In this document: positions 1-64,000 of the stretch, piece after piece
Numbering within the stretch: the first letter of the stretch is position 1
Layout of the letters: each line of letters starts with the position of its first letter
Source of the DNA: Bordetella parapertussis
Lineage (GTDB): Bacteria; Pseudomonadota; Gammaproteobacteria; Burkholderiales; SG8-41
Reading direction: 5' to 3'
DNA: 64,000 nucleotides
Assembly: GCA_945861275.1 (NCBI GenBank)
Contig: CAMATZ010000034.1
Coordinates: 2,651 to 66,650, forward strand
Translations under genes and position numbers: made by a program
Notes under the pieces: model-generated
Told to the model about the DNA's origin: nothing
The model's database searches: none
What the model saw: only the letters and a program-made list of their open reading frames with translations

Positions 1-827
1 GAGGTGACGGCGCGCCGCAGCATGCCCTCCATCGTGGCAACCGCGGCCGCGGGCACGCCTGCGGGCATCGCTACGCCGCGGCCGGTGCCAACGACGATGG
101 GATAACCGAGTTCCTTCATGGTCGGCACTTCGGGCAGCGGCGCCATGCGCCGTTCGCCGGTCACCGCCAGCACCCGGACTCTTTTCGATTCAAGGTGCGC
201 CGACACCTCGCTCAGATTCTCCGTGGTGAGATGGATGTGCCCGCCGGCTACCGCGGTACCCGCCTCGGAGCCGCTCTTGAACGAGACGTATTTGAACTTT
301 GCGCCGGTCTCTTTTTCCAGCATGTATTGAAATAAACGGCCTGAGCCGGTGGCGGATGCAATCGCGCTTACCAGGCTGTTCGGCTCGCGCTTGGCTGCAT
401 CGATCAAATCCTTCACGTTGTTGAACTTGCTGTCCCCCGAAACGGCGACCACCTGCGGATCCATGGCGAGGAACACCACCGGCGTGAAATCGTCGATCGA
501 AAATCCGAGGTCGGTGCGCGTCAATGCGGACATGAAGGTGCCCGTGGCGACAGCCAGAAGCACATGCGGGTCGCCACGCTTGCCCTTGACATAGCTATAA
601 GCAATGGCGCCGCCGCCACCAACGCGATTGGAGACCGTCGGCGCCTGCGACACCAGTTTTTCGCGCGTGAATATCTCCGCCATCAAGCGCACAAACTGAT
701 CGGTACCTCCCCCCGGCGCGGTGTGCGCGACGATTTCCAGCGGTTGCGACGGGTACGTTTGCGCAATGGCAGTTGCCGGCGCAACTCCGGTTGCCATCGC
801 GAGCGCACTCAGGCTGCGAAACTTCAT
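1..827 (-). CDS. Bug-family (TctC-like) periplasmic solute-binding protein; C-terminal end lies beyond the window start
   Basis: Own reverse-strand translation from ATG 827..825: MKFRSLSALAMATGVAPATAIAQTYPSQPLEIVAHTAPGGGTDQFVRLM... This is a signal peptide followed by a Bug/TctC-type N-terminus. The frame stays open to position 1, so it is missing from the ORF track. Confidence 0.8.
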   Translation of the reverse strand, partial: MKFRSLSALAMATGVAPATAIAQTYPSQPLEIVAHTAPGGGTDQFVRLMAEIFTREKLVSQAPTVSNRVGGGGAIAYSYVKGKRGDPHVLLAVATGTFMSALTRTDLGFSIDDFTPVVFLAMDPQVVAVSGDSKFNNVKDLIDAAKREPNSLVSAIASATGSGRLFQYMLEKETGAKFKYVSFKSGSEAGTAVAGGHIHLTTENLSEVSAHLESKRVRVLAVTGERRMAPLPEVPTMKELGYPIVVGTGRGVAMPAGVPAAAVATMEGMLRRAVT

Positions 828-1222
828 TGATTGATTCACGATACATCCTCCAGGTTCGTGCAAGTGTAATGCGTTCACAGTTTAGCGTGTCGCCGCGGTG
901 ACAGGATGCTGTGGCGTCGTGCGTGAGACCGTTCTGCACGACTCGGCGCAAAAGCAGGCCCGCTCCGTTACCGGGGCAACTTCTAAGTGACGGGTTGCCC
1001 GCCGTTTTTAATACGCCGATAGCGCACTTGTCGAGCCTGCCTTAGCCACGCCTTTACCCTAACCAGACTAGGGTCTTAGCGCTTGTTTTTACAGGCCTTT
1101 TCAGTGGCGTAACAAAGGGGTAGTATTACCGCCACTTTGCCGCCCCAGCCCTCTCGATGACGGCATAATATATTGAATAATAACAACTAGTTACATTAGC
1201 TCGTCCTATTCCGGAGTTGTGA

Positions 1223-3088
1223 TTGAAAGCCACCGATATTGCGCACCCCGACTACTTTCACAAAGTAGTTGATTGTCAGTGGGCCTGCCCGGCCCATACG
1301 CCTGTCCCCGAATACATCCGCATGATCGCTGCAGGCCAGTATGACGATGCCTACATGGTCAACTGGAAATCGAATGTTTTCCCCGGCATTTTGGGGCGCA
1401 CCTGTGATCGTCCATGCGAACCCGCCTGCCGCCGTGGCCGTGTCGAAGAAGGCAACGTGGAGTTGCGCAAGCCCAGCGAGCACGGCACGCCGCATGCCGA
1501 GCCGGTGGCGATTTGCCGCTTGAAGCGCGTGGCCGCAGACAACAAAACCAAAGACGCTGTTGCTGCACGCATGCCGCGCGCGCCGAAGCAAAAAAACGGC
1601 AAGCGCATCGCGTGCATCGGCGCGGGCCCGGCATCGCTGACGGTGGCGCGCGATCTGGCGCCGCTGGGGTATCACATCACGATTTATGAAGCGGATCAAA
1701 AAGGCGGCGGCTTCATGCGCACGCAGGTGCCGCGCTTTCGTTTGCCCGAGGAAGTGATCGACGAAGAAGTCGGCTACATCCTCGACATCGGCAACGTCGA
1801 ACTCAAATCCGGCAAGACCGTCGACAGCCTTAAAGCCGTGCTCGCCGAGAACTACGACGCGGTATTCGTCGGCACCGGCGCGCCGCGCGGCCGCGATCTG
1901 GAAGCGCCCGGCCGCAGGGAAGCGGCGGCCAACATTCATATCGGCATCGACTGGCTGAACAGCGTGTCGTTTGGCCACACCACCAAGATCGGCAAAAAGG
2001 TCATCGTGCTCGGTGGCGGCAATACCGCAATGGATTGCTGCCGCTCCAGCAAACGCCTCGGCGGCGACGATGTGAAAGTGATCGTGCGCTCGGGCTACGA
2101 GGAAATGAAAGCCTCTCCGTGGGAAAAAGAAGACGCAGTGGACGAAGGCATACCGATACTCAATTACATGGTGCCGAAAGCGTTCATACATGCCAACGGC
2201 AAATTGACCGCGATGACGTTCGAGAAGGTCAAGGCCGAGTACGACGCCAAGGGTCGCCGCAATCTGGTGCCCACCGGCGAGCCGGAACAACGGGTTGAAT
2301 GCGACGACGTGCTGGTGGCGATCGGGCAGGAAAACGCTTTCCCGTGGATCGAGCGCGACGTCGGCCTCGAGTGGGACAAATGGGGCATGCCGGTGGTCGA
2401 TCAAGTCACTATGCAATCCACCCACTCGAAAGTGTTTTTCGGCGGCGATGCGGCGTTCGGTCCCAAAAACATCATCTGGGCCGTGGCGCACGGGCATGAC
2501 GCGGCAGTGTCCATCGACAAATTCTGCCGGGGCGAAGACATCAAGGAACGCCCCGATCCGATGACCAATCTGATTTCGCAGAAAATGGGCATTCACGAGT
2601 GGAGCTACGACAACGATATCTCGGACCAACTGCGCAACAAGGTGCCGTGGAAAGACAAGAAAATAACGCTCAAAGACATTAAGGTCGAAGTCGAGCTCGG
2701 CTTTGATGCGAAGTCGGGCTTCGCCGAAGCGCAGCGGTGTCTGAACTGCGATGTGCAAACCGTGTTTTCGGAGAAGCTGTGCATCGAGTGCGATGCCTGC
2801 GTCGATATCTGCCCGATGGATTGCATCACCTTCACGCCCAACGCCGAAGAAGCCGAACTGCGCACGCAGTTGAGCGCGCCGTCGCTGCACGCCAAGACGC
2901 AAGACTTGTATATTTCGCAAACACTGCAGATGACCGGGCGCATCATGGCCAAAGACGAAGACGTGTGCCTGCACTGCGGGCTGTGCGCCGAGCGCTGCCC
3001 GACGGGCGCATGGGACATGCAGAAGTATCTGATTGAGATGACCAATGCCGGCCCGGGTTGCCGCAAGCCGCAGCGCAAAGCCGCTTAA
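1223..3088 (+). CDS. GltD-like NAD(P)H:FAD oxidoreductase fused to a 2x[4Fe-4S] ferredoxin domain; probable KorC-type electron-transfer partner of the adjacent 2-oxoacid oxidoreductase
   Basis: 621-aa ORF with a TTG start 7 nt after GGAG. It has an N-terminal Cys cluster (CQWACPAHT, CDRPCEPAC), a GAGPAS dinucleotide-binding fold and C-terminal CIECDACVDICP and CLHCGLCAERCP motifs. It lies immediately upstream of korAB. Confidence 0.8.
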   Translation: MKATDIAHPDYFHKVVDCQWACPAHTPVPEYIRMIAAGQYDDAYMVNWKSNVFPGILGRTCDRPCEPACRRGRVEEGNVELRKPSEHGTPHAEPVAICRLKRVAADNKTKDAVAARMPRAPKQKNGKRIACIGAGPASLTVARDLAPLGYHITIYEADQKGGGFMRTQVPRFRLPEEVIDEEVGYILDIGNVELKSGKTVDSLKAVLAENYDAVFVGTGAPRGRDLEAPGRREAAANIHIGIDWLNSVSFGHTTKIGKKVIVLGGGNTAMDCCRSSKRLGGDDVKVIVRSGYEEMKASPWEKEDAVDEGIPILNYMVPKAFIHANGKLTAMTFEKVKAEYDAKGRRNLVPTGEPEQRVECDDVLVAIGQENAFPWIERDVGLEWDKWGMPVVDQVTMQSTHSKVFFGGDAAFGPKNIIWAVAHGHDAAVSIDKFCRGEDIKERPDPMTNLISQKMGIHEWSYDNDISDQLRNKVPWKDKKITLKDIKVEVELGFDAKSGFAEAQRCLNCDVQTVFSEKLCIECDACVDICPMDCITFTPNAEEAELRTQLSAPSLHAKTQDLYISQTLQMTGRIMAKDEDVCLHCGLCAERCPTGAWDMQKYLIEMTNAGPGCRKPQRKAA

Positions 3089-3120
3089 ATAAAAAATATT
3101 GTTTTAAAACAAATACTTAC

Positions 3121-4965
3121 ATGAAACAAATTACTGCAACCAACGACTTCGTTGTTAAATTCGCCAACGTCAACGGCTCCGGCTCGGCGTCGGCCAACGA
3201 GCTTTTCGCGCGCGCCATTTTGCGCATGGGCGTGCCGGTGTCACCGCGCAATATTTTTCCGTCGAACATTCAGGGTCTGCCGACCTGGTACGAGGTGCGC
3301 GTGAATGAAGCCGGTTATCAGGGCCGGCGCGGTGGTGTCGATCTGATGGTGGCGATGAATCCGCAGACCTGGGACAAGGACATCAAGGAAATCGAGGCCG
3401 GGGGCTATTTGTTTTACGACAGCTCCAAGCCGATGCCGAAATCGAAATTTCGCGACGATATCAACGTCATCGGCATACCGCTCACCGAAATCTGCAACAC
3501 CACCTATTCCGATCCGCGCCAGCGCCAGTTGTTCAAGAACATCATTTATGTCGGTGCGCTGTCCGCACTGCTCGACATGGACCCGGCGGAAATCGAAAAA
3601 CTGTTCACCGAGCAATACAAAGGCAAAGAAGCGCTGCTGCAATCAAACTTTAAAGCGCTGAAACTTGGACGCGATTACGCGCTCAAACATCTGACCTGCC
3701 CGCTCGGCATCAAGGTGCAGCGCTCAAACAACGTCGGCAACAAAGTGTTCATCGACGGCAACAGCGCAGCCGCCCTGGGCGCGGTCTACGGTGGCGCCAG
3801 CGTGTGCGCGTGGTATCCCATCACACCATCATCCTCGCTCGCCGAGGCGTTTATCGGTTATTGCCAGAAGCTGCGCGTGGAACCCGAGACCCGCAAGGCG
3901 CGCTACGCCATCATTCAAGGCGAAGACGAACTCGCCTCGGTCGGCATTGCCATCGGCGCGGGCTGGAACGGCGCCCGCTCGTTCACCACCACCTCCGGCC
4001 CCGGCATTTCGCTGATGACCGAGTTTATCGGCCTTGCCTATTTCGCGGAGATCCCGGTAGTGCTGATCGACGTGCAGCGCGGCGGCCCTTCGACCGGGAT
4101 GCCCACGCGCACCCAGCAGTCCGATGTGCTCTCCTGTGCCTATGCGTCGCACGGCGATACCAAGCATGTGCTGCTGTTCCCGGAAGACCCGAAAGAGTGT
4201 TTCGATATGACGGCGCAGGCGTTCGATCTCGCCGAACGGCTGCAAACCCCGGTGTTCGTGATGACCGATCTCGACATCGGCATGAACACGCGCCTGTGCC
4301 AACCGCTGGCGTGGGACGACGCACGCGCCTACGACCGCGGCAAGGTGATGACCTACGAAGCGCTCGAAGGCGGCGCAGATTTTGGCCGTTATAACGACGT
4401 GGACGGCGATGGCATAGCCTATCGCACCTACCCCGGCACGCATCCGCAGCATGGCGCCTATTTCACCCGCGGCACCACCAAGGACCGTTACGCGCGCTAC
4501 AGCGAAGCCGGCCCGGATTACATCGAGAATGTCACGCGCCTGTTACGCAAATTCGAAACCGCAAAGAAGCTGTTGCCGGCGCCGGTACTCCATGCTTCGA
4601 AAAAGCCCGCGCGCATGGGTGCTATTTTCTACGGTTCCACCAGCCCGGCGATGCAGGAAGCGCTCGACGTGCTGGCCGGGAACGGCATTCATGTGAACGC
4701 GCTGCGCGTGCGCGGCTTCCCGTTCGCGGACGAGGTCAATGAATTCATTGCCGCGCATCCGGGGGTGTTCGTGATTGAACAAAACCGCGATGCACAATTG
4801 AAAAGCATGCTGGTCAACGAAGGCCAGATCGATCCCAAGCGCCTGATCTCGGTGCTGCACTATGACGGCACGCCGATTACCGCGCGCTTCATCGTCGATC
4901 ATATTTCCAAACATATCGCAGCACACACCGTGGTCCCCATCCAAACCGGGCGCATCAGCGCCTAA
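3121..4965 (+). CDS. korA: 2-oxoacid (2-oxoglutarate):acceptor oxidoreductase, alpha subunit
   Basis: ATG at 3121 gives MKQITATNDFVVKFANVNGSGSASANELFARAI..., a typical KorA N-terminus. The ORF-track start at 3058 would overlap the upstream gene. Confidence 0.85.
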   Translation: MKQITATNDFVVKFANVNGSGSASANELFARAILRMGVPVSPRNIFPSNIQGLPTWYEVRVNEAGYQGRRGGVDLMVAMNPQTWDKDIKEIEAGGYLFYDSSKPMPKSKFRDDINVIGIPLTEICNTTYSDPRQRQLFKNIIYVGALSALLDMDPAEIEKLFTEQYKGKEALLQSNFKALKLGRDYALKHLTCPLGIKVQRSNNVGNKVFIDGNSAAALGAVYGGASVCAWYPITPSSSLAEAFIGYCQKLRVEPETRKARYAIIQGEDELASVGIAIGAGWNGARSFTTTSGPGISLMTEFIGLAYFAEIPVVLIDVQRGGPSTGMPTRTQQSDVLSCAYASHGDTKHVLLFPEDPKECFDMTAQAFDLAERLQTPVFVMTDLDIGMNTRLCQPLAWDDARAYDRGKVMTYEALEGGADFGRYNDVDGDGIAYRTYPGTHPQHGAYFTRGTTKDRYARYSEAGPDYIENVTRLLRKFETAKKLLPAPVLHASKKPARMGAIFYGSTSPAMQEALDVLAGNGIHVNALRVRGFPFADEVNEFIAAHPGVFVIEQNRDAQLKSMLVNEGQIDPKRLISVLHYDGTPITARFIVDHISKHIAAHTVVPIQTGRISA

Positions 4966-5009
4966 TGCCCCTCTTCTCCCCCGAAAGGGCAGGGGAGAGC
5001 GTAGCGAGG
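4966..5009. repeat. G/C-tract compound hairpin (REP-like) between korA and korB
   Basis: TCTCCCC (4973..4979) pairs with GGGGAGA (4990..4996). The outer CCCCT (4966..4970) pairs with AGGGG (5005..5009). The style matches the C4/G4 palindromes at 17883..17910 and 18902..19040. Confidence 0.4.
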
Positions 5010-5041
5010 GGGCCGAAGGCGGGAAACAACAGGAACAAAGA

Positions 5042-6097
5042 ATGACCTACATAGCCAAACCCAAACTGCACCACCCCGCACTGACCAAAAACTCGGTCGG
5101 CTACACCCGCCGCGACTACGAAGGCAAAATTTCCACGCTGTGCGCGGGCTGCGGTCACGATTCCATCAGCGCCGCCATTGTGCAGGCGTGCTGGGAACTC
5201 GACATCCAGCCGCATCGCGTGGCCAAACTGTCGGGCATCGGCTGCTCGTCGAAAACGCCGGATTATTTTTTGGGCAATTCGCACGGCTTTAACAGCGTGC
5301 ATGGCCGCATGCCGTCGGTGCTCACCGGCGCCAATCTCGCCAACCGCGAGTTGATTTACATGGGCGTGTCGGGCGACGGCGACTCGGCTTCCATCGGCAT
5401 CGGCCAGTTCGCCCACGCCATGCGCCGTGGCATCAACATGGTCTACATCGTCGAGAACAACGGCGTGTATGGTCTGACCAAGGGCCAGTTTTCCGCCACC
5501 GCCGACAAAGGCTCCAAGTCCAAGCGCGGCATCGTCAACTCGGATGAGCCGCTGGACATGATCGGCATGGCGCTGCTGCTCGGCGCCACCTATGTTGCGC
5601 GCAGCTTCTCCGGCGACAAAAAACAACTGGTGCCGCTGATCAAGGGCGCGATGGAGCACAGGGGCGCCGCGTTCATCGACGTGGTCTCACCCTGCGTGGC
5701 GTTTAACAATCACGCCGGTTCCACCAAGAGCTATGAATACGTGCGCCAGCACAACGAAGCCGTGAACTTTCTCGACTTCATCGAAGCGCGCGAGGAAATC
5801 ACCGCCGACTACGCGCCGGGCGAAGTGGTCAACGTCACGCAACACGACGGCAGCGTGCTGCGTCTGCGCAAGCTGTCGGCGGAGCACGATCCGACCGACC
5901 GCATCAAGACCATGAACTACGTGCAGGAACACGCCGCCAAAGGCGAAGTCGTCACCGGCCTGCTCTTCATCGACCCCAGCGCCGTGGATATGCACGAGCA
6001 TCTGAATACGGTGGAAACGCCGCTGAATCAGTTGAGCGCTAAGGAACTGTGTCCGGGTTCGAAGGCGCTGGAACGCATTAACGCGAGTCTTAGGTAA
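5042..6097 (+). CDS. korB: 2-oxoacid (2-oxoglutarate):acceptor oxidoreductase, beta (TPP-binding) subunit
   Basis: ATG at 5042 gives MTYIAKPKLHHPALTKNSVGYTRRDYEGKISTLCAGCGHDSI..., a KorB-type N-terminus with the CAGCGH motif, plus the GDGD TPP motif (VSGDGDSASIG). Confidence 0.85.
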   Translation: MTYIAKPKLHHPALTKNSVGYTRRDYEGKISTLCAGCGHDSISAAIVQACWELDIQPHRVAKLSGIGCSSKTPDYFLGNSHGFNSVHGRMPSVLTGANLANRELIYMGVSGDGDSASIGIGQFAHAMRRGINMVYIVENNGVYGLTKGQFSATADKGSKSKRGIVNSDEPLDMIGMALLLGATYVARSFSGDKKQLVPLIKGAMEHRGAAFIDVVSPCVAFNNHAGSTKSYEYVRQHNEAVNFLDFIEAREEITADYAPGEVVNVTQHDGSVLRLRKLSAEHDPTDRIKTMNYVQEHAAKGEVVTGLLFIDPSAVDMHEHLNTVETPLNQLSAKELCPGSKALERINASLR

Positions 6098-6120
6098 AAA
6101 CTTGTTTTAATGGATAAAAA

Positions 6121-6146
6121 AATCCCGGCGCTGCCGGGATTTTTTG
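6121..6146 (+). terminator. Rho-independent terminator after korB
   Basis: A 9-bp stem AATCCCGGC/GCCGGGATT with a 3-nt loop, followed by a run of T (6140..6145). Confidence 0.7.
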
Positions 6147-6149
6147 TAT

Positions 6150-6606
6150 TCACTGGGTGAGAATGACACCCTCCATCGCGGTCTCAGACCGGGGCGCTGC
6201 GGGTGACCGCGCCGTGCCAGTCAGCGCCAGACCGCGCAGACGCCCAGCCGGCACCAGCGGCTGCGAAGTGCCCACATTATCAAAACGGTAATGCGCTTCG
6301 CCGGCGGCCACCGCCTGCTGCGCCGGCGCCGCACCCTTGTACGAGATATGCGTGGCCGAGATGCCGCTGGCAGCGTTAAACAGCAGCGCAGCCAGATCGC
6401 TTACGCAGAGCATTGTTCATTGCAGCGTCGCGTCGCAGGGAATTACCTGCAGCTGATATCTTGGTAGCATTTTCAGTCATCCCCGCGTAGCCGTCTATTG
6501 GGGCCCCTATCCAGCGAAGGCTTTTGTCATAGGCGCTTTGCAGTGGCACATGTTCGGTGTAATCTAGCTCCACTATCAAAGTACCCAGGGAGGAAGTGAT
6601 GAGCAA
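6150..6606 (-). pseudogene. Decayed Bug-family (TctC-like) binding-protein gene fragment
   Basis: The 87-aa ORF 6150..6413 contains ...ISYKGAAPAQQAVAAGEAHYRFDNVGTSQPLVPAGRLRGLALTGTARSPAAP, the conserved central block of Bug proteins (compare 13538..14530: VPYKGGALALVDLLGGRLQFFFGVPVSTLPLIKAGKLRSLAVTS). The upstream piece (...KISAAGNS...) is in another frame. There is no signal peptide or intact N-terminus. Confidence 0.6.
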
Positions 6607-7894
6607 TCAGGTTCCAGCAAAACCCGTGGTCGCGCCAGCATCGGCAACAGTTCCGACGCTGGCGGATCATAAGCGCAGACACTTTTTGACCCGCAGCGCA
6701 TCGGTCGCGGGCACGCTTGCCGCCGGTGGCGTGGCTGCCAACGCAGTCGCGCAGGAAGTCCCCGCATGGATGAAAACGCCTGGCGCACCCATGCGCGCCT
6801 ACGGCACGCCGTCAAAATTCGAGGCGTCGGTGCAGCGCCCGTTTGCTTCAGGTTACGCGTCCGTGTCGCCCGCCACCGGCGCTTCGCGCACGCCGCATCA
6901 ATCGCTGGAAGGCACCATCACGCCCAACGGCCTGCATTTCGAACGCCATCACAATGGCGTGCCGGACATTGATCCGGCCAAACATGAGCTGCTGATACAC
7001 GGCCTGGTGACTCGCCCGCTGGTGTTTGACCTGGCGTCATTGTCGCGCTATCCGATGATTTCCCGCACCTGCTTTATCGAGTGCTCGGGCAACAGCGGTG
7101 GCAACGCCGGGGCGAAGCCGCCGCAAGGTACTGCCGGCGCGATTCACGGCCTGGCATCGGTCAGCGAGTGGACGGGCGTGCCGCTATCGCTGTTGCTGAA
7201 CGAAGCGGGGATTGCCAGCGGCGCGCAATGGGTAGTCGCCGAAGGCGCCGATTCGGCAGCGATGACGCGCAGCGTGCCGTTATCGAAAATCATGGACGAT
7301 GCGATGCTGGCGCTGTATCAGAACGGCGAGCGCGTGCGCCCCGAACAGGGCTATCCGATGCGTCTGCTGTTGCCGGGCTGGGAAGGCAATATGTGCGTCA
7401 AGTGGCTGCGCCGCCTCAAACTCACCGACGGGCCCACGCATACCAAGGATGAAACGTCGAAGTACTCGGATTTGCAAACGGACGGCAAGGCGCGCCAGTT
7501 CACCTTTGAATTGGGTGTGAAATCGATCATCACCTTTCCCTCGTTCGGGCACAAGCTCGACCGCCATGGTGTGTATGAAATCAGCGGCATTGCGTGGTCG
7601 GGCGCGGGTCGTGTCAGCCGCGTCGAGGTTTCCGCCGATGGCGGCGCAAGTTGGCGCGACGCCAATCTGCAGGGGCCGATTTTATCCAAGAGTTTCACCC
7701 GTTTTCGCCTGCCGTGGGAATGGAATGGAACCGCGGCTGTGCTGCAAAGCCGCGCCATCGACGAAAAAGGCAATGTGCAGCCGACGCGCAAGGCATTTGT
7801 GTCGCAGTACGTGCTCGGCATGAACTATCACAACCACTATATCCAGACTTGGGCCATCGCCGCCGACGGGAGCATCAGCAATGTCCATGTATAA
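6596..7894 (+). CDS. sorA: Sulfite dehydrogenase (sulfite:cytochrome c oxidoreductase), molybdopterin subunit
   Basis: Twin-arginine signal (HKRRHFLTRSASVAGTLAAGG) and a sulfite-oxidase-family core (TPNGLHFERHHNGVPDIDP..., CFIECSGNS). GGGAGGAAG lies upstream. The start may be GTG 6596 or ATG 6599. Confidence 0.85.
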   Translation: MMSNQVPAKPVVAPASATVPTLADHKRRHFLTRSASVAGTLAAGGVAANAVAQEVPAWMKTPGAPMRAYGTPSKFEASVQRPFASGYASVSPATGASRTPHQSLEGTITPNGLHFERHHNGVPDIDPAKHELLIHGLVTRPLVFDLASLSRYPMISRTCFIECSGNSGGNAGAKPPQGTAGAIHGLASVSEWTGVPLSLLLNEAGIASGAQWVVAEGADSAAMTRSVPLSKIMDDAMLALYQNGERVRPEQGYPMRLLLPGWEGNMCVKWLRRLKLTDGPTHTKDETSKYSDLQTDGKARQFTFELGVKSIITFPSFGHKLDRHGVYEISGIAWSGAGRVSRVEVSADGGASWRDANLQGPILSKSFTRFRLPWEWNGTAAVLQSRAIDEKGNVQPTRKAFVSQYVLGMNYHNHYIQTWAIAADGSISNVHV

Positions 7895-8429
7895 AAAACT
7901 CACTGGCAGTCTGCTGGTTGCCGTACTCGCCGCCTGCGCAACGCCGGACAACACATCCTATGTCACGCCCGCACGCGGCCCCAACCTTGGCGCCGCACCC
8001 ACGCCCGCGATGCTCGCGGCAATGGACACCAGCATTCCGCCGAGCGGCGCAGGCTTGCCCGCCGGCAGTGGCAGTGTGGCGCAGGGGCAGAAAGTGTACG
8101 AATCCAAATGTCAGTCCTGCCACGGCCCCAAAGGCGCCGGTAAACCGGCGGATCCGCTGGTGGGCGGCATCGGCTCGCTCGCATCCGGCAAACCCATGCG
8201 CACCGTCGGCAGCTATTGGCCGTACGCCACCACGCTGTTCGATTACACACGCCGTGCCATGCCCACCACTGCGCCGCAGACACTCAGCAACGACGAGGTG
8301 TATGCGGTCAGCGCGTATGTGTTGTTTCTGAATGGCATCGTGGCGGAATCAGCAGTGATGAATGCGCAGACGCTGCCGCAGGTAAAAATGCCCAATCGTG
8401 ACGGGTTTATCGATTATTCGCGCAAGTGA
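7881..8429 (+). CDS. sorB: Sulfite dehydrogenase cytochrome c subunit (lipoprotein-type signal)
   Basis: Overlaps the sorA end by 14 nt. It has a lipobox LAAC and a haem c motif CQSCHG. Confidence 0.8.
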   Translation: MSMYKKLTGSLLVAVLAACATPDNTSYVTPARGPNLGAAPTPAMLAAMDTSIPPSGAGLPAGSGSVAQGQKVYESKCQSCHGPKGAGKPADPLVGGIGSLASGKPMRTVGSYWPYATTLFDYTRRAMPTTAPQTLSNDEVYAVSAYVLFLNGIVAESAVMNAQTLPQVKMPNRDGFIDYSRK

Positions 8430-8476
8430 TTCACGCCAGCGCGTTTCAGTAAACTTAAATCGAGGGGAGACGCAAC

Positions 8477-9475
8477 GTGAGCATTAGCGCACCACGCTTT
8501 GAATTCGATACCTCATGGCCCAAGCCTCTGCCGGCAGGCTGGATCACCGGGCAACTGCCCTGCGTTTACGTCGATCATCGCGACAATATTCTGATCGTCA
8601 ATCGCGGCAACATCACTGACGAAGAACGCGAAACCTGCATCCAGGCGCCGCCGGTGATGATTTTCGATCGGGCCGGCACTATGATCGATGCGTGGGGCGA
8701 CTGGAACGTGATGCCCTCAACGCCGCACAGTTGCGCGGTTGATCACGACAACAATGTATGGATCAGCGCCAATGGCGACGGCATGGTGCAGAAATACACC
8801 TACGACGGCAAGCTCCTGTTGCAAATTGGTAGCAAGGGCATATTCGACACCGCCGACGGCGCGAAACGCGGCCCCGGCGCCAACGCCGCGCATGACCGGC
8901 TTAACAAACCGGCGGGCATCGCGTGTGATGCGAAGAACGGCGACGTGTATTTCGCCGACGGCTACGGCAACCGGCGCATCGTGGTATTCGATAAAAACGG
9001 CAAGTTCCTGCGCCAGTGGGGCCGGCAGGCAACGCCAGAAGAAATGGAAGCGGGTGTCGGCGGCGTGTTCGCCGAAGTCGTACACAGCGTTGATATCAGC
9101 AGGCAAGGCCTGGTGTATGTGGGCGACCGGCAAGGCGACCGCGTGCAGGTATTCGACAAACAGGGTAATTTCAAGCGCAACATCTGGGTGCGCACTGGCA
9201 CCCCTGCGCTGCCCGATAAACGCGGCACCGCGTGGTGGACGGCCTTCTCGCAGGATCGGGAACAAAAGTATCTGTACGTGATGAACGGCCGCAACGAGCA
9301 GGTGCATATACTGGATCACGCGAGCGGCGAAATCGTAACCAGCTTCGGCCGGCCTGGCCATCAACTCGGCGATTTCACGCACGGTCATTGTATTGCCGTC
9401 GATACCCAGGGCGATCTCTATGTCGCGGAAACCAACTGGGGACGGCGCGTGCACCGATTCCGGCTTGTTTCCTGA
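8477..9475 (+). CDS. NHL-repeat beta-propeller protein, peptidyl-alpha-hydroxyglycine amidating lyase (PAL)-like family
   Basis: GTG start after GGGGAG. The N-terminus FEFDTSWPKPLPAGWITGQLPCVYVDHRDNILIVNRG and repeated ...DG.V.VAD/GDR... blades are characteristic of this family. The function is not inferable from sequence alone. Confidence 0.65.
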   Translation: MSISAPRFEFDTSWPKPLPAGWITGQLPCVYVDHRDNILIVNRGNITDEERETCIQAPPVMIFDRAGTMIDAWGDWNVMPSTPHSCAVDHDNNVWISANGDGMVQKYTYDGKLLLQIGSKGIFDTADGAKRGPGANAAHDRLNKPAGIACDAKNGDVYFADGYGNRRIVVFDKNGKFLRQWGRQATPEEMEAGVGGVFAEVVHSVDISRQGLVYVGDRQGDRVQVFDKQGNFKRNIWVRTGTPALPDKRGTAWWTAFSQDREQKYLYVMNGRNEQVHILDHASGEIVTSFGRPGHQLGDFTHGHCIAVDTQGDLYVAETNWGRRVHRFRLVS

Positions 9476-9503
9476 ATTTATTTTAAGAACAATTGGAGAG
9501 ATC

Positions 9504-10370
9504 ATGTCACTCAAATTACGCAAACTCTCTTACGCCCTCGGTGCGGAGGTCTGCGACATCGACGTATCTGCGCCGATGAGCGAGGCGTCTTTCGGCGAAA
9601 TCTACCAGGCGTTTCTCGACAACGGTATTTTGCTGTTTCGCAATCAGGACATCACGCGCGAGCAACACATCGAGTTCAGCCGCCGCTTCGGCGAATTGGA
9701 CAAACACGATTCGTTACCGCAGGACCGTCATCCGGAATACCCGGAACTGCTGCTGGTAACGAATGAGCCGAACGCCGACGGCACGCCGTCGAATTCGCGC
9801 TACACCGGCCGCCAGTGGCACACGGATATGTCATTCACGCCGATCCCTGCGCTCGGCTCGCTGCTCAGGAGCTGGACGGTACCGGAAGTCGGTGGCGACA
9901 CGTTGTTCGCCAACATGACTCTTGCCTACGACACGCTGTCCGGCGGCATGAAAAAGCTCATCGCCGATCTGCATGGCATTCAACTGGCCGGCACACGCAA
10001 AATCAACTACGCGCCTACCGGCGTCGAACGCGCGCAAGAGCAGCGCAAACTCAATCCACCGATAGCGCAACCGGTGGTGCGCGCGCATCCCGAAACGGGA
10101 AAGAAGGCTTTGTACCTCGGTGAAAAGGTCAAACGCTTCGACGGCATGACCGAAGAAGAAAGTCAGCCGTTAATCAAATATCTCAACACGCACGCCACCA
10201 AGCCCGAATTCGTATACCGGCAACAATGGCAGAACAACGACATCGTGGTGTGGGACAACCGCTGCACCCTGCATCAGGCGCTGGGTGATTTCGATGAAAC
10301 CCAGCGGCGGCACATGGAGCGCACCACGGTGCTGGGCACGCCCTCGGGTTATGCGGTTATAGGGGGATAA
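9504..10370 (+). CDS. TauD/TfdA-family Fe(II)/2-oxoglutarate-dependent dioxygenase (taurine/sulfonate dioxygenase-like)
   Basis: ATG 9504 after GGAGAG. MSLKLRKLSYALGAEVCDIDVS...EQHIEFSRRFGEL... and the WHTDMSF (HxD) iron motif are present. Confidence 0.8.
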   Translation: MSLKLRKLSYALGAEVCDIDVSAPMSEASFGEIYQAFLDNGILLFRNQDITREQHIEFSRRFGELDKHDSLPQDRHPEYPELLLVTNEPNADGTPSNSRYTGRQWHTDMSFTPIPALGSLLRSWTVPEVGGDTLFANMTLAYDTLSGGMKKLIADLHGIQLAGTRKINYAPTGVERAQEQRKLNPPIAQPVVRAHPETGKKALYLGEKVKRFDGMTEEESQPLIKYLNTHATKPEFVYRQQWQNNDIVVWDNRCTLHQALGDFDETQRRHMERTTVLGTPSGYAVIGG

Positions 10371-10403
10371 CCCGCGTATTGCGTCGATTGCCTGGCAGCA
10401 CGC

Positions 10404-10433
10404 GTAGGTTGGGCTGAGCTTGCGAAGCCCAAC
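10404..10433 (+). repeat. REP (repetitive extragenic palindrome) copy
   Basis: GTAGGTTGGGCTGAGCTTGCGAAGCCCAAC. It is internally palindromic (GTTGGGCT../..AGCCCAAC) and has an inverted partner at 10656..10685 that differs at 1 base. Confidence 0.75.
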
Positions 10434-10436
10434 GCT

Positions 10437-10648
10437 TTAGCGTTCACCATACACACCCACGGTGTCATTCCCGCCGCCACCCCAATCCTTGGTAACAATG
10501 CCTCTTTCAATGTAGTCATGTATCGTTGAATATGGCCAGTCAGCAGCACTGCTGGCGCAACCATGCTTCACCGGATTGAGATGGATGTAATCACATGCCT
10601 CGCCAGATCGGCCTCGTCCCGAATCTGGTGCTCCCAATAGCGCCGTTG
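10437..10648 (-). pseudogene. REP-associated tyrosine transposase (RAYT, IS200/IS605-like) remnant: 5'-truncated and frameshifted
   Basis: One minus-strand frame gives QRRYWEHQIRDEADLARH (10648..10595). A second frame gives CDYIHLNPVKHGCASSAADWPYSTIHDYIERG... to the stop at 10437. The frameshift is near 10595. The N-terminal HUH part is absent because the REP copy begins 8 nt upstream. Confidence 0.7.
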
Positions 10649-10655
10649 CAGCTGT

Positions 10656-10685
10656 TGTTGGGCTTCGCAGGCTCAGCCCAACCTA
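10656..10685 (-). repeat. REP copy, inverted relative to 10404..10433
   Basis: The reverse complement is GTAGGTTGGGCTGAGCCTGCGAAGCCCAAC. Confidence 0.75.
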
Positions 10686-10741
10686 CCCGGAATCATAGGC
10701 AAGGCTTGCAACTATCTGCGGCAAGCCCCCGGGGCGTCAGC

Positions 10742-11359
10742 TTACAGCGTCCGCACCTGCACTTTGCGCCACTTGATCGGGCCGCCGGTAGCACCTTTGA
10801 CGCCAGCGCCATACTGCAGTGAGAACGGGCCTTGGGCGAACCTGCCGTCACGCGTGTTTGCGGTCATGATGTCATTGAGCCAGACGGTCAGTTGCGGTCC
10901 GTCGGCGGTGATTTTCATGACGTTCCATTTGCCGCCGACCAGGTTGGTGAGCGGCACCGGTACCGCGGCGACGTCGACAATGGCGCCAGAACCGTATTTC
11001 GGGTCGGGGCGTATGTCCCAGATGTTCACTTCGTAGGAAGTGGCGGAGCCGATCTTGTTGGGATCCATGGCGCGGATGAAGATGCCGCTATTAGTGTCGG
11101 TGGCCGCCCAGAACTCGGCGCGGATTTCGAAATTCTTGTAGGAACTTTTGCTGACCAGATGCCCGCCCTTGCCTTTGTCAGCCACGATGGCCCCACCCTC
11201 CGCGCGCCAGTTGGCGTCGCCGATGCGATTAAAATTTTCCATGCCTTTTTCGCCGTCGAGCAGCGTGACCCACCCGCCGCTGGACGGGGTGACCGCACAA
11301 CCGGCCATGGCAAACGCGATGACCAGCAAGCCCATGACAATTCGCGACAGTACTTTCAT
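10742..11359 (-). CDS. DUF1080 (3-keto-disaccharide hydrolase-like, jelly-roll) domain lipoprotein
   Basis: ATG 11359 after GGGGGAGA. Lipobox FAMAGC is present. ...WVTLLDG..G.ENF..IGDANW...GG.I.......G.L.SK..YKNFE...EF... and a C-terminal ...GPI.WRKV.VR.L are typical of the family. Confidence 0.7.
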   Translation of the reverse strand: MKVLSRIVMGLLVIAFAMAGCAVTPSSGGWVTLLDGEKGMENFNRIGDANWRAEGGAIVADKGKGGHLVSKSSYKNFEIRAEFWAATDTNSGIFIRAMDPNKIGSATSYEVNIWDIRPDPKYGSGAIVDVAAVPVPLTNLVGGKWNVMKITADGPQLTVWLNDIMTANTRDGRFAQGPFSLQYGAGVKGATGGPIKWRKVQVRTL

Positions 11360-11443
11360 TTTGATCTCCCCCAAGTTGGTGACGATTGAAGTATCGTCAG
11401 GCGCACGATTCTGCGCCGAACATGCGGAAAGTTCAAACGCCCA

Positions 11444-13453
11444 TCAAAATCCCCAGTCAACTTTCCGCGCCTCGTTGATCACGCGCGCTGCGTCCTCCGC
11501 CAGCAGAAAACCCTCTTTCACCGATTTGGCGGCGGCGGCCTCGACTTTGGCCACGTAGTTCGCGTGTGTGCCGTAGCGCTCCGCCAGCGACGGGCGCGGA
11601 TCGGCGCCGCGCTCGGTGGCGGTTTTCGCGAACGGGATGGTTGATCCCTGCAGACCGCAAAGCTCGTCTTCCATGAATCCGGCGCGGCGGTGGTTCCAGC
11701 CCATGTAAGTGGCGAGCGGCACTTCGAGTGCCACCGATCGAATGCCGCCAATGTCGTTGCCGTCGGCGTCTACCTTGGGCGCAAGCGCGGGGTATTCGGT
11801 GCCGGGGATGTTGCGCGGTGGCTGCACTGAGAAGTCCTTCATCGACAGCGCGCTGTATTTGCCGTTGTAGACGGTTCCGGGAATGGCCGGGAAGCCGAAC
11901 TTGGCGGCAGGCGCGGGCGGCGCCAGTGTGCCGTCAGACACGCGCGGAAAACGGCTCGGCGGCGGCGTCTTGCCTTCGGTCACCCACGCCTGCATTGCCA
12001 CCAGCAGCGCGCGTATGTTTTCTATGCGCGGATTTACGTTGCTCAAGTTTTTGCAAATGCCGTAGTCGGGTTTGGCCGAGGGATTGTGCTGCGTGCTGGC
12101 GAAGTAGTAGAGGCGCACGTTGTCGGGAATGGGCAAGTCTTTCGTGCCCGACGCATCGGTGATCACTAACGCGTTGCGCGCAAGCCATGCTTCGGTACCG
12201 GAATCCATATGCATGACTTTGGGACAGGCTTGCTGCGCGGTGCAGCGCGCGAGCCAGCCGTCACGCTTTTTGCTGATCGGGTCTTCGAGCGTCGCGTAGG
12301 TATGCGGGAACTGGTCGCCGCCGTAGTGGCCTACCCCGCGGCTGGGCATGCCGAACGGCGCATTGATGCTCATCAGGCGTGAACCGGAGATCAGCGGCAT
12401 CAGTCCTTCAAACACCACGCGCTTGTTTTCGTCGAGGTTGAAGCCCTGATAAACGAGGTCCTTGATGTAACGTCCGCTTTGCGAGCGGCCAAAGCCGATG
12501 GCCTGTCGCACCGGATCAGCAGTGCCGCCGCGCATCATCGGATTGGCCTCCGAGCGCTCGTGGCGCAGGAACGAAACCAGATCACGGGTGGAGGCGAAGC
12601 CGAGGCCCATCACCACTGGATCGCGCGCCACGTATACCAGATCGTAAATGTAGTTCGCCGTGAAACCCGCCGGATAACACACGTCTACATCACTCGCTGT
12701 CGCGTTCTTGCCATCCGTGCATTTGCCGAACGACCACTCGCTTTTCGGGATGGTTTCACGTTGCGCCGAAGCGCCGGCGCGCCGGTAGAGTTGTGCCTCG
12801 GACGCGCGTTCGATCACAGCCGGATACGGACGCGAATTACCGCCATCAAAGCCTATGCTCACGGAGTGGGCGGGCTTGGTGAACACAAATTCGACAGTCA
12901 GAGTCTGCGTGATCGATTTTCCGTCGGGTTCTTTTGCCACGGGAAAGCGCGCCGTGAGCCGATTGCCGCCGGGGAGCGCGTCGCCGGGCCAGCCGCTAGT
13001 CACGATGCTGTAGCCTTGTTTGAACAGAAATCCGTCGCCGGCGTCTTTTGCGGTTGTCGGATTGTTGGTAGCCGGGCCTTCGAGATTGAACACCTGGATC
13101 GCACGCAAGTTGCCGCGATTGACGGTGTCGTAGATCAGCGTGCGATTGCCGCGGCTCATATCGACGGGTTTGAGGATCAGGATGTCGATGTTGTATTCGA
13201 CGCGCCCGGCGGCATTGCGCGGCGCTTTGTCGAGCAGTGCCACGCCGCGGTTGAGTTCGTGAGTGGGATCGAGTTCACCGTACGCCTTACCGGTGATTTT
13301 TTCGTAGGGGCCGCTGTTGCCGAATGCCGCGCCGTCAAAGGTGGGTGATTCAATTTTTTCAATGTCGATGCGAGTGATGCGCGCGAACGCAGGCGTTGCG
13401 AATGTCAGGCTCAGGAGCAGGCAGACAAGGGGGTTAAGGCGGCGAGGTGTCAT
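11444..13453 (-). CDS. Secreted 669-aa protein of unknown function (possibly an alpha/beta-hydrolase-like fold; no catalytic motif verified)
   Basis: A long ORF with ordinary, coding-like amino-acid composition and a clear signal peptide (LLLSLTFATPAFA|RI). I could not assign a family from sequence alone. Confidence 0.7.
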   Translation of the reverse strand: MTPRRLNPLVCLLLSLTFATPAFARITRIDIEKIESPTFDGAAFGNSGPYEKITGKAYGELDPTHELNRGVALLDKAPRNAAGRVEYNIDILILKPVDMSRGNRTLIYDTVNRGNLRAIQVFNLEGPATNNPTTAKDAGDGFLFKQGYSIVTSGWPGDALPGGNRLTARFPVAKEPDGKSITQTLTVEFVFTKPAHSVSIGFDGGNSRPYPAVIERASEAQLYRRAGASAQRETIPKSEWSFGKCTDGKNATASDVDVCYPAGFTANYIYDLVYVARDPVVMGLGFASTRDLVSFLRHERSEANPMMRGGTADPVRQAIGFGRSQSGRYIKDLVYQGFNLDENKRVVFEGLMPLISGSRLMSINAPFGMPSRGVGHYGGDQFPHTYATLEDPISKKRDGWLARCTAQQACPKVMHMDSGTEAWLARNALVITDASGTKDLPIPDNVRLYYFASTQHNPSAKPDYGICKNLSNVNPRIENIRALLVAMQAWVTEGKTPPPSRFPRVSDGTLAPPAPAAKFGFPAIPGTVYNGKYSALSMKDFSVQPPRNIPGTEYPALAPKVDADGNDIGGIRSVALEVPLATYMGWNHRRAGFMEDELCGLQGSTIPFAKTATERGADPRPSLAERYGTHANYVAKVEAAAAKSVKEGFLLAEDAARVINEARKVDWGF

Positions 13454-13537
13454 GGCTGCTCCGGTAATAATTTATGGCGGATATTTATATTATCCCGCAT
13501 TCACGTAAGATCGGGGCTTGCTTGGGAGAGAGCCGAT

Positions 13538-14530
13538 ATGCCCATACCATGGATCAAAAGTGCTCTGTTGAGCCTTGCGCTGTGTCTTAGCGCCGGCGCA
13601 CCCGCGCAGCCCGCTTCGACAAGCTCGGAACTGGCCTTTCCAACCAAGCCCATCCGCTGGATTTCGCCTTTCGCTGCGGGTGGCGGCGCGGATCTCACCA
13701 CGCGGCTGGTGGCGCAACGCATTTCCGAGGTCGTCGGCCAGCCGATAGTGATCGACAATCGCATAGGCGCTTCGGGCAATATCGGCACCGAGATCGCGGC
13801 GCGCGCGCCGGCGGACGGCTACACGCTGATTACTGTTACCGCATCACACCCGCTGAATCAGGCGCTCAACGAGCGCCTGCCCTATGACTTGCTGCGCGAT
13901 TTTGTGCCGGTGACGCAGATGACCACGCAGCCGTACATTCTGCTGGTGCACCCGTCGATTAACGCGCATTCAGTCAAGGAACTGGTTGCGCTCGCACGCG
14001 CCGCGCCGCGCACGCTGCATTACGGCACCGCCGGTGTCGCCACGTTGCAACACTTCGGCGGCATGATGTTGGCGCAAATGACCGCTACGGAATTGATCCA
14101 CGTACCATACAAGGGCGGTGCGCTGGCGCTGGTCGATCTTCTGGGTGGGCGCTTGCAGTTTTTCTTTGGTGTGCCGGTGTCCACCCTGCCGCTAATCAAG
14201 GCCGGCAAGCTGCGCTCGCTCGCGGTAACCTCATTGAAACGGTCAACCCTGCTGCCTGATTTGCCGGCGATGGCGGAAACCGGATTGACAGGTTATGCGG
14301 TGGACAATTGGTATGGCATCGGCGCGCCGGCGAAAACGCCGCGCGAGGTGGTTGCACGGCTAAACGGCGCGGCAGTGCGCGCCTTGCAGATGCCGGAGTT
14401 GCGCGAACGGCTGCGGCAGGACGGCGCCGACGCTGTCGGCAACAGCACGGCGGAGTTTACCGCCATCGTGCGCGGCGATCTGGAGCGCTGGCGCAAGCAG
14501 GTGCGCGCGTCGGGGATCAAGGCAGAGTAG
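13538..14530 (+). CDS. Bug-family (TctC-like) periplasmic solute-binding protein
   Basis: Signal peptide, FPTKPIRWISPFAAGGGADLTTR..., APADGYTL and HVPYKGGALALVDLLGG motifs. Confidence 0.85.
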   Translation: MPIPWIKSALLSLALCLSAGAPAQPASTSSELAFPTKPIRWISPFAAGGGADLTTRLVAQRISEVVGQPIVIDNRIGASGNIGTEIAARAPADGYTLITVTASHPLNQALNERLPYDLLRDFVPVTQMTTQPYILLVHPSINAHSVKELVALARAAPRTLHYGTAGVATLQHFGGMMLAQMTATELIHVPYKGGALALVDLLGGRLQFFFGVPVSTLPLIKAGKLRSLAVTSLKRSTLLPDLPAMAETGLTGYAVDNWYGIGAPAKTPREVVARLNGAAVRALQMPELRERLRQDGADAVGNSTAEFTAIVRGDLERWRKQVRASGIKAE

Positions 14531-15943
14531 CTAGGATAACGTAGGCTGCGCCGCCTCGCGGTTCGTCTTGGCGTCGATGACAGAACTTTGCATAAAATCC
14601 GTCAGCTCACGCACGTTCGACAGTGACTCGAAATTACACAGTTGTTCGTATAGCCGCGGCACCGCCTGCGGCCGCAACGCCCGTGCCGCGCAGTCCCTGA
14701 ACTTTGATTCGAGCCGGTCTGGTGGCGCAAGGTTGGTGGGACCGCGCAGCGGTTGATCCACGCGCGCGGAGTATTGCTGCCCGTCGGTGGTGGTGATATT
14801 CACCACGCCCTGATAGTGATCCCCCATGTCTTTGGGAAGCTGAGCGTGCGGGTGCGCTTCGACCCGTGCGAGCAATGAACGCAATTCGGGCTGCAGCAGC
14901 GCGCTGTCGGCAAAATGATCAAACGTCACCGCGCCGTGCATCAGCGCGCGTGCCACGCAATACTGCACGCTGAATTTGGCATCCAGCGCGGTTTTCGGGT
15001 CGGGCCGGTTGGTATGCGCGAGCGCGGGAGCGTGGGTGATGGTTTCGATTTTTTTCACGCGCTCCGGCGTTAGATGGTGGCGCTCGCGCAGAAGCAGCGT
15101 GGCATCAATGGCGGAATGCGTGCTGGCGCAGCACGGATATTGTTTAAGACCGATGCCCGGAGCGAGTACATCCAGCGGCGCAGCCCAGTGTTCCAGAATT
15201 TTTTCCACGTGGTAATTGCCCGCGCCGTTGAACAGCTCGAAAAATCCGTGTGGGTGCTCGAACGCATCATTGCTGGCGGTGAAACCTTCCTTTGCCATCA
15301 GCGCGGCGTACAGCCCGTTGCGGCTGCAGTGCCCCGCGTGCAGTGGTTTGGTCATGGTGCCGAAATTGGCTTTGATGCCGGACGACAAGGATGCCGCAAT
15401 CGCCAGCGTGGTGGCGGTGTGTGGCACACTGAGATTGAGCAGCCGCGCGCTGGCCGCCGCCGCGCCAAACACGCCGAGGGTGGCCGTCGGATGCCAGCCC
15501 TTGCGGTAGTGGTAGACGTTGACCGCCTTGCCGATGGCTGCTTGTGCTTCAAAGCCGGTAACGTAGGCGAGCAGCAAATCCTTGCCGCTGGCGCCGAGCA
15601 TTTCGCCGAGTGCGATGATCGCCGGCAGGATAGGCACTGAAGGATGGCCGCCGATGGTGTTGTTGACGTCATCGTAGTCGAGCGCATGACCGGCGGTGCC
15701 GTTGATAACCGCCGCATCGAGTGCCGACATGCGGCGGTTGGTGCCCCACAGCAGCGCCGGACCCGTGCCGCCGTAGCTGGCTGCGACTTTTGCGGCGATG
15801 CGCGGCGCATCCTCGTGGGCGCCCGCGAGTGCGCAGGCCAGCGTGTCGATGAAGGCGACTTTTGCCCAATGCACTGCGTCAGCGGGCAAATCCGGATAGT
15901 GCATGGTGGTGATGCGGCGTGCGATGTCGGTGGCGATTGTCAT
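14531..15943 (-). CDS. MmgE/PrpD-family protein (2-methylcitrate dehydratase-like)
   Basis: 470 aa. AKVAFIDTLACALAG..., NGTAGHALDYDD, WHPTATLGVFGAAAA are family hallmarks. Confidence 0.8.
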   Translation of the reverse strand: MTIATDIARRITTMHYPDLPADAVHWAKVAFIDTLACALAGAHEDAPRIAAKVAASYGGTGPALLWGTNRRMSALDAAVINGTAGHALDYDDVNNTIGGHPSVPILPAIIALGEMLGASGKDLLLAYVTGFEAQAAIGKAVNVYHYRKGWHPTATLGVFGAAAASARLLNLSVPHTATTLAIAASLSSGIKANFGTMTKPLHAGHCSRNGLYAALMAKEGFTASNDAFEHPHGFFELFNGAGNYHVEKILEHWAAPLDVLAPGIGLKQYPCCASTHSAIDATLLLRERHHLTPERVKKIETITHAPALAHTNRPDPKTALDAKFSVQYCVARALMHGAVTFDHFADSALLQPELRSLLARVEAHPHAQLPKDMGDHYQGVVNITTTDGQQYSARVDQPLRGPTNLAPPDRLESKFRDCAARALRPQAVPRLYEQLCNFESLSNVRELTDFMQSSVIDAKTNREAAQPTLS

Positions 15944-16227
15944 AAAATATTAAATAAAAACAAATGGTTAAGTATTATCGGCTACGGCGCTACGCGTGCG
16001 CCGGAGGGTTTGGTGATTTTCGCGCAGTTCTGCACTTTGCGCCGCATGAATGTGGCGAATCCGGCGGCTGTAGCCGGCGCTACGTTGCACACGCCGGACC
16101 GCACGTCCGAGGCGCCGACCCCGAGAAGCTGTCCACAGAGTGATACTTTTTCTCCCAAGACATGATTCGCATTATATTTATTAATTCGAAGATTAAATAA
16201 ATGTATTCTGCAACGCAACAAAAATGC

Positions 16228-16256
16228 TTGAACTTGGGTGCTTCGGCGCGCATAAT
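16228..16256 (+). promoter_or_regulatory. Sigma-70-type promoter of the candidate sRNA
   Basis: TTGAAC (16228..16233), a 17-nt spacer, then CATAAT (16251..16256). An AT-rich UP-like tract lies upstream (16165..16225). Confidence 0.5.
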
Positions 16257-16262
16257 TTATTC

Positions 16263-16351
16263 GTGCTCAGCGTCTAGGTTGGGCATACTCCTCCAAAACC
16301 TCCTCCTTCGGCGGAACTTCAGCGCAATCCTACGGGATTGCGCTTTTTTTT
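16263..16351 (+). ncRNA. Candidate ~90-nt small RNA with two CCUCC (anti-Shine-Dalgarno) motifs
   Basis: Bounded by the promoter above and a strong intrinsic terminator (GCGCAATCC-TACG-GGATTGCGC plus T8, 16322..16351). The body contains ACUCCUCCAAAACCUCCUCCUUCGG. There is no credible ORF. Confidence 0.45.
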
Positions 16352-16625
16352 GCGCCGATTCCCAAGTCTCGCCTGGGCATGCCAACAGCGCTATTGTTGC
16401 TTCGCAGCATACACGGCTATTTTATGAACAGGCGATAAATTTCACATAAGCATTATTGGCTCGTTGCCTGACAGGCATGTGGACTCATGCTCTACGCAAC
16501 GTGCAGCAGTGGCGCGCGCACGGCTTGTTATACTCTACAGCGCCCATGCAACACTGTGCAGTGACTGTAGTGTCTTATAGTGTCATCATCGTCCGCGTTG
16601 CCTCGGTTGAATTCCGTAACCAGAC

Positions 16626-16667
16626 TTGACCACAGTCAAGGCTCCTGCGGCAATGCTGTAATAAATT
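16626..16667 (+). promoter_or_regulatory. Crp/Fnr-type box TTGACCACAGTCAA plus -10 TAAATT: class-II-type promoter of sucCD
   Basis: Perfect palindrome half-sites TTGAC/GTCAA at 16626..16639. TAAATT at 16662..16667 begins 29.5 nt from the box centre, the geometry of a -41.5 activator site. Confidence 0.5.
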
Positions 16668-16705
16668 CGCGCCAGCCGTCCGGCGCGCTTTCTTTCGAGT
16701 TCACC

Positions 16706-17881
16706 ATGAAAATTCACGAATATCAGGCGAAGGAAGTCCTCAAGAAATACGGCGTGCGCACGCTGCGCAATGTGCCGTGTTTTTCCGTAGACGAAGCCGT
16801 TGCTGCCGGTAACACGCTGGGCGGCAGCGTATGGGTGGTGAAGGCGCAAATCCACGCCGGCGGACGCGGCAAAGGCGGCGGCGTCAAGCTCGCCAAGTCA
16901 CCCGCTGAATTGAAATCACTCGCGGGCTCGATACTCGGCATGCAGCTGGTGACGCATCAGACCGGCCCCGAAGGCCAAAAAGTGCGCCGCTTGCTGATCG
17001 AAGAAGGCGCGGATATCAAAAAAGAATATTACGTGGCGCTGGTGGTGGACCGCGTTTCGCAGCGCGCGGTGCTGATGGCTTCCAGTGAAGGCGGCATGGA
17101 TATCGAGGAAGTTGCCGCACACACGCCGGAAAAAATTCACAAGGTCGCCATTGATCCGATGTCCGGTTTAAGCGACGCGCAAGCCGAGGACATGGCGCGC
17201 AAGATCGGCATGCCCGCCGGCGCGATTGCGCAAACCCGCGACATGTTCAAGGCGCTGTACAAGGCGTTTGACGAAACCGACGCGTCCCTGCTGGAAATTA
17301 ATCCGTTGATTTTAACCAACGACGGGCAGGTGATCGCGCTCGACGCCAAAATCAATTTTGACGAAAACGCAATGTTTCGCCACCCGGAGATCGTGGCGCT
17401 GCGCGATCTGGATGAAGAAAATCCCGCCGAAATCGAAGCCTCGAAATTCGATCTGAGCTACATACAACTCGACGGCAACATCGGCTGCCTGGTGAATGGC
17501 GCCGGACTGGCGATGGCGACCATGGACATTTGCAAGATCTACGGCGGCACACCAGCGAACTTTCTCGATGTGGGCGGCGGCGCCTCCACCGAAAAGGTCA
17601 CCGAGGCGTTCAAGATCATGTTGAAAAACCCGAACCTGAAAGCGATTCTGGTCAACATTTTCGGTGGCATCATGAAATGCGACGTCATCGCGCAAGGCGT
17701 GGTGGAAGCCGCGCGGCAGGTCAAATTGAAGGTGCCGCTGATCGTGCGGCTCGAAGGCACCAACGTCGAGTTGGGCAAAAAAATACTCGCCGAATCGGGA
17801 CTGCCGATTCTTTCCGGAAATAATATGGCGGATGCGGCGCAAAAAGCCGTGGCAGCGGTCAGGAAGGCGGGGCCGGCATGA
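16706..17881 (+). CDS. sucC: Succinate-CoA ligase (ADP-forming) beta subunit
   Basis: ATG 16706: [17 protein letters not shown]...[18 protein letters not shown]...[11 protein letters not shown]...[10 protein letters not shown]. The ORF-track start at 16580 is an upstream extension. Confidence 0.9.
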
Positions 17882-17990
17882 GCCCCCCGGCGAGGGGCCC
17901 CTTTAGGGGATCGACGGTCAGGCGAATTACCGCCGGCCGCCGTCGCCGCGCACTTCGAATTTCAACCGTACTCATGCAGGCGGCCTGAAC

Positions 17991-18869
17991 ATGTCGATAC
18001 TGATAGATAAAAATACGCGCGTCCTGACCCAGGGCATTACCGGCAAGACCGGCCAGTTTCACACTAAAACCGGCAAAGAGTACGCCAACGGCAAGGCCTG
18101 TTATGTCGCGGGTGTGACGCCGAAAAAGGGCGGTCAATCCTACGAAGGCATACCGATATTCGAGACGGTGAAGGAAGCCAAGGCTGCCACCGGCGCCAAC
18201 GTGTCGGTGATTTATGTGCCGCCACCTTTTGCCGCTGCTGCCATCGACGAGGCGATCGAGGCCGATCTCGATCTGGTCATCTGCATCACTGACGGTATTC
18301 CGGTGCGCGACATGATCCGCACCAAATATAAAATGCAGGGCAAGCGCACGCTGCTGATCGGGCCCAACTGCCCCGGTGTGATTACACCCGACCAAATCAA
18401 AATCGGCATCATGCCCGGCCACATTCATAAGCACGGCCCGATTGGCGTGTTGTCGCGTTCCGGTACCCTGACCTACGAAGCCGTTGGCCAGTTGATGGAA
18501 GTGGGCCTGGGCCAATCGTCGTGCGTCGGAATCGGCGGCGACCCGGTGAACGGCCTGAAGCACATCGACGTGATGAAAATGTTCAACGACGATCCACTGA
18601 CAGAAGCCGTAGTGATGGTCGGCGAGATCGGCGGTTCCGACGAGGAAGAATGCGCGCGCTGGGTCAAAGCCCATATGAAAAAGCCGGTGGTCGGTTTTAT
18701 CGCCGGCCTTACCGCGCCGCCGGGCAAGCGCATGGGCCACGCCGGCGCGATCATATCTGGGGGTAAGGGCACCGCTGAAGAGAAATTGCGGGTGATGGAG
18801 GAATGCGGCATCAAGGTCACGCGCAACCCGGCGGATATGGGTAAATTGATGAAATCGATTTTGAAATAG
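17991..18869 (+). CDS. sucD: Succinate-CoA ligase alpha subunit
   Basis: [24 protein letters not shown]...SRSGTLTYE...GIGGDP...MGHAGAII (catalytic His loop). Confidence 0.9.
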
Positions 18870-18901
18870 GTACAGCAGAAACACAAAGGGTGGCCTTTGG
18901 G

Positions 18902-19040
18902 TTCCCTCCCCTTCAAGGGCAAGGGCACACTTGAAACGGAGTAGAGGGGTAGGGTGGGGATGGGGTGTAGTGATCAACCCCCACCCCCATCCCAACCTTC
19001 TGTTTCGCTACAAGTGTTCCCTTGCCCCTGAAGGGGAAGG
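18902..19040. repeat. Two ~65-bp G/C-tract elements in inverted orientation
   Basis: The left copy is TTCCCTCCCCTTCAAGGGCAAGGGCACACTTG...GGGTGGGGATGGGGTG. The reverse complement of the right copy is CCTTCCCCTTCAGGGGCAAGGGAACACTTG...GGGATGGGGGTGGGGG. Confidence 0.6.
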
Positions 19041-19166
19041 AGTTTGTGGTCGGCAACAGCGGTACCCCTCCCCGGCATGGCGGGAACACGGCGCGTTCAA
19101 CGGACGCCGCTGCGCCTTGACCCGGAGCGCTGATCGTTCACAGTTGACGGGCATGGAGGGTGTGCG

Positions 19167-20855
19167 TTGGAACAAGGCAAGCTCAATACAGGGCGCGGGG
19201 AACGTGGTGCACGTCGCGGCAGACCGAAAGGGCGCGCGGTTGAAGCGGACGCGTTGGCGCAAGTGCAGGCGTTGCTGGGTGATGAACCGCGCCGCCGCGA
19301 TCTGCTGATCGAACATCTGCACAAGCTTCAGGACAGGTTCGGACATATTTCCGCTGCGCACATCGCCGCACTCGCGCGCGAGATGAAACTCGCGATGACC
19401 GAAGTATTCGAGGTGGCGAGCTTTTATCATCATTTTGACATCGTTAAAGAAGGTGACACGCCGCCGCCCGCGCTGACCGTGCGCGTGTGCGACTCATTGT
19501 CTTGCGAACTGGGCGGTGCGAATCCGCTGATCACTGAACTCAAACGCGCCCTCGGTGACGGCGTGCGCGTGATTCCCGCGCCGTGTGTCGGGCGTTGTGA
19601 ACAGGCGCCGGTGGTCATTGTGGGCCAGAATCCGGTGGCGAATGCAACGGTTGCCAGTGTGAAAGCGCTTGCCGTGGCGAACAAGTCCCGGTGCGCCTTG
19701 GGCAAGTATATCGGCTACGCGGCTTACCGCAAAAAAGGCGGCTATGCGCTTGCCGCCGAGTGTCTGGCCGGCAAACGCGACGCCGATGATCTGATCAAAG
19801 TGATGGAGCATTCCGGACTGCGTGGGTTGGGCGGCGCGGGATTTCCGGCGGGGCGCAAGTGGCGCATCGTGCGCGGCGAAAAAGGGCCGCGGGTAATGGC
19901 GGTGAATATCGACGAGGGCGAACCGGGCACCTTCAAGGATCGCTATTACCTTGAACGCGATCCACATCGTTTTCTCGAAGGCATGATTGTCGCTGCGTGG
20001 ACGGTGCAGATCTCCGAGGTTTACATTTACCTGCGCGACGAATATGCCGGGGTGCGCGCGATACTTGAAAAAGAAATCCAGTTGCTGCAAAAAAATCCGC
20101 CGTGCCCCTTGCCGCCGATATTTCTGCGGCGCGGTGCGGGCGCCTACATCTGCGGCGAAGAATCAGCGATGATCGAATCCATCGAAGGCAAGCGTGGCAT
20201 GCCGCGGCTGCGTCCGCCGTATGTGGCGCAGGTGGGCTTGTTCGGCTATCCGACGCTGGAGCACAACATGGAAACGCTCTACTGGGTGCGTGAAATCGTC
20301 GGAAAAGGGGCGGACTGGTTTGCCGCGCACGGGCGCAACGGGCGCAAGGGCCTGCGCTCGTTTTCGGTCTCAGGCCGCGTGCAAAAGCCGGGTGTGCATG
20401 TGGCGCCCGCAGGCATTACGGTGAATGAACTCATCGCCGTATACTGCGGCGGCATGCTGCCGGGACATGCGTTCTACGCCTATCTGCCGGGCGGCGCATC
20501 GGGCGGCATACTGCCGGAGGCGATGGGTGATATTCCACTCGATTTTGATACGCTCAATCAATACGGCTGTTTTATCGGTTCGGCGGCGGTAATCATATTG
20601 TCGGACCACGACAAAGCCAGCGCCGCCGCGCGCAACATCATGAAGTTTTTCGCCGAAGAATCCTGCGGACAATGCACGCCGTGCCGTGTAGGAACGGCCA
20701 AGGCGTTAAACCTGATGGAAAAACCCAGCTGGGATCAAGGCTTGCTGGAAGAACTGTCGGGCGCCATGGCCGATGCGTCGATCTGCGGCCTGGGCCAGGC
20801 AGCGCCGAATCCGATACGCAGTGTGATGAAGTATTTCCCTAATGAAATCAAGTAA
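19167..20855 (+). CDS. fdsB: NAD-dependent formate dehydrogenase, fused gamma/beta subunit (NuoE-like + NuoF-like)
   Basis: TTG start after GGAGGG. The N-terminal NuoE-like part has CDSLSC...CVGRC. The NuoF-like part has GAGAYICGEESAMIESIEG and ESCGQCTPCRVG. The exact start is uncertain. Confidence 0.8.
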   Translation: MEQGKLNTGRGERGARRGRPKGRAVEADALAQVQALLGDEPRRRDLLIEHLHKLQDRFGHISAAHIAALAREMKLAMTEVFEVASFYHHFDIVKEGDTPPPALTVRVCDSLSCELGGANPLITELKRALGDGVRVIPAPCVGRCEQAPVVIVGQNPVANATVASVKALAVANKSRCALGKYIGYAAYRKKGGYALAAECLAGKRDADDLIKVMEHSGLRGLGGAGFPAGRKWRIVRGEKGPRVMAVNIDEGEPGTFKDRYYLERDPHRFLEGMIVAAWTVQISEVYIYLRDEYAGVRAILEKEIQLLQKNPPCPLPPIFLRRGAGAYICGEESAMIESIEGKRGMPRLRPPYVAQVGLFGYPTLEHNMETLYWVREIVGKGADWFAAHGRNGRKGLRSFSVSGRVQKPGVHVAPAGITVNELIAVYCGGMLPGHAFYAYLPGGASGGILPEAMGDIPLDFDTLNQYGCFIGSAAVIILSDHDKASAAARNIMKFFAEESCGQCTPCRVGTAKALNLMEKPSWDQGLLEELSGAMADASICGLGQAAPNPIRSVMKYFPNEIK

Positions 20856-20944
20856 GGCGTTAGGCGTGAGGCGTGAGGCGAATATAACGAAGCATGGCGA
20901 CCTGTGCGGTTTTGCGCCTCACGCCTCACCTCTCACGCCTCACG
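20856..20944. repeat. Long hairpin whose arms are tandem 7-nt units (GGCGTGA / TCACGCC)
   Basis: The left arm is GGCGTTA GGCGTGA GGCGTGA GGCG (20856..20880). After a 33-nt loop, the right arm is CGCC TCACGCC TCACCTC TCACGCC TCACG (to 20944). It starts directly after the fdsB stop codon. Confidence 0.75.
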
Positions 20945-20960
20945 TCGCCGGAGGCGAACA

Positions 20961-23762
20961 ATGACCGCAATCACCAAAGAAGAACTAAACGCCATGCCAA
21001 TAGAGTTCAAGCTGAACGGCAGGGACGTGGTAAGTGCCGGCGATGAAACCATCATTCAAACCGCGAAGCGTTACGGCGTGGAGATTCCGCATCTTTGCTA
21101 CAAGGAAGGCATGCGCCCCGACGGCAATTGCCGTGCCTGTGTGGTCGAGGTCAAAGGCGAGCGCGTGCTCGCGGCCTCGTGCTGCCGCGCGCCGGCCACG
21201 GGCATGGAAGTCACCACCGACAGCGAACGCGCAGTCAAATCACAAAAGATGGTACTGGAACTGCTGCTCTCCGACATGCCGGAAAAACGCCACACGCTCA
21301 ATTCCGAGCTGGATCAGTGGGCGGACAAACTGCAGGTGGGCAAGCCGCGATTTGCAAAGCGCCATCAGCCGCAGGCCGATCTGTCGCATCACGGCATCGC
21401 GGTCAATCTCGACTCGTGCATCCAGTGCACGCGCTGCGTGCGCGCTTGCCGTGAAGAACAGGTCAACGATGTCATCGGTTACGCGTTTCGCGGCGAGCAT
21501 TCGAAAATTGTGTTCGATATCGACGATGCCATGGGTGAGTCCACCTGTGTCGCGTGCGGCGAGTGCGTGCAGGCGTGCCCGACCGGCGCACTGATGCCCG
21601 CGCGCGAAGCGGGGCTCACGAAGCCGGACAAACAGGTGCACTCGGTGTGCCCGTACTGCGGCGTCGGCTGCCAGCTGACCTACAATATCAAGGACAACAA
21701 AATCATCAGTGTGGATGGGCGCGACGGCCCCTCCAACCACAACCGGCTGTGCGTCAAGGGCCGTTATGGATTTGATTATGTCAGTCATAAACAAAGACTG
21801 ACCAAGCCGTTGATCCGCAAGCCCGGCGTGCCCAAGCACGCCGACTTCACCATGGACCCGGCCAATCCGCTGGAATACTTCCGTGAAGCGTCGTGGGAAG
21901 AAGCGCTGGATCTCGCGGCCGGCAAGCTGAAAGAAATCCGCGACACCAAGGGCAAAACCGCGCTCGCCGGTTTTGGCTCGGCCAAAGGCAGCAACGAAGA
22001 AGCGTATTTGTTCCAGAAGCTGGTGCGCACCGGCTTTGGCAGCAACAACGTTGATCATTGCACGCGGCTGTGCCATGCATCGTCGGTGGCGGCTCTGATG
22101 GAAGGTGTGGCGTCCGGCGCGGTGTCGAACCAGGTGAGCGATGTGGGCGTTGCCGAGGTCATATTCCTGATCGGCGCGAACCCGATTTCCAATCATCCGG
22201 TGGCGGCAACGTGGATCAAAAACGCCGTAAAAAAAGGCGCAAAATTCATTTACGCCGATCCGCGCCGCTCGGAATTATCGCGTCACGCCACCCACTATCT
22301 GCAATTCAAGCCCGACACCGATGTGGCCTTGTTGAACGCCATGATGCATACCATCGTGCATGAAGGACTGGTGAACGAAACGTTCATCGCGGATCGCACC
22401 ATCGGTTACGCGGATCTGAAAAAGAATGTTGAAGGCTACAGCCCGGAAGCCATGGCGCCGCTGTGCGGCATACCGGCCGAGACTATCAAGGAAGTGGCGC
22501 GGCTGTATGCGACCTCAAAGGCCTCGATGATTTTGTGGGGCATGGGCATTTCGCAGCATGTGCACGGCACCGACAATGCGCGTTGCCTGATTGCGCTCAC
22601 GCTGATGACCGGCCAGATCGGCAAACCCGGCTCCGGGCTGCATCCACTGCGCGGACAAAACAACGTGCAGGGCGCCTCCGACTCCGGACTGATACCGATG
22701 GTGTTTCCGGACTATCAGCGCGTGGATAATCCCGAAGCGCACGCACGCTTTGAAAAATTGTGGGGCGCCAAGCTGGATCCGAAGCCGGGGCTGACGGTGG
22801 TCGAAATCATCCACGCCACGCTCGATGGCAACATCAACGGCATGTACATCATGGGTGAGAATCCGGCGATGTCCGACCCTGACGCGCATCACGCGCGCGA
22901 GGCGCTGGCCAAGCTCGACATGCTGGTAGTGCAGGAAATTTTTCTCACCGAAACCTGTTACTACGCCGATGTGATTCTGCCCGCCACCGCGTGGCCGGAA
23001 AAAGACGGCACGGTCACCAACACCGATCGCATGGTGCAGCTCGGTCGGCGTGCGCTTAATGCGCCGGGCGAGGCCAAACCCGATTTGTGGATTATTCAGG
23101 AACTCGCGCGGCGGCTGGGATGCGACTGGAATTACAGCGGCCCGGCTGATGTGTTTAATGAAATGCGCAAAGGCATGAACAGCATCGCCGGCATCACCTA
23201 TGAGCGGCTGGAGCGCGAAAGCTGCGTTACCTATCCTTGCGAGAAGGAAGGTGACCCTGGCCAAGCCATTGTTTTTATTGATAAATTTCCAACGCCCACA
23301 GGGCGCGCGCGATTCGTTCCGGCGGATATCATTCCCGCCAACGAGCGGCCGGATGCGGAATATCCGTTCGTGCTGATCACCGGCAGGCAACTCGAGCATT
23401 GGCACACCGGCGCGATGACGCGTCGCGCAACGGTGCTCGACGCGATCGAACCGGAAGCAACCGCGCTGATCCACCCGCTTGATCTGGATGCACTGGGTGC
23501 GCAGCCGGGCGAGGTGATCAGCGTCGCTTCGCGCCGCGGCATTGTGTCGCTGTACGCGCGCGCCGACGACGGCACGCCGCGTGGCGCGGTATTCATTCCG
23601 TTCTGTTTTTACGAAGCGGCGGCAAATTTGCTGACCAACCCGGCGCTGGATCCGGTAGGCAAGATCCCGGAGTTCAAGTACTGCGCGGTGAAGGTCATGA
23701 AAGGCGGCGAGTTGACGCCGGTGTCAAGCTACGGGGGCGGGCAGGCGATGATCACCGCGTAA
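20961..23762 (+). CDS. fdsA: NAD-dependent formate dehydrogenase alpha subunit (molybdopterin, Cys active site)
   Basis: ATG 20961: MTAITKEELNAMPIEFKLNGRDV.... It has a 2Fe-2S motif and ferredoxin-type motifs (CIQCTRCVRAC, CVACGECVQACP), CPYCGVGCQL, and RLCHASS at the active site. There is no in-frame TGA. Confidence 0.9.
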   Translation: MTAITKEELNAMPIEFKLNGRDVVSAGDETIIQTAKRYGVEIPHLCYKEGMRPDGNCRACVVEVKGERVLAASCCRAPATGMEVTTDSERAVKSQKMVLELLLSDMPEKRHTLNSELDQWADKLQVGKPRFAKRHQPQADLSHHGIAVNLDSCIQCTRCVRACREEQVNDVIGYAFRGEHSKIVFDIDDAMGESTCVACGECVQACPTGALMPAREAGLTKPDKQVHSVCPYCGVGCQLTYNIKDNKIISVDGRDGPSNHNRLCVKGRYGFDYVSHKQRLTKPLIRKPGVPKHADFTMDPANPLEYFREASWEEALDLAAGKLKEIRDTKGKTALAGFGSAKGSNEEAYLFQKLVRTGFGSNNVDHCTRLCHASSVAALMEGVASGAVSNQVSDVGVAEVIFLIGANPISNHPVAATWIKNAVKKGAKFIYADPRRSELSRHATHYLQFKPDTDVALLNAMMHTIVHEGLVNETFIADRTIGYADLKKNVEGYSPEAMAPLCGIPAETIKEVARLYATSKASMILWGMGISQHVHGTDNARCLIALTLMTGQIGKPGSGLHPLRGQNNVQGASDSGLIPMVFPDYQRVDNPEAHARFEKLWGAKLDPKPGLTVVEIIHATLDGNINGMYIMGENPAMSDPDAHHAREALAKLDMLVVQEIFLTETCYYADVILPATAWPEKDGTVTNTDRMVQLGRRALNAPGEAKPDLWIIQELARRLGCDWNYSGPADVFNEMRKGMNSIAGITYERLERESCVTYPCEKEGDPGQAIVFIDKFPTPTGRARFVPADIIPANERPDAEYPFVLITGRQLEHWHTGAMTRRATVLDAIEPEATALIHPLDLDALGAQPGEVISVASRRGIVSLYARADDGTPRGAVFIPFCFYEAAANLLTNPALDPVGKIPEFKYCAVKVMKGGELTPVSSYGGGQAMITA

Positions 23763-23772
23763 GGTCAAAATC

Positions 23773-23882
23773 CACCGCAAAGGCGCAAAGACGCAAAGAA
23801 CCCCCGCAAAGAAAATCTTGATCTTCTTTGCGTTTCCTTTGCGTCTTTGCGCCTTTGCGGTGAAGCTTTTTTGAATTTAATT
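23773..23882 (+). repeat. ~40-bp-stem hairpin built from tandem 8-nt units (NCGCAAAG / CTTTGCGN) followed by T6; probable terminator of fdsA
   Basis: The left arm is CACCGCAAAG GCGCAAAG ACGCAAAG AACCCCCGCAAAGAA. The right arm is TTCTTTGCG TTTCCTTTGCGT CTTTGCGC CTTTGCGGTG. A T-run lies at 23877..23882. Confidence 0.75.
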
Positions 23883-23911
23883 TTTTGAACTTGGTTTCAG
23901 GAGAAGATGCT

Positions 23912-25585
23912 ATGGCGTTGTCCGATATTGAAATTGCACAGGCTGGCAAGATGTTGCGCGTCAACAAAATCGCCGAGAAGCTCGGCATCCCCGACGAGCA
24001 TCTGGTGCCTTACGGCCACTACAAGACCAAGGTGTCGCTTGCCTACGTGGATTCGCTCAAAGCCAAAAAAGACGGCAAGCTGATTCTGGTCACCGCCATG
24101 AGTCCCACACCCGCCGGCGAAGGCAAGACCACCACCACCGTCGGCCTTGGTGATGCGCTCAACCACATCGGCAAAAAAGCGATCATCTGCCTGCGTGAAC
24201 CGTCGCTGGGCCCGGTGTTTGGCGTCAAAGGCGGTGCCGCAGGCGGCGGTTACGCGCAAGTGGTGCCGATGGAAGACATCAATCTGCACTTCACCGGCGA
24301 CTTTGGCGCGATTGGCCTCGCCAACAACCTGCTGTCGGCGATGATCGACAATCACATTTCGCATGGCAATGAACTGGGCATCGATCCGCGCCGTATCACC
24401 TGGAAGCGCGTGATGGACATGAATGACCGCGCGCTGCGCGACATCGTGGTGTCGCTCGGCGGCACGGCCAACGGTTTTCCGCGTGAAGACGGCTTTGACA
24501 TCGTGGTTGCCTCCGAAGTGATGGCGATTTTCTGTCTCGCCACTTCACTCAAGGACTTGAAGAACCGCCTCGGCAATATCGTGTTCGGTTACACGCGCGA
24601 AGGCAAGGCACTGCGTGCCAGTGATCTCAAAGCGCACGGCGCGATGACCGTGCTGCTCAAAGACCAGCTCGCGCCGAACCTGGTGCAAACGCTGGAAAAC
24701 AATCCGGCGTTCATTCACGGCGGTCCGTTCGCCAACATTGCGCACGGCTGCAACACCGTGATCGCGACCCAGACCGCGTTAAAACTCGCGGATTACGTGG
24801 TGACCGAGGCAGGCTTTGGCGCAGACCTCGGCGCGGAAAAATTCCTCGACATCAAATGCCGCAAAGCCGGACTAAAACCGGCGGCGGCGGTGGTCGTTGC
24901 CACGGTGCGAGCGCTCAAGCATCACGGCGGTGTCGCCAGGGATGCGTTGAGCGTGGAAAACGTTGCCGCGCTGGAAAAAGGCATCGTTAATCTGGAGCGT
25001 CACGTCAACAACGTGAAAAACGTCTACAACATTCCGTGCGTAGTGTCGATCAACCGCTTTACCGCCGACACCGAAGCGGAAATGAAGCTGTTGACCGAGC
25101 GCGTCGAAAAACTGGGTGTGAAAGTGGTGGTGGCAAATCACTGGGCTGAGGGTGGCAAGGGCGCGGCAAACCTCGCGCACATCGTGGTGGATTTGTGCGA
25201 AACGAAATCGAGTCCCACGTTTGTATATGAAGACAGCGACACGCTGTGGGACAAGATGAAAAAAATCGCCACCAAGGTGTACGGCGCGGGCGATATCACG
25301 GCGGATTCCAAAGTGCGCAACCGCATCAAGGAATTGCAGGAAGGCGGCTACGGCCACTACCCGGTGTGCGTGGCGAAGACCCAATCCTCATTCTCGACCG
25401 ACGCCAACGTGCGCGGCGCGCCATCGGGTCACAGCGTCAACGTGCGTGAAGTGCGGCTGTCGGCGGGCGCCGAGTTTGTGGTGATGATTTGCGGTGACAT
25501 CATGACCATGCCGGGGCTGCCGAAAGTGCCATCGGCGGAGAAGATCGACCTTACCGACGACGGCAAGGTGGTGGGGCTGTTCTGA
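23912..25585 (+). CDS. fhs: Formate-tetrahydrofolate ligase
   Basis: ATG 23912: [41 protein letters not shown]...[15 protein letters not shown].... Confidence 0.9.
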
Positions 25586-25677
25586 TTCAGGCAGTATGAG
25601 ATAGCCGTCGGCATGGTAAGCACAAGTCCTGCGCACATGGCATGCGGTCCGTCATCGCGGACATGAGAGGAGAACGC

Positions 25678-27048
25678 ATGCAACAGATCGGGAATCACGC
25701 GCGTCAGCGCGACAGGTTCGGCATTTCCCTGCGCTACAGCCTTGGGTTCGGATTGCCACTGACTGTTTGGTCGGGCGGTGTGCTGGCGGCAGCTGAGCTG
25801 CCGTCGGTGCTGGGCATACCGGTCGATTTCATCCTGTTTGCGCTTACGCTACTCGGCGTTGCGCTGTTTCACCACCACACACTGCGCGTTGCGCTGGTCG
25901 GGCTTGTCACCATCGTCGGCTACAAGCTGTTGTTTACCGGCTTCAAGACGGGTACTGGTGTCGCAGGCTTCGGCCTGCATATGGCGCACGAATGGGTGAT
26001 CCTGACTAATCTGCTGGGGCTGCTGCTCGGTTTTGCCATACTGTCCAAGCACTTCGAAGAGAGCAAAATTCCGGCGTGGCTGCCAAAGTTCCTGCCCGAC
26101 GACTGGAAGGGCGGCTTCGTGCTGCTGGTGATGATTTTTGTGCTGTCGAGTTTTCTCGACAACATCGCCGCAGCGATGATTGGCGGCACCATCGCGATGA
26201 CGGTGTTTCGCGGCAAGGTGCATATCGGTTATCTGGCGGCGATTGTCGCCGCGTCGAACGGCGGGGGATCAGGCAGCGTGGTGGGCGACACCACCACCAC
26301 GATGATGTGGATCGACGGCGTGAGCCCGGTGGCAGTGCTGACCGCCTACGTGGCGGCGGGTTTGGCGCTGGTGATATTCGGCATACCCGCTGCGTTCCAG
26401 CAACATAAATACTCGCCGATTACGAAAGAGGCCCCGCAGGGCATCGTCATTGATTGGGCGCGCGTGGGCATCGTCGCCTTCATTCTGGCGGCTGCCATCA
26501 TCGCCAACGTGATCGCGAACACGAAATTAGGTCATTTGAGCGACAAGTTTCCGTTCATCGGCGTGGCGGTGTGGATTGCCATTGCTATTGCCACGCCGCT
26601 GCGCAAGCCGGATTGGGGGCTGTTGCCTGAAGCGTTCAAGGGCAGCATTTTTCTGTTGTCGTTGATTCTGTGCGCCTCGCTGATGCCGGTGGAAAAACTG
26701 CCGCTTGCTTCGTGGCAGACCGCTTTCGGTCTAGGTTTCGTATCGGCGGTTTTCGATAACATTCCGCTCACCGCGCTGGCGCTGAAACAGGGCGGTTACG
26801 ATTGGGGCATGCTGGCGTACACGGTGGGATTCGGCGGCTCGATGATCTGGTTCGGCTCGTCAGCGGGCGTGGCGCTGTCGAACATGTTCCCCGAAGCTAG
26901 GTCCGTCGGAAACTGGATCAGACATGGCTGGCATGTGGCGCTGGCGTACGTCATCGGATTTTTCTTCATGTTGATGATCACCGGCTGGCAACCGACTGAG
27001 AAGATCAAAGGCGGCGTGGTCGTGCCTGCAGTTACACAGCCTAAATAG
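25678..27048 (+). CDS. NhaD-like Na+/H+ antiporter (ArsB/NhaD permease superfamily)
   Basis: ATG 25678 after GAGGAG. A polytopic membrane protein with ...[12 protein letters not shown]... and ...[14 protein letters not shown]... repeat motifs. The subfamily assignment is tentative. Confidence 0.6.
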
Positions 27049-27080
27049 ATTTTGTATTGACAAGAAAACTACAGACCCAT

Positions 27081-27166
27081 TCATGACCATGCCAGGCTTG
27101 CCCAAGTTGCCTTCGGCGGAGAAGATTGATCTTACCGACGACGGCAAGGTGGCGGGGCTGTTCTAA
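27081..27166 (+). pseudogene. Orphan copy of the last ~27 codons of an fhs gene
   Basis: Encodes [27 protein letters not shown], against the real fhs end [27 protein letters not shown] (25500..25585). Of 11 nucleotide differences, 8 are synonymous and 1 changes the stop codon from TGA to TAA. Confidence 0.8.
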
Positions 27167-27336
27167 TTCGCCATGCTCTCATAAGTATTTGTTATTAAAT
27201 AAAAAAATAGATAACCGCCGCGTGCCGTACGTAGCGGTTGTTGGATACCCGCAGGCCCGTGTATAGTGCGCGGGCTTGTGGAGGAGGAGCCGCGCGCAAG
27301 GTGCGGCGTTGATAGCCAAATGGAGATTCAAAAAAC

Positions 27337-28101
27337 ATGGAAATGTTAAGCGATCCGCTGTTCTGGGCGGCATTAGGCCAGATTACGTTGATCAATATTG
27401 TGCTGTCGGGCGATAACGCCGTGGTGATTGCGCTCGCGGCGCGTTCGTTGCCGGCGCATCAACAAAAGAAGGCTGTTATGTGGGGTGCGGGCGCTGCGGT
27501 GGTGATGCGGATTATCCTGACCATCATCGCAGTCGAGTTGCTGAAATGGCCTTATCTCAAGATCATTGGCGCGATTCTGTTGTTCTGGATCGCGGTCAAA
27601 TTGCTGGTGCCCGAACACGACGACGAAAACATAGAGAGTTCCGACAATTTGATGAAGGCGATCAAAACCATTCTGATTGCTGATTTGGTGATGAGTCTGG
27701 ACAATGTGATCGGTGTTGCAGCAGCGGCCAAGGGCGACGTCACCCTGCTGGTTATCGGATTGGCGATCTCGATCCCGCTGGTGGTTTTTGGCGCAACCAT
27801 GCTGATGAAAGTGATGGAAAAATGGCCGGTCATTATTACTATTGGCGCCGGGTTGCTGGGTTGGGTGGCGGGTGAAATGTTAATGACCGATCCGTTTTGG
27901 ATGGATTGGATCAATGCCCATTTATCGTGGCTGCACGTGCATATCTGGAAACTGGAATTCAGTTGGGTGCAGGTTGCTGGCGCGGCATTCGTTATTCTTT
28001 TCGGCAAATACCTGGCAACAAAAGCCGAAACGCATAGGGAAGTTGAACACAAGACGGTCGATCTCGCCGCGGGCGACCAGCACAACCGACCCGGCAAATA
28101 A
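27337..28101 (+). CDS. TerC-family integral membrane protein
   Basis: ...INIVLSGDNAVVIALAAR... and ...LVMSLDNVIGVAAAA..., the duplicated TerC motifs. Confidence 0.85.
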   Translation: MEMLSDPLFWAALGQITLINIVLSGDNAVVIALAARSLPAHQQKKAVMWGAGAAVVMRIILTIIAVELLKWPYLKIIGAILLFWIAVKLLVPEHDDENIESSDNLMKAIKTILIADLVMSLDNVIGVAAAAKGDVTLLVIGLAISIPLVVFGATMLMKVMEKWPVIITIGAGLLGWVAGEMLMTDPFWMDWINAHLSWLHVHIWKLEFSWVQVAGAAFVILFGKYLATKAETHREVEHKTVDLAAGDQHNRPGK

Positions 28102-28119
28102 CCGGTTGAGGAGAAGAAA

Positions 28120-28539
28120 ATGCTAAAGACACTGATACCCGTGGACGGCTCGGACAACTCCGTCCGGGCAGTTCAGTATTTGATGAAACAATCGGCAAAT
28201 TCAAGAGAGCCGTTTGAGATTCATCTGCTCAATGTGCAGCATCCGTTTCCCGGCACCATCAAGGGCGTCGGCGACCAAGCAAAGCAATACCACCACGACG
28301 AAGGCATCAAGGCGCTGGCGAATGCGCGTAAGCTGTTGGACGATGCCAAGGTTAAGTATTCGTATCACATCGGCGTCGGCGAAGTGGGCGAGGTGGTGGC
28401 GCACTTCGTTAAGGACTTAAAATGCGAGCAGGTCGTGATGGGCACGCGCGGCATGAATTCCATTGCCAACATGGTACTGGGATCGGGGGCAACGAAAGTG
28501 CTGCACCTGGTTGATGTGCCAGTGTTGTTGGTCAAGTAA
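28120..28539 (+). CDS. Universal stress protein (UspA family)
   Basis: MLKTLIPVDGSDNSVRAV...VVMGTRGMNSIANMVLGSGATKVLHLVDVPVLLVK. Confidence 0.85.
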   Translation: MLKTLIPVDGSDNSVRAVQYLMKQSANSREPFEIHLLNVQHPFPGTIKGVGDQAKQYHHDEGIKALANARKLLDDAKVKYSYHIGVGEVGEVVAHFVKDLKCEQVVMGTRGMNSIANMVLGSGATKVLHLVDVPVLLVK

Positions 28540-28558
28540 ATATAGCTGTTGCAACAAG

Positions 28559-28592
28559 AACGCGGCAGGGTTGGCCTCGCGCCGCGTTTTTT
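28559..28592. terminator. Hairpin terminator between the convergent usp and terC-usp genes (possibly bidirectional)
   Basis: AACGCGGC...GCCGCGTT stem followed by T6 on the plus strand. Confidence 0.55.
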
Positions 28593-28601
28593 CGTTACAG
28601 T

Positions 28602-29873
28602 TCAATCTACTGCAGCTACAAACAATGCCGCCAATGCAGTGCCCACAGTGGCTGGCACACCGATGCGTTCCCACCACGAGGCGGGGGCGCCGGCGACTAC
28701 TTCCACGGGAACACGCGAGGTTTCCAGCACCTTGCTGGTGACCGAATCCTGAACGAACCGCGTGAGCGTGCTTTTGCGCGCGGTCCCCATCACGATCTGA
28801 TCGATGTGCAGACGCTGCGCCACGCGATCGATCACTGTTGCGGGATCGCCGAGTTCGATGTGAGAGGCGTGCGGTACACCATGCTTGTCGAGAAGCGCGC
28901 GTGCGCTTTTCAGTGCATTTTCCGCCAACTCGCGATGGTAACTATGCCGATTGCTCTTGCTAACGAAGCGAGAAACATACTGCGAAAACGGCGCACGTAC
29001 GTGGAGCAGATGCACTTCCATGTTTGAATCAGCCAGGAATTGATTGACCACATGCCGCACTGCCTGCAATGCACTTGCCGTTCCATCCACCGGTATTAGT
29101 ATTTTCTTCATGATGTTTTCTCCATTCAGGTTATTCGGCGCCACCCGGATGGGCGCGGCCGGTGCTGCTGCTAAATCCACAACATGAGCTGCTACGCGGC
29201 TGCGGGCTTGACCATGGTTCTTCCACAGACCTGCACCCAGCACGCCACCCATTGACGCTACGTAAACCAGTACGATGTAGTACCCCGCCGTTGCCGCATA
29301 GTCCCTGATGAGAGGCTCCCCCGTTATCATCTTGACGCCCGTCCATACCAGCACGCCGGCGCCGACATAGACAATGGCGGGATATTTCTGCACGTACTTG
29401 AGAATAAGCTGGCTGCCGCCGATCACAATGGGAATACTGATCAGCAGGCCCAGCACCACCAACAGAAAGCTCCCTTGCGCCGCGCCGGCAACTGCCAGGA
29501 CATTGTCGAGCCCCATCACGGCATCTGCGATCACGATGGTTTTCATCGCAGCCCAGAAATTGGTGGCAGAACTGAGCTTGTGCGCTTCGCTGTCGCTGTT
29601 ATCGATCAGCAGCTTGTAGGCGATCCACAACAGTGCAACACCGCCGGCCAGCAGTAGTCCGGGTATCTTGAGCAGCCATACCACCACCAACGTCATTGCC
29701 GAACGTACGACAATGGCGCCTACCGTCCCCCACACTATGGCTTTGGTGCGTAGATGATCCGGCAGATTACGCGCGGCCAGCGCAATTACGATGGCGTTAT
29801 CACCCGCCAGCACCAGATCAATGACTACGATGGCGAGCAGCGCCGAAAAAAACTCTGTTGAAAGTATTTCCAT
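28602..29873 (-). CDS. TerC-family membrane protein fused in frame to a universal stress protein domain and a C-terminal TM tail
   Basis: A single 423-aa ORF. The TerC motifs are DLVLAGDNAIVIALAAR and AVMGLDNVLAVAGAA. A linker follows, then MKKILIPVDGTASALQAV...IVMGTARKSTLTRFVQDSVTSKVL (USP), then WWERIGVPATVGTALAALFVAAV. Confidence 0.8.
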   Translation of the reverse strand: MEILSTEFFSALLAIVVIDLVLAGDNAIVIALAARNLPDHLRTKAIVWGTVGAIVVRSAMTLVVVWLLKIPGLLLAGGVALLWIAYKLLIDNSDSEAHKLSSATNFWAAMKTIVIADAVMGLDNVLAVAGAAQGSFLLVVLGLLISIPIVIGGSQLILKYVQKYPAIVYVGAGVLVWTGVKMITGEPLIRDYAATAGYYIVLVYVASMGGVLGAGLWKNHGQARSRVAAHVVDLAAAPAAPIRVAPNNLNGENIMKKILIPVDGTASALQAVRHVVNQFLADSNMEVHLLHVRAPFSQYVSRFVSKSNRHSYHRELAENALKSARALLDKHGVPHASHIELGDPATVIDRVAQRLHIDQIVMGTARKSTLTRFVQDSVTSKVLETSRVPVEVVAGAPASWWERIGVPATVGTALAALFVAAVD

Positions 29874-29956
29874 GTTGCGTGCCTCTTTTTCCGAATGCGT
29901 CCGTTATTCACGAATCCTTGCCGAGCGCAAACGGAGTGGTGATCCGCTATGCCCGG

Positions 29957-30056
29957 CCAAGGTCTCGCTCGTAACCGGAAAATCGCCGGCTACCAGCAGG
30001 ACCGGGGCTACTTGCCCGTGTTGACGATCCTGCTGCGGTAGAGCTACTCCCCTCGG
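29957..30056 (-). promoter_or_regulatory. yybP-ykoY (Mn2+) riboswitch-like aptamer in the leader of terC-usp
   Basis: The minus strand reads CCGAGGGGAGTAGC...ATCGTCAACACGGG...GCGAGACCTTGG. It has the invariant GGGGAGUAG (30052..30044) and GAGACC blocks. P1 pairs CCGAGG with CCTTGG and P2 pairs CTACCGCAGCAGGA with TCCTGCTGGTAG. The downstream gene is TerC, a classical regulon member. Confidence 0.7.
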
Positions 30057-30315
30057 TGAGGATTTTTCTGCCACACGATTGTGTTCATGCGGCGAGGTGA
30101 AGTATGGCGACACAAATCTCCGATGTGAAATGAAGAATAGTAATACAAGTTATTGATTTTATTAATGAAATTTGTAATTCGTAATGTTCGGCATGGCGTT
30201 TGCTGATGCATTGCATAGTGTAATAGTGCTGATCCCAAACCTTCATCAGGACGGGCATTGACGCTTTAACGCTCGCATGCAACACTCGCCGCGCGTTGGA
30301 AGCTCAACGCATCCT

Positions 30316-30442
30316 CCAAGGGGGAGTAGCTATCGCCGCCGGGTATTGCAAATACCTGGACTGTGACCGCTGAATCGTCAATACGGGAGCTTCGGCTTTC
30401 CGGTTCAGCAGGCAACCTCAACGTTGTTAGCGAGACCTTTGC
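30316..30442 (+). promoter_or_regulatory. Second yybP-ykoY (Mn2+) riboswitch-like aptamer, divergent from the first, upstream of the LysR gene
   Basis: CAAGGGGGAGTAGC (GGGGAGTAGC at 30321..30330) ...ATCGTCAATACGGG (30374..30387)... GCGAGACCTTTG (30430..30441). P1 pairs CAAGGG with CCTTTG. It shares the 14-mer ATCGTCAAYACGGG with the minus-strand copy. Confidence 0.65.
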
Positions 30443-30561
30443 CCAGGCAGGAAAAGGCCATAGCGGCCGTCAACCTGTCCGAGGTGAAGGCCGCCGTGCT
30501 CTCGCGTTTTCAGGCATGGCGAATCGCAACGTTTGTATATTTCAATACAAAGAGGATAGCC

Positions 30562-31497
30562 ATGCCCCAAAGCAAAATTCGCCGTTACCTGCGTCACGGA
30601 ATGTTGCCGCAACTCAGCGTGTTCGAGGCTGTGGCGCGGCTCGGAAGCTTTACTCGCGCCGGCGAGGAGTTGTATATGGCGCAACCTACGGTATCGGTGC
30701 AGATCAAGAAGCTTACCGAAACCATCGGCGCGCCGCTGTTGGAGCAGGTGGGCAAGACGGTTCGCATCACATCGGTAGGCAAGGAACTGCAAGCTGCAAG
30801 CAGTGAAATCTTTCAGGCATTGTCCCGATTTGAACAGAAGGTGGCGGACACGCGTGGTTTGCAAATAGGAACCCTTGATATTGCCGCGAGCACCGTGGCC
30901 AAATATTTCACCTCGCGCATGCTGGTTGATTTTGCAAAGGCTTACCCCGGCATCGAGGTGCGCATGTATGTCGGCCGCCAACAGTCATTGCTGGAGCGGA
31001 TCGCGGCGAATACCGATGATCTGTACTTGATGGCGAACCCGCCGGCGGGCGATGAGGTCGTGGCGCAGCGACTGCTGCCCAACCCCATCGTGGTTTTCGC
31101 CCACCGCGAGCACCGCCTTGCCGGACAGGCCAATATCCCGTTTGCGCGAATGGCCCAAGAACCGCTGCTCCTGCGCGAAGCGGGATCGGGAACACGCATG
31201 ACCACCGAGCGACTATTTCGCGAGCGTGGCATGACCCCATCCATACGCATGGAACTCGGCAGTAACGAAGCGATACGCGAGGCGCTGACCGCCGGATTGG
31301 GTGTGTCCATCATGTCGCGGCAGTCGGCGGGCGTGGATCTGGACGCCAACCTCACCACGCTCGATGTGGAGGGTTTTCCTATCGAGTCGTACTGGTATCT
31401 GGTTTATCCCGTAGGCAAACAGTTGTCGTTCATCGCACAGACCTTCCTCGATTTCGTACGCAAAGAAGCGCAGCGCCTGGAAGCGATTACTGCCTGA
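30562..31497 (+). CDS. LysR-family transcriptional regulator (CbbR-like N-terminus)
   Basis: ATG 30562 after AGAGGA. LPQLSVFEAVARLGSFTRAGEELYMAQPTVSVQIKKLTE is a LysR helix-turn-helix. Confidence 0.85.
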   Translation: MPQSKIRRYLRHGMLPQLSVFEAVARLGSFTRAGEELYMAQPTVSVQIKKLTETIGAPLLEQVGKTVRITSVGKELQAASSEIFQALSRFEQKVADTRGLQIGTLDIAASTVAKYFTSRMLVDFAKAYPGIEVRMYVGRQQSLLERIAANTDDLYLMANPPAGDEVVAQRLLPNPIVVFAHREHRLAGQANIPFARMAQEPLLLREAGSGTRMTTERLFRERGMTPSIRMELGSNEAIREALTAGLGVSIMSRQSAGVDLDANLTTLDVEGFPIESYWYLVYPVGKQLSFIAQTFLDFVRKEAQRLEAITA

Positions 31498-31618
31498 GGC
31501 GTTGGGTCGTTAGCGCTGTGGCTGCTGCGCTCGAATCGGCAGTGCGGACTGTCGTTGTCTCTCGCCCGCGCAGCCGGAGAAAAACAGCGCTCCGCCATTC
31601 GTGTTTATTGAATGCGGG

Positions 31619-31789
31619 CTACTTCTTCATCGCATAAATAAGCACGCTGGCGATCGTCGCGGCGAGCAGCGCATATTCCCATCCATGCAGATGAATGGCG
31701 GACGCGCCATGCCCCTCGTGGGCAAGCACCTGGGTGCTAAATGCGGCAACAAGTGCGCCGTAAAAAACCCGTGCTACTGGTTGGTACAT
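31619..31789 (-). CDS. 56-aa His-rich exported/membrane micro-protein, translationally coupled to ureG
   Basis: Own translation: [57 protein letters not shown] strong GGAGG lies 7 nt upstream of the ATG, inside the ureG 3' end, and the ATG overlaps ureG by 16 nt. It is below the ORF-track length cut-off. Confidence 0.55.
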
Positions 31790-32400
31790 AGGATGCCCTC
31801 CTTTTCAATATGAGAAATGACAGTGTCCAGGCCGTGCCCGGTTTTAAGATTGGTAAACACAAACGGCTTGTCGCCGCGCATTTTTCGCGCGTCGCGATCC
31901 ATCACCTCGAGTGAAGCGCCCACCATCGGCGCAAGATCGATTTTGTTGATGATCAGCAAATCCGATTTGGTGATGCCCGGCCCGCCCTTGCGTGGGATTT
32001 TGTCACCGGCAGCGACATCGATCACATACAGCGTGAAGTCGGATAACTCTGGACTGAAGGTTGCCGCGAGATTATCGCCACCCGATTCGATGATAATGAG
32101 ATCGAGTGTGGTGAAGCGGCGGTTCAGGCGCGCCACGGCTTCGAGATTGATCGACGCGTCTTCGCGTATCGCCGTATGCGGGCAACCGCCGGTTTCAACA
32201 CCGATGATGCGCTCCGGCGCCAGCGCTTCATTGCGCACCAGAAACTGCGCGTCCTCCTCGGTGTAGATGTCGTTGGTGACCACCGCAATGCTGTATTTGT
32301 CGCGCAACGCGCGGCACAGCGCCAGCGTCAACGCGGTCTTGCCGGAGCCGACCGGGCCACCGATGCCGACGCGCAGCGCTTGGTTGTGACTTGTGCTCAT
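31774..32400 (-). CDS. ureG: Urease accessory GTPase
   Basis: [12 protein letters not shown]-loop and ...[13 protein letters not shown]... motif. Confidence 0.95.
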
Positions 32401-33107
32401 GAGCGGAATAACCTGCTGTATTGTGTTTCGTGGTGGCTGGAAAGTATCGCCAAACCCGGCGCGAAATTTCCCAGTTCATGGTCGGCGCAAGCGCTGGCGG
32501 CTTGCGCAATGTGATCGAGTCGGGCACCCAGGGCAAGCAGTATCTGTTGTCCGGCAGTCTGTCCCAGCGGCACGGCCTTGAGCGCAGCCATCACCTGATT
32601 TTCGAGCCATGACCAAACATAAGCAATCAGCGCCGCCGAAGGCTCGATGCGCCATTGCGCGGCGGCGCAGGCATATGCCGTGGGGAACGCCGGCTCGTCG
32701 ATGCGCAGCAATTGCGGAAAAGCGGACGGGTCTGACGCACCTGGTTCACCCAGTTCATGCAACAGGCGTGTCAGCGAATAACCCATCTGCACCGTCTCCG
32801 CGCGCAGCTCGGCGGATTCGCGGCTGGCGAGAAACAGCGCGTTCCAGTATTCAACGGCGGCCAAATCCTTGGCCGCCCAGGCGCGCTGCAAGCGCAGCAG
32901 CAGCGGCGCTTCCATGCGCGCGACGGAGAGTTCGAGCACGTCCGCTATCCAGCTTTGCGCGCTGGCGGCGTCCTGCACGATGCCGGCTTCGATCGCGGAT
33001 TCCAGTCCTTGCGAATAGCTGTAAGCGCCCACCGGCAGCGTGGGGCTTGCCAGTTGCAGCAGGCGTGCGAGGCGCATGTCGCTCATCGGAGAGAATTGTG
33101 TAAGCAT
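32397..33107 (-). CDS. ureF: Urease accessory protein
   Basis: [21 protein letters not shown] is the UreF signature. It has an ATGA overlap with ureG. Confidence 0.9.
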
Positions 33108-33122
33108 TTGTTTTTAAACATG

Positions 33123-33614
33123 TTATTTATACTCGTGAATTCGCCCGGCATGCCCGCCTTCAGCACTGTGATGCTGACCTCCAGCACCGTGGCTACCATA
33201 GGCGCCCGCCTCCGGTTCAAATGGTGCACGCATCGGCGTCAGCGTCGCGCCCAAGCCTCTGAGCATTTCAGCGAGCACATGATCGGCGGCGATGCGCAGA
33301 AACCCGTCACCCACCTGCACCGGCACGTGGCGATTGCCGAGATGATACGCAGCACGCGCAAGTTCCGTCGCACTCATGCCGGCCACATGCAGCACATCTT
33401 CGATTTCCGCAACCACCGCGACCACGCGGCCATCGGCCGCCAGCAACAAATCACCGCCGCGCAAAATTTCTCCGCGCGGCAACATCAGCCACGCCTCCTC
33501 GCCGTCCACGAGCCGGGTGCGCAAGCGGCTTTTCTGACGCATGTCGAAAGGTAGCTTCAATTGCGCTTGTGCGGCGCTACCGCCGTCAGCCAGTTTGCTT
33601 TTGATCTCGATCAT
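33123..33614 (-). CDS. ureE: Urease accessory (nickel chaperone) protein
   Basis: ATG 33614 overlaps the ureC stop (ATGA). MIEIKSKL...[10 protein letters not shown]... is followed by a His-rich tail ([23 protein letters not shown]). Confidence 0.85.
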
Positions 33615-35311
33615 CAGAACAGAAAGTAACGTTGCGCCATCGGCAGCACTTTCGCCGGCTCGCACACCAGCAGTTCACCGTCGGCGCGCACTTCGTAGGT
33701 CTCGGCATCGACTTCGATTTTCGGCAGCCAGTCGTTCAGCACCATGTCTTTCTTGCCGATTTTTCTGACGTTGCGTATCGCTTGCAGCGGCTTTGACAAC
33801 CCCAGCGCCTCGATGGCCGGATTTTTCAGCGCCGCCTTCGACACAAACGTGAGCGAGGTGCGCAGCGCTTTGCCGAAACTGCCGAACATCGGACGGTAAT
33901 GCACCGGCTGCGGCGTCGGGATCGAGGCATTCGGATCGCCCATCGCCGCCGCGGCGATCATGCCGCCTTTGATGATCAGTGATGGCTTTACGCCAAAGAA
34001 TGCCGGCTTCCACAACACCAGATCAGCCAGTTTTCCTTCAGTGATGGAGCCAACGACGTGCGACACGCCATGCGCAATCGCGGGATTAATCGTGTATTTT
34101 GCAATAAAGCGCTTCACGCGCGCGTTATCATTTTCTTTCGGGTCGCCCTTCAGGCTGCCGCGCTGCATTTTCATTTTGTGCGCGGTCTGCCAGGTGCGGA
34201 TGATGACTTCCCCCACGCGCCCCATCGCCTGCGAATCGGACGACATCATCGAAAACGCGCCCAGATCATGCAGAATATCCTCGGCGGCGATGGTTTCCTT
34301 GCGGATGCGTGATTCGGCAAACGCCACGTCTTCGGCAATCGCCGGGTCAAGGTGATGGCACACCATCAGCATATCGAGATGCTCGGCGATCGTGTTGACC
34401 GTGTACGGCATGGTTGGATTGGTTGACGACGGCATCACATTCGGCTCGCCGCACACCTTGATGATATCCGGCGCATGGCCGCCGCCCGCGCCCTCGGTGT
34501 GAAAGGTGCAGATCGCCCGGCCCTTCATCGCCGCCACCGAGGTTTCCACAAACCCCGATTCGTTCAAGGTATCCGTGTGGATCGCCACCTGCACGTCCAT
34601 CCTGTCGGCGACCGACAGGCAGTTGTCTATGGCTGCTGGCGTGGTGCCCCAGTCTTCATGCAGTTTCAGGCCGATGGCGCCGGCTTCGATTTGTTCTTTG
34701 AGCGGCGCGGGCTTGCTGGCATTGCCCTTGCCTAAAAAACCCAGGTTCATCGGAAACGCATCCGCGGCGGCCAGCATGGCATGCAGATGCCATGGCCCCG
34801 GCGTGCAGGTGGTAGCGAAGGTGCCGGTGGCAGGTCCGGTGCCGCCGCCGATCATGGTGGTCACGCCCGACATCAAGGCCTCTTCGATTTGCTGCGGGCA
34901 AATAAAATGAATGTGCGTGTCGATGCCGCCGGCGGTAACGATCATGCCTTCGCCCGCGATGATTTCCGTGCCCGCGCCGATGGGGATGGTGATGCCGGGC
35001 TGGATGTCGGGATTGCCTGCCTTGCCGATTTTCCAGAGGTGACCGTTCTTGATGCCGATGTCAGCCTTGACGATGCCCCAGTGATCCACGATCAAGGCAT
35101 TGGTGATCACCGTGTCCGCCACTTTCGCGGAAACCAGTTGGCTCTGCCCCATGCCATCGCGGATGACCTTGCCGCCGCCGAATTTCACCTCTTCGCCGTA
35201 AAGGGTGTAGTCCTTTTCGACTTCGATCCACAGTTCGGTATCGGCGAGGCGCACGCGATCACCGGTGGTGGGTCCGAACATTTCGGCGTAGGCCTGGCGG
35301 GTGATTTTCAT
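33614..35311 (-). CDS. ureC: Urease alpha subunit
   Basis: [25 protein letters not shown]...[14 protein letters not shown]...MVCHHL.... Confidence 0.95.
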
Positions 35312-35613
35312 AATTTCCCCATCACTTTTCCGGCAAAGCCATAGACTTTGCGCGCCCCGGCAAGCGCCACCAACTCCACCGTGCGCGATTGTCCGGGCTC
35401 GAAACGCACCGCAGTTCCCGCTGCGATATTGAGCCGGTAGCCGCGCGTTTTTTTGCGCTCGAACTTTAGCGCGTCGTTGGTTTCGAAAAAGTGGTAGTGC
35501 GAGCCGACTTGAATCGGCCGGTCACCGCTGTTAACCACTGCTAGCGAAAGCGTCGCGCGCCCCACATTGATCTCGATCTCGCCCGGCGCGACTTTCATTT
35601 CTCCTGGAATCAT
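35308..35613 (-). CDS. ureB: Urease beta subunit
   Basis: [19 protein letters not shown]...[16 protein letters not shown]. Confidence 0.95.
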
Positions 35614-35623
35614 CGTGGTTTCC

Positions 35624-35926
35624 TTAAACGATGGGATTATGAACCGTCACCAGCTTGGTGCCGTCGGGAAAGGTGGCTTCGATCTGGATTTCGGGAATCA
35701 TCTCCGGCACCCCCTCCATGACCTCGTCGCGCGTCAGCAGGGTCGCGCCCCAACCCATCAGGTCGGACACGGTGCGCCCATCACGCGCGCCTTCCATGAT
35801 CGCGGCACTGATCAACGCCACCGATTCAGGGTAATTCAGTTTGACGCCACGCGCCTTGCGCCGCTCGGCGAGCAGCCCGGCGGTAAATATCAGCAACTTG
35901 TCTTTTTCTCTCGGTGTCAGTTCCAT
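35624..35926 (-). CDS. ureA: Urease gamma subunit
   Basis: [34 protein letters not shown].... Confidence 0.95.
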
Positions 35927-35935
35927 AACCTGTTC

Positions 35936-36787
35936 TCAAGTGTTCCAGATACGCGGCGCTACCGCGGCACGTCCCGCGATCAGCGGCCGCAACAGCCGCC
36001 ATACATCGGCGAAATATTGTGCGGCCGCTTCGCTCGAATCGCCCAGGTAGCGCGCCACCATTACCTCCGGTAGCCGCGTCACTGCCGTGCTTCCCGATTT
36101 TGCCGCCACCGCGCGGCACGCGCCGACATCAACCGCATCCACATTTTGCGCTACTGCGATTAGCGTGCCACACACCGTTCTGCCGCCCCAACCCGCCGCG
36201 GATCGCATGAGCAGCCCGCCGGCTTCGATGCCGACGCGCTCCATCCATAAAGGTTTGCCATTACGCAACACCGACACCCGCGCGACACACTGTCCCCGTG
36301 TAAAGTGTTCACCCGATCCCGCACGCCCCAAACACACTATTTCCCAGCCGATGTAGCGCGCGCCGGCGGCCAGTCGCACCTCGGTATCAAGCCGCGCCAG
36401 CGCGCCGTCAAACACGATGGTCGCCTGCGGCAGCCATTCCAGACACGCGCCCTCGTGAACCACAAACGCATTGCGTTGTTGCGCCCACGAGCCCGCTGAC
36501 CGGTACCATTTGCCCGCGCCCGGCGTGGTCAGCAGCGCGTGACCCTGGGCGCCGATGCGGGCGTCGATTTCAAGACTGTCGCCGCCCGCGATGCCCGCCG
36601 GCGGATGCACGATGATGCTGTGGCAAACGCCGTCGCCTTCGGGATACAGGGGTTTTTGCACCACCAGCGGCCCGTCGTGACGGCGCGCCGCCAGCACGGT
36701 GCGCTCGCCACGGCGCTGGTACTCCAACGCGAGGTGCGCGCGCCAGGCCGCTGCGGATAAGCTAAAGGGCGGGTCAACCAGTTGCAT
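35936..36787 (-). CDS. ureD: Urease accessory protein
   Basis: Start chosen at ATG 36787 (MQLVDPPFSLSAAAWRAHLALEY...), 8 nt after the urtE stop. The ORF-track start at 36868 would overlap urtE. Confidence 0.8.
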   Translation of the reverse strand: MQLVDPPFSLSAAAWRAHLALEYQRRGERTVLAARRHDGPLVVQKPLYPEGDGVCHSIIVHPPAGIAGGDSLEIDARIGAQGHALLTTPGAGKWYRSAGSWAQQRNAFVVHEGACLEWLPQATIVFDGALARLDTEVRLAAGARYIGWEIVCLGRAGSGEHFTRGQCVARVSVLRNGKPLWMERVGIEAGGLLMRSAAGWGGRTVCGTLIAVAQNVDAVDVGACRAVAAKSGSTAVTRLPEVMVARYLGDSSEAAAQYFADVWRLLRPLIAGRAAVAPRIWNT

Positions 36788-36794
36788 ACGACTA

Positions 36795-37496
36795 TCATAC
36801 CGCCAGCAGCGCGCGCACGCCGTCCTTGTCCATATCCGCACCGGCGCCGCGCGCAATGATGTCGCCACGCTCCATCACCAGATACTGATCGGCGAGCGAA
36901 CGCGCGAATTCGTAATACTGTTCGACCAGTAATATCGCCATATCGCCGCTGGCCGCCAGTGAGCGGATCACACGCTCGATGTCCTTGATGATCGACGGCT
37001 GGATGCCTTCCGTCGGTTCGTCCAGTATCAACAGCTTGGGATTCATCGCCAGCGCGCGGCCGATCGCCAACTGCTGCTGCTGGCCGCCGGACAGGTCGCC
37101 GCCGCGTCGCCGCAGCATTTGCTTTAACACCGGAAACATGTCATGGATGCGTTCGGGTATGCGCGCACCGCGCGGCAGTGTGGCGAGGCCCATTTCCAGA
37201 TTTTCGGCAACGGTTAAACGGGGGAAAATTTCACGGCCCTGCGGTACATAACCGAGGCCCGCGCGCGCGCGCTCGTAGGGCGCCGCAGCCGTAAGATCGT
37301 TGCCGGCGAAAGTAATGGTGCCGCTTTTCGCGGGAATCAAGCCCATCAGGGTCTTGAGAAGGGTGGTCTTGCCGACGCCGTTTCTGCCGAGCAACACGGT
37401 GACCTTGCCCGCCGGCACCTCGAACGCGAGATCGCGCAGGATGTGACTGCCGCCGTAATATTGATTGAGGCCCGCCACGCTTAGAGTCCCTGACAT
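36795..37496 (-). CDS. urtE: Urea ABC transporter ATP-binding protein
   Basis: GRNGVGKTT Walker A and LSGGQQQQLAIGRAL signature, in urt gene order. Confidence 0.9.
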   Translation of the reverse strand: MSGTLSVAGLNQYYGGSHILRDLAFEVPAGKVTVLLGRNGVGKTTLLKTLMGLIPAKSGTITFAGNDLTAAAPYERARAGLGYVPQGREIFPRLTVAENLEMGLATLPRGARIPERIHDMFPVLKQMLRRRGGDLSGGQQQQLAIGRALAMNPKLLILDEPTEGIQPSIIKDIERVIRSLAASGDMAILLVEQYYEFARSLADQYLVMERGDIIARGAGADMDKDGVRALLAV

Positions 37497-37497
37497 A

Positions 37498-38328
37498 TCA
37501 GCGCCCCAGATAAACTTCGATCACGCGCGGATCGTTTTGTACTTCGTTCATTGCCCCTTCTGCGATCACGCTGCCTTCGTGCAACACGGTCACCTTGCGT
37601 GCGATTTTTTCGACAAAAGCCATATCGTGCTCCACCACCACCAGCGAATGTTTTCCCGCCAGCGTGAGTATCAATTCGGCGGTGCGTTCGGTTTCCTCAT
37701 CGCTCATGCCCGCTACCGGTTCGTCGAGCAACAGCAACTTCGGTTCCTGCATCAACAGCATGCCGATTTCGAGCCACTGCTTTTGCCCATGCGACAGCAA
37801 GCCCGCGACGCGCTGCGCGCTATCCGTTAAGCGTATCAAGGTGAGCATCTCGGCGATGCGATCACGTTCAGCACCAGACAGCCGCGCGAACAGCGTCTTG
37901 ATTACGCGTTTGTCGGCTTTCATCGCCAGTTCCAGATTCTCGAACACCGTGTGCTGCTCGAAGATGGTCGGCTTCTGGAACTTGCGGCCGATGCCCGCCT
38001 GCGCGATTTCCACCTCGGAGTATTTTTTTAAATCAATGGTTTGTCCAAAGAACGCGGTGCCGGCGTCAGGCCGCGTCTTGCCGGTGATTACGTCCATCAT
38101 GGTGGTTTTGCCGGCACCGTTGGGGCCGATGACGCAACGCAGTTCGCCCGCGTCGATAGCCAGCGACAGATTGTTGAGCGCCTTGAATCCATCAAAACTC
38201 ACGCTGATACTGTCGAGATAGAGCACCACGCCGTGCGAAATGTCGAGTTGTCCCGGCACCACCGCATGCGTGTATGGCGTGGACGCTTCGTCGTCGGCGC
38301 GCGGCGGCAGTGTGGTGGCGCTGCTCAT
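37498..38328 (-). CDS. urtD: Urea ABC transporter ATP-binding protein
   Basis: GPNGAGKTT and LSHGQKQWLEIGML motifs. Confidence 0.9.
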   Translation of the reverse strand: MSSATTLPPRADDEASTPYTHAVVPGQLDISHGVVLYLDSISVSFDGFKALNNLSLAIDAGELRCVIGPNGAGKTTMMDVITGKTRPDAGTAFFGQTIDLKKYSEVEIAQAGIGRKFQKPTIFEQHTVFENLELAMKADKRVIKTLFARLSGAERDRIAEMLTLIRLTDSAQRVAGLLSHGQKQWLEIGMLLMQEPKLLLLDEPVAGMSDEETERTAELILTLAGKHSLVVVEHDMAFVEKIARKVTVLHEGSVIAEGAMNEVQNDPRVIEVYLGR

Positions 38329-39443
38329 TTTACGGAACGACCCCGGGCGATATTGCCAAATTTGTTCAGCAAGCCGACGATGCCCTGCGGTATGAACAAG
38401 GTCACCAATATGAACAACAGGCCCAGCACGTACAACCAGTATTCGGGAAATGCCTGCGTGAAAAAACTTTTTGCGCCGTTGACCACGCCGGCGCCGACGA
38501 TCGCGCCGGTGAGGGTGCCGCGTCCGCCCACCGCAACCCAGATGGCGATTTCAATGGAGTTGGCCGGCGACATTTCACCGGGATTGATGATGCCGACCTG
38601 CGTCACGTAGAGCGCACCGGCGATACCGCACAGCACCGCCGACAAGGTCCAGATGAACAGTTTGTAGTGCAGCGTGTTGTAGCCGCAGAACATTACGCGC
38701 TGCTCCGCGTCGCGTATCGCGGCGAGTACGCGCCCGAACCTGGATGTCACCAGGTAACGACCCAACAACAGTGTGCCGAGCAACACTGCGCCGCTTAAGG
38801 TGAACAACACCATTCTGGTTTCCGCTGTGGTGATGGAGTAGCCGAGTATGCGTTTGAAATCGGTGAAACCGTTGTTGCCACCGAAGCCGGTTTCATTGCG
38901 GAAAAACAGCAGCATGGCGGCAAAGGTCAGTGCCTGCGTGATGATCGAAAAATACACGCCTTTGATGCGCGAGCGAAACGCGAAGTAGCCGAACACATAC
39001 GCCAGCAAGCCCGGCACTGCCACTGCCAGCAACAATGCCCACGCAAAGTGATCGGTGTTCCACCACTGCCATGGAAATTCCTTCCAGTCGAGGAACACCA
39101 TGAAATCGGGCAACTCGGCGCGATACTGGCCGTCGCGGCCGATCTGGCGCATCAGATACATGCCCATGCCATAGCCACCCAGCGCAAAAAACAGCCCGTG
39201 GCCCAGCGACAGTATGCCGCAATAGCCCCAGATCAAATCCATCGCCAACGCCACGATGGCATAACACATGATCTTGCCGATCAGCGTGATCCAGTACGCC
39301 GACACATGGAACGTGCTGTCCGCGGGCAAGGCCAGATTCAACAGCGGAAACACCACGAACAACACGAAGCCAATCACGCCGAGCACAGCCCAGCCCGCAG
39401 CGCCGTAGAGGCGCGTAAAAGTGGTTGCGAGCGGACCGATCAC
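38325..39443 (-). CDS. urtC: Urea ABC transporter permease
   Basis: The real start is most likely GTG 39443, overlapping the urtB stop (GTGA): VIGPLATTFTRLYGAAGWAVLG.... The 607-aa ORF-track extension lies inside urtB in another frame. Confidence 0.8.
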   Translation of the reverse strand: MIGPLATTFTRLYGAAGWAVLGVIGFVLFVVFPLLNLALPADSTFHVSAYWITLIGKIMCYAIVALAMDLIWGYCGILSLGHGLFFALGGYGMGMYLMRQIGRDGQYRAELPDFMVFLDWKEFPWQWWNTDHFAWALLLAVAVPGLLAYVFGYFAFRSRIKGVYFSIITQALTFAAMLLFFRNETGFGGNNGFTDFKRILGYSITTAETRMVLFTLSGAVLLGTLLLGRYLVTSRFGRVLAAIRDAEQRVMFCGYNTLHYKLFIWTLSAVLCGIAGALYVTQVGIINPGEMSPANSIEIAIWVAVGGRGTLTGAIVGAGVVNGAKSFFTQAFPEYWLYVLGLLFILVTLFIPQGIVGLLNKFGNIARGRSVK

Positions 39444-41014
39444 GTTTCCACCGAGCGCCCCTTCAGCGCGAACATGCCCTGCGGACGTTTCTGGATGAAG
39501 ATGATAATGAACACCAGCACCGCGATTTTTGCGAGTACTGCACCCGACCACGATTCGAGCAATTTGTTGGCGAAGCCCAGTCCCAGCGCGGCGTACACCG
39601 TGCCCGCCAGTTGTCCCACGCCGCCCAGCACCACCACCATGAACGAATCGACGATGTACGCTTGCCCCAAATCCGGGCCCACATTGCCAATCTGCGACAA
39701 GGCGCAGCCGGCCAGCCCGGCGATGCCCGAACCGAGGCCGAACGCCAGCATGTCCACGCGTGCCGTGGGCACGCCTACGCACGAGGCCATCGCCCGGTTT
39801 TGCGTGACGCCACGCACAAACAAGCCCAGCCGCGTGCGCGTCAGCAACAACCACACGCCGGTGACCACCGCAGCAGCGAACAAGACGATGACGATACGGC
39901 TCCACGGCAGCACCACGTTCGCCAGCACGTCGATGCCGCCTGACATGAATGCAGGGTTTTCCACTTGCACGTTTTGCGCGCCGAAGATCGTGCGCACCGC
40001 TTGTATCAACACCAGGCTGATGCCCCAGGTGGCGAGCAGCGTTTCCAATGGGCGGCCGTACAACCAGCGGATCACCAAGCGTTCCAGCGCCATGCCCACC
40101 AGCGCCGCTGCCAGGAACGATACCGGCACCGCGCACAGCAGATACCAATCAAATGCCGCGGGCAGGTGCGCCCGGAACAGGTTTTGCACCACAAACGTTG
40201 TATAAGCGCCGATCATCATCAGTTCGCCGTGCGCCATGTTGATGACGCCCATCAATCCATACGTAATCGCCAGCCCCAGCGCCGCCAGCAGCAGAATTGA
40301 ACCGAGGCTCACGCCGGCGAATAGCAGTCCCGCGCGCTGCCCCCACACCAGGCGGCCCTCAATCTGCTTCAGGCTGGTCTGCGCCTCGCTGCGCACATCG
40401 GCATCGGCTTCACTCTCCAGCACCGACAACAACAAGCTCTTGGCATTGCCATCACCGGATTGCCCCAGCGTGCGCACCGCAGCCAGGCGCGTTTTTACGT
40501 CACCGCTCTTGAGTTGCAGGGTCGCGGCTATGAATTCCAGCAGCGCGCGGATGGCGGGATCCTCTTCCTTGGCGAGCGCTTTTTTCACCAGCGGCAATGC
40601 GGCTGCGTCGACAGCACCTGCCAGTTCTTTCGCCGCGGAGAAGCGTGTGGCGCGCTCAGGAGAAACCAGTTTCAGTGCCGCGAGCGCACCCTGCACCGCG
40701 CCGCGCAAGCGGTTGTTAGCAACGATATCTTCGCGATCGGCGGGCAGGGCCGCGAGTTTTTCGCCGGTGATGGCGTCGCTGGCCTCAGCACCTTTGACGA
40801 TGAGTATGCGCTTGCCGGCGATTTGCAGTTCGCCCGCGCCGAGTGCGCCGAGAATTTCGGCTGCGCGCGGATCACCTTCCGTCACCAAGGCGCTAATCGC
40901 CGCTATGCGCTCATCGCCGTCGCCGAAGGCGAGTTTTTCCACCGCTGCGCGGTCGAGCGCCGCAGCGGGAAACGACAGGCACAAGAAGCACGCCAACAGC
41001 ACGCGCGTCAGCAT
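39440..41014 (-). CDS. urtB: Urea ABC transporter permease with N-terminal periplasmic extension
   Basis: A branched-chain-type permease core preceded by a ~230-aa extension. ATG 41014 (MLTRVLLACF...) is preferred because the ATG at 41047 abuts the T-run of the upstream hairpin and has no Shine-Dalgarno sequence. Confidence 0.8.
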   Translation of the reverse strand: MLTRVLLACFLCLSFPAAALDRAAVEKLAFGDGDERIAAISALVTEGDPRAAEILGALGAGELQIAGKRILIVKGAEASDAITGEKLAALPADREDIVANNRLRGAVQGALAALKLVSPERATRFSAAKELAGAVDAAALPLVKKALAKEEDPAIRALLEFIAATLQLKSGDVKTRLAAVRTLGQSGDGNAKSLLLSVLESEADADVRSEAQTSLKQIEGRLVWGQRAGLLFAGVSLGSILLLAALGLAITYGLMGVINMAHGELMMIGAYTTFVVQNLFRAHLPAAFDWYLLCAVPVSFLAAALVGMALERLVIRWLYGRPLETLLATWGISLVLIQAVRTIFGAQNVQVENPAFMSGGIDVLANVVLPWSRIVIVLFAAAVVTGVWLLLTRTRLGLFVRGVTQNRAMASCVGVPTARVDMLAFGLGSGIAGLAGCALSQIGNVGPDLGQAYIVDSFMVVVLGGVGQLAGTVYAALGLGFANKLLESWSGAVLAKIAVLVFIIIFIQKRPQGMFALKGRSVET

Positions 41015-41045
41015 CAGCTCGGACCTTAGGGTGAAATAGCCGCGC

Positions 41046-41085
41046 ATAAAAAGGGGGCCGTGTAACTCCTCACAGCCCCCTTTTA
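41046..41085 (-). terminator. Intra-operon terminator/attenuator hairpin after urtA
   Basis: The minus strand reads AAAAGGGGGC-N16-GCCCCCTTTTT. A second hairpin, GGCGGCGGAG-N7-CTCCGCCGC (41090..41115), precedes it. Confidence 0.5.
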
Positions 41086-41144
41086 ATGCGCGGCGGAGAA
41101 ACGCGCTCCGCCGCCGGCATTACACGTGCAGTCTCTGTTTTATT

Positions 41145-42446
41145 TTACTTCTTTTTTTCGGCCATCAATGCAGGTTCATCTTTTTTCTTGTCGTTACCGG
41201 GGATGTACGGGCTCCACGGCTGGGCTTTCACCGGGCCCTTGGTTTTCCATACCACGTTAAATTGACCGTCCGCCTTGATTTCGCCGATGAACACGGCTTT
41301 GTGCAGGTGGTGATTCTTTTCATCCATCTTGGACATAATGCCCGACGGCGCGGTGAAGGTTTGTCCGCCCATCGCGGCGCTTACCTTGGCGACATCAAAC
41401 GTTTTGGCTTTTTCAACCGCCTGTTTCCACATATAGATACCGATGTAAGTGGCTTCCATCGGATCGTTGGTCAGCGGTTTGTCTTTGTGTCCGGCTAAGT
41501 TCTTCGCTTTCGCATAGGCAGCCCACTTTTTGGTGAACGCGTCGTTCGCCGGTGATTTGATGGTCATGAAGTAATTCCATGCCGCAAGGTGGCCTACCAG
41601 CGGCTTGGTATCGACGCCGCGCAGTTCTTCTTCGCCCACCGAGAACGCCACCACCGGCACGTCGGTCGCCTTCAAGCCCTGATTGCCAAGTTCTTTATAG
41701 AACGGCACGTTGGAATCGCCATTGATGGTTGAAACCACTGCGGTCTTGCCGCCGGCAGAGAATTTCTTCACGTCCGCGACTATGGTTTGATAATCGCTGT
41801 GACCGAACGGCGTGTATTTTTCATCGATATCTTTATCGGCGACACCTTTCGATTTGAGGAATGCGCGCAGAATTTTATTGGTGGTGCGCGGGTAAACGTA
41901 GTCCGTGCCGAGCAGCACCCAGCGCTTGGCGCCGCCGCCTTCCTTGCTCATCAGATATTCCACCGCCGGTATCGCCTGCTGATTGGGCGCGGCGCCGGTG
42001 TAGAACACGTTGCGGGAAATTTCTTCGCCCTCGTACTGCACCGGGTAGAACAGCAGGTTGTTTAGTTCCTCGAACACCGGCAGCACCGATTTACGCGATA
42101 CCGAAGTCCAGCAGCCAAACACGACGGCGACTTTATCCTGCGTAATCAACTGGCGCGCCTTTTCCGCGAACAAAGGCCAGTTGGAGGCCGGATCGACCAC
42201 CACCGGTTCGATCTTCATGCCCATCACGCCGCCCTTGGCGTTGATTTCCTCAAACGCCATCAGCGCGACATCTTTCAGCACGGTTTCGCTGATGGCCATG
42301 GTACCGGACAGCGAATGCAGGACGCCAACCTTGACTGTTTTAGCTTGCGCGTAAGCGTCAGGCGCGTGGATGCCAACAGCAGCGGCGATCGCCAGCGTAC
42401 TGGCCAACGCTGAAAAGCGTTTTAAAAATGCTCTACGATAAGACAT
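41145..42446 (-). CDS. urtA: Urea ABC transporter substrate-binding protein
   Basis: Signal peptide, then AKTVKVGVLHSLSGTMAISE...; LivJ-fold UrtA family, in urt gene order. Confidence 0.9.
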   Translation of the reverse strand: MSYRRAFLKRFSALASTLAIAAAVGIHAPDAYAQAKTVKVGVLHSLSGTMAISETVLKDVALMAFEEINAKGGVMGMKIEPVVVDPASNWPLFAEKARQLITQDKVAVVFGCWTSVSRKSVLPVFEELNNLLFYPVQYEGEEISRNVFYTGAAPNQQAIPAVEYLMSKEGGGAKRWVLLGTDYVYPRTTNKILRAFLKSKGVADKDIDEKYTPFGHSDYQTIVADVKKFSAGGKTAVVSTINGDSNVPFYKELGNQGLKATDVPVVAFSVGEEELRGVDTKPLVGHLAAWNYFMTIKSPANDAFTKKWAAYAKAKNLAGHKDKPLTNDPMEATYIGIYMWKQAVEKAKTFDVAKVSAAMGGQTFTAPSGIMSKMDEKNHHLHKAVFIGEIKADGQFNVVWKTKGPVKAQPWSPYIPGNDKKKDEPALMAEKKK

Positions 42447-42504
42447 GATTGCAGCCCCTTTAAGTTGATTAAGGTAGTTTAAAAATTGCCTTCAGAGTGC
42501 TCAA

Positions 42505-42520
42505 AGCATGATCCGTACCA
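42505..42520 (-). promoter_or_regulatory. Sigma-54 (-24/-12) promoter of urtA
   Basis: The minus strand reads TGGTACGGATCATGCT. The GG and GC are 12 nt apart, as in TGGCAC-N5-TTGCW. It lies about 60 nt upstream of the urtA ATG. Confidence 0.6.
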
Positions 42521-42725
42521 GGTCGCACCAAGCCAGCGCGTTGCAGGCTATTACGGGTAAAATACTGTGATTTTACCTTGTTCAGACCGTGCTAACGCCC
42601 AAAGTCGGTGCGTTACTATTAATTATTGTATTTAAATGGTGCATTATCTGATTTTACTGTAGGGTATTGGCACTTATGTTTGTGCTTGCGGTCTTTAAAA
42701 TTACAATCACCGTGGAGGAGAAATC

Positions 42726-43748
42726 ATGACCCGTTCAAAACCAAGAACTGTGCTGGCGGCTCTATTCGTTATTGGTGTTGCAGGCGCTGCATCTTTTTCT
42801 CACGCGGCAGCGTGGGAGCCTACCAAGTCGGTGGAGTTCGTGATACCGGCAGGCACCGGTGGCGGCGCCGATCAAATGGCGCGGCTGATACAGGGTATTG
42901 TCATCAAGCATAACTTGATGAAGCAGTCGATCATTCCTGTCAACAAATCCGCTGGTGCGGGCGCGGAAGGCTTTCTCGCGGTTAAAGAGGCCAAGGGCGA
43001 TCCGCACAAAATCATCATCACGCTATCGAATCTGTTTACCACGCCGCTGGCGACGGGCGTGCCGTTCAACTGGAAAGACATGACGCCGGTGGCGATGCTG
43101 GCGCTCGACCAATTCGTGCTGTGGGTCAACGCCGAATCGCCGCACAAGACTGCGAAGGAGTTCATCGCCGCAGCGAAAGCGGCCTCAACGGATCCGCAAA
43201 AGCGCTTCAAGATGGGCGGTACCGGCTCCAAGCAGGAAGACCAGATCATCACCGTAAGTCTGGAGAAGGCCACCGGCTCCAAATTCACCTATCTGCCGTT
43301 CAAGGGCGGCGGTGACGTGGCGGTGCAACTGGTTGGCAAGCATATCGATTCGACGGTGAACAACCCGATTGAAGCCGTTGCACAATGGCGCGCCGGAACG
43401 CTGCGGCCACTATGCGTGTTTGACGACACGCGCATGCCGTACAAAAACAAAGTCACCGCCACCATGTCGTGGTATGACATTCCTACCTGCGCTGAAGCCG
43501 GTGTTCCGACCGACTACCTGATGCTGCGTGGTATTTTCATGCCGGGTGGCGTGACCGCCGATCAGGTCAACTTCTATGTCGAACTGTTCAAGAAAGTGCG
43601 CGAGACACCGGAATGGAAAAAATTCATGGAAGACGGCGCGTTTAACACCACCTTCATGGCGGGCAAGGAGTACGCTTCGTGGGTGGCGAAGAACGAGGCG
43701 CTGCACCGCGATCTGATGAAGGAAGCCGGCTTCCTGGCGAAGCCTTGA
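42726..43748 (+). CDS. tctC: Tripartite tricarboxylate transporter (TTT) substrate-binding protein
   Basis: Signal peptide, VEFVIPAGTGGGADQMARL..., followed by tctB and tctA. Confidence 0.8.
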   Translation: MTRSKPRTVLAALFVIGVAGAASFSHAAAWEPTKSVEFVIPAGTGGGADQMARLIQGIVIKHNLMKQSIIPVNKSAGAGAEGFLAVKEAKGDPHKIIITLSNLFTTPLATGVPFNWKDMTPVAMLALDQFVLWVNAESPHKTAKEFIAAAKAASTDPQKRFKMGGTGSKQEDQIITVSLEKATGSKFTYLPFKGGGDVAVQLVGKHIDSTVNNPIEAVAQWRAGTLRPLCVFDDTRMPYKNKVTATMSWYDIPTCAEAGVPTDYLMLRGIFMPGGVTADQVNFYVELFKKVRETPEWKKFMEDGAFNTTFMAGKEYASWVAKNEALHRDLMKEAGFLAKP

Positions 43749-43794
43749 TTTCGTTAATCGCATACAGCGGGGCTGCGGCCCCGCTTTTTCTGTT

Positions 43795-44319
43795 ATGAAC
43801 CCTGAACCAGAAGAAAATACCGCGGATGCGCGTGCCGTCATAGGCGTGCGCGCGATGGAAATCATCGTCGCCGGCGTACTGCTGGCGTTTGGCGCAACCA
43901 TCGCCATTGCCAGTTACCGGCTGGGCGCCGGCTGGGCGGAAGACGGCCCGCGTGCCGGGTATTTCCCGTTTTATATCGGCTTGATAATTTCGCTATCGAG
44001 CGCGGTGACGCTGCTTCAGGCTTTGCGCAAGCGCAACGCGGATGCCGTTTTCGTCCAACGCGGGCAACTCAAGCTGGTGCTCGCAGTACTCGTGCCCGCG
44101 CTGGGTTACGTGCTGATTATTCAATGGTTCGGCATCTACCTGGCGTCGGCGATCTACGTGGCGGTATTCATGGTGTGGCTGGGTAAATACGCGTGGTGGA
44201 AAGCCGTGCCGATGGGCATCGCGGTCAGCGTCAGCGTATTTGTGATGTTTGAAATCTGGTTTCAGGTGCCATTGCACAAAGGCACGCTGTATAACCCGCT
44301 GGGCATTTTCGGCTACTAA
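43795..44319 (+). CDS. tctB: TTT small membrane subunit
   Basis: A ~170-aa four-TM protein between tctC and tctA. Confidence 0.75.
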   Translation: MNPEPEENTADARAVIGVRAMEIIVAGVLLAFGATIAIASYRLGAGWAEDGPRAGYFPFYIGLIISLSSAVTLLQALRKRNADAVFVQRGQLKLVLAVLVPALGYVLIIQWFGIYLASAIYVAVFMVWLGKYAWWKAVPMGIAVSVSVFVMFEIWFQVPLHKGTLYNPLGIFGY

Positions 44320-44358
44320 CGCCGGCGCACCGGCCCGCAAGAACAACGAGAAAACAGC

Positions 44359-45843
44359 TTGGAAGAAATCAACGCACTATTCCACGGATTTTCTGTGGCG
44401 ATGACCCCGTTTAACCTGTTGCTGATGTTCATCGGCGTCACGCTCGGCGTGGTGATAGGCGTGCTGCCGGGTTTGGGCGGCGCCAACGGCATCGCGATTT
44501 TGCTGCCGCTGACCTTTACCATGCCGCCGACCTCGGCCATCATTATGCTTTCGTGTATTTACTGGGGCGCCTTGTTCGGCGGCGCGATTACGTCTATTTT
44601 ATTTAACATCCCCGGCGAGCCGTGGTCGGTGGCTACCACTTTTGACGGTTATCCGATGGCGCAGCAAGGGCGCGCGGGCGAGGCGTTGACCGCCGCGTTT
44701 ACGTCGTCATTCATCGGCGCGCTTGTAGCGGTGGTGATGATCACCTTCCTGGCACCGCTGGTGGCCAAGTTTGCCCTGAAGTTCGGGCCGCCAGAGTTTT
44801 TTTCGGTGTACTTTCTGACCTTTTGCAGTTTCATCGGCATGGGCAAAGGTTCGCCGTGGAAAACGCTGACCGCGATGATGCTGGGCTTCGCGCTGGCGGC
44901 GGTGGGCATGGATACGGTTACCGGGCAGTTGCGGTTGACCTTCGGTTTCCTGGAGTTGATGCGCGGTTTTGATTTTCTGGTGGCGGTGATTGGGCTTTTT
45001 GGCATCGGCGAAATATTATTGTCGATGGAGGAAGGTTTGTCGTTCTCCGGCAGCAGCGCACGCATCAACTTCAAAGTAGTGGTGGAAACCTGGAAGAAAC
45101 TGCCCAAGTACTGGCTAACCTCTGTCAGAAGCTGCCTCGTCGGCTGCTGGATGGGCATCACGCCGGGCGGCGCCACGCCGGCATCGTTCATGAGCTACGG
45201 CATCGCCAAACGCTTCTCGCGCGACGGCGCGAAATTCGGCACGGGTCAGATCGAAGGCGTGATTGCGCCGGAAACCGCGGCGCACGCGGCCGGCACCTCG
45301 GCGTTGCTGCCGATGTTGGCACTCGGTATTCCCGGTTCGCCCACGGCCGCGGTGTTGCTGGGCGGCCTGCTGATCTGGGGTTTGCAGCCGGGCCCGCTGT
45401 TGTTCGTGGAGAAAAAAGAATTCGTGTGGGGATTGATCGCCAGCATGTATCTGGGGAATCTGGCGGGGCTGATTATTGTACTCACCTGTGTGCCCTTGTT
45501 CGCGGCGATACTGCGCATTCCGTTTTCGATAGTGGCGCCGCTGATTATCGTGATCTGCGCGATCGGCGCGTTCACGGTTCACAATGCCATGCTCGACATC
45601 TGGTTCATGATGCTGTTCGGCGTGATCGGCTATGTGTTCAAGAAACTCGATTACCCGATGGCGCCGATGGTACTGGCGCTGGTGCTGGGGGATCGCGCCG
45701 AAGATTCCTTCCGTCAGTCGATGCTGATTTCGCAGGGAAACCTGAGCGTGTTTTTCACCAACGGACTGGTCGGCACCATCATGACACTGGGCCTGATCAT
45801 GCTGTTCTGGCCGCTGGTGAATAAGCTGCGCGGGAAGGCTTAG
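44359..45843 (+). CDS. tctA: TTT large permease subunit
   Basis: A TTG start gives MEEINALFHGFSVAMTPFNLLLMFIGVTLGVVIGVLPGLGG..., a typical TctA N-terminus. Confidence 0.85.
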   Translation: MEEINALFHGFSVAMTPFNLLLMFIGVTLGVVIGVLPGLGGANGIAILLPLTFTMPPTSAIIMLSCIYWGALFGGAITSILFNIPGEPWSVATTFDGYPMAQQGRAGEALTAAFTSSFIGALVAVVMITFLAPLVAKFALKFGPPEFFSVYFLTFCSFIGMGKGSPWKTLTAMMLGFALAAVGMDTVTGQLRLTFGFLELMRGFDFLVAVIGLFGIGEILLSMEEGLSFSGSSARINFKVVVETWKKLPKYWLTSVRSCLVGCWMGITPGGATPASFMSYGIAKRFSRDGAKFGTGQIEGVIAPETAAHAAGTSALLPMLALGIPGSPTAAVLLGGLLIWGLQPGPLLFVEKKEFVWGLIASMYLGNLAGLIIVLTCVPLFAAILRIPFSIVAPLIIVICAIGAFTVHNAMLDIWFMMLFGVIGYVFKKLDYPMAPMVLALVLGDRAEDSFRQSMLISQGNLSVFFTNGLVGTIMTLGLIMLFWPLVNKLRGKA

Positions 45844-45845
45844 CT

Positions 45846-47582
45846 TTATTTCTTCTTGGCGCTTGTAGGATTCAGGCTGGTGATGCGGCCGCTTTCGGTA
45901 CCGGCGGTTTCATCGATGACAGCATTGACCAGCGTGGGCTTGCGCGAGCGGACGGCTTCTTCCACGGCTTTGCGCAACTCAGCCGGGGTGGTGGCGTGCA
46001 CACCCACGCCGCCGAAGGCCTCCATCAGCTTGTCGTAACGCGCATTTTTTACGAACACAGTGGGCGCCGCGTCCGCGCCGCCGGTTGGATTGACGTCGGT
46101 GCCGCGGTAGACGCCGTTGTTGTTGAAGACCACCACGCACACCGGCAGGTTGTAGCGGCAGATGGTCTCGACTTCCATGCCGGAGAAGCCAAAGGCGCTG
46201 TCGCCTTCCACCGCGATCACCGGCTGGCCGCTGACTACGGCAGCCGCGACGGCAAAACCCATGCCGATGCCCATGATGCCCCAGGTGCCGACGTCCAGAC
46301 GTTTGCGCGGCTTGTACATGTCGACAATGCTGCGCGTGAAGTCGAGCGCGTTGGCGCCTTCGTTGACCAGTATGGCATCCGGGTTGGCCTTGATGATGTC
46401 ACGCATGACATTGAGCGCGCTGTGGTAATTCATCGGTGCGGGATTTTTGGCCAGCGTCTCGGCCAGCTTCGCGATGTTCGTGCTCTTGCGCTGGTCTATG
46501 GCGCCCAGCCAGTCCGCGGACGGCTTGGGCCAATGGCCACCTGCGGTGTTAATGCCGTTAAGCATTGCTGATACGCAGGAGCCGATATCACCGACCACCG
46601 GCGCATCGATGCGCACGTTGCTGTCCGCCTCCTGCGGTGAAATGTCGATCTGGACATATTTTTGGCCACCCCATTCCTTGGGTGATTTGCCGCCCCAGGT
46701 TCTGCCCTTGCCATGCGACAGGAGCCAGTTCAGGCGCGCGCCGATCAGCATCACCACGTCTGCTTCAGGCAGCACATAGGAGCGCGCAGCGGCCGCGGAC
46801 TGTTCGTGCGTGTCGGGCAGCAGGCCCTTGGCCATCGACATCGGCAGGTACGGAATGCCGGTTTTCTCGACCAGTTCGCGGATATCCGCGTCGGCCTGCG
46901 CGTAGGCAGCGCCTTTGCCCAGCACAATCAGCGGACGCTTAGCGTTCTTCAAGAGATCAAGCGCGCGCTGCACGGCGTCCGGCGCCGGAATCTGGCGCGG
47001 CGCCGGATCGACCACTTTGATCAGCGATTTTCTGCCGGCTTCCGCATCCATGCTCTGCGCGAACAGCTTGGCCGGCAGATCGAGGTAGACGCCGCCCGGA
47101 CGGCCGGAGACCGCGGCACGGATGGCGCGCGCGACGCCCACACCGATGTCCTCTGCGTGCAGCACGCGGAAGGCCGCCTTGCACAACGGCTTGGCGATGG
47201 CCAGCTGGTCCATCTCTTCGTAATCGCCCTGTTGCAGATCAACTATCTCGCGCTCGCTGGAGCCGCTGATGAGGATCATCGGGAAGCAGTTGGTGGTGGC
47301 GTTGGTCAGTGCGTTAAGACCGTTGAGGAAACCGGGGGCAGACACTGTGAGGCAGATGCCGGGCTTTTGCGTCATGAAGCCGGCGATGGCGGCGGCGTTG
47401 CCGGCGTTCTGCTCATGGCGAAATGAAATCATGCGTATGCCCTCGGCCTGCGCCATGCGGGTGAGGTCGGTGATGGGGATGCCCGGCAGGCCAAAGATGG
47501 TGTCGATGCCGTTGAGTTTGAGCGCATCGATGAGCAGATGGAATCCGTCGGTCTGTGCGGGTGAGGGTGCGTCAGTTGTCAT
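45846..47582 (-). CDS. oxc: Oxalyl-CoA decarboxylase (TPP-dependent)
   Basis: 578 aa. [29 protein letters not shown]...[13 protein letters not shown]...[15 protein letters not shown].... Confidence 0.9.
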
Positions 47583-47636
47583 GGTGAGATGCCTCGTCTA
47601 CTTGCCGTCTGTTGAACGTGTTTTTCACTCGTAAGT

Positions 47637-47679
47637 ATCATAGGGCGCTGGCGGTAAATGTACTCTTGATCCCGGTCAA
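47637..47679 (-). promoter_or_regulatory. Crp/Fnr-type box plus -10 hexamer: class-II-type promoter of oxc
   Basis: The box is TTGATCCCGGTCAA at 47666..47679. On the minus strand, TATGAT (47642..47637) starts 30.5 nt from the box centre. Confidence 0.5.
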
Positions 47680-47709
47680 TTTTGCGACAGGGCGTCCCCA
47701 ATTAAAGTG

Positions 47710-48318
47710 CTAAATCTTCCCGCGCCGCTTCAACCGGCTCAGCGTTTCCGGTGACAAATTCAAATAAGATGCCAGTTCTTTTTTGGGCAGTCGCGCGACC
47801 AGCTCAGCGTGTTTACGCATAAAGCGCTGCACCCGTCCCGGCGCATTCAAGAGATGCAAGGTGATGGTGTGTGCCATGACTTCGCTCATCAGCTTCATCA
47901 CTTCAAGCTCGAACTCGCCCTTGAGTTTGGCATGCCGCTCTAGAAACGCCGCCCACTGCAGCATCGACAGCTTGGCTGCACGCACTTTGGTGACTGCGCG
48001 GATCGAGTAGGGCATCGGCATTTTCAGCCGCCACGCGGCGTAGCTGGTGTCGATGTCGCTTTCTGCGGCAAAGCGCAAAATCATTTCTTTGCCTTGCGCA
48101 TTGGAAACTGCCCGTTTCAAAATGCCGTCGATGACGAAATATTGCTCCATCGCGTGCGTGCCCTGGAGTTCCAGTGTTTCGCCCTTCGCATAGTCGATAA
48201 TTTCCAGCAACGGCTCGAATTCGTTCCATTGCGCGACGCCAAGGTTGGTCAGCACCAGGTTTTGCCGCAATTGCAGGCGTATGATTTTGGACTGGGGGTG
48301 CAGCGCAAGCTGGGTCAT
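47710..48318 (-). CDS. Crp/Fnr-family transcriptional regulator (cNMP-binding-like domain + C-terminal HTH)
   Basis: 202 aa. ...FVIDGILKR... beta-roll region and C-terminal ...KELASYLNLSPETLSRLKRR helix-turn-helix. No N-terminal Cys cluster, so it is not a canonical Fe-S Fnr. Confidence 0.8.
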   Translation of the reverse strand: MTQLALHPQSKIIRLQLRQNLVLTNLGVAQWNEFEPLLEIIDYAKGETLELQGTHAMEQYFVIDGILKRAVSNAQGKEMILRFAAESDIDTSYAAWRLKMPMPYSIRAVTKVRAAKLSMLQWAAFLERHAKLKGEFELEVMKLMSEVMAHTITLHLLNAPGRVQRFMRKHAELVARLPKKELASYLNLSPETLSRLKRRGKI

Positions 48319-48390
48319 GGGGATTGGCTGAAATCAGGGGCTTTTATTTTATAACTAATTGTTTATTAAGTAAATTTTTGGCGTGGAATC

Positions 48391-48432
48391 TTGACTCCGG
48401 TCAAGGCCAGGGTAGCAGCCATTACCTATAGT
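48391..48432 (+). promoter_or_regulatory. Crp/Fnr-type box plus -10 hexamer: class-II-type promoter of frc
   Basis: The box is TTGACTCCGGTCAA at 48391..48404. TATAGT at 48427..48432 starts exactly 29.5 nt from the box centre. Confidence 0.5.
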
Positions 48433-48600
48433 TGCGCCCTCGCGTAGCGGGTAACGGGTGAGGGATGATGCGGCGTGGCTGCATTGTACAATCAGCGATA
48501 TTTTGGACGGCCTCATTGCGCGACTGAGCGCTGCGATAACGCGGTCGGATGGAACGGACAATACTACCGTTCGTCCGCTGCTGTATTTCAGGAGAACAGC

Positions 48601-49872
48601 ATGGAAGCATTAAAAGGTGTTCGAATCCTGGACATGACGCACGTGCAGGCGGGCCCGACCTGCTCGCAGTTGCTGGCGTGGATGGGCGCGGACGTGATCA
48701 AGTTCGAGCCGCCGCAGGGCGACGCCACGCGCGGCCAGCTGCGCGATGTGCCGAACGCCGACAGTCTTTATTTCACCATGTTGAATTGCAACAAGCGTTC
48801 GATCACAGTGAACATGAAGCACCCGGAAGGCAAAAAAGTTTTCATCGATTTGCTGATGCAGTGCGACATCATCATGGAAAACTTTGGTCCCGGCGTGCTC
48901 GATCGCTTTGGCTTCACCTGGGAAAAAATCCACGAACTTAACCCGAAGATCGTGATGGGATCGATCAAGGGTTTCGGTTCCAGCGGCCCGTATTCGGATT
49001 TTAAAGCCTACGAAAACGTGGCGCAGGCGATGGGTGGCTCGATGAGCACCACCGGCGTGCCCGAAGGCCCGCCGTTTGTCACCGGCGCGCAGATTGGCGA
49101 CTCCGGCACGGGTTTGCATCTGGCAATCGGACTATTGGCGGCGCTTCATCAGGCTAACCGTACTGGCCAGGGTCAATACGTCGAAGTGGCGATGATGGAC
49201 GGGGTAATGAATCTGTGCCGCGTGAAATGGCGCGATCATCAGCGGCTCAAGCACCAGTCGTTGTCCGAGTATTCGGTGCCTACGGCGCAGGGTATGGATG
49301 ACGTGCCGCGCGCGGGCAATGATTCCGGCGGCGGGCAGTTGGGCAACGCCATTCATTGCAAGCCGGGCGGCCCCAACGATTACATCTATGTGGTGGTGCA
49401 GGAAGCGGTATGGGACGGCCTCGCGAAACGCATCGGTCCCGACGTGGGTTTGCACGATCTGGCGACAGACGCGCGCTTCGCCAGGATCGGCGACCGGCGC
49501 AAAAATCAGCAGGCGATGTGGACGCTGATCACAAAGTTTGCGTCGAACTACAGCAAGCGCGAATTCATGGCGATACTCAATCCTCTGGATGTGCCTTGCG
49601 GGCCGATTATGTCCACTGAAGACCTGGCGACCGACGAGCATGTGCGCGGCCGCGACATGTACGTCGAACTCGATCATCCGCAGCGCGGCAAGTGGTGGAA
49701 CGTCGGCATGCCGATCAAGTTGTCGGCGTCACCGGCGGTTATCAAGCGCTCGCCCACGCTGGGCGAGCATACTGATGAAGTTTTGAAACAGGTGCTGGGC
49801 TACGCGGACGACAAGGTTGCTCAGTTGAAGGCGGCAGGCGCATTTTCGTTGCCGCCGAAGAAAACTGCGTAG
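48601..49872 (+). CDS. frc: Formyl-CoA:oxalate CoA-transferase
   Basis: ATG 48601 after GGAGAA. MEALKGVRILDMTHVQAGPTCSQLLAWMGADVIKFEPPQGDATRG... is a class III CoA-transferase, Frc-type. Confidence 0.9.
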   Translation: MEALKGVRILDMTHVQAGPTCSQLLAWMGADVIKFEPPQGDATRGQLRDVPNADSLYFTMLNCNKRSITVNMKHPEGKKVFIDLLMQCDIIMENFGPGVLDRFGFTWEKIHELNPKIVMGSIKGFGSSGPYSDFKAYENVAQAMGGSMSTTGVPEGPPFVTGAQIGDSGTGLHLAIGLLAALHQANRTGQGQYVEVAMMDGVMNLCRVKWRDHQRLKHQSLSEYSVPTAQGMDDVPRAGNDSGGGQLGNAIHCKPGGPNDYIYVVVQEAVWDGLAKRIGPDVGLHDLATDARFARIGDRRKNQQAMWTLITKFASNYSKREFMAILNPLDVPCGPIMSTEDLATDEHVRGRDMYVELDHPQRGKWWNVGMPIKLSASPAVIKRSPTLGEHTDEVLKQVLGYADDKVAQLKAAGAFSLPPKKTA

Positions 49873-49880
49873 AACCAAAA

Positions 49881-49982
49881 GGGCGTGAACGGGTGAACGG
49901 GTGAACGAGTGAACGGGTAAAATCCCCATCGGCTCGCCCTGTAGTTACTCGTTCACTTGTTCACTCGTTAACTCGTTCACTC
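49881..49982. repeat. Long hairpin whose arms are tandem 8-nt units (GTGAACGR / YCGTTCAC)
   Basis: The left arm is GGGC GTGAACGG GTGAACGG GTGAACGA GTGAACGG GTAA. After a 24-nt loop, the right arm is TTACTCGTTCA CTTGTTCA CTCGTTAA CTCGTTCACTC. It starts 9 nt after the frc stop and ends 8 nt before the next ATG. Confidence 0.75.
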
Positions 49983-49989
49983 AAACACT

Positions 49990-50922
49990 ATGAAAATTGC
50001 AATCATTGGGCAGCAGGATTTTGGCAAAGCAGTGCTGGATGCTTTTCTCGCGCGCGGTGATGAGGTCGCCGGCGTGTTCTGCGCACCCGAAAAACCGGGC
50101 GCCAGGCCCGACCCCGTGCGCGCTGCTGCCGAGGAAAAAAAGCTCAAAGTGTTCCAGTTTAAATCGCTGCGCGAGCCGGATGCGCACGCTGCGCTGAAAA
50201 GCCTGAGTGTGGACATCGGCATCATGGCCTATGTGCTGCAATTCGCGCCGGATACGTTTGTGCATCTGCCGCGTCTGGGCACGATTCAATATCACCCGTC
50301 GCTGCTGCCAAAATACCGCGGGCCATCGTCGATCAACTGGCCGATCATGCGCGGCGACACGCAAACCGGATTAACCGTTTTTCGTCCGAATGAAGGTCTG
50401 GACGAAGGCCCGGTGGTGCTGCAAAAAGCATGCGCGATAGGCCCCGATGACACACTGGGCGATGTCTATTTCAACCATCTTTTTCCGCTGGGCGTAAAAG
50501 CCATGCTCGAAGCCGCCGATCTGGTGTATGCGGGCAAACACAGCGAGACCGTGCAGGACGAGTCGAAGGCGAGCTACGAGGGCTGGTGCCGCGCGGGTGA
50601 GTCGCGTATCCATTGGGCCAGCCATGTGGATTCCGTCTACAACCTGATTCGCGGCTGCAACCCCGCGCCCGGTGCGTGGACCATGCTTAATGGCAAAAAA
50701 GTGCAGATCTTCGATGCGCGCAAGCATCAGTCCCGCCGTTTTGCGGATGTCGCCGGGAAAATGGGCGAGATTTCCGCGATGGGTGAGCAAAGTTTTCGTG
50801 TCACCACTCAGGGCGGCACGATAGAAGTACTGCGCGCGCGCGGTGAAGATGGCAAAAAGCTGTCCGGTGGAGAGTTTGCCAAAGCGAATAATATTGCGAA
50901 CGGCATGGTGTTCGATACCTGA
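49990..50922 (+). CDS. Formyltransferase-fold protein resembling the N-terminal hydrolase domain of 10-formyl-THF dehydrogenase
   Basis: MKIAIIGQQDFGKAVL..., IQYHPSLLPKYRGPSSINWPIMRGD (formyltransferase active-site region), ...SYEGW...IHW...NLIRGCNPAPGAWT (C-terminal Fmt-like domain). Confidence 0.75.
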   Translation: MKIAIIGQQDFGKAVLDAFLARGDEVAGVFCAPEKPGARPDPVRAAAEEKKLKVFQFKSLREPDAHAALKSLSVDIGIMAYVLQFAPDTFVHLPRLGTIQYHPSLLPKYRGPSSINWPIMRGDTQTGLTVFRPNEGLDEGPVVLQKACAIGPDDTLGDVYFNHLFPLGVKAMLEAADLVYAGKHSETVQDESKASYEGWCRAGESRIHWASHVDSVYNLIRGCNPAPGAWTMLNGKKVQIFDARKHQSRRFADVAGKMGEISAMGEQSFRVTTQGGTIEVLRARGEDGKKLSGGEFAKANNIANGMVFDT

Positions 50923-50953
50923 GCGAGTGGCTTTTTGGCGTTGCCCGCTGCCA

Positions 50954-50979
50954 GGGCCGTGGATTCCACGGCCCTTTTT
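50954..50979 (+). terminator. Rho-independent terminator
   Basis: GGGCCGTGG-ATT-CCACGGCCC followed by TTTTT. Confidence 0.7.
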
Positions 50980-51215
50980 CTTTGTCCAGCTGCGCGATAT
51001 AAGCATTTGATTTAATTAATTTATTTTTTAAATGCCACTTTCTCCAAACAGCGAGTTGCGTCAAAAAGGCAATGGCAGGGAAACAAAGTCGCGCAATCGC
51101 GTTGCGGACGCGCATCAAAACGCACTGGAAAATAAGGCAAAATTCAGAAAAGAGTAAAATAAATCAGTGAATTGCGTTATCTTGTTCATGATAATTGTTA
51201 GATATTTTCAGGCGC

Positions 51216-53753
51216 ATGAAAAAATCCGGGTTTTGGAAGGCTGACTGGTTTCTGGGCGTCGTAGTGACGCTTTTGGTGCTGGCGACCGTCAGTAGCGACT
51301 TGGTGCAAAGTCTGGAGCGCAAGGCCTACGACCTTGGCGTGAAGGCGACATCGCGCACGCCGTCCGACAAAATCGCGGTCATTGCCATAGACAAACAAAG
51401 CATCGACAACATCGGGCGCTGGCCATGGCCGCGCGAGGTGCACGCGCGCATGACGGATATTCTGTCCGCGGCGCGTGCCAAGGTCATTTCGAATAACGCT
51501 TTTTTCTTCGAGCCGCAAATCGATCCCGGCCTCACCTACATCAACAAATTGCTGGCGCTCTACAACAGTAATGCACCGGGCGCCGCGCCTAACGCGGAAC
51601 TTGAACGCTTCGGCGCTGTGTTGCGCGAAGCCGAAACCGCGCTCAACGCCGACCGCAAGCTTGCGGCAAGCTTTGCCAAGGCCGGCAACGTGTTGCTGCC
51701 TTTTGTGTTTGAGCAGTTTGCCGATCCGCTGGGCAATCCCGACAAGCCCCTGCCCAAATATGCCAGCGACCAAAGCGTGCCCGCGGCGCCGCGTTTGACG
51801 CATGGCATGAATCCGACGTTTCCGGTGGCTGAGCTTGCCGCCGCCGCGAACGGCATGGGCCACCTGAATACGCTGGTGGATGTGGATGGCGCGGTGCGTA
51901 CCGAAGCGCTGCTGGTGCGTTACTACGATCGTGCTTTTCCGTCGCTGCCGGTGATGGTTGCCGCGCGCAGCCTGAATTTGCAACTCTCCGACATCAAGCT
52001 TGGCGACGAAGCCCTGCAAGTGGGCCGCCTCAGGATACGCACCGACGACAGTCTGCGCATGAACACGTTTTTCTATTCCGGGAAGGATGGCGCGCCGGCG
52101 TTCCCGGTGGATTCGTTTTTTGATGTCTTGATGGGCAAGATTCCGGCGTCGAAATATCAGGACAAAATCGTATTGATCGGCCCTACCGCTGCGGGGTTGG
52201 GCACCACGCAAGTCACGCCGGTGTCACCGGCTACGCCGCCGGTGCTGACCATGGCGCACACGGTGTCGAGCATTTTGGGCGAGCATTTTTTCGTCGCGCC
52301 GGCGTGGGGCCTGTGGGTGGAACGCGCGGTGCTGCTGGCGGTGGCGCTGTATCTGATACTGGCGCTGCCGCGGCTCAATGCGCGCATGGGCGCGGTCGCC
52401 ACGATGACCTTGCTGATCGTGTTGGTGGCGACGCACTTCGTGCTGATGATGACACAGCTCATGTGGCTGCAATTGATGGCGGCGGTGACCTTGCTGCTGT
52501 TTGGCCACGCCGCACTGGTGACTAAACGATTTATTGTTACCGAGCGCGGCAAGGAAAAGGCGGATGTCGAGTCCGCCGAATCGAATCGCATGCTGGGCCT
52601 TGCGTTTCAGGGCCAAGGGCAGCTCGACATGGCGTTTGATAAATTTCGCAAGCTCGCTGTAGACGACAGCGTGATGGAAATTCTCTACAACCTCGCGCTG
52701 GATTTCGAACGCAAGCGCCAGTTTAACAAGGCGGAATCGGTTTTCAGCTATATGAATGCGTACAACCCGAAATTCCGTGATCTCGAACAGCGCCTGTCGC
52801 GCGCAAGAAACATGGCGGAAACCGTGATACTCGGTGGCGCCGGTCAGAGTCATCCCGGCGGTACCATGGCGCTGGCGGGTAGCGGCATGGAAAAGCCGAT
52901 GCTGGGCCGTTATCAGGTGGAGAAGGAGCTCGGCAAGGGCGCGATGGGCGTGGTGTACCTCGGCAAAGACCCCAAGATCGGGCGCGTGGTGGCGATCAAA
53001 ACGATGGCTTTGTCACAGGAGTTTGAAGCCGACGAACTGGTTGAAGTGAAAGAACGATTCTTCCGCGAAGCCGAAACGGCGGGCCGGCTCACCCACCCGA
53101 ATATCGTAACCATGTACGATGCCGGCGACGAGCACGATCTGGCTTTTATTGCGATGGAGTTTCTCAAGGGCCGCGATTTGATGGCCTACACCAAGCCGGA
53201 CAACCTGTTGCCTCTCGGCACCACGCTTTCCATTGTCGCGCGGGTGGCCGAGGCGCTCGGCTATGCCCACAAGAACAACGTGGTGCATCGCGACATCAAG
53301 CCCGCCAACGTCATGTATGATCCTGAATCCGACAGCGTAAAGGTCACGGATTTTGGCATTGCGCGGATTACCGATTCGTCAAAAACCAAAACCGGCATGG
53401 TATTGGGAACGCCGTCGTACATGTCGCCCGAACAGCTGTCGGGCAAAAAGGTCGAAGGGCATTCGGATATGTTTTCGCTTGGGGTGACGCTCTACCAGCT
53501 TGCCAGCGGTCATTTGCCGTTTACCGGGGACTCCATGGCGCAGCTCATGTTCCGCATTGCCAATGAAGCGCACGTAGATATCCGTCAGCACAACGCGAGC
53601 CTCCCGGCCTGCGTCGCAGCGATTGCCAACAAGGCCCTTGCCAAAGAACCCGAACAGCGCTATCAAAGCTGTGACCAAATGGCCAAGGCGCTGCGTTTGT
53701 GCCTGAGTAGCCTGAAGGGCATGCCCAAACCCGCCTCGGAAACGGCGCGCTAA
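51216..53753 (+). CDS. CHASE2-sensor, membrane-anchored Hanks-type Ser/Thr protein kinase
   Basis: ATG 51216 (MKKSGFWKADW...). The CHASE2 hallmark is IAVIAIDKQSIDNIGRWPWPREVHA. TM segments and a TPR-like stretch follow, then the kinase (GKGAMGVVYLGKD...VAIK, HRDIKPANV, DFGIAR, GTPSYMSPE). Confidence 0.85.
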   Translation: MKKSGFWKADWFLGVVVTLLVLATVSSDLVQSLERKAYDLGVKATSRTPSDKIAVIAIDKQSIDNIGRWPWPREVHARMTDILSAARAKVISNNAFFFEPQIDPGLTYINKLLALYNSNAPGAAPNAELERFGAVLREAETALNADRKLAASFAKAGNVLLPFVFEQFADPLGNPDKPLPKYASDQSVPAAPRLTHGMNPTFPVAELAAAANGMGHLNTLVDVDGAVRTEALLVRYYDRAFPSLPVMVAARSLNLQLSDIKLGDEALQVGRLRIRTDDSLRMNTFFYSGKDGAPAFPVDSFFDVLMGKIPASKYQDKIVLIGPTAAGLGTTQVTPVSPATPPVLTMAHTVSSILGEHFFVAPAWGLWVERAVLLAVALYLILALPRLNARMGAVATMTLLIVLVATHFVLMMTQLMWLQLMAAVTLLLFGHAALVTKRFIVTERGKEKADVESAESNRMLGLAFQGQGQLDMAFDKFRKLAVDDSVMEILYNLALDFERKRQFNKAESVFSYMNAYNPKFRDLEQRLSRARNMAETVILGGAGQSHPGGTMALAGSGMEKPMLGRYQVEKELGKGAMGVVYLGKDPKIGRVVAIKTMALSQEFEADELVEVKERFFREAETAGRLTHPNIVTMYDAGDEHDLAFIAMEFLKGRDLMAYTKPDNLLPLGTTLSIVARVAEALGYAHKNNVVHRDIKPANVMYDPESDSVKVTDFGIARITDSSKTKTGMVLGTPSYMSPEQLSGKKVEGHSDMFSLGVTLYQLASGHLPFTGDSMAQLMFRIANEAHVDIRQHNASLPACVAAIANKALAKEPEQRYQSCDQMAKALRLCLSSLKGMPKPASETAR

Positions 53754-53762
53754 GAGCCAACG

Positions 53763-54578
53763 ATGACCATGGCAAGCAAGCAATTCGATATGGCCAGTGC
53801 AACCGACGTGGGACGGGTGCGCGCGCACAATGAAGACAGTATTGCGGCGGATGTGGATCTCGGACTGGCGACGCTGGCCGATGGCATGGGCGGCTACAAT
53901 GCCGGCGAGGTGGCGAGCGGCATCGCGGTGGCGATGGTGCCGCAGGAAATGCGCAAGCTTTCCGCCGCCCAGGCCTTGCACGGACTGAACGATGAAGCGG
54001 TGCAACAATTGATGGCCGCGCAGGCCTCCAAAGTGAATAGCGCGATTTATACTGCTGCGCAAAGCCAAACGCAGTATACCGGCATGGGTACCACGCTGGT
54101 CATCGCGTATTGGCATGGTGACCGCGTGACGGTGGCCCATTTGGGAGATTCGCGTTGTTATCGCGTGCGCGGCGCCGCGGTGACGCCGCTCACCCGCGAC
54201 CACTCGTGGATACAGGAACAAATCGACGCCGGTTTGATGACCTACGAACAGGCGCGCACCTCCAAGAAAAAAAATCTGGTCACGCGCGCCTGCGGCATTG
54301 ATCTGAATGTGGCGCCCGAAGTTCACACCCACACAGTGGAGGCGGGTGATATTTACGTGTTGTGTTCCGACGGCCTCTACGACATGGTGCCAGACGAGGA
54401 TATACAGTTGACGGTGTCGTCGCTGAAATCCAACCTGACGCTGGCGGCGCAGCAACTGGTGCAGCAGGCCAACGACAATGGCGGGCGCGACAATATTTCA
54501 GTGATACTGGTGCATGTGCTCAAGGTGGCTCAGGCGCCGGCAGGTTTAATCGCGCGTTTGAAAAATTGGTTTAAATAA
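53763..54578 (+). CDS. PP2C-family Ser/Thr protein phosphatase
   Basis: DVGRVRAHNEDS, LADGMGGYNAGEVAS, GTTLV, LCSDGL, DNISVILV. Confidence 0.9.
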   Translation: MTMASKQFDMASATDVGRVRAHNEDSIAADVDLGLATLADGMGGYNAGEVASGIAVAMVPQEMRKLSAAQALHGLNDEAVQQLMAAQASKVNSAIYTAAQSQTQYTGMGTTLVIAYWHGDRVTVAHLGDSRCYRVRGAAVTPLTRDHSWIQEQIDAGLMTYEQARTSKKKNLVTRACGIDLNVAPEVHTHTVEAGDIYVLCSDGLYDMVPDEDIQLTVSSLKSNLTLAAQQLVQQANDNGGRDNISVILVHVLKVAQAPAGLIARLKNWFK

Positions 54579-54594
54579 GTGCGGGGAAATAATC

Positions 54595-55365
54595 ATGGCT
54601 AAGGTGATACTCAGTCTTGAAGGCTCGGTGATTCGGGAAATGAGCCTGGACAAGGAGCGCGTGACAATCGGGCGCAAGCCGCAGAACGACATTCAGATCG
54701 AGAATCTGGCAGTCAGCAGCGAGCACGCGCGCATCGTGACCATATTGAACGATTCGTTTCTGGAGGATTAGGGTTCCACCAACGGCACTATGGTCAACGG
54801 CAACCCGATCAAAAAGCACATTCTGCAGAATAACGACGTTATCGAAATCGGCAAATACACGCTCAATTTCGTGAGCGACGCGCCGGTGGCGAGTCAGGCC
54901 TCGGCCGAAGACTTCGAGCGCACCATGGTGTTGCGTGCACCGCCCGCGGCCCAGCGTGCGCCTGCTGCGCCTGCCCCTGCAGTGGAACTCAATGCCTTAA
55001 CCGCGCCGCTACCCAAAGTGACTCTGGCGAAGCCTGCAGCGGCAGCGCCCGGCGCCGCCGCGCCCGCACAGAAAGCGGCAGCGGCGCCGGCTGCCGCAGC
55101 GCAAGCGTGGATACAGATCATGAGCGGTCCGGGTGTTGGCAAAGAGGCGCCTTTAATCAAAAATCTCACCACGCTGGGCAAGCCCGGCGTGCAAGTCGCG
55201 GTGATCGCCAGACGACCGCAGGGTTACTTCATTACACATGTGGAGGGGACGAATTACCCGGTGTTAAACAATAAGAAACTGGACACCCAGGCGCATCTTC
55301 TGGGCGATCATGATCTGATCGAAATCGCCGGGGTAAAAATGGAGTTTTTCTTCAGGCAGTCGTGA
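54595..55365 (+). pseudogene. Double-FHA-domain protein gene interrupted by an in-frame TAG (54769..54771)
   Basis: Own translation from ATG 54595: MAKVILSLEGSVIREMSLDKERVTIGRKPQNDIQIENLAVSSEHARIVTILNDSFLED*GSTNGTMVNGNPIKKHILQNNDVIEIGKYTL.... The stop replaces the Leu of the FHA motif LEDLGSTNGT (TTG to TAG is one change). The same frame continues into ORF 54790..55365, which carries an Ala/Pro linker and a second FHA-like domain. Confidence 0.6.
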
Positions 55366-55446
55366 GGGCGCCACACGTATTCGTCCGCGGCTGCGCCAGG
55401 CATCGCGCGCGCAAGCTGACGTCCGCATTTTAAGCAAAGCATCAAC

Positions 55447-57669
55447 ATGAAAAAACATTGGCTGCGGATTATCATGGGGCTGGGTATCGTCGCGGCGTTC
55501 TTTGTTCATGCACGCGGCGTGGATTATGAGCTGCTGTTCATCAGCAAGCTCGAGAACCTGGCGTCCGACACGCGCTTGCGCTTTCTCATGCCGGGCGGCG
55601 TCGATCCGAAAATTGTCATACTCGATATCGATGAGAAAAGTCTCAAGGAAAGAGAACAAGGCGGCGAAGGGCGCTGGCCGTGGCCGCGCGATCGGCTCGC
55701 ACTGATGATCGACAAGCTGTTTGACAAGTACCAGATCGAGGTGCTGGGCTTTGACGTGGTGTTTGCCGAGCGTGATGAAACGTCGGGCGTCAGGGTGCTC
55801 GACCGGCTCGCAAACAAGGAGTTGAGCGGCGTGCCGCAGTTTCAGAACGCACTCACCAGGTTGCGTCCGCAGTTGGACTACGATGCCATATTCGCCGACA
55901 AGCTGCGCAATCGCAAGGTGGTGCTTGGCTATACCTTCAATCAGGAGCGCGAATTCAAAGGCTTGCTGCCGGCGCCGGTGTTTACCGAGGCGGAGCTTCG
56001 CGGGCGCAAGATCCCGCAAGAGGAGGTCCGGTTAGGCTATAGCGGCAACATAGAAGTCCTGCAAAAAAGCGCGGCAAGCGGCGGACATTTCAATCCAACG
56101 AATGATGCCGATGGCGTGCTGCGCAAGGTGCCTTTGGTGATTCCTTTCCAGGGCAAATATTACGAAGCGCTTTCGCTGGCGGTGGTGCGCAGCTATTTGG
56201 GCATGCCTCCGGTCAAGTTCGAATTCGAGGACTATGCCGGCGGCGATGTGGCGCTCGAGGAAATCTCCATCGGCGGGTTGAAGATTCCCGTGGACAATAA
56301 GGCGCGGGCTTTGATTCCCTATCGCGGTCCGCGTGACAGTTTCAAATACATTTCAATCTCCGATGTGATGAATGACCGTGTTGATATTGCTGAACTGCGC
56401 GGCAAGATAGCGCTGGTCGGCACCTCGGCGCCGGGGTTGCTCGATTTGCGCGTGACGCCGGTAGATGCGGTGTATCCGGGAGTGGAGGCGCACGCCAATC
56501 TCGTCGCCGGCATGCTGGACGAGAAACTAAAGCGCGATCCGGCGTATGCGAGCGGCGCGCAATTGATGGCCATCGTCCTGATCGGTTTGGTGCTGGCGGT
56601 GCTGTTGCCGTTCTTGAGTATTGTCCATGCAACCGTGGTGATCCTCTCCGTTGCGGGGTTGGTGATTGGCGTCAATCTCGCTTTGTACCATCATGCGAAT
56701 TTTGTGTTGCCGCTGGCCGGCAATGTGTTGCTGATATTCGCGCTCTACACGCTGAACACGGTGTGGGGCTATTTCACCGAATCGCGCAGCAAGAGGCTGA
56801 TTACCGCGCAGTTCGGGCAATATATACCGCCGGAAATCGCCGAACAAATAGCGAAAGACCCCAGTACGGTGTCTTTTGAACCAGCCTCGCGCGAGTGTAC
56901 GGTGCTGTTTACCGACGTGCGCGGATTTACCACCATCTCGGAAGGGCTGGATCCCAAGGCGCTGTCGGAACTCATGAATGAGTTCCTGACACCGCTCACC
57001 GAGGTGATCTTCAAGCATCACGGCACGATTGATAAATACATGGGGGATTGCATCATGGCGTTCTGGGGCGCGCCCCTTGCCAACGCCGCGCATGCGCAAA
57101 CGGGGGTGCTTGCGGGACTCGAAATGCATCGTGTACTCAATGAATTACAGCCGAAGTTCAAGGCTAAAAACTGGCCTGAAATCAAGATCGGCGTGGGCCT
57201 GAATACCGGCCGCATGAGTGTGGGTAACATGGGATCGACGATCCGGCGTGCCTACACGGTGATGGGTGATGCGGTAAATCTGGCGTCGCGTCTTGAAGGC
57301 ATCACCAAGGAATACGGCGCTGATGTTATCGTGGGCGAAGACACCATGGCGGCGTCGCCGGATATGGTTTTCCGTGAATTGGACAAGGTGCGCGTCAAAG
57401 GCAAGGAAAACGCGGTCACAATATATCAGCCGATCGGGCTGCGCAGCGAGGTCAGCGCTGACATCATCAAGCGGCTGGAAGTTTATCAGGAGGCGTTGGA
57501 CACGTATCGCAGGCAGGACTGGGATAAGGCCGAGACGCTGTTGCGGCAATTGCAGGAATCCTCGCCGGGAAACAAGCTCTACGAGTTGTTTCTGGCGCGC
57601 ATACCGGTGCTGCGCGAGAAGGATCTGGGTCCCGATTGGGACGGCGCGTTTACATTCGAGACGAAATAA
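55447..57669 (+). CDS. CHASE2-sensor class III adenylate/guanylate cyclase
   Basis: CHASE2 (IVILDIDEKSLKE...GRWPWPRDRLA), TM segments, a cyclase domain (VLFTDVRGFTTISE, GDCIMAFWGAP, GDAVNLASRLE) and a C-terminal TPR-like tail. Confidence 0.85.
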   Translation: MKKHWLRIIMGLGIVAAFFVHARGVDYELLFISKLENLASDTRLRFLMPGGVDPKIVILDIDEKSLKEREQGGEGRWPWPRDRLALMIDKLFDKYQIEVLGFDVVFAERDETSGVRVLDRLANKELSGVPQFQNALTRLRPQLDYDAIFADKLRNRKVVLGYTFNQEREFKGLLPAPVFTEAELRGRKIPQEEVRLGYSGNIEVLQKSAASGGHFNPTNDADGVLRKVPLVIPFQGKYYEALSLAVVRSYLGMPPVKFEFEDYAGGDVALEEISIGGLKIPVDNKARALIPYRGPRDSFKYISISDVMNDRVDIAELRGKIALVGTSAPGLLDLRVTPVDAVYPGVEAHANLVAGMLDEKLKRDPAYASGAQLMAIVLIGLVLAVLLPFLSIVHATVVILSVAGLVIGVNLALYHHANFVLPLAGNVLLIFALYTLNTVWGYFTESRSKRLITAQFGQYIPPEIAEQIAKDPSTVSFEPASRECTVLFTDVRGFTTISEGLDPKALSELMNEFLTPLTEVIFKHHGTIDKYMGDCIMAFWGAPLANAAHAQTGVLAGLEMHRVLNELQPKFKAKNWPEIKIGVGLNTGRMSVGNMGSTIRRAYTVMGDAVNLASRLEGITKEYGADVIVGEDTMAASPDMVFRELDKVRVKGKENAVTIYQPIGLRSEVSADIIKRLEVYQEALDTYRRQDWDKAETLLRQLQESSPGNKLYELFLARIPVLREKDLGPDWDGAFTFETK

Positions 57670-57671
57670 CG

Positions 57672-58436
57672 ATGCGGCTTGAAATCATCGGTTGCAGCGG
57701 TGGTATCGGTGGCGATCTGCGCACGACCTCGCTGCTGCTCGACCATGATGTGCTGATAGACGCTGGCACCGGCGTCGGTGATCTCAGCATCGGGCAGATG
57801 GCGCAGATCGACCATGTTTTTGTGACGCACTCGCATCTGGATCATGTGACATCGATTCCGTTTATGGTTGATACCGTAGGCGCGTTGCGTAGCAAGCCGC
57901 TAACGGTTCACGCGTTGCCGGAGACCATTGCGGATTTGCGGCAGCATCTGTTTAACTGGAAGTTGTGGCCGGACTTTACGCAAATTCCTTCGCCACAACA
58001 GCCTGCGCTGCGGTTTTCGCCGGTTGCGCTCGGGCAAGGCCTCGAGATTTCAGGACGGACGATAACGCCGGTTCCGGCGTACCATATTGTGCCGGCGGTG
58101 GGATATGCACTGGATTCGGGCAAGGCAAGCCTGGTATTTACCGGCGATACCTGCAGTTGCGATGATTTGTGGCGCGTAGTGAATACTATCGGTAATCTTC
58201 GTTATATCATTGTCGAAACGGCGTTTCCCGACGCCGAGCGGGAACTGGCGCTACGGGCCAGGCATTTGTGTCCCAGCCTGTTGTTTGAACAGTTGGCCTT
58301 ATTGAGAAAAGATGCGGAAATTTTTATTACACACCTTAAGCCGGGCGAAGACGTGAAAATCATGCAGGAGATCGCGCGCGGCGCGTCACGCTGGAATCCG
58401 AGAATGCTGCAACATCGGCAGGTTTTCGAGTTCTAG
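57672..58436 (+). CDS. Class II 3',5'-cyclic-nucleotide phosphodiesterase (metallo-beta-lactamase fold)
   Basis: ATG 57672, 3 nt after the cyclase stop. MRLEIIGCSGGIGG... and THSHLDHV (HxHLDH signature). Confidence 0.75.
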   Translation: MRLEIIGCSGGIGGDLRTTSLLLDHDVLIDAGTGVGDLSIGQMAQIDHVFVTHSHLDHVTSIPFMVDTVGALRSKPLTVHALPETIADLRQHLFNWKLWPDFTQIPSPQQPALRFSPVALGQGLEISGRTITPVPAYHIVPAVGYALDSGKASLVFTGDTCSCDDLWRVVNTIGNLRYIIVETAFPDAERELALRARHLCPSLLFEQLALLRKDAEIFITHLKPGEDVKIMQEIARGASRWNPRMLQHRQVFEF

Positions 58437-58481
58437 ACGGGATGGACTTGTGTTGAATAAAATCATTGTGGTGGGGGTGAA

Positions 58482-60857
58482 ATGAGTTCAGTACTCCAAA
58501 GCAAACCAGCAGCGCAGGATCCTCTGGCGGAAAAGCTCGGGTTCCAGCAGCGGCTGCAAGCGGTGACAAACAAGGTTCATGGCGCAAAGGACATCGATGA
58601 GATCCTCACCGATGTTTCGATCGAGCTTTGCGCCTTGTTTCTGGCGGATCGGCTCACGATATACCTGACCAGCGAGGACAAGGGCTCGATTATTTCCAAG
58701 GTCAAGACCGGACTGAATTCCTTCAAGGACATCAAGCTTCCCATCAACGAACAGTCGGTTGCCGGGTTTGTAGGGGTCAACAAGCGTGTGCTTAACATTC
58801 GCGACGTCTACGATGCCGCTGAACTCAAGGTGCACAGCCCGAAATTGAATTTTCTGAAGGCGGTTGACGCGAAAACGGGCTACCGCACGCGGCAGATGCT
58901 GGTGGCGCCGATAGTGGAAGCCAAGACCAACGATCTGATCGGTATCATTCAGATTATCAACACCAAGAGCGGGCAGCCCTTTCCGCAGTACATGGAAGAA
59001 GGCGTTTTGCATCTGTGCGAAACCATGGCTATTGCGTTCCGGCAACGTCAGGGCGCGAGCGGCCGCATACAGGTGCGCGGCAAGTACGACGCGCTGGTGA
59101 CCGATGCGGTGATTTCCGCGGACGAGATCGAACTCGCGCAACGCTCATCACGGCGCAAGAATATTGATCTGGAAACGGTGCTGATCGACGAGTTCCAGGT
59201 CAAAGTGCCGGTGCTCGGCGCCGCGCTGGCGGCGTATTTTGGCGTTGCCTACGAACCCTTCAAGCAGGACCGCATCAAGCCGCCCGATCTGCTGCGCAAC
59301 ATGAGCCGCGAGTTTTGTCTGACCAATCAGTGGGTGCCTGTGGAGGACTCCAAGGACGGCATTGTGGTGGTGACGCCGGATGTGGAGCGCACGCGTACTT
59401 CGCGCATGGTTGCCAACGTTTACCCGAAGAACAAAATTGTCTATCGCGTGACGACGCAGCGTGAATTTATTGCCACGCTGGATCAGTTGTTTGGCGCCTC
59501 GATGTCGGATTCCGGCAACATTGACGACCTGCTCGGTGATCTTGACGACGAAGAAAGCCTGGAAGCCGGCGGCGACGACATCGCGAGCGCCGCCAGCGAC
59601 AACGAACTCGTCAAGCTGGTGAACAAGGTCATTATCGACGCCTATCAGCAGGGGGCATCGGATATTCATATCGAACCCTATCCGGGCAAAGGCAAGACGG
59701 AAATCCGCTTTCGCAAGGACGGCTCGCTGACCCCCTATATACAGATCCCCGCGAGTTACCGTAACGCGCTCGCAGCGCGGCTCAAGATCATGTGTGATCT
59801 GGATATTTCGGAACGCCGCAAGCCGCAGGATGGCAAGATCAAATTCAAAAAATTCGGGCCGCTGGATATTGAATTGCGGGTCGCCACCATTCCGACGGCA
59901 GGCGGTGTTGAAGACATCGTGATGCGTATTCTGGCGGCCGGCGAACCGATCCCGCTGGATAAGCTGGGGCTTTCGAAGCGCAATCAAGAGCAGTGCAAGA
60001 TCGCTATTGAAAAGCCGTACGGACTGTTTTTCGTGTGCGGCCCGACCGGTTCGGGCAAAACCACCACGCTGCATTCCGTGCTCGGCTATCTGAACAAGCC
60101 CGACACTAAAATCTGGACCGCCGAAGACCCGGTTGAAATTACCCAGAAAGGCCTGCGCCAGGTTCAAATCAACAAAAAAGCGGGACTGGAATTTTCCATC
60201 ATTATGAAGGCATTTTTGCGCGCCGATCCCGACATCATCATGGTCGGCGAGATGCGCGACAAGGAGACCGTGTCCATCGGCATCGAGGCGTCGCTAACGG
60301 GTCACCTGGTGTTTGCAACACTGCATACGAATAGCGCGCCGGAATCGATTATCCGTTTGCTGGATATGGGCATGGACCCGTTTAACTTCGCCGACGCGCT
60401 GTTGGGCATACTGGCGCAGCGTCTGGCCAAGCGCCTGTGCGCGAAGTGCAAGCAAGCGCGTGCGGCGACCGATGAAGAAGTGCAAATGCTGCTCGAAGAA
60501 TACGCCCTTGAGCTGATGAACACCGAGTCGTGGAAAAAAGACCCGCAAGGCGAGCGCGCGAAACTGCTGGCATTCTGGGTCAAGGAGTTCGGCGATAAGA
60601 ATGGCGGTCTCACGCTGCATTCGGCAAAGGGCTGCGATACCTGCAGCGACTCGGGGTACAAGGGGCGCGTGGGATTGCACGAATTGCTGATCGCTACCGA
60701 CCGCGTGAAAAAAGATATTCAGGAGCACGCCCGCGTGTCGCAAATGTTTGCAACCGCGCTCGAAGAAGGCATGCGCACGCTGAAGCAGGACGGCATAGAA
60801 AAAGTGTTGCAGGGCATCACCGATATGCAGCAGGTGCGTGCTGTGTGCATCAAGTAA
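58482..60857 (+). CDS. GAF-domain-fused PilB/GspE-family secretion/pilus-assembly ATPase
   Basis: N-terminal GAF-like ~190 aa (...LFLADRLTIYL...VAGFVGVNKRVLNIRDVY...MLVAPI...LIGIIQIIN), then a T2SSE_N-like region. The ATPase core has GPTGSGKTT, IMVGEMRD and GHLVFATLHTN, plus a C-terminal CAKC...CDTC tetracysteine. Confidence 0.85.
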   Translation: MSSVLQSKPAAQDPLAEKLGFQQRLQAVTNKVHGAKDIDEILTDVSIELCALFLADRLTIYLTSEDKGSIISKVKTGLNSFKDIKLPINEQSVAGFVGVNKRVLNIRDVYDAAELKVHSPKLNFLKAVDAKTGYRTRQMLVAPIVEAKTNDLIGIIQIINTKSGQPFPQYMEEGVLHLCETMAIAFRQRQGASGRIQVRGKYDALVTDAVISADEIELAQRSSRRKNIDLETVLIDEFQVKVPVLGAALAAYFGVAYEPFKQDRIKPPDLLRNMSREFCLTNQWVPVEDSKDGIVVVTPDVERTRTSRMVANVYPKNKIVYRVTTQREFIATLDQLFGASMSDSGNIDDLLGDLDDEESLEAGGDDIASAASDNELVKLVNKVIIDAYQQGASDIHIEPYPGKGKTEIRFRKDGSLTPYIQIPASYRNALAARLKIMCDLDISERRKPQDGKIKFKKFGPLDIELRVATIPTAGGVEDIVMRILAAGEPIPLDKLGLSKRNQEQCKIAIEKPYGLFFVCGPTGSGKTTTLHSVLGYLNKPDTKIWTAEDPVEITQKGLRQVQINKKAGLEFSIIMKAFLRADPDIIMVGEMRDKETVSIGIEASLTGHLVFATLHTNSAPESIIRLLDMGMDPFNFADALLGILAQRLAKRLCAKCKQARAATDEEVQMLLEEYALELMNTESWKKDPQGERAKLLAFWVKEFGDKNGGLTLHSAKGCDTCSDSGYKGRVGLHELLIATDRVKKDIQEHARVSQMFATALEEGMRTLKQDGIEKVLQGITDMQQVRAVCIK

Positions 60858-60873
60858 GCGGGATAACGCAAGC

Positions 60874-62493
60874 ATGAACCAAAGCATGCAGGCGCCGGAT
60901 CACGCAGAGCTTACCGACCGCTTCGAACAACTCCTGGGCATTGGTATTGCGCTGTCGCGCGAGCGCGATATCAACAAGCTGCTCGAGGCCATCTTGCTGG
61001 CCGCGAAGGACGTCACCAGCGCGGATGGTGGCACTCTGTACCGTATGTCCGACGACAATATGCTTAAGTTCGATATTGTGCGCAACGATACTCTGGGTAT
61101 CGCGATGGGCGGGACTACCGGCGTCGAGATTCCGTTTTATCCAATTCAATTGTTTACTGACGAGGGCGTGCCCAATCTGCACATGGTGGCGGCGTATGCC
61201 GTCCACAAGGACTGCTCGGTCAATATCGTGGACGCCTACACCGAGATGGGTTTCGATTTCAGCGGCATGAAAGCGTTCGACACCAAGACCGGTTACCGTT
61301 CGCAGTCTTTTCTGACGGTGCCGATGAAGAACCATGAAAACGAAATCATCGGCGTGCTGCAGCTGATCAACGCCAAAGACCCTAACAGCGAAAAAGTGCA
61401 GCCGTTCTCCGCGGTGGATCAACGGCTGGCGGAATCGCTGGCCTCGCAGGCTGCGATTGCGCTAACCAATCGCCTGCTGATTAATCATCTGGAAGCGCTG
61501 TTTGAGTCGTTTATCAGTCTCATCAATACCGCGATAGACGATAAATCACCGTATACCGGCGGGCACTGCAATCGCGTGCCCGAGCTCACCATGATGTTGG
61601 CCGAAGCGGTGACCAAATCCAACGTCGGCCCGCTCAAGAATTTTACCATGACCGAGCGCGACCGCTATGAATTGCGCATCGCGGGTCTGTTGCACGATTG
61701 CGGCAAGATCACCACACCGGTGCATGTGGTGGACAAAGCGACCAAGCTGGAAACGATATACGACAGGATCAATTTGCTGGATACCCGCTTTGAAGTCGTC
61801 AAGCGCGACCTGCGGATTGCCGTCTTGAGCGGGCAGTTGAGCGCGGCAGAACTCGAAGCAAAATACAAGTCGATAGACGAGGATCGCGCCTTCCTGCGCC
61901 ACACCAATATCGGCGGTGAATTCATGCGCGACGAGGACGTGGAACGTGTCAAGCACATTGCAAGCGCATACCGCTGGATGGATCCGGCGGGAAACGAATG
62001 CAATTTTCTTTCCGATGACGAAGTAAAAAATCTCACCATACGCGCGGGCACACTGACGATGGAAGAGCGCACCGTCATCAACCACCATATCGATGTCACC
62101 ATCAAGATGCTGGAAGCGCTGCCCTGGCCTAAGCACCTCACCGGCGTGCCCGAATACGCAGGCGGCCATCACGAGCGTATGGACGGCAAAGGCTACCCGC
62201 GCGGCCTGACGCGCGCGCAAATGTCGGTGCAGGCGCGTTGCATGGGCATCGCTGACATTTTCGAGGCGCTGACCGCCAAAGACCGGCCCTACAAAAAGGG
62301 TAAAACGCTCACCGAATCGCTCAATATCCTGGGGAAAATGAAGCTGGGGCAGCATGTAGACCCGGATTTATTTGATATTTTCATGTGGGAGAGGGTGTAC
62401 GAGGCTTACGCGCTGCAATATATGTCCCCGGACCAAATTGATCATGTGGATTTGAGCAAGGTGCCGGGTTACGTGCCGCCGCCCGTGGCTTGA
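60874..62493 (+). CDS. GAF + HD-GYP domain protein (probable c-di-GMP phosphodiesterase)
   Basis: ATG 60874. The GAF region is ...DGGTLYRM...FLTVPM...IGVLQLINAK. The HD-GYP motifs are HDCGKI and GGHHERMDGKGYPRGL. Confidence 0.85.
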   Translation: MNQSMQAPDHAELTDRFEQLLGIGIALSRERDINKLLEAILLAAKDVTSADGGTLYRMSDDNMLKFDIVRNDTLGIAMGGTTGVEIPFYPIQLFTDEGVPNLHMVAAYAVHKDCSVNIVDAYTEMGFDFSGMKAFDTKTGYRSQSFLTVPMKNHENEIIGVLQLINAKDPNSEKVQPFSAVDQRLAESLASQAAIALTNRLLINHLEALFESFISLINTAIDDKSPYTGGHCNRVPELTMMLAEAVTKSNVGPLKNFTMTERDRYELRIAGLLHDCGKITTPVHVVDKATKLETIYDRINLLDTRFEVVKRDLRIAVLSGQLSAAELEAKYKSIDEDRAFLRHTNIGGEFMRDEDVERVKHIASAYRWMDPAGNECNFLSDDEVKNLTIRAGTLTMEERTVINHHIDVTIKMLEALPWPKHLTGVPEYAGGHHERMDGKGYPRGLTRAQMSVQARCMGIADIFEALTAKDRPYKKGKTLTESLNILGKMKLGQHVDPDLFDIFMWERVYEAYALQYMSPDQIDHVDLSKVPGYVPPPVA

Positions 62494-62732
62494 GGTTACG
62501 GTTCGGTGTGACAAAAATTGTCTCGGTGTGCCTGAATTGGCGTCGGAATTTACAGTCTCAGCAACGCAATTGGGCATAGCGTAAGCTATAAATCCATAAT
62601 GTGGTTTCTGCGCTACGTTATGACCCGTATATTTATCCTAAAACAGCAATTCAGGTATAGAAAAATCTGTATGAAAAATAGATTTTTCTGGATGTACATG
62701 ATTGATTTTTAAACAAATATTTTTCCAAGACT

Positions 62733-62748
62733 TGGCATTAGAATTGCT
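62733..62748 (+). promoter_or_regulatory. Sigma-54 promoter of pilin gene 1
   Basis: TGGCATTAGAATTGCT matches TGGCAY-N5-TTGCW. It lies about 60 nt upstream of the ATG. Confidence 0.75.
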
Positions 62749-62810
62749 TCATGGTAATTCGCAAACATAAGTTTGTATCGCTGTATACCTAAAATAATGG
62801 GGGATTTTCA

Positions 62811-63251
62811 ATGAAACGCGTGCAAAAAGGTTTTACCTTGATAGAACTGATGATAGTGGTCGCGATTATTGGCATTCTGGCGGCGATTGCGATCCCTCAA
62901 TATGGTGATTACACGTCGCGCACCCGGGCGGCCGGATCGGCAGCGGAAATTGCGTCTACCCGGAGCGCTATCGGTGTTTGTGGCAGCGATCTTGCCACGC
63001 TTACCGGTTGCAATGCCGGCACAAACGCCATTCCCACAATATCTGTCACAAAAAATATTACGGTTGTAACCTCTGTGACTAACGGCGTGATTCGGGTTAC
63101 TACTGGCGCAACGACTACCGCTGGTGTAAACCTTACAACGATAGACACACCGACACTGCCTGCTGCTGGCGCCAATATGCTGTGGACGAACACAGGCACA
63201 GTTTGCAATGCGACGCGAGGCTTCAAATCAGGTGCTGGTGATTGCCCATAA
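62811..63251 (+). CDS. Type IV (IVa) major pilin, copy 1
   Basis: MKRVQKG|[24 protein letters not shown] is a class III signal peptide. Two Cys pairs are present, including a C-terminal C-X12-C disulfide loop ([15 protein letters not shown]). Confidence 0.9.
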
Positions 63252-63259
63252 CACAGGAT

Positions 63260-63275
63260 TGGCATTGTTATTGCT
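63260..63275 (+). promoter_or_regulatory. Sigma-54 promoter of pilin gene 2
   Basis: TGGCATTGTTATTGCT. Confidence 0.75.
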
Positions 63276-63328
63276 CGTCCTGATAACGGGCGGATATTAT
63301 TCTGTCTAACCGTCAATGGAGAGCTTTA

Positions 63329-63769
63329 ATGAAACGTACACAACAAGGTTTTACCCTGATCGAACTGATGATCGTGGTGGCAATTATCGGTATTCTGGCG
63401 GCCATCGCGATCCCTCAATATGGTGATTACACCTCACGCTCCCGGGCAGCCGGTTCGGCGGCGGAAATTGCGTCTTCCCGCGCCGCAATCGGTGTTTGTG
63501 CCAGCGATCTTGGCACGCTTGCCGGTTGTGATGCCGGCACGAACGCCATTCCCACCATAACCACCACGAAAAATATTACGGCGGTAACCTCGGTGACTAA
63601 CGGCGTAATTTCAGTCACAACGGGCGCAACGACTACTGCCGGTGTAAACCTTACAACCATAGACACACCCACAATTCCTGCGGGTGGCGCCAATATGTTG
63701 TGGACGAACACGGGCACGGTTTGCAATGCGACGCGAGGCTTTAAATCAGGTGCTGGTGATTGCCCGTAA
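63329..63769 (+). CDS. Type IV (IVa) major pilin, copy 2
   Basis: 146 aa, about 90% identical to copy 1 ([17 protein letters not shown]...). Confidence 0.9.
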
Positions 63770-63777
63770 CACAGGGT

Positions 63778-63793
63778 TGGCATTGCAATTGCT
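63778..63793 (+). promoter_or_regulatory. Sigma-54 promoter of pilin gene 3
   Basis: TGGCATTGCAATTGCT. Confidence 0.75.
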
Positions 63794-63852
63794 TTATTGT
63801 TATACGCAAACGAGAGTTTGTATTGTTGTCTAACTATAACGGAGGGTTTTTT

Positions 63853-64000
63853 ATGAAACGTATGCAAAAAGGTTTTACCCTGATCGAACTGATGATCGTG
63901 GTGGCAATTATCGGTATTCTGGCGGCCATCGCGATTCCTCAATACGGTGATTACACCTCACGCACCCGGGCAGCCGGTTCGGCGGCGGAAATTGCGTCTT
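63853..64000 (+). CDS. Type IV pilin, copy 3 (5' part only; continues beyond the window)
   Basis: Own translation from ATG 63853: [49 protein letters not shown].... Confidence 0.85.

Follow-up and report, generated by a model that had tools for sequence, protein, structure and literature searches.

The question raised by this locus is what an aptamer of the yybP-ykoY class is doing in front of a gene for a transcription factor, since in reviews and regulon studies the Mn2+ riboswitches are elements that gate transporters directly (PMC8632737, PMC3766115). The initial annotation of the window, by which we mean the whole 64 kb stretch of DNA analysed, had described two such elements and had offered two readings of the one that precedes lysR: a cascade from a metal-gated riboswitch to a regulator, and an orphan aptamer left behind by a rearrangement. 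It had also stated that no established example of a transcription factor under the control of this class was known, and none was found in the literature that we searched. Here, we compared the locus with its relatives. The pairing of aptamer and lysR is conserved across about 74 species of uncultured Betaproteobacteria and has apparently not been described before.

The two aptamers lie back to back in divergent orientation, and the genes that follow them, terC-usp (ATG at 29873, minus strand) and lysR (ATG at 30562, plus strand), are likewise divergent, with a common promoter region of about 250 nt (Table 1). This divergon is conserved in relatives. The terC-usp product matches the Pfam families TerC (3.4e-48) and Usp (2.9e-23) and scores 224.8 bits against the NCBIfam model TIGR03717, R_switched_YjbE (cutoff 134.8). 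A TerC paralogue at 27337 scores 233.6 bits against the same model and cutoff. The lysR product is composed of an N-terminal HTH_1 domain (PF00126, 2.2e-18) and a C-terminal LysR_substrate domain (PF03466, 1.1e-47). It lies below every NCBIfam equivalog cutoff, the top model being CbbR, which it matches with 202 bits where 450 are required. Domains and coordinates thus agree with the initial annotation, which had placed the minus copy before a TerC-family gene and the plus copy before a LysR gene. At ≥59% identity, the relatives of this LysR protein fall into more than 120 clusters, every one of them metagenomic. No cultured carrier is found among 196 LysR relatives; the carriers are all uncultured MAGs.

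Table 1 Features of the terC-usp/lysR region, in coordinates of the window.
Feature	Position	Strand	Basis or remark
terC-usp	28602..29873	-	423 aa; YjbE-type TerC membrane domain with a fused universal stress protein domain
terC-usp leader 3' of aptamer, SD GAGG	29874..29952	-	whole-leader fold
Mn2+ (yybP-ykoY class) aptamer, 3-way-junction form	29953..30060	-	R1 77.0 bits, E 3e-17
terC-usp sigma-70 promoter (predicted), TTCACA-N17-CATACT	30101..30129	-	promoter scan
Interrupted dyads GTAAT-N7-ATTGA (30140-30156) and GTAAT-N7-CATGG (30181-30197)	30140..30197	.	candidate LysR sites
lysR promoter (predicted), TTGACG-N17-AACACT	30258..30286	+	relatives: TTGACN-N17-NANANT
Mn2+ (yybP-ykoY class) aptamer, canonical 4-way-junction form	30313..30445	+	R1 40.8 bits, E 6e-8
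Alternative long hairpin GCGAGACCUUUGCC.../...GGUGAAGG...UCUCGC, then GUUUUC	30430..30511	+	MFE folds
Canonical terminator remnant GACCUUUGCC-CAGGCA-GGAAAAGGCC	30434..30459	+	alignment with L124 and others
Second conserved leader hairpin GCGGCC...GGCCGC	30463..30494	+	in all aligned leaders
Start-codon hairpin GGCAUGGC (30513-30520) / GCCAUGCC (30559-30566)	30513..30566	+	folds
lysR	30562..31497	+	LysR-type transcriptional regulator, 311 aa

Both elements are genuine riboswitch aptamers of the yybP-ykoY class. The three blocks claimed for each copy are present on both strands, GGGGAGTAGCT ... GATCGTCAACACGGG ... AGCGAGACCTTGG in the minus copy and GGGGAGTAGCT ... AATCGTCAATACGGG ... AGCGAGACCTTTG in the plus copy. 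A 14-mer said to be common to the two is nearly the same in both, with one position that differs (C/T). The bases that flank the blocks pair into P1 in the folds of both copies, as had been proposed; in the plus copy, P1 is formed by 30317-30322 and 30436-30441. The common fold can be described as P1, the L1 internal loop, P1.1, a junction, a hairpin that carries the L3 bulge, and P4. L3 is a one-sided bulge of 7 nt, UCAAYAC, which corresponds to UCAACAC (30024-30018) in the minus copy and to UCAAUAC (30378-30384) in the plus copy. The first A of L3, at 30380 in the plus copy and 30022 in the minus copy, is the candidate equivalent of A41 in L. lactis numbering. The N7 of A41 in L3 contacts Mn2+ (PMC11672702), and Mn2+ is presumably the ligand of both aptamers. 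The plus copy has an extra hairpin, P2, which makes its junction four-way, and the minus copy, which has no P2, is built around a three-way junction; P2 is missing in 21 of 91 sampled class members, Bacillales and Acholeplasma among them. The minus copy folds with a minimum free energy of -50.6 kcal/mol (z -3.9). The fold agrees with the published architecture (PMC11087558).

The covariance model used here, R1, was made from 21 seed aptamers from other genomes, two of which were later recognised as aptamers of distant relatives that are themselves linked to LysR. Over the whole 64 kb it returns exactly two hits, the two aptamer sites. There is no hit at the TerC paralogue, which the initial annotation had cited as lacking an aptamer; that observation is true and is irrelevant to the choice between orphan and cascade. 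The seed structure covaries, the observed values being reached by 0 of 500 shuffles, and P1 and P1.1 covary among 91 as well as among 21 unrelated members. When RNAalifold was applied to the raw MAFFT alignment of the 91 sequences, it gave P1 and P1.1 only, the variable hairpins being misaligned, and a length-homogeneous seed set was used in its place. A strict three-block regular expression missed L127-L132, in which L3 is UCAUUAC or UCAAUUC; the covariance model caught these loci. Blocks, shared fold and R1 scores together bear out the class assignment made in the initial annotation.

The same annotation had predicted two hits of the Rfam model RF00080 above the gathering threshold. When this check was run, RF00080 (Rfam 15) gave no match in the window, either at the gathering threshold of 45 bits or at E<=10. 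In a positive control, this model, which has 177 positions, recovered 6 of the 15 loci that carry the pattern and none of the 9 that belong to the present subtype, and its misses include Bacillales and Acholeplasma loci. The silence of RF00080 is uninformative for the present subtype because the model detects only another one, and absence of the aptamers was rejected as a conclusion. As the current RF00080 misses a whole subtype, automated annotation will overlook such switches.

Of the 77 loci with a lysR orthologue (53-89% identity), 74 have the aptamer, and the linkage is also seen in the metagenome loci L138-L141. In every carrier, the aptamer is on the lysR strand, 31-176 nt upstream of the gene (median 110 nt). 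Across 14 aptamers linked to LysR, pairing is kept in 94.7% of cells and double changes are seen at 21 of 36 pairs, in P2, P3.1, P3.2 and P4; each of the four helices of the plus-copy type has compensatory changes across relatives. The L1 and L3 blocks are invariant in these 14 copies, all of which have the GUCA of L3. The R1 score of the plus copy in the window, 40.8 bits, is inside the clade range of 29-63, and all its differences from the aptamer of L124 preserve the structure (G-U wobbles and changes in the variable P2 loop). Among 121 aptamers sampled across phyla, the gene that comes next encodes TerC in 35 cases, GDT1 in 22, MntP in 11, an ATPase in about 7 and LysR in 5, which places LysR fifth among the downstream gene classes. 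The usual targets serve Mn2+ homeostasis (TerC, GDT1/UPF0016, MntP, P-type ATPase), and LysR is atypical beside them. These genes were called by merging 'first ORF' and 'longest ORF', each of which alone erred at some GC-rich loci. In about eight species the aptamer is found on lysR only, with none on terC-usp.

The predicted lysR promoter, with a hexamer score of 8/12, ends about 27 nt 5' of the aptamer. Hexamers scoring at least 8/12 are found 25-42 nt upstream of the aptamer at 27 of 70 loci and in the spacer between aptamer and lysR at 0 of 70. Downstream of the aptamer, the P1 3' strand builds a competing hairpin in 69 of 74 lysR leaders, and 40 of these hairpins are followed by at least 5 U. 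The competing stem is missing in five of the 74 relatives and the U-tract is absent in 29, so the leaders of the clade differ in how control is exerted. The terminator stem has a free energy between -14 and -21 kcal/mol in relatives. The second conserved hairpin reads GGCCUUYRCC/GGURAAGGCC in relatives. In the clade, the lysR side would be a classic Mn2+ ON switch working by antitermination. When Mn2+ is absent, an intrinsic terminator would form with the P1 3' strand as its 5' arm; when Mn2+ is present, L1 and L3 would dock, which would stabilise P1 and let transcription read through into lysR. For the clade as a whole, the 74/77 linkage, the covariation, the upstream promoter and the terminator that overlaps P1 in most relatives favour the riboswitch-to-regulator reading. 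The same evidence led us to reject, for the clade, the reading of the plus copy as an orphan left by a rearrangement. The interpretation in the initial annotation is thus supported in part, and in this genome the canonical terminator behind the plus copy is disrupted.

Compared with its closest relatives L124 and L138, in which a stem of -19.1 kcal/mol is followed by a U-tract, the window has a terminator stem of -4.9 kcal/mol. A 7-nt deletion has taken the U-tract and there are two mismatches in the stem; deletion and substitutions are the same in the independent assemblies L001 and L003. The plus copy could therefore be a relic in this genome, intact but uncoupled, with lysR expressed constitutively and damped by the start-codon hairpin, even though the switch is real in the clade. 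The rarity of leaders that have lost the competing stem fits this reading, as does the start codon of lysR (SD AAGAGGA at 30550-30556), whose AUG is sequestered in either aptamer state (probability of being unpaired 0.01-0.02, aptamer enforced or not). Translational coupling in this leader was dropped as an explanation, accessibility of SD and AUG being identical in both states. We nevertheless consider a relic unlikely, given that the aptamer has kept its structure and a score typical of the clade and that the leader has a different hairpin available. The segment UCUCGC-GUUUUC is specific to the lineage of the window; its UCUCGC complements the invariant GCGAGA, GUUUUC follows, and the resulting hairpin is incompatible with P1/P1.1. 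The leader folds freely at -112.1 kcal/mol and at -102.8 kcal/mol with the aptamer enforced, so that the hairpin that excludes P1 is the free-energy minimum, favoured by 9.3 kcal/mol when no ligand is bound. Comparable long-range pairing is seen in L163. On the strength of these folds, the hairpin is a possible substitute terminator, whose weak points are a run of just 4 U and an internal loop of 9 nt. The remodelled platform may be active, and Mn2+ control of lysR in this genome may have been kept in altered form or weakened.

Two further explanations concern the switch as a whole. The aptamer and its terminator might make up a short transcript of their own that responds to Mn2+, such as an sRNA or a decoy, with lysR driven by a promoter inside the spacer and not gated by the riboswitch. 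The length of the spacer and its two further conserved hairpins would suit such a transcript. Promoter-like hexamers are nevertheless located just upstream of the aptamer and never in the spacer, the strand and distance of the aptamer relative to lysR are tightly held, and the terminator design is that of a standard ON switch for the downstream gene (PMC11087558), all of which makes a separate transcript very improbable. It is also conceivable that the circuit answers not manganese but another cation such as Ca2+, or a combined signal such as pH together with Mn2+. S. pneumoniae mgtA is reported to respond to Ca2+ and E. coli alx to be linked to alkaline pH (PMC11672702, PMC12934788), and the fused Usp domain hints at a broader stress role. 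The L1 and L3 blocks of the metal pocket are invariant, however, with the UCA of L3 in 14/14 LysR-linked copies, and the associated TerC is of the riboswitch-linked YjbE type; we regard a different signal as the least probable of the explanations considered.

The predicted terC-usp promoter is located within a conserved GTGAAATGAAGA block of the intergenic alignment, and a conserved dyad, GTAAT-N7-ATTAC, adjoins its -35 element. Sites that match this dyad at 8/10 or better occur 1.23 times per locus against 0.09 in shuffles, an enrichment of about 14-fold over 70 loci. Nine of these 70 loci had served to derive the motif, which makes the derivation partly circular, and the shuffles were mononucleotide only. 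The dyad was rejected as a marker of a window-wide regulon, since the window holds 18 matches where 13.8 are expected. The TerC paralogue has no match upstream, and the dyad was likewise rejected as evidence that LysR controls this gene. On the terC-usp side, a leader hairpin, ACCUUGGCCGGG / CUCGGCAAGG, competes for the P1 3' strand. It has no U-tract; the terC-usp leaders of relatives have a like layout, with a U-tract in none. Control of terC-usp by the aptamer is thus probably translational or of the Rho type. What the minus copy would control is a TerC-family protein for Mn2+ export or metalation, fused to a Usp domain.

The arrangement suggests a circuit. Judging from the position of the dyads, LysR would most likely bind GTAAT-N7-ATTAC beside the terC-usp -35 element and modulate terC-usp, and would probably modulate lysR itself as well. 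Mn2+ would then act twice on terC-usp, in a coherent feed-forward loop, and in species without a terC-usp aptamer it would act through LysR alone, as a pure cascade. As a joint explanation, we find it probable that both leaders carry aptamers of the class, that the lysR copy is an ON switch in the clade and that a LysR to terC-usp circuit likely exists, with LysR as the presumed regulator of terC-usp. The complete scheme, in which a metal-ion riboswitch gates LysR synthesis and LysR controls a terC-usp gene that usually carries the same riboswitch, so that one signal feeds forward through both, is put forward more tentatively, at somewhat less than even chances. If true, it would be the first cascade from a Mn2+ riboswitch to a regulator. 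Through a transcription factor, a metal sensor that acts in cis would come to govern a regulon in trans, and the second copy on the likely target of that factor would add feed-forward logic (delay, filter). A large LysR subfamily of uncultured Betaproteobacteria would then be a regulator of manganese stress, which gives a testable function to a widespread subfamily known solely from metagenomes.

In divergons of LysR-type regulators (LTTRs), the regulator gene is divergent from its target, and the protein binds interrupted dyads upstream of the -35 element of the target. The present locus is alike in its divergent gene order, in the HTH_1 and LysR_substrate domains and in the N7-spaced dyads next to the terC-usp -35 element. 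It is unlike the usual LTTR divergons in that the regulator mRNA bears a riboswitch, and its candidate dyads do not match the literal T-N11-A consensus of the usual sites. A riboswitch in the leader of a regulator gene, and with it a cascade from RNA sensor to regulator, has a parallel in the Vc2 c-di-GMP riboswitch upstream of tfoY in Vibrio cholerae (bioRxiv 10.1101/617340, PMC7371385). Vc2 differs in its ligand, which is a second messenger and not a metal ion, in being an OFF switch, in the family of the regulator, and in the presumed target of the regulator, which has no second copy of the riboswitch. The closest known systems are the yybP-ykoY members themselves (RF00080; L. lactis yoaB, E. 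coli mntP/alx, B. subtilis yybP, ykoY/meeY). They have the same L1 blocks, GGGGAGUAG / GAGACC, and the L3 block GUCAAYAC is common to them and to both copies in the window. The P1/P1.1 leg, the P3 hairpin with its one-sided bulge and P4 are also alike, and the plus copy has the P2 of the four-way junction, which in the class is organised as P1/P2 and P3/P4 stacks (PMC11087558). In antitermination by this class, the 3' strand of the outer helix is within the terminator (PMC11087558), as it is in most of the lysR-leader relatives, and the TerC target of the minus copy parallels B. subtilis ykoY and E. coli alx. Unlike canonical members, the minus copy is without P2 and the terminator of the plus copy in the window is remodelled. 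Further departures from the known members are that the gene behind the plus copy encodes a transcription factor instead of a transporter, and that two copies stand divergently around one promoter region.

The sequence blocks of both aptamers are present where the initial annotation had placed them, CCGAGGGGAGUAGCU...GAUCGUCAACACGGG...AGCGAGACCUUGG on the minus strand from 30056 to 29957 and CAAGGGGGAGUAGCU...AAUCGUCAAUACGGG...AGCGAGACCUUUG on the plus strand from 30316 to 30442. The 14-mer that it had described as common to both copies is near-identical, one base (C/U) being different. Folded separately, the two copies have one common layout. The outer helix P1 is separated from the short helix P1.1 by an internal loop of GGAGUA and GAGA; then come the junction, a long hairpin with a 7-nt one-sided bulge, UCAAYAC, and a last hairpin. 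The plus copy, which heads lysR, has an extra hairpin, P2, and its junction is four-way; the minus copy, which heads terC-usp, lacks P2 and its junction is three-way. Apart from the missing P2 of the minus copy, these aptamers match the published architecture of the yybP-ykoY class, a four-way junction with P1/P2 and P3/P4 stacks, in which L1 and L3 form the metal pockets and the 3' strand of the outer switch helix alternatively joins a terminator (PMC11087558). In this class, Mn2+ is contacted by N7 of one adenosine (PMC11672702).

The Rfam model of the class, RF00080, was expected from the initial annotation to give two matches above the gathering threshold. It gave none in the whole window at gathering and none in 29850-30620 at E<=10. 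RF00080 in Rfam 15 is a 177-position model in which P1 pairing is not annotated. A control set of 120 loci was collected from species-representative genomes by the three blocks at variable spacing, and cmscan was run on 15 of these. Only the mntP-type subtype 'GUCAACACACUU...AUGGCG' was recognised among the control loci (6/15 matched), while none of the nine loci of the subtype 'UCGUCAAYACGGG...CCCGG' was matched (L008, L026, L041, L051, L066, L067, L070, L080 and L082, which include Paenisporosarcina (Bacillales) and Acholeplasma loci). Both window copies belong to the latter subtype, so it is the model that accounts for the absent match. An independent covariance model, R1, was built from 91 non-redundant pattern matches, of which 21 without P2 and of consistent length were aligned as the seed, with a consensus structure from RNAalifold; two of them (L107 and L117) are LysR-linked aptamers from distant relatives. 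The seed structure, of 5 helices and 30 pairs, is 85% paired over the 21 sequences and has compensatory double changes in 24 of the 30 pairs, a covariation approached by 0/500 shuffles and by no slid register. Over the 64-kb window R1 finds exactly two sites, the lower score of the plus copy being due to the P2 insertion, which is not in the seed. Sequence, structure and the independent model all place both RNAs in the yybP-ykoY class.

Features of the aptamer region and its flanking genes
Feature	Position	Strand	Description
Second TerC gene	27337-28101	+	YjbE type
Separate Usp gene	28120-28539	+	
terC-usp	28602-29873	-	TerC domain fused to Usp domain; TIGR03717 'R_switched_YjbE', 224.8 bits (cutoff 134.8)
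Minus copy	29953-30060	-	R1 77.0 bits, E 3e-17
Predicted terC-usp promoter	30129-30101	-	TTCACA-N17-CATACT
Interrupted dyad	30140-30156		GTAAT-N7-ATTGA; just upstream of terC-usp -35
Weaker interrupted dyad	30181-30197		just upstream of terC-usp -35
Plus copy	30313-30445	+	R1 40.8 bits, E 6e-8
lysR	30562-31497	+	LysR-type regulator; HTH_1 and LysR_substrate domains

Domain and family matches agree with the initial assignment of TerC-family and LysR genes beside the aptamers. The second TerC and the separate Usp gene lie upstream without aptamer or dyad motif, and R1 finds no match in front of this TerC paralogue in the window. Both are convergent with the fused terC-usp, so that the clade holds split and fused versions side by side. 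A 468-aa ORF, 25642-27048(+), separates the FTHFS gene from the TerC paralogue; it has no Pfam match and only weak, NhaD-like NCBIfam matches, and its orthologue in L124, a locus from a near relative, is downstream of lysR instead. A match to Rfam RF02514 (5' ureB sRNA; 119 bits) at 34879-35165(+) is antisense within the urease alpha-subunit ORF 33614-35311(-), and probably reflects coding-sequence conservation, not an sRNA gene.

TerC is a textbook target of the yybP-ykoY class. Among 121 cross-phylum aptamers, the first downstream gene most often codes for TerC (35), followed by GDT1/UPF0016 (22), MntP (11), a P-type ATPase (about 7) and LysR (5), and all five LysR cases came from the same betaproteobacterial group. 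A further non-transporter target class, an ORF with a protein kinase (Pkinase) domain, follows 3 of the 121. The other reading initially considered for the plus copy, an orphan left in front of lysR by a rearrangement, is rejected for the clade: the aptamer is kept, and covaries, in the leaders of lysR relatives. Of nine loci with sufficient upstream sequence in a first survey by LysR protein similarity, eight have an aptamer on the plus strand whose end is about 100-130 nt from the start codon, and four more metagenome loci have the same arrangement. In a wider profile search, the best 80 of 196 LysR relatives (53-89% identity) were all from uncultured Betaproteobacteria, Burkholderiales, Rhodocyclaceae or Nitrosomonadales MAGs, and R1 finds the lysR-leader aptamer in 74 of the 77 among them with at least 450 nt upstream, at 31-176 nt (median 110) from lysR. 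Both divergent aptamers are present in 45 of these 74. Aligned alone, 14 LysR-linked aptamers give a four-way structure (94.7% paired) with double changes in 21/36 pairs, across P2, P3.1, P3.2 and P4. The forms with and without P2 are each kept across the clade and are thus old, separate lineages, not the products of a recent inverted duplication. The LysR orthologue of L070 (3432-4268(+), 279 aa) misses about 32 HTH residues, either a true deletion or an assembly artefact. In L210 a rearranged remnant (~918-1500) joins a truncated TerC ORF directly to the plus-aptamer 3' half (GAGCGAGACCTTTGCC...), with no intact aptamer.

In 27/70 loci, promoter-like hexamers (TTGACN-N17-NANANT, at least 8/12) precede the aptamer by 25-42 nt, and no aptamer-lysR spacer reaches this score (0/70); the lysR transcript thus most likely carries the aptamer as its 5' leader. 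Directly 3' of the aptamer, the P1 3' strand can also serve as the 5' arm of a hairpin (GAGACCUUUGCC-loop-GGCAAAGGUCU) that competes with P1. It is followed by a U-tract of at least 5 U in 40/74 lysR leaders and lacks one in 29/74, and 5/74 have no competing stem. The nearest relatives of the window, L124 (89%) and L138 (84%), have stems of -19.1 kcal/mol and U-tracts, and L070 has a 10-bp stem and then U7. As predicted from these elements, hairpin and U-tract are the standard Mn2+ ON design. Behind the terminator there is a second conserved hairpin, GGCCUUYRCC / GGURAAGGCC (30463-30494(+) in the window), with equivalents in L070 and L124-L133; its 5' arm mimics the P1 3' strand, so that both are possible partners of its 3' arm. 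In terC-usp leaders, too, a hairpin competes for the P1 3' strand, and no U-tract follows it in the leaders examined, which suggests translational or Rho-dependent control, as is reported for E. coli mntP (PMC11647493).

The window leader has diverged from that of L124. A 7-nt deletion takes out the U-tract, two substitutions disrupt the stem (GGCAAAGGUC to GGAAAAGGCC), leaving a residual terminator stem of only -4.9 kcal/mol, and the downstream segment is 8 nt longer and substituted (...GCUCUCGCGUUUUCAGGCAUGG... vs ...GCUUUUGUGCGCGG...). The same remodelled sequence is found in independent assemblies (L001 and L003). Two readings remain, that the expression platform was rebuilt in this lineage or that the switch is being lost. 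The new segment supplies UCUCGC, the complement of the invariant GCGAGA, a GUUUUC tail, and GGCAUGGC, a pairing partner for the start-codon region (30559-30566). The aptamer itself has only structure-neutral changes relative to L124. Folded over its full length, the leader reaches its energy minimum with a long hairpin (30430-30505) in place of P1 and P1.1, 9.3 kcal/mol below the aptamer-enforced fold; SD/AUG accessibility does not differ between these two folds. A minus-strand terminator-like site inside the leader, 30456-30468(-) (GGCCGCTATGGCC then TTTTCC), is the remodelled region read on the opposite strand, and is probably incidental.

The terC-usp(-)/lysR(+) divergon is kept in relatives, and the conserved core of the intergenic region common to both genes consists of the terC-usp promoter and two dyads. 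The dyad GTAAT-N7-ATTAC (at least 8/10), a motif derived from 9 of the 70 scored loci, occurs 1.23 times per locus vs 0.09 in composition-matched, mononucleotide-only shuffles. Interrupted dyads beside the -35 of a divergent gene are the usual LTTR-target geometry. This geometry makes regulation of terC-usp by LysR, through the shared intergenic region, the simplest model, one that we hold tentatively and at slightly less than even confidence. In about 8 species (L166, L179, L180, L187, L190, L204, L206 and L221), terC-usp lacks its own aptamer and lysR keeps one; terC-usp is divergent to lysR (~950-1300 in each locus) and the GAAATGAAGA/dyad block persists. Any Mn2+ input to terC-usp there would pass via LysR.

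Reviews and a regulon survey give transporters alone as targets of the class (PMC8632737, PMC3766115, PMC11672702), and full-text literature searching, whose reach did not include the two founding papers of the class, found no link from a Mn2+ riboswitch to a transcription factor. What is unusual here is that a gene for a transcription factor carries a Mn2+ riboswitch, that a second copy lies on the probable target of that factor, and that the lysR-riboswitch pairing is kept in 74 species or more, all of them represented by metagenomes alone. A precedent for a riboswitch on a regulator gene is Vc2-tfoY.

Follow-up and report, generated by a model that had tools for sequence, protein, structure and literature searches.

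The window analysed here is a stretch of DNA of 64,000 nt that includes seven co-directional genes (51216-62493, + strand) for components of Ser/Thr phosphorylation, cyclic nucleotide (cNMP) and c-di-GMP signalling and for a PilB-like ATPase, with pilin genes 3' of them, raising the question of whether these genes make up one circuit, as was suggested in an earlier note made from the sequence alone. The open reading frames lie at the positions given in that note, and its gene order, spacing and domain assignments were borne out by the ORF coordinates and by Pfam, with the corrections given below. The features are as follows.

50953-50975, + strand, hairpin resembling an intrinsic terminator (stem of 10 bp with 8 GC pairs, followed by a T tail)
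51216-53753, + strand, CHASE2-Ser/Thr kinase, 845 aa
53763-54578, + strand, PP2C phosphatase, 271 aa; gap to kinase 9 nt
54595-55365, + strand, FHA gene, 257 codons; gap to PP2C 16 nt
55447-57669, + strand, CHASE2-class III cyclase, 740 aa; gap to FHA gene 81 nt
57672-58436, + strand, metallo-beta-lactamase (MBL) fold class II phosphodiesterase (PDE), 254 aa; gap to cyclase 2 nt
58482-60857, + strand, GAF-MshEN-like-T2SSE ATPase, 791 aa; gap to PDE 45 nt
60874-62493, + strand, GAF-HD-GYP protein, 539 aa; gap to ATPase 16 nt
62811-63251, + strand, pilin gene 1, type IVa, 146 aa; sigma-54 -24/-12 box at 62733-62748
63329-63769, + strand, pilin gene 2, 146 aa; sigma-54 box at 63260-63275
63853 onward, + strand, pilin gene 3, cut by the window end at 64000; sigma-54 box at 63778-63793

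The strong predicted terminator at 50953-50975 ends an fmt-like gene and marks the upstream boundary of the block, and no terminator was predicted in the intergenic gaps within it. The seven genes are probably co-transcribed. The pilins that had been noted beside the block are indeed there, and can now be described as exactly three genes in tandem (a full copy of the third is found at 15372-15812 in locus L082). As each is preceded by its own exact sigma-54 -24/-12 box, they lie outside any seven-gene transcript.

The reading that we favour, tentatively and as possible rather than probable, is that the block is a conserved signalling cassette, with cAMP as its hub, belonging to a clade of uncultured Betaproteobacteria from freshwater and groundwater. 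The CHASE2 receptor cyclase would make cAMP upon a signal from outside the cytoplasm, the neighbouring MBL-fold phosphodiesterase would clear it, and two paralogous cNMP-type GAF domains would read it. One of these, on the PilB-like hexameric ATPase, would stand in for the c-di-GMP-binding MshEN motif of MshE and PilB; the other, on the HD-GYP enzyme, would cause c-di-GMP to be lowered, as for Tlr0485. The ATPase would most likely drive a type IV filament made of the sigma-54-driven pilins that are usually encoded just 3', and the CHASE2 kinase, PP2C and FHA proteins could form a second, post-translational switch, operating by Thr phosphorylation on the same output and resembling PpkA/PppA/Fha1 of type VI secretion. 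We infer every ligand and every interaction in this scheme, its pilus output and all of its mechanism from sequence and gene neighbourhood; what the analysis shows directly is which genes and motifs are present, how they are conserved, and to which sequence class the GAF and cyclase domains belong. The single circuit proposed in the earlier note gains from the synteny, the class of the GAF domains, the cyclase residues and the pairing of PDE with ATPase, but is weakened by a stop codon in the FHA gene and by ATPase scores that fall under the model cut-offs.

The cyclase consists of a CHASE2 domain (Pfam, 5e-53), transmembrane (TM) segments and a class III (IIIb-type) adenylate cyclase domain (Guanylate_cyc, 1e-21), and an alternative start at 55474 would give a protein of 731 aa. 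Its top PDB match is CyaB of Pseudomonas aeruginosa (3R5G, E=1e-36), with the K..GD and YTVMGD motifs aligned, and the substrate positions are occupied by Lys and Thr, the pair typical of adenylate cyclases. Hence, by sequence the protein is a CyaB-like enzyme with adenylate-cyclase residues. The two CHASE2 proteins of the block are approximately 25 % identical to one another. The phosphodiesterase has a metallo-beta-lactamase fold and the class II cNMP phosphodiesterase signature THSHLDH, and was recognised by Pfam as PDEase_II (52.9 bits, cut-off 23.7) and Lactamase_B_2 and by comparison with yeast PDE1 (4OJV, E=6e-7), though its resemblance to the class II enzymes is a local match only. PDE and ATPase genes are also paired in a far-removed lineage of the Comamonadaceae, where a Giesbergeria-like genome that lacks the other genes of the block has an orthologous PDE (47 % identity) located 4 nt 5' of a GAF-ATPase with an N-terminal identity of only 41 %. 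A related MBL gene also lies 19 nt 5' of the ATPase in locus L090.

Both GAF domains belong by sequence to the cyclic-nucleotide-binding subgroup, as the earlier note had supposed. For the ATPase GAF the top match was to the GAFs of CyaB2 (1YKD, E=4e-25), which bind cAMP, followed by those of PDE2A, PmGH and PDE10A, and for the GAF of the HD-GYP protein it was GAF-A of the cGMP-specific PDE5 (E=7e-19); the two domains find one another in tblastn searches at 24-33 % identity. Could they nevertheless sense a ligand that is not a cyclic mononucleotide, or only dimerise, leaving the cyclase and PDE to work through other receptors? PmGH, a GAF-HD-GYP protein that matches both domains, belongs to the cNMP-type subgroup and has no known ligand, and some loci that retain the ATPase have lost the PDE or, less often, the cyclase. 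However, the GAFs of CyaB2, PDE2A, PDE5 and PDE10A lead by many orders of magnitude (the non-cNMP GAF of PtsP reached E=1.7e-4 with the ATPase domain), the most conserved GAF stretch, F..VD..TG[YF][RK]T...L..P...G..Q[LI][IL]N, which is retained throughout the GAF-ATPase family, is the signature shared by these cNMP-binding GAFs, and the block itself includes a cyclase and a PDE. Another ligand is, in our judgement, quite unlikely. In the HD-GYP protein (GAF, HD and HD_5 in Pfam), the HD and HHERMDGKGYP motifs are intact, with approximately 80 aa inserted between them.

The ATPase is made up of the GAF domain, degenerate MshEN_N-like helices, a GSPII/MshEN-type N1 domain that was missing from the earlier note, and a T2SSE core. 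Neither a strict nor a relaxed form of the MshEN c-di-GMP motif was found in it. The earlier description of this protein as a pilus ATPase needs narrowing to PilB-like: the top structural match of the core is Myxococcus xanthus PilB (3JC8, E=3e-105), aligned almost from end to end, all of its top structural relatives are type IVa extension ATPases, and PilB is the best NCBIfam model. It falls, however, below the equivalog cut-offs of both PilB (478 versus 676 bits) and GspE (431 versus 630 bits), and no gene for a platform protein (PilC/GspF), secretin, PilM-P or PilT was found in the window, nor is one listed among the genes called for its two nearest flanks (L001 and L082). More distant family members, including those from other phyla, are orphans beside unrelated genes. 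The protein may thus act in another type II-secretion-like or otherwise uncharted process, or be an NTPase switch that responds to cAMP and drives no filament, in which case the pilins, behind their own sigma-54 promoters, would depend on a canonical PilB from another locus. We consider this somewhat unlikely. Though no pilin gene lies within 7 kb in 17 of the 48 loci, a same-strand pilin gene is found up to 7 kb 3' in the other 31 and is adjacent in 16, and in both loci without HD-GYP it lies about 1.1 kb or less from the ATPase stop codon. A role as a type IV pilus motor is therefore plausible.

The kinase (CHASE2 sensor, TM segments, TPR-like linker and Hanks-type Ser/Thr kinase domain; Pfam CHASE2 2e-51 and Pkinase 6e-55) retains the HRD, DFG and SPE motifs, and its gene is unbroken in the source population, and the phosphatase matches PP2C/PP2C_2 in Pfam and exceeds the NCBIfam Stp1/IreP cut-off (236.9 versus 230 bits). 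In the FHA gene, however, codon 59 is an in-frame TAG (54769-54771) that falls within the DLGSTNGT motif. Two independent read sets, both from lake water, show the TAG in their dominant contigs at approximately 45x depth; an identical ENA contig also contains it, and gene callers divide the gene into parts of 58 and 191 aa, the second starting at an ATG at 54790, 18 nt 3' of the TAG. As the gene is knocked out by this stop, it is a pseudogene or split gene here, and the phospho-Thr reader assigned to this genome by the earlier note does not hold. The protein, intact in 55 of 56 relatives, had also been described as a double-FHA protein. Pfam sees a single FHA domain (residues 23-86), which is canonical and matches the FhaB/FipA, OdhI and TagH family models; an Ala/Pro-rich linker leads from it to a C-terminal module that does have an FHA-like fold (hhalign probability 81 %, E=1e-5) but is degenerate and lacks the SxxH loop. 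Because of the nonsense codon, the phospho-Thr arm is impaired or inactive here, and since the kinase genes of the two closest genomes (L002 and L003) also carry lesions, which differ from one another, the circuit as first drawn is not intact in this genome.

The gene-neighbourhood test proposed in the earlier note was positive, as the same arrangement was seen at 79 loci, each from a species-level metagenome-assembled genome (MAG) and all from uncultured Betaproteobacteria/Burkholderiales. Counted around the ATPase as genes present over loci in which that gene's position is covered, the figures are as follows.

PP2C, 53/53
FHA, 56/58 and 59/61 (both counts were obtained)
cyclase, 69/71
HD-GYP, 55/57
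kinase, 43/51 (absent in 8)
PDE, 52/77 (missing from roughly one relative in three)

The complete seven-gene pattern was seen in 19 of the 35 fully covered loci. The metabolic genes frc and fmt, located upstream and without a plausible signalling role, are conserved equally well (44/44 loci); therefore, part of the synteny reflects lineage inertia, and synteny by itself is no proof of function. It could then be that two or three independent modules, namely kinase/PP2C/FHA with targets elsewhere, the cyclase with the PDE and GAF-HD-GYP, and an orphan ATPase, stand side by side in a frozen gene order and form no single circuit. The independent variation of the kinase arm, the gaps of 81 and 45 nt and the orphan state of the distant ATPase homologues are all consistent with this. 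Against it, two loci (L006 and L071, with GAF identities to the window ATPase of approximately 84 % and 72 %) have jointly lost the cyclase and HD-GYP, as well as the kinase sensor, and still keep beside the ATPase its most faithfully retained partners, PP2C and FHA; the PDE-ATPase pair with its 4-nt spacing occurs in a lineage with no other common neighbour; the GAF subtype is the same on both effectors; and the predicted terminator lies before the block, with none in its gaps. We hence regard separate modules as unlikely, and return to the cAMP-centred cassette, though the losses of PDE and kinase and the FHA stop found here mean that parts of the proposed circuit are dispensable.

That the block serves in cyclic-nucleotide-based defence against phages, with a Pycsar-like cyclase and effectors and a kinase like those of PD-T4-6 or MADS, appears extremely improbable. 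PADLOC matched the kinase to PD-T4-6 and mad6 and the cyclase to PycC (best 103.8 bits), and a weak Apyc1 family match was recorded for the PDE, but the PADLOC matches extend over no more than the generic domains of the kinase and the class III cyclase, with none for the FHA, PDE or HD-GYP proteins, and the cyclase scores higher against CyaB (129.8 bits) and has purine-type residues. Furthermore, the block occupies a fixed chromosomal site, flanked by the same housekeeping genes across dozens of species, unlike mobile and patchy defence islands.

As to novelty, the earlier note knew of no characterisation of this wiring, which is half correct. A PilB-like ATPase with a fused GAF domain was not found in the literature, whereas cAMP-to-c-di-GMP cross-talk has been published for Tlr0485 and others. 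The architectures of both CHASE2 receptors are likewise already known, CHASE2 Ser/Thr kinases from cyanobacteria and CHASE2 adenylate cyclases from Sinorhizobium meliloti (CyaD1, CyaD2 and CyaK), and CHASE2 is listed among the partner domains of HD-GYP; what differs here is that two CHASE2 proteins are encoded side by side with the components that probably act after them. We know of no ligand for CHASE2. The type VI secretion set PpkA/PppA/Fha1 and the actinobacterial set PknB/PstP/FhaA/FhaB resemble the block in grouping the genes of a membrane-bound Hanks kinase, whose sensor faces out of the cytoplasm, with those of a PP2C and an FHA adaptor, beside a secretion-type machine driven by an ATPase. 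Unlike in these sets, the sensor is CHASE2, there is a second, degenerate FHA-like domain, there are no type VI genes, cAMP and c-di-GMP enzymes are included and the FHA gene is broken in this genome.

The GAFs of Anabaena CyaB1/CyaB2 and of mammalian PDE2/5/10 are the closest sequence kin of the GAF domains and share the TG[YF][RK]T region and N-x-K motif, but occur as a tandem pair with a cyclase or PDE output, whereas here there is one GAF per protein and the output is an ATPase or HD-GYP. The Pil-Chp/CyaB/CpdA/Vfr system of P. aeruginosa likewise combines a related cyclase, a dedicated PDE and a link between cAMP and pili, the last only proposed here. There, cAMP acts on transcription via Vfr, whereas the candidate receptor here is the ATPase's own GAF; CHASE2 takes the place of the Chp system as the input to the cyclase, and the PDE differs from CpdA, a class III PDE, in having an MBL fold. 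Tlr0485 of Thermosynechococcus vulcanus, a c-di-GMP phosphodiesterase activated by cAMP, has the same GAF-HD-GYP architecture, with intact HD and GYP motifs and a cNMP-type GAF (PmGH, Lcd1, a cAMP-GAF-GGDEF protein, and Bd1971, cNMP-EAL, are further systems close to it). In contrast to Tlr0485, to which it is likened by architecture, the HD-GYP protein is encoded in the same block as the cyclase presumed to serve it, along with a PDE and another effector bearing a GAF; its insertion is of a kind noted for GAF-linked HD-GYPs. Finally, MshE of Vibrio cholerae, PilB of M. xanthus and PilB2 of Clostridium perfringens are controlled by c-di-GMP through an N-terminal MshEN domain. The ATPase shares with MshE/PilB/PilF the superfamily, the GSPII N1 and N2 domains, a C-terminal domain that contains the Walker A motif and a tetracysteine site, and an N-terminal module of second-messenger type, here a predicted cNMP GAF. 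It differs in lacking the tandem 24-residue c-di-GMP motif and a pilBCD-type neighbourhood and in having the extra GAF in front, which, if our reading is correct, suggests a PilB-like motor switched by cAMP via its own GAF domain.

All seven ORFs of the cassette lie on the + strand within 51216-62493, in agreement with the earlier note, which had described them as co-directional and tightly spaced.

Genes of the cassette (window coordinates, strand, product, size and distance from the preceding gene)
51216-53753, + strand, CHASE2-TM-Ser/Thr kinase, 845 aa, first gene
53763-54578, + strand, PP2C, 271 aa, 9 nt after the kinase gene
54595-55365, + strand, FHA gene, 257 codons, 16 nt after the PP2C gene
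55447-57669, + strand, CHASE2-TM-class III cyclase, 740 aa, 81 nt after the FHA gene
57672-58436, + strand, metallo-beta-lactamase (MBL)-fold class II-type phosphodiesterase (PDE), 254 aa, 2 nt after the cyclase gene
58482-60857, + strand, GAF/GSPII (Pfam 'MshEN')/T2SSE ATPase, 791 aa, 45 nt after the PDE gene
60874-62493, + strand, GAF-HD-GYP protein, 539 aa, 16 nt after the ATPase gene

A strong hairpin terminator at 50953-50975 ends the upstream fmt-like gene, and no intergenic terminator was predicted within the seven-gene block. An Rfam scan of 50.8-64 kb found no riboswitch and no other family, the sole match being sub-threshold and terminator-like, and a scan for sigma-70 promoters returned no more sites than were found in shuffled sequence. 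None of the RNA runs searched contains this region. The remainder of the window is occupied by genes for oxalate, formate and urea metabolism, including the following.

Genes upstream of the cassette (window coordinates and product)
45846-47582, - strand, oxalyl-CoA decarboxylase (oxc), oxalate catabolism
48601-49872, formyl-CoA transferase (frc), oxalate catabolism
49990-50922, fmt-like formyltransferase, scoring below the Fmt cut-off

The frc and fmt-like genes are directly 5' of the cassette in all 44 of 44 relatives, for no evident reason. Between oxc and frc is a 202-aa ORF (47710-48318, - strand) with gene-like GC3 and no NCBIfam match at E<=1e-10. Regions of C1 and urea metabolism were found at 16706-25585 and 31774-42446, and in these a family scan confirmed the beta subunit of a succinate- or malate-CoA ligase, the alpha subunit of formate dehydrogenase, formate-tetrahydrofolate ligase and urease alpha; the other urease genes, the accessory genes and an ABC transporter of the urea/branched-chain type were assigned solely on the N-termini of their ORFs.

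Homologues of the ATPase number in the thousands; the best 120 are 76-97% identical to it, and the few of these with an organism name are uncultured Betaproteobacteria or Burkholderiales. When one genome per species was scanned, relatives of the N-terminal part of the ATPase (the GAF-N1 region) were recovered from 229 species; the best 80 loci among them are nearly all genomes assembled from metagenomes (MAGs), with no named cultured species among them. The record titles of loci L002, L003, L009, L033, L038, L043, L046 and L061 carry evidently wrong taxonomic labels, the cassette MAGs being called Bordetella parapertussis, Bordetella sp., Streptomycetaceae or Methyloceanibacter.

Neighbouring genes were counted by domain-level tblastn over 79 distinct loci, each gene being scored at those loci alone whose contig extends to its position. 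On this basis PP2C was present in 53/53 covered loci, the FHA N-terminal domain in 56/58, the FHA C-terminal domain in 59/61, the cyclase in 69/71, HD-GYP in 55/57, the kinase in 43/51, the PDE in 52/77 and the upstream fmt in 44/44. The gene order, for which a neighbourhood check had been proposed, does recur: all seven genes were found in 19 of the 35 fully covered loci, in an uncultured betaproteobacterial clade. The PDE is the sole gene missing from nine of the 35 and the kinase from three. Two further loci, L006 and L071, whose GAF is about 84% and 72% identical, respectively, to that of the window ATPase, lack both the cyclase and HD-GYP genes, have kept PP2C-FHA-PDE-ATPase and include a pilin gene at most about 1.1 kb past the ATPase stop. 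All of the full-cassette carriers found here are uncultured, which is a practical limit.

One of the main alternatives to a functional unit is that independent modules are merely juxtaposed, and part of the synteny is indeed clade-wide, since fmt and frc are conserved equally well. The joint loss of the cyclase and HD-GYP genes, the persistence of PP2C and FHA beside the ATPase and the tight spacing argue for a functional link.

A role in anti-phage defence, of the Pycsar or kinase type, is effectively excluded. PADLOC returned only domain-level matches to PycC and PD-T4-6 and none for the other cassette proteins, and the fixed chromosomal location of the block in 79 species was counted against a defence system.

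The earlier note had also identified the ATPase as a PilB/GspE-type pilus motor. It includes a T2SSE core (Pfam, 2.7e-116), a Walker A motif (GPTGSGKT at residue 520), a tetracysteine site (CAKC at 653 and CDTC at 718) and N1 (GSPII; MshEN/GSPII, 3e-10) and N2 domains, which is the layout of PilB. From residue ~200 it aligns nearly end to end with residues 8-557 of M. xanthus PilB (E=3e-105), and the next matches are other extension ATPases followed by GspE. It misses the cut-off of the PilB equivalog (NCBIfam TIGR02538) at 477.8 bits vs 675.65 and that of GspE at 431.3 bits vs 630.25. A stretch of ~38 aa between the Cys pairs of the zinc site (residues about 667-705; window 60440-60560) has no counterpart in M. 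xanthus PilB.

Downstream of the block, at 62733-64000, type IVa pilin genes of 146 aa occur in a tandem array of three nearly identical copies, the third running past the end of the window; the corresponding region of L082, one of the two closest flanks, is 14330-15812. An exact TGGCAT-N5-TTGCT sigma-54 box precedes each of them, and boxes of this exact form occur three times in the window, all at the pilins, with 0.27 expected by chance. Because each has its own sigma-54 box, the pilin genes are predicted to be separate transcription units. A same-strand pilin gene is located no more than 7 kb downstream in 31/48 loci and is adjacent in 16/48. That the ATPase powers something other than a pilus is a further main alternative; genes for the PilC platform, PilD and PilM-Q were found neither in the 64-kb window nor among the genes called for the two closest flanks (L001 and L082), and on the other side are the PilB layout and these pilin genes.

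In L082 a gene for a FimB-like membrane protein follows the pilins. In many relatives the HD-GYP gene is separated from the pilin gene by one or two genes of 520-616 aa that share a conserved N-terminal MLKNLL... (for example L022 14406-18132, L033 14531-16096 and L054 14479-19333), and these may have a role in pilin modification. L054 also has a gene for a 994-aa membrane protein in this position.

The motif through which MshEN binds c-di-GMP is a tandem 24-residue RLGxx(L/V/I)(L/V/I)xxG(L/V/I)(L/V/I)xxxxLxxxLxxQ (PMC5013675). No match to it, strict or relaxed, was found over the whole of the ATPase. The helices homologous to MshEN read KYDALVTDAVIS... and DLETVLIDEFQV..., with Lys-Tyr-Asp and Asp-Leu-Glu in place of the required Arg-Leu-Gly, and alignment revealed that this divergence is common to the whole GAF-ATPase family. 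Binding of c-di-GMP by the ATPase via MshEN was rejected on the absence of the motif.

An AlphaFold model of the N-terminal 338 residues of the ATPase, built on an 8-sequence alignment, had a mean pLDDT of 54 and was too poor for a fold search, and the domain was therefore compared by sequence with solved structures. The ATPase GAF was matched best by the cAMP-binding GAFs of CyaB2, an adenylate cyclase (1YKD, E=4e-25), followed by PDE2A (1e-9), the GAF-HD-GYP protein PmGH and PDE10A (8e-8). For the HD-GYP GAF the best match is the GAF region of the cGMP-specific PDE5 (E=7e-19), followed by CyaB2 (1e-9) and PmGH, and the two cassette GAFs find one another in tblastn at 24-33% identity. The stretch F..VD..TG[YF][RK]T...L..P is common to the GAFs found here and to those cyclic mononucleotide (cNMP)-binding GAFs. 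Alignments placed this signature, around TG[YF][RK]T and N-x-K, as invariant in close relatives and retained as far as Desulfobacterales. Both GAFs are thus classed from sequence as probably cNMP-type, because their closest matches are GAFs proven to bind cNMPs and the signature is conserved, and this description, made in the earlier note, is now supported by a test and not by analogy alone. The remaining main alternative is that the GAFs sense a ligand other than a cNMP; a non-cNMP GAF, that of PtsP, was matched at E=1.7e-4 only.

The catalytic domain of the cyclase has P. aeruginosa CyaB (3R5G, E=1e-36) as its best match, and all of the top matches are adenylate cyclases. In the alignment, FTDVRGFT, IDKYMGDC and YTVMGDAVNLASRLE each fall in the same columns as their CyaB counterparts, and supply the features of class IIIb, namely what we take to be two metal-binding Asp residues, the Lys and Thr that define the substrate, and the transition-state Asn and Arg. 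In class III cyclases the substrate pair is Lys and Thr in class IIIb, with Asp instead of Thr in class IIIa, and the Lys (K..GD) and Thr (YTVMGD) of this protein follow the class IIIb adenylate cyclase pattern. Given the adenylate cyclase matches and the Lys/Thr pair, the messenger is most likely cAMP.

The PDE includes the class II signature THSHLDH and matches yeast PDE1 (4OJV) at E=6e-7. It scores 52.9 bits against Pfam PDEase_II (PF02112; gathering threshold 23.7), a local match confined to profile positions 82-144 of 340, with RNase Z-type models scoring about equally, and reaches 34 bits against the NCBIfam model for cyclic-nucleotide-degrading PDEs, which has a cut-off of 400. In the HD-GYP protein, LLHDCGK and HHERMDGKGYPRG are present, and the HD and HHExxDGxGYP motifs are intact within an HD/HD_5 domain (Pfam HD 7e-10, HD_5 7e-40). 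It includes an insertion of ~80 aa, a type known from GAF-linked HD-GYPs. Its architecture and predicted GAF subtype agree with those of Tlr0485, a cAMP-activated GAF-HD-GYP for which cAMP-dependent hydrolysis of c-di-GMP via the GAF is known from the literature.

The phospho-Thr arm is made up of the CHASE2 kinase, PP2C and the FHA protein. The kinase (Pfam Pkinase, 6e-55) has the VAIK, HRDIKPAN, DFG and SPE motifs, and PP2C exceeds the NCBIfam Stp1/IreP cut-off; both are predicted from these features to be catalytically competent. The FHA gene encodes the pThr-binding residues (GRK, SSEH, STNGT), and its N-terminal domain is an FHA domain, as stated in the earlier note, which had described a double-FHA protein. 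The C-terminal module is non-canonical and is missed by Pfam, and its relationship to FHA comes from a profile-profile alignment (hhalign) to the N-terminal domain, with 81% probability and E=1e-5, in which the Ser-x-x-His loop is deleted and Lys replaces Arg. A profile of this domain found only noise among PDB sequences.

The role of a phospho-Thr reader cannot be upheld for the FHA gene of this genome, as codon 59, a TTG changed to TAG (54769-54771), is a nonsense codon midway through the DLGSTNGT loop and cuts the ORF ahead of the NG loop. In two lake-water runs the TAG is fixed in the prevailing population (dominant contigs, about 45x depth, zero mismatches); it is also present in an ENA contig identical to the window, in which the FHA gene is called as 58 + 191 aa, and so is not a quirk of a single assembly. 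As the PDE gene terminates with it, TAG is an ordinary stop codon here. An ATG 18 nt past the stop (54790) could permit re-initiation, to give a 191-aa product with the C-terminal module only. Codon 59 is Leu in a 97%-identical relative, and the ORF is uninterrupted, with Leu or Met at this codon, in 55/56 relatives. A minor co-occurring relative in the lake water has ATG (Met) at codon 59.

The three closest genomes (>=95% identity over the GAF-N1 region) have three different cassette lesions. In the window genome it is the FHA nonsense codon, with the kinase uninterrupted in the source population. In L003 a 1-nt deletion (around 3500, equivalent to window 52045) splits the CHASE2 kinase; the site is not a homopolymer, and an assembly error is still possible. 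In L002 the kinase is almost completely deleted: its catalytic domain survives only as a frameshifted remnant, and the PDE as a fragment (5541-5857, 9755-10000). These distinct lesions suggest relaxed selection on the phospho-Thr arm in this species group, in which the cyclase, ATPase and HD-GYP stay intact.

The GAF-ATPase family is large. When the first 345 residues of the ATPase were searched against 1.84 billion representatives, 196 clusters (50% identity) were recovered at E<=1e-30, and the names in the database are generic only. Full-length GAF-ATPases of other lineages among these, including Giesbergeria (Comamonadaceae) and Desulfobacterales, share 29-44% identity with that of the window. 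In Giesbergeria-like loci (L085 and L086) an orthologue of the PDE (47% identity) is located 4 nt upstream of the GAF-ATPase and the other cassette genes are absent, in L090 a related MBL gene is 19 nt upstream, and in five other lineages the GAF-ATPase is an orphan among unrelated housekeeping genes. The PDE-ATPase pair is the only link to survive over long distance and again points to a cyclic nucleotide as the ATPase signal. The full cassette is an elaboration particular to one betaproteobacterial clade. In L092 an orphan GAF-ATPase is followed closely, on the opposite strand, by two small PilZ-domain genes (7494-8351), a possible sign that this distant lineage has a different kind of c-di-GMP link.

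From the observed parts, their motifs and co-conservation, and the classes to which the GAF and cyclase domains belong, we infer a cAMP-centred circuit, a reading we hold tentatively and judge slightly less probable than its alternatives combined. The CHASE2 cyclase would produce cAMP and the PDE would reset its level. Binding of cAMP to both GAFs would activate the HD-GYP, by analogy with Tlr0485, and gate the PilB-like ATPase, whose GAF would stand in the position from which MshEN, by binding c-di-GMP, acts in MshE/PilB. Phospho-Thr switching of this machine would be contributed by the CHASE2 kinase together with PP2C and the FHA protein, and the output would most likely be a type IV filament built from the downstream pilins.

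A broader proposal is judged rather unlikely: that GAF-fused PilB-like ATPases, from Burkholderiales to Desulfobacterales, are widespread, unstudied motors of the secretion superfamily switched directly by cAMP (or cGMP), a cNMP-GAF having replaced the c-di-GMP-binding MshEN motif, and that in this clade the motor sits within a dedicated receptor-cyclase/PDE/HD-GYP/threonine-phosphorylation cassette that would link cues at the envelope with pilus dynamics and the level of c-di-GMP, no transcription factor being involved.

The wiring had been put forward as uncharacterised, and this needs to be narrowed, as each of the domains and several pairwise links are published. CHASE2 kinases, cAMP-regulated c-di-GMP enzymes (including one GAF-HD-GYP) and c-di-GMP-regulated PilB/MshE are known. 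In the searchable literature there was no relevant report of this domain combination or cassette, and none of a PilB/GspE-type ATPase with a GAF sensor, even in a 2024 review dedicated to how PilB is regulated. The cassette also gives a way into the study of CHASE2, which is common as a sensor domain and for which we know of no ligand.

If the proposed circuit is true, the cassette would be a compact natural case of phospho-Thr, cAMP and c-di-GMP converging on one machine, the first of these through a switch comparable to the threonine-phosphorylation set PpkA/PppA/Fha1 of type VI secretion. Control of pili by cAMP via transcription is known (Vfr, Sycrp1) and is, to our knowledge, the only known route of cAMP action on pili. 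Extension motors are controlled by c-di-GMP either directly via MshEN or via PilZ/FimX, and a motor with its own cAMP/cGMP-type GAF sensor would represent a third, direct mode of control.
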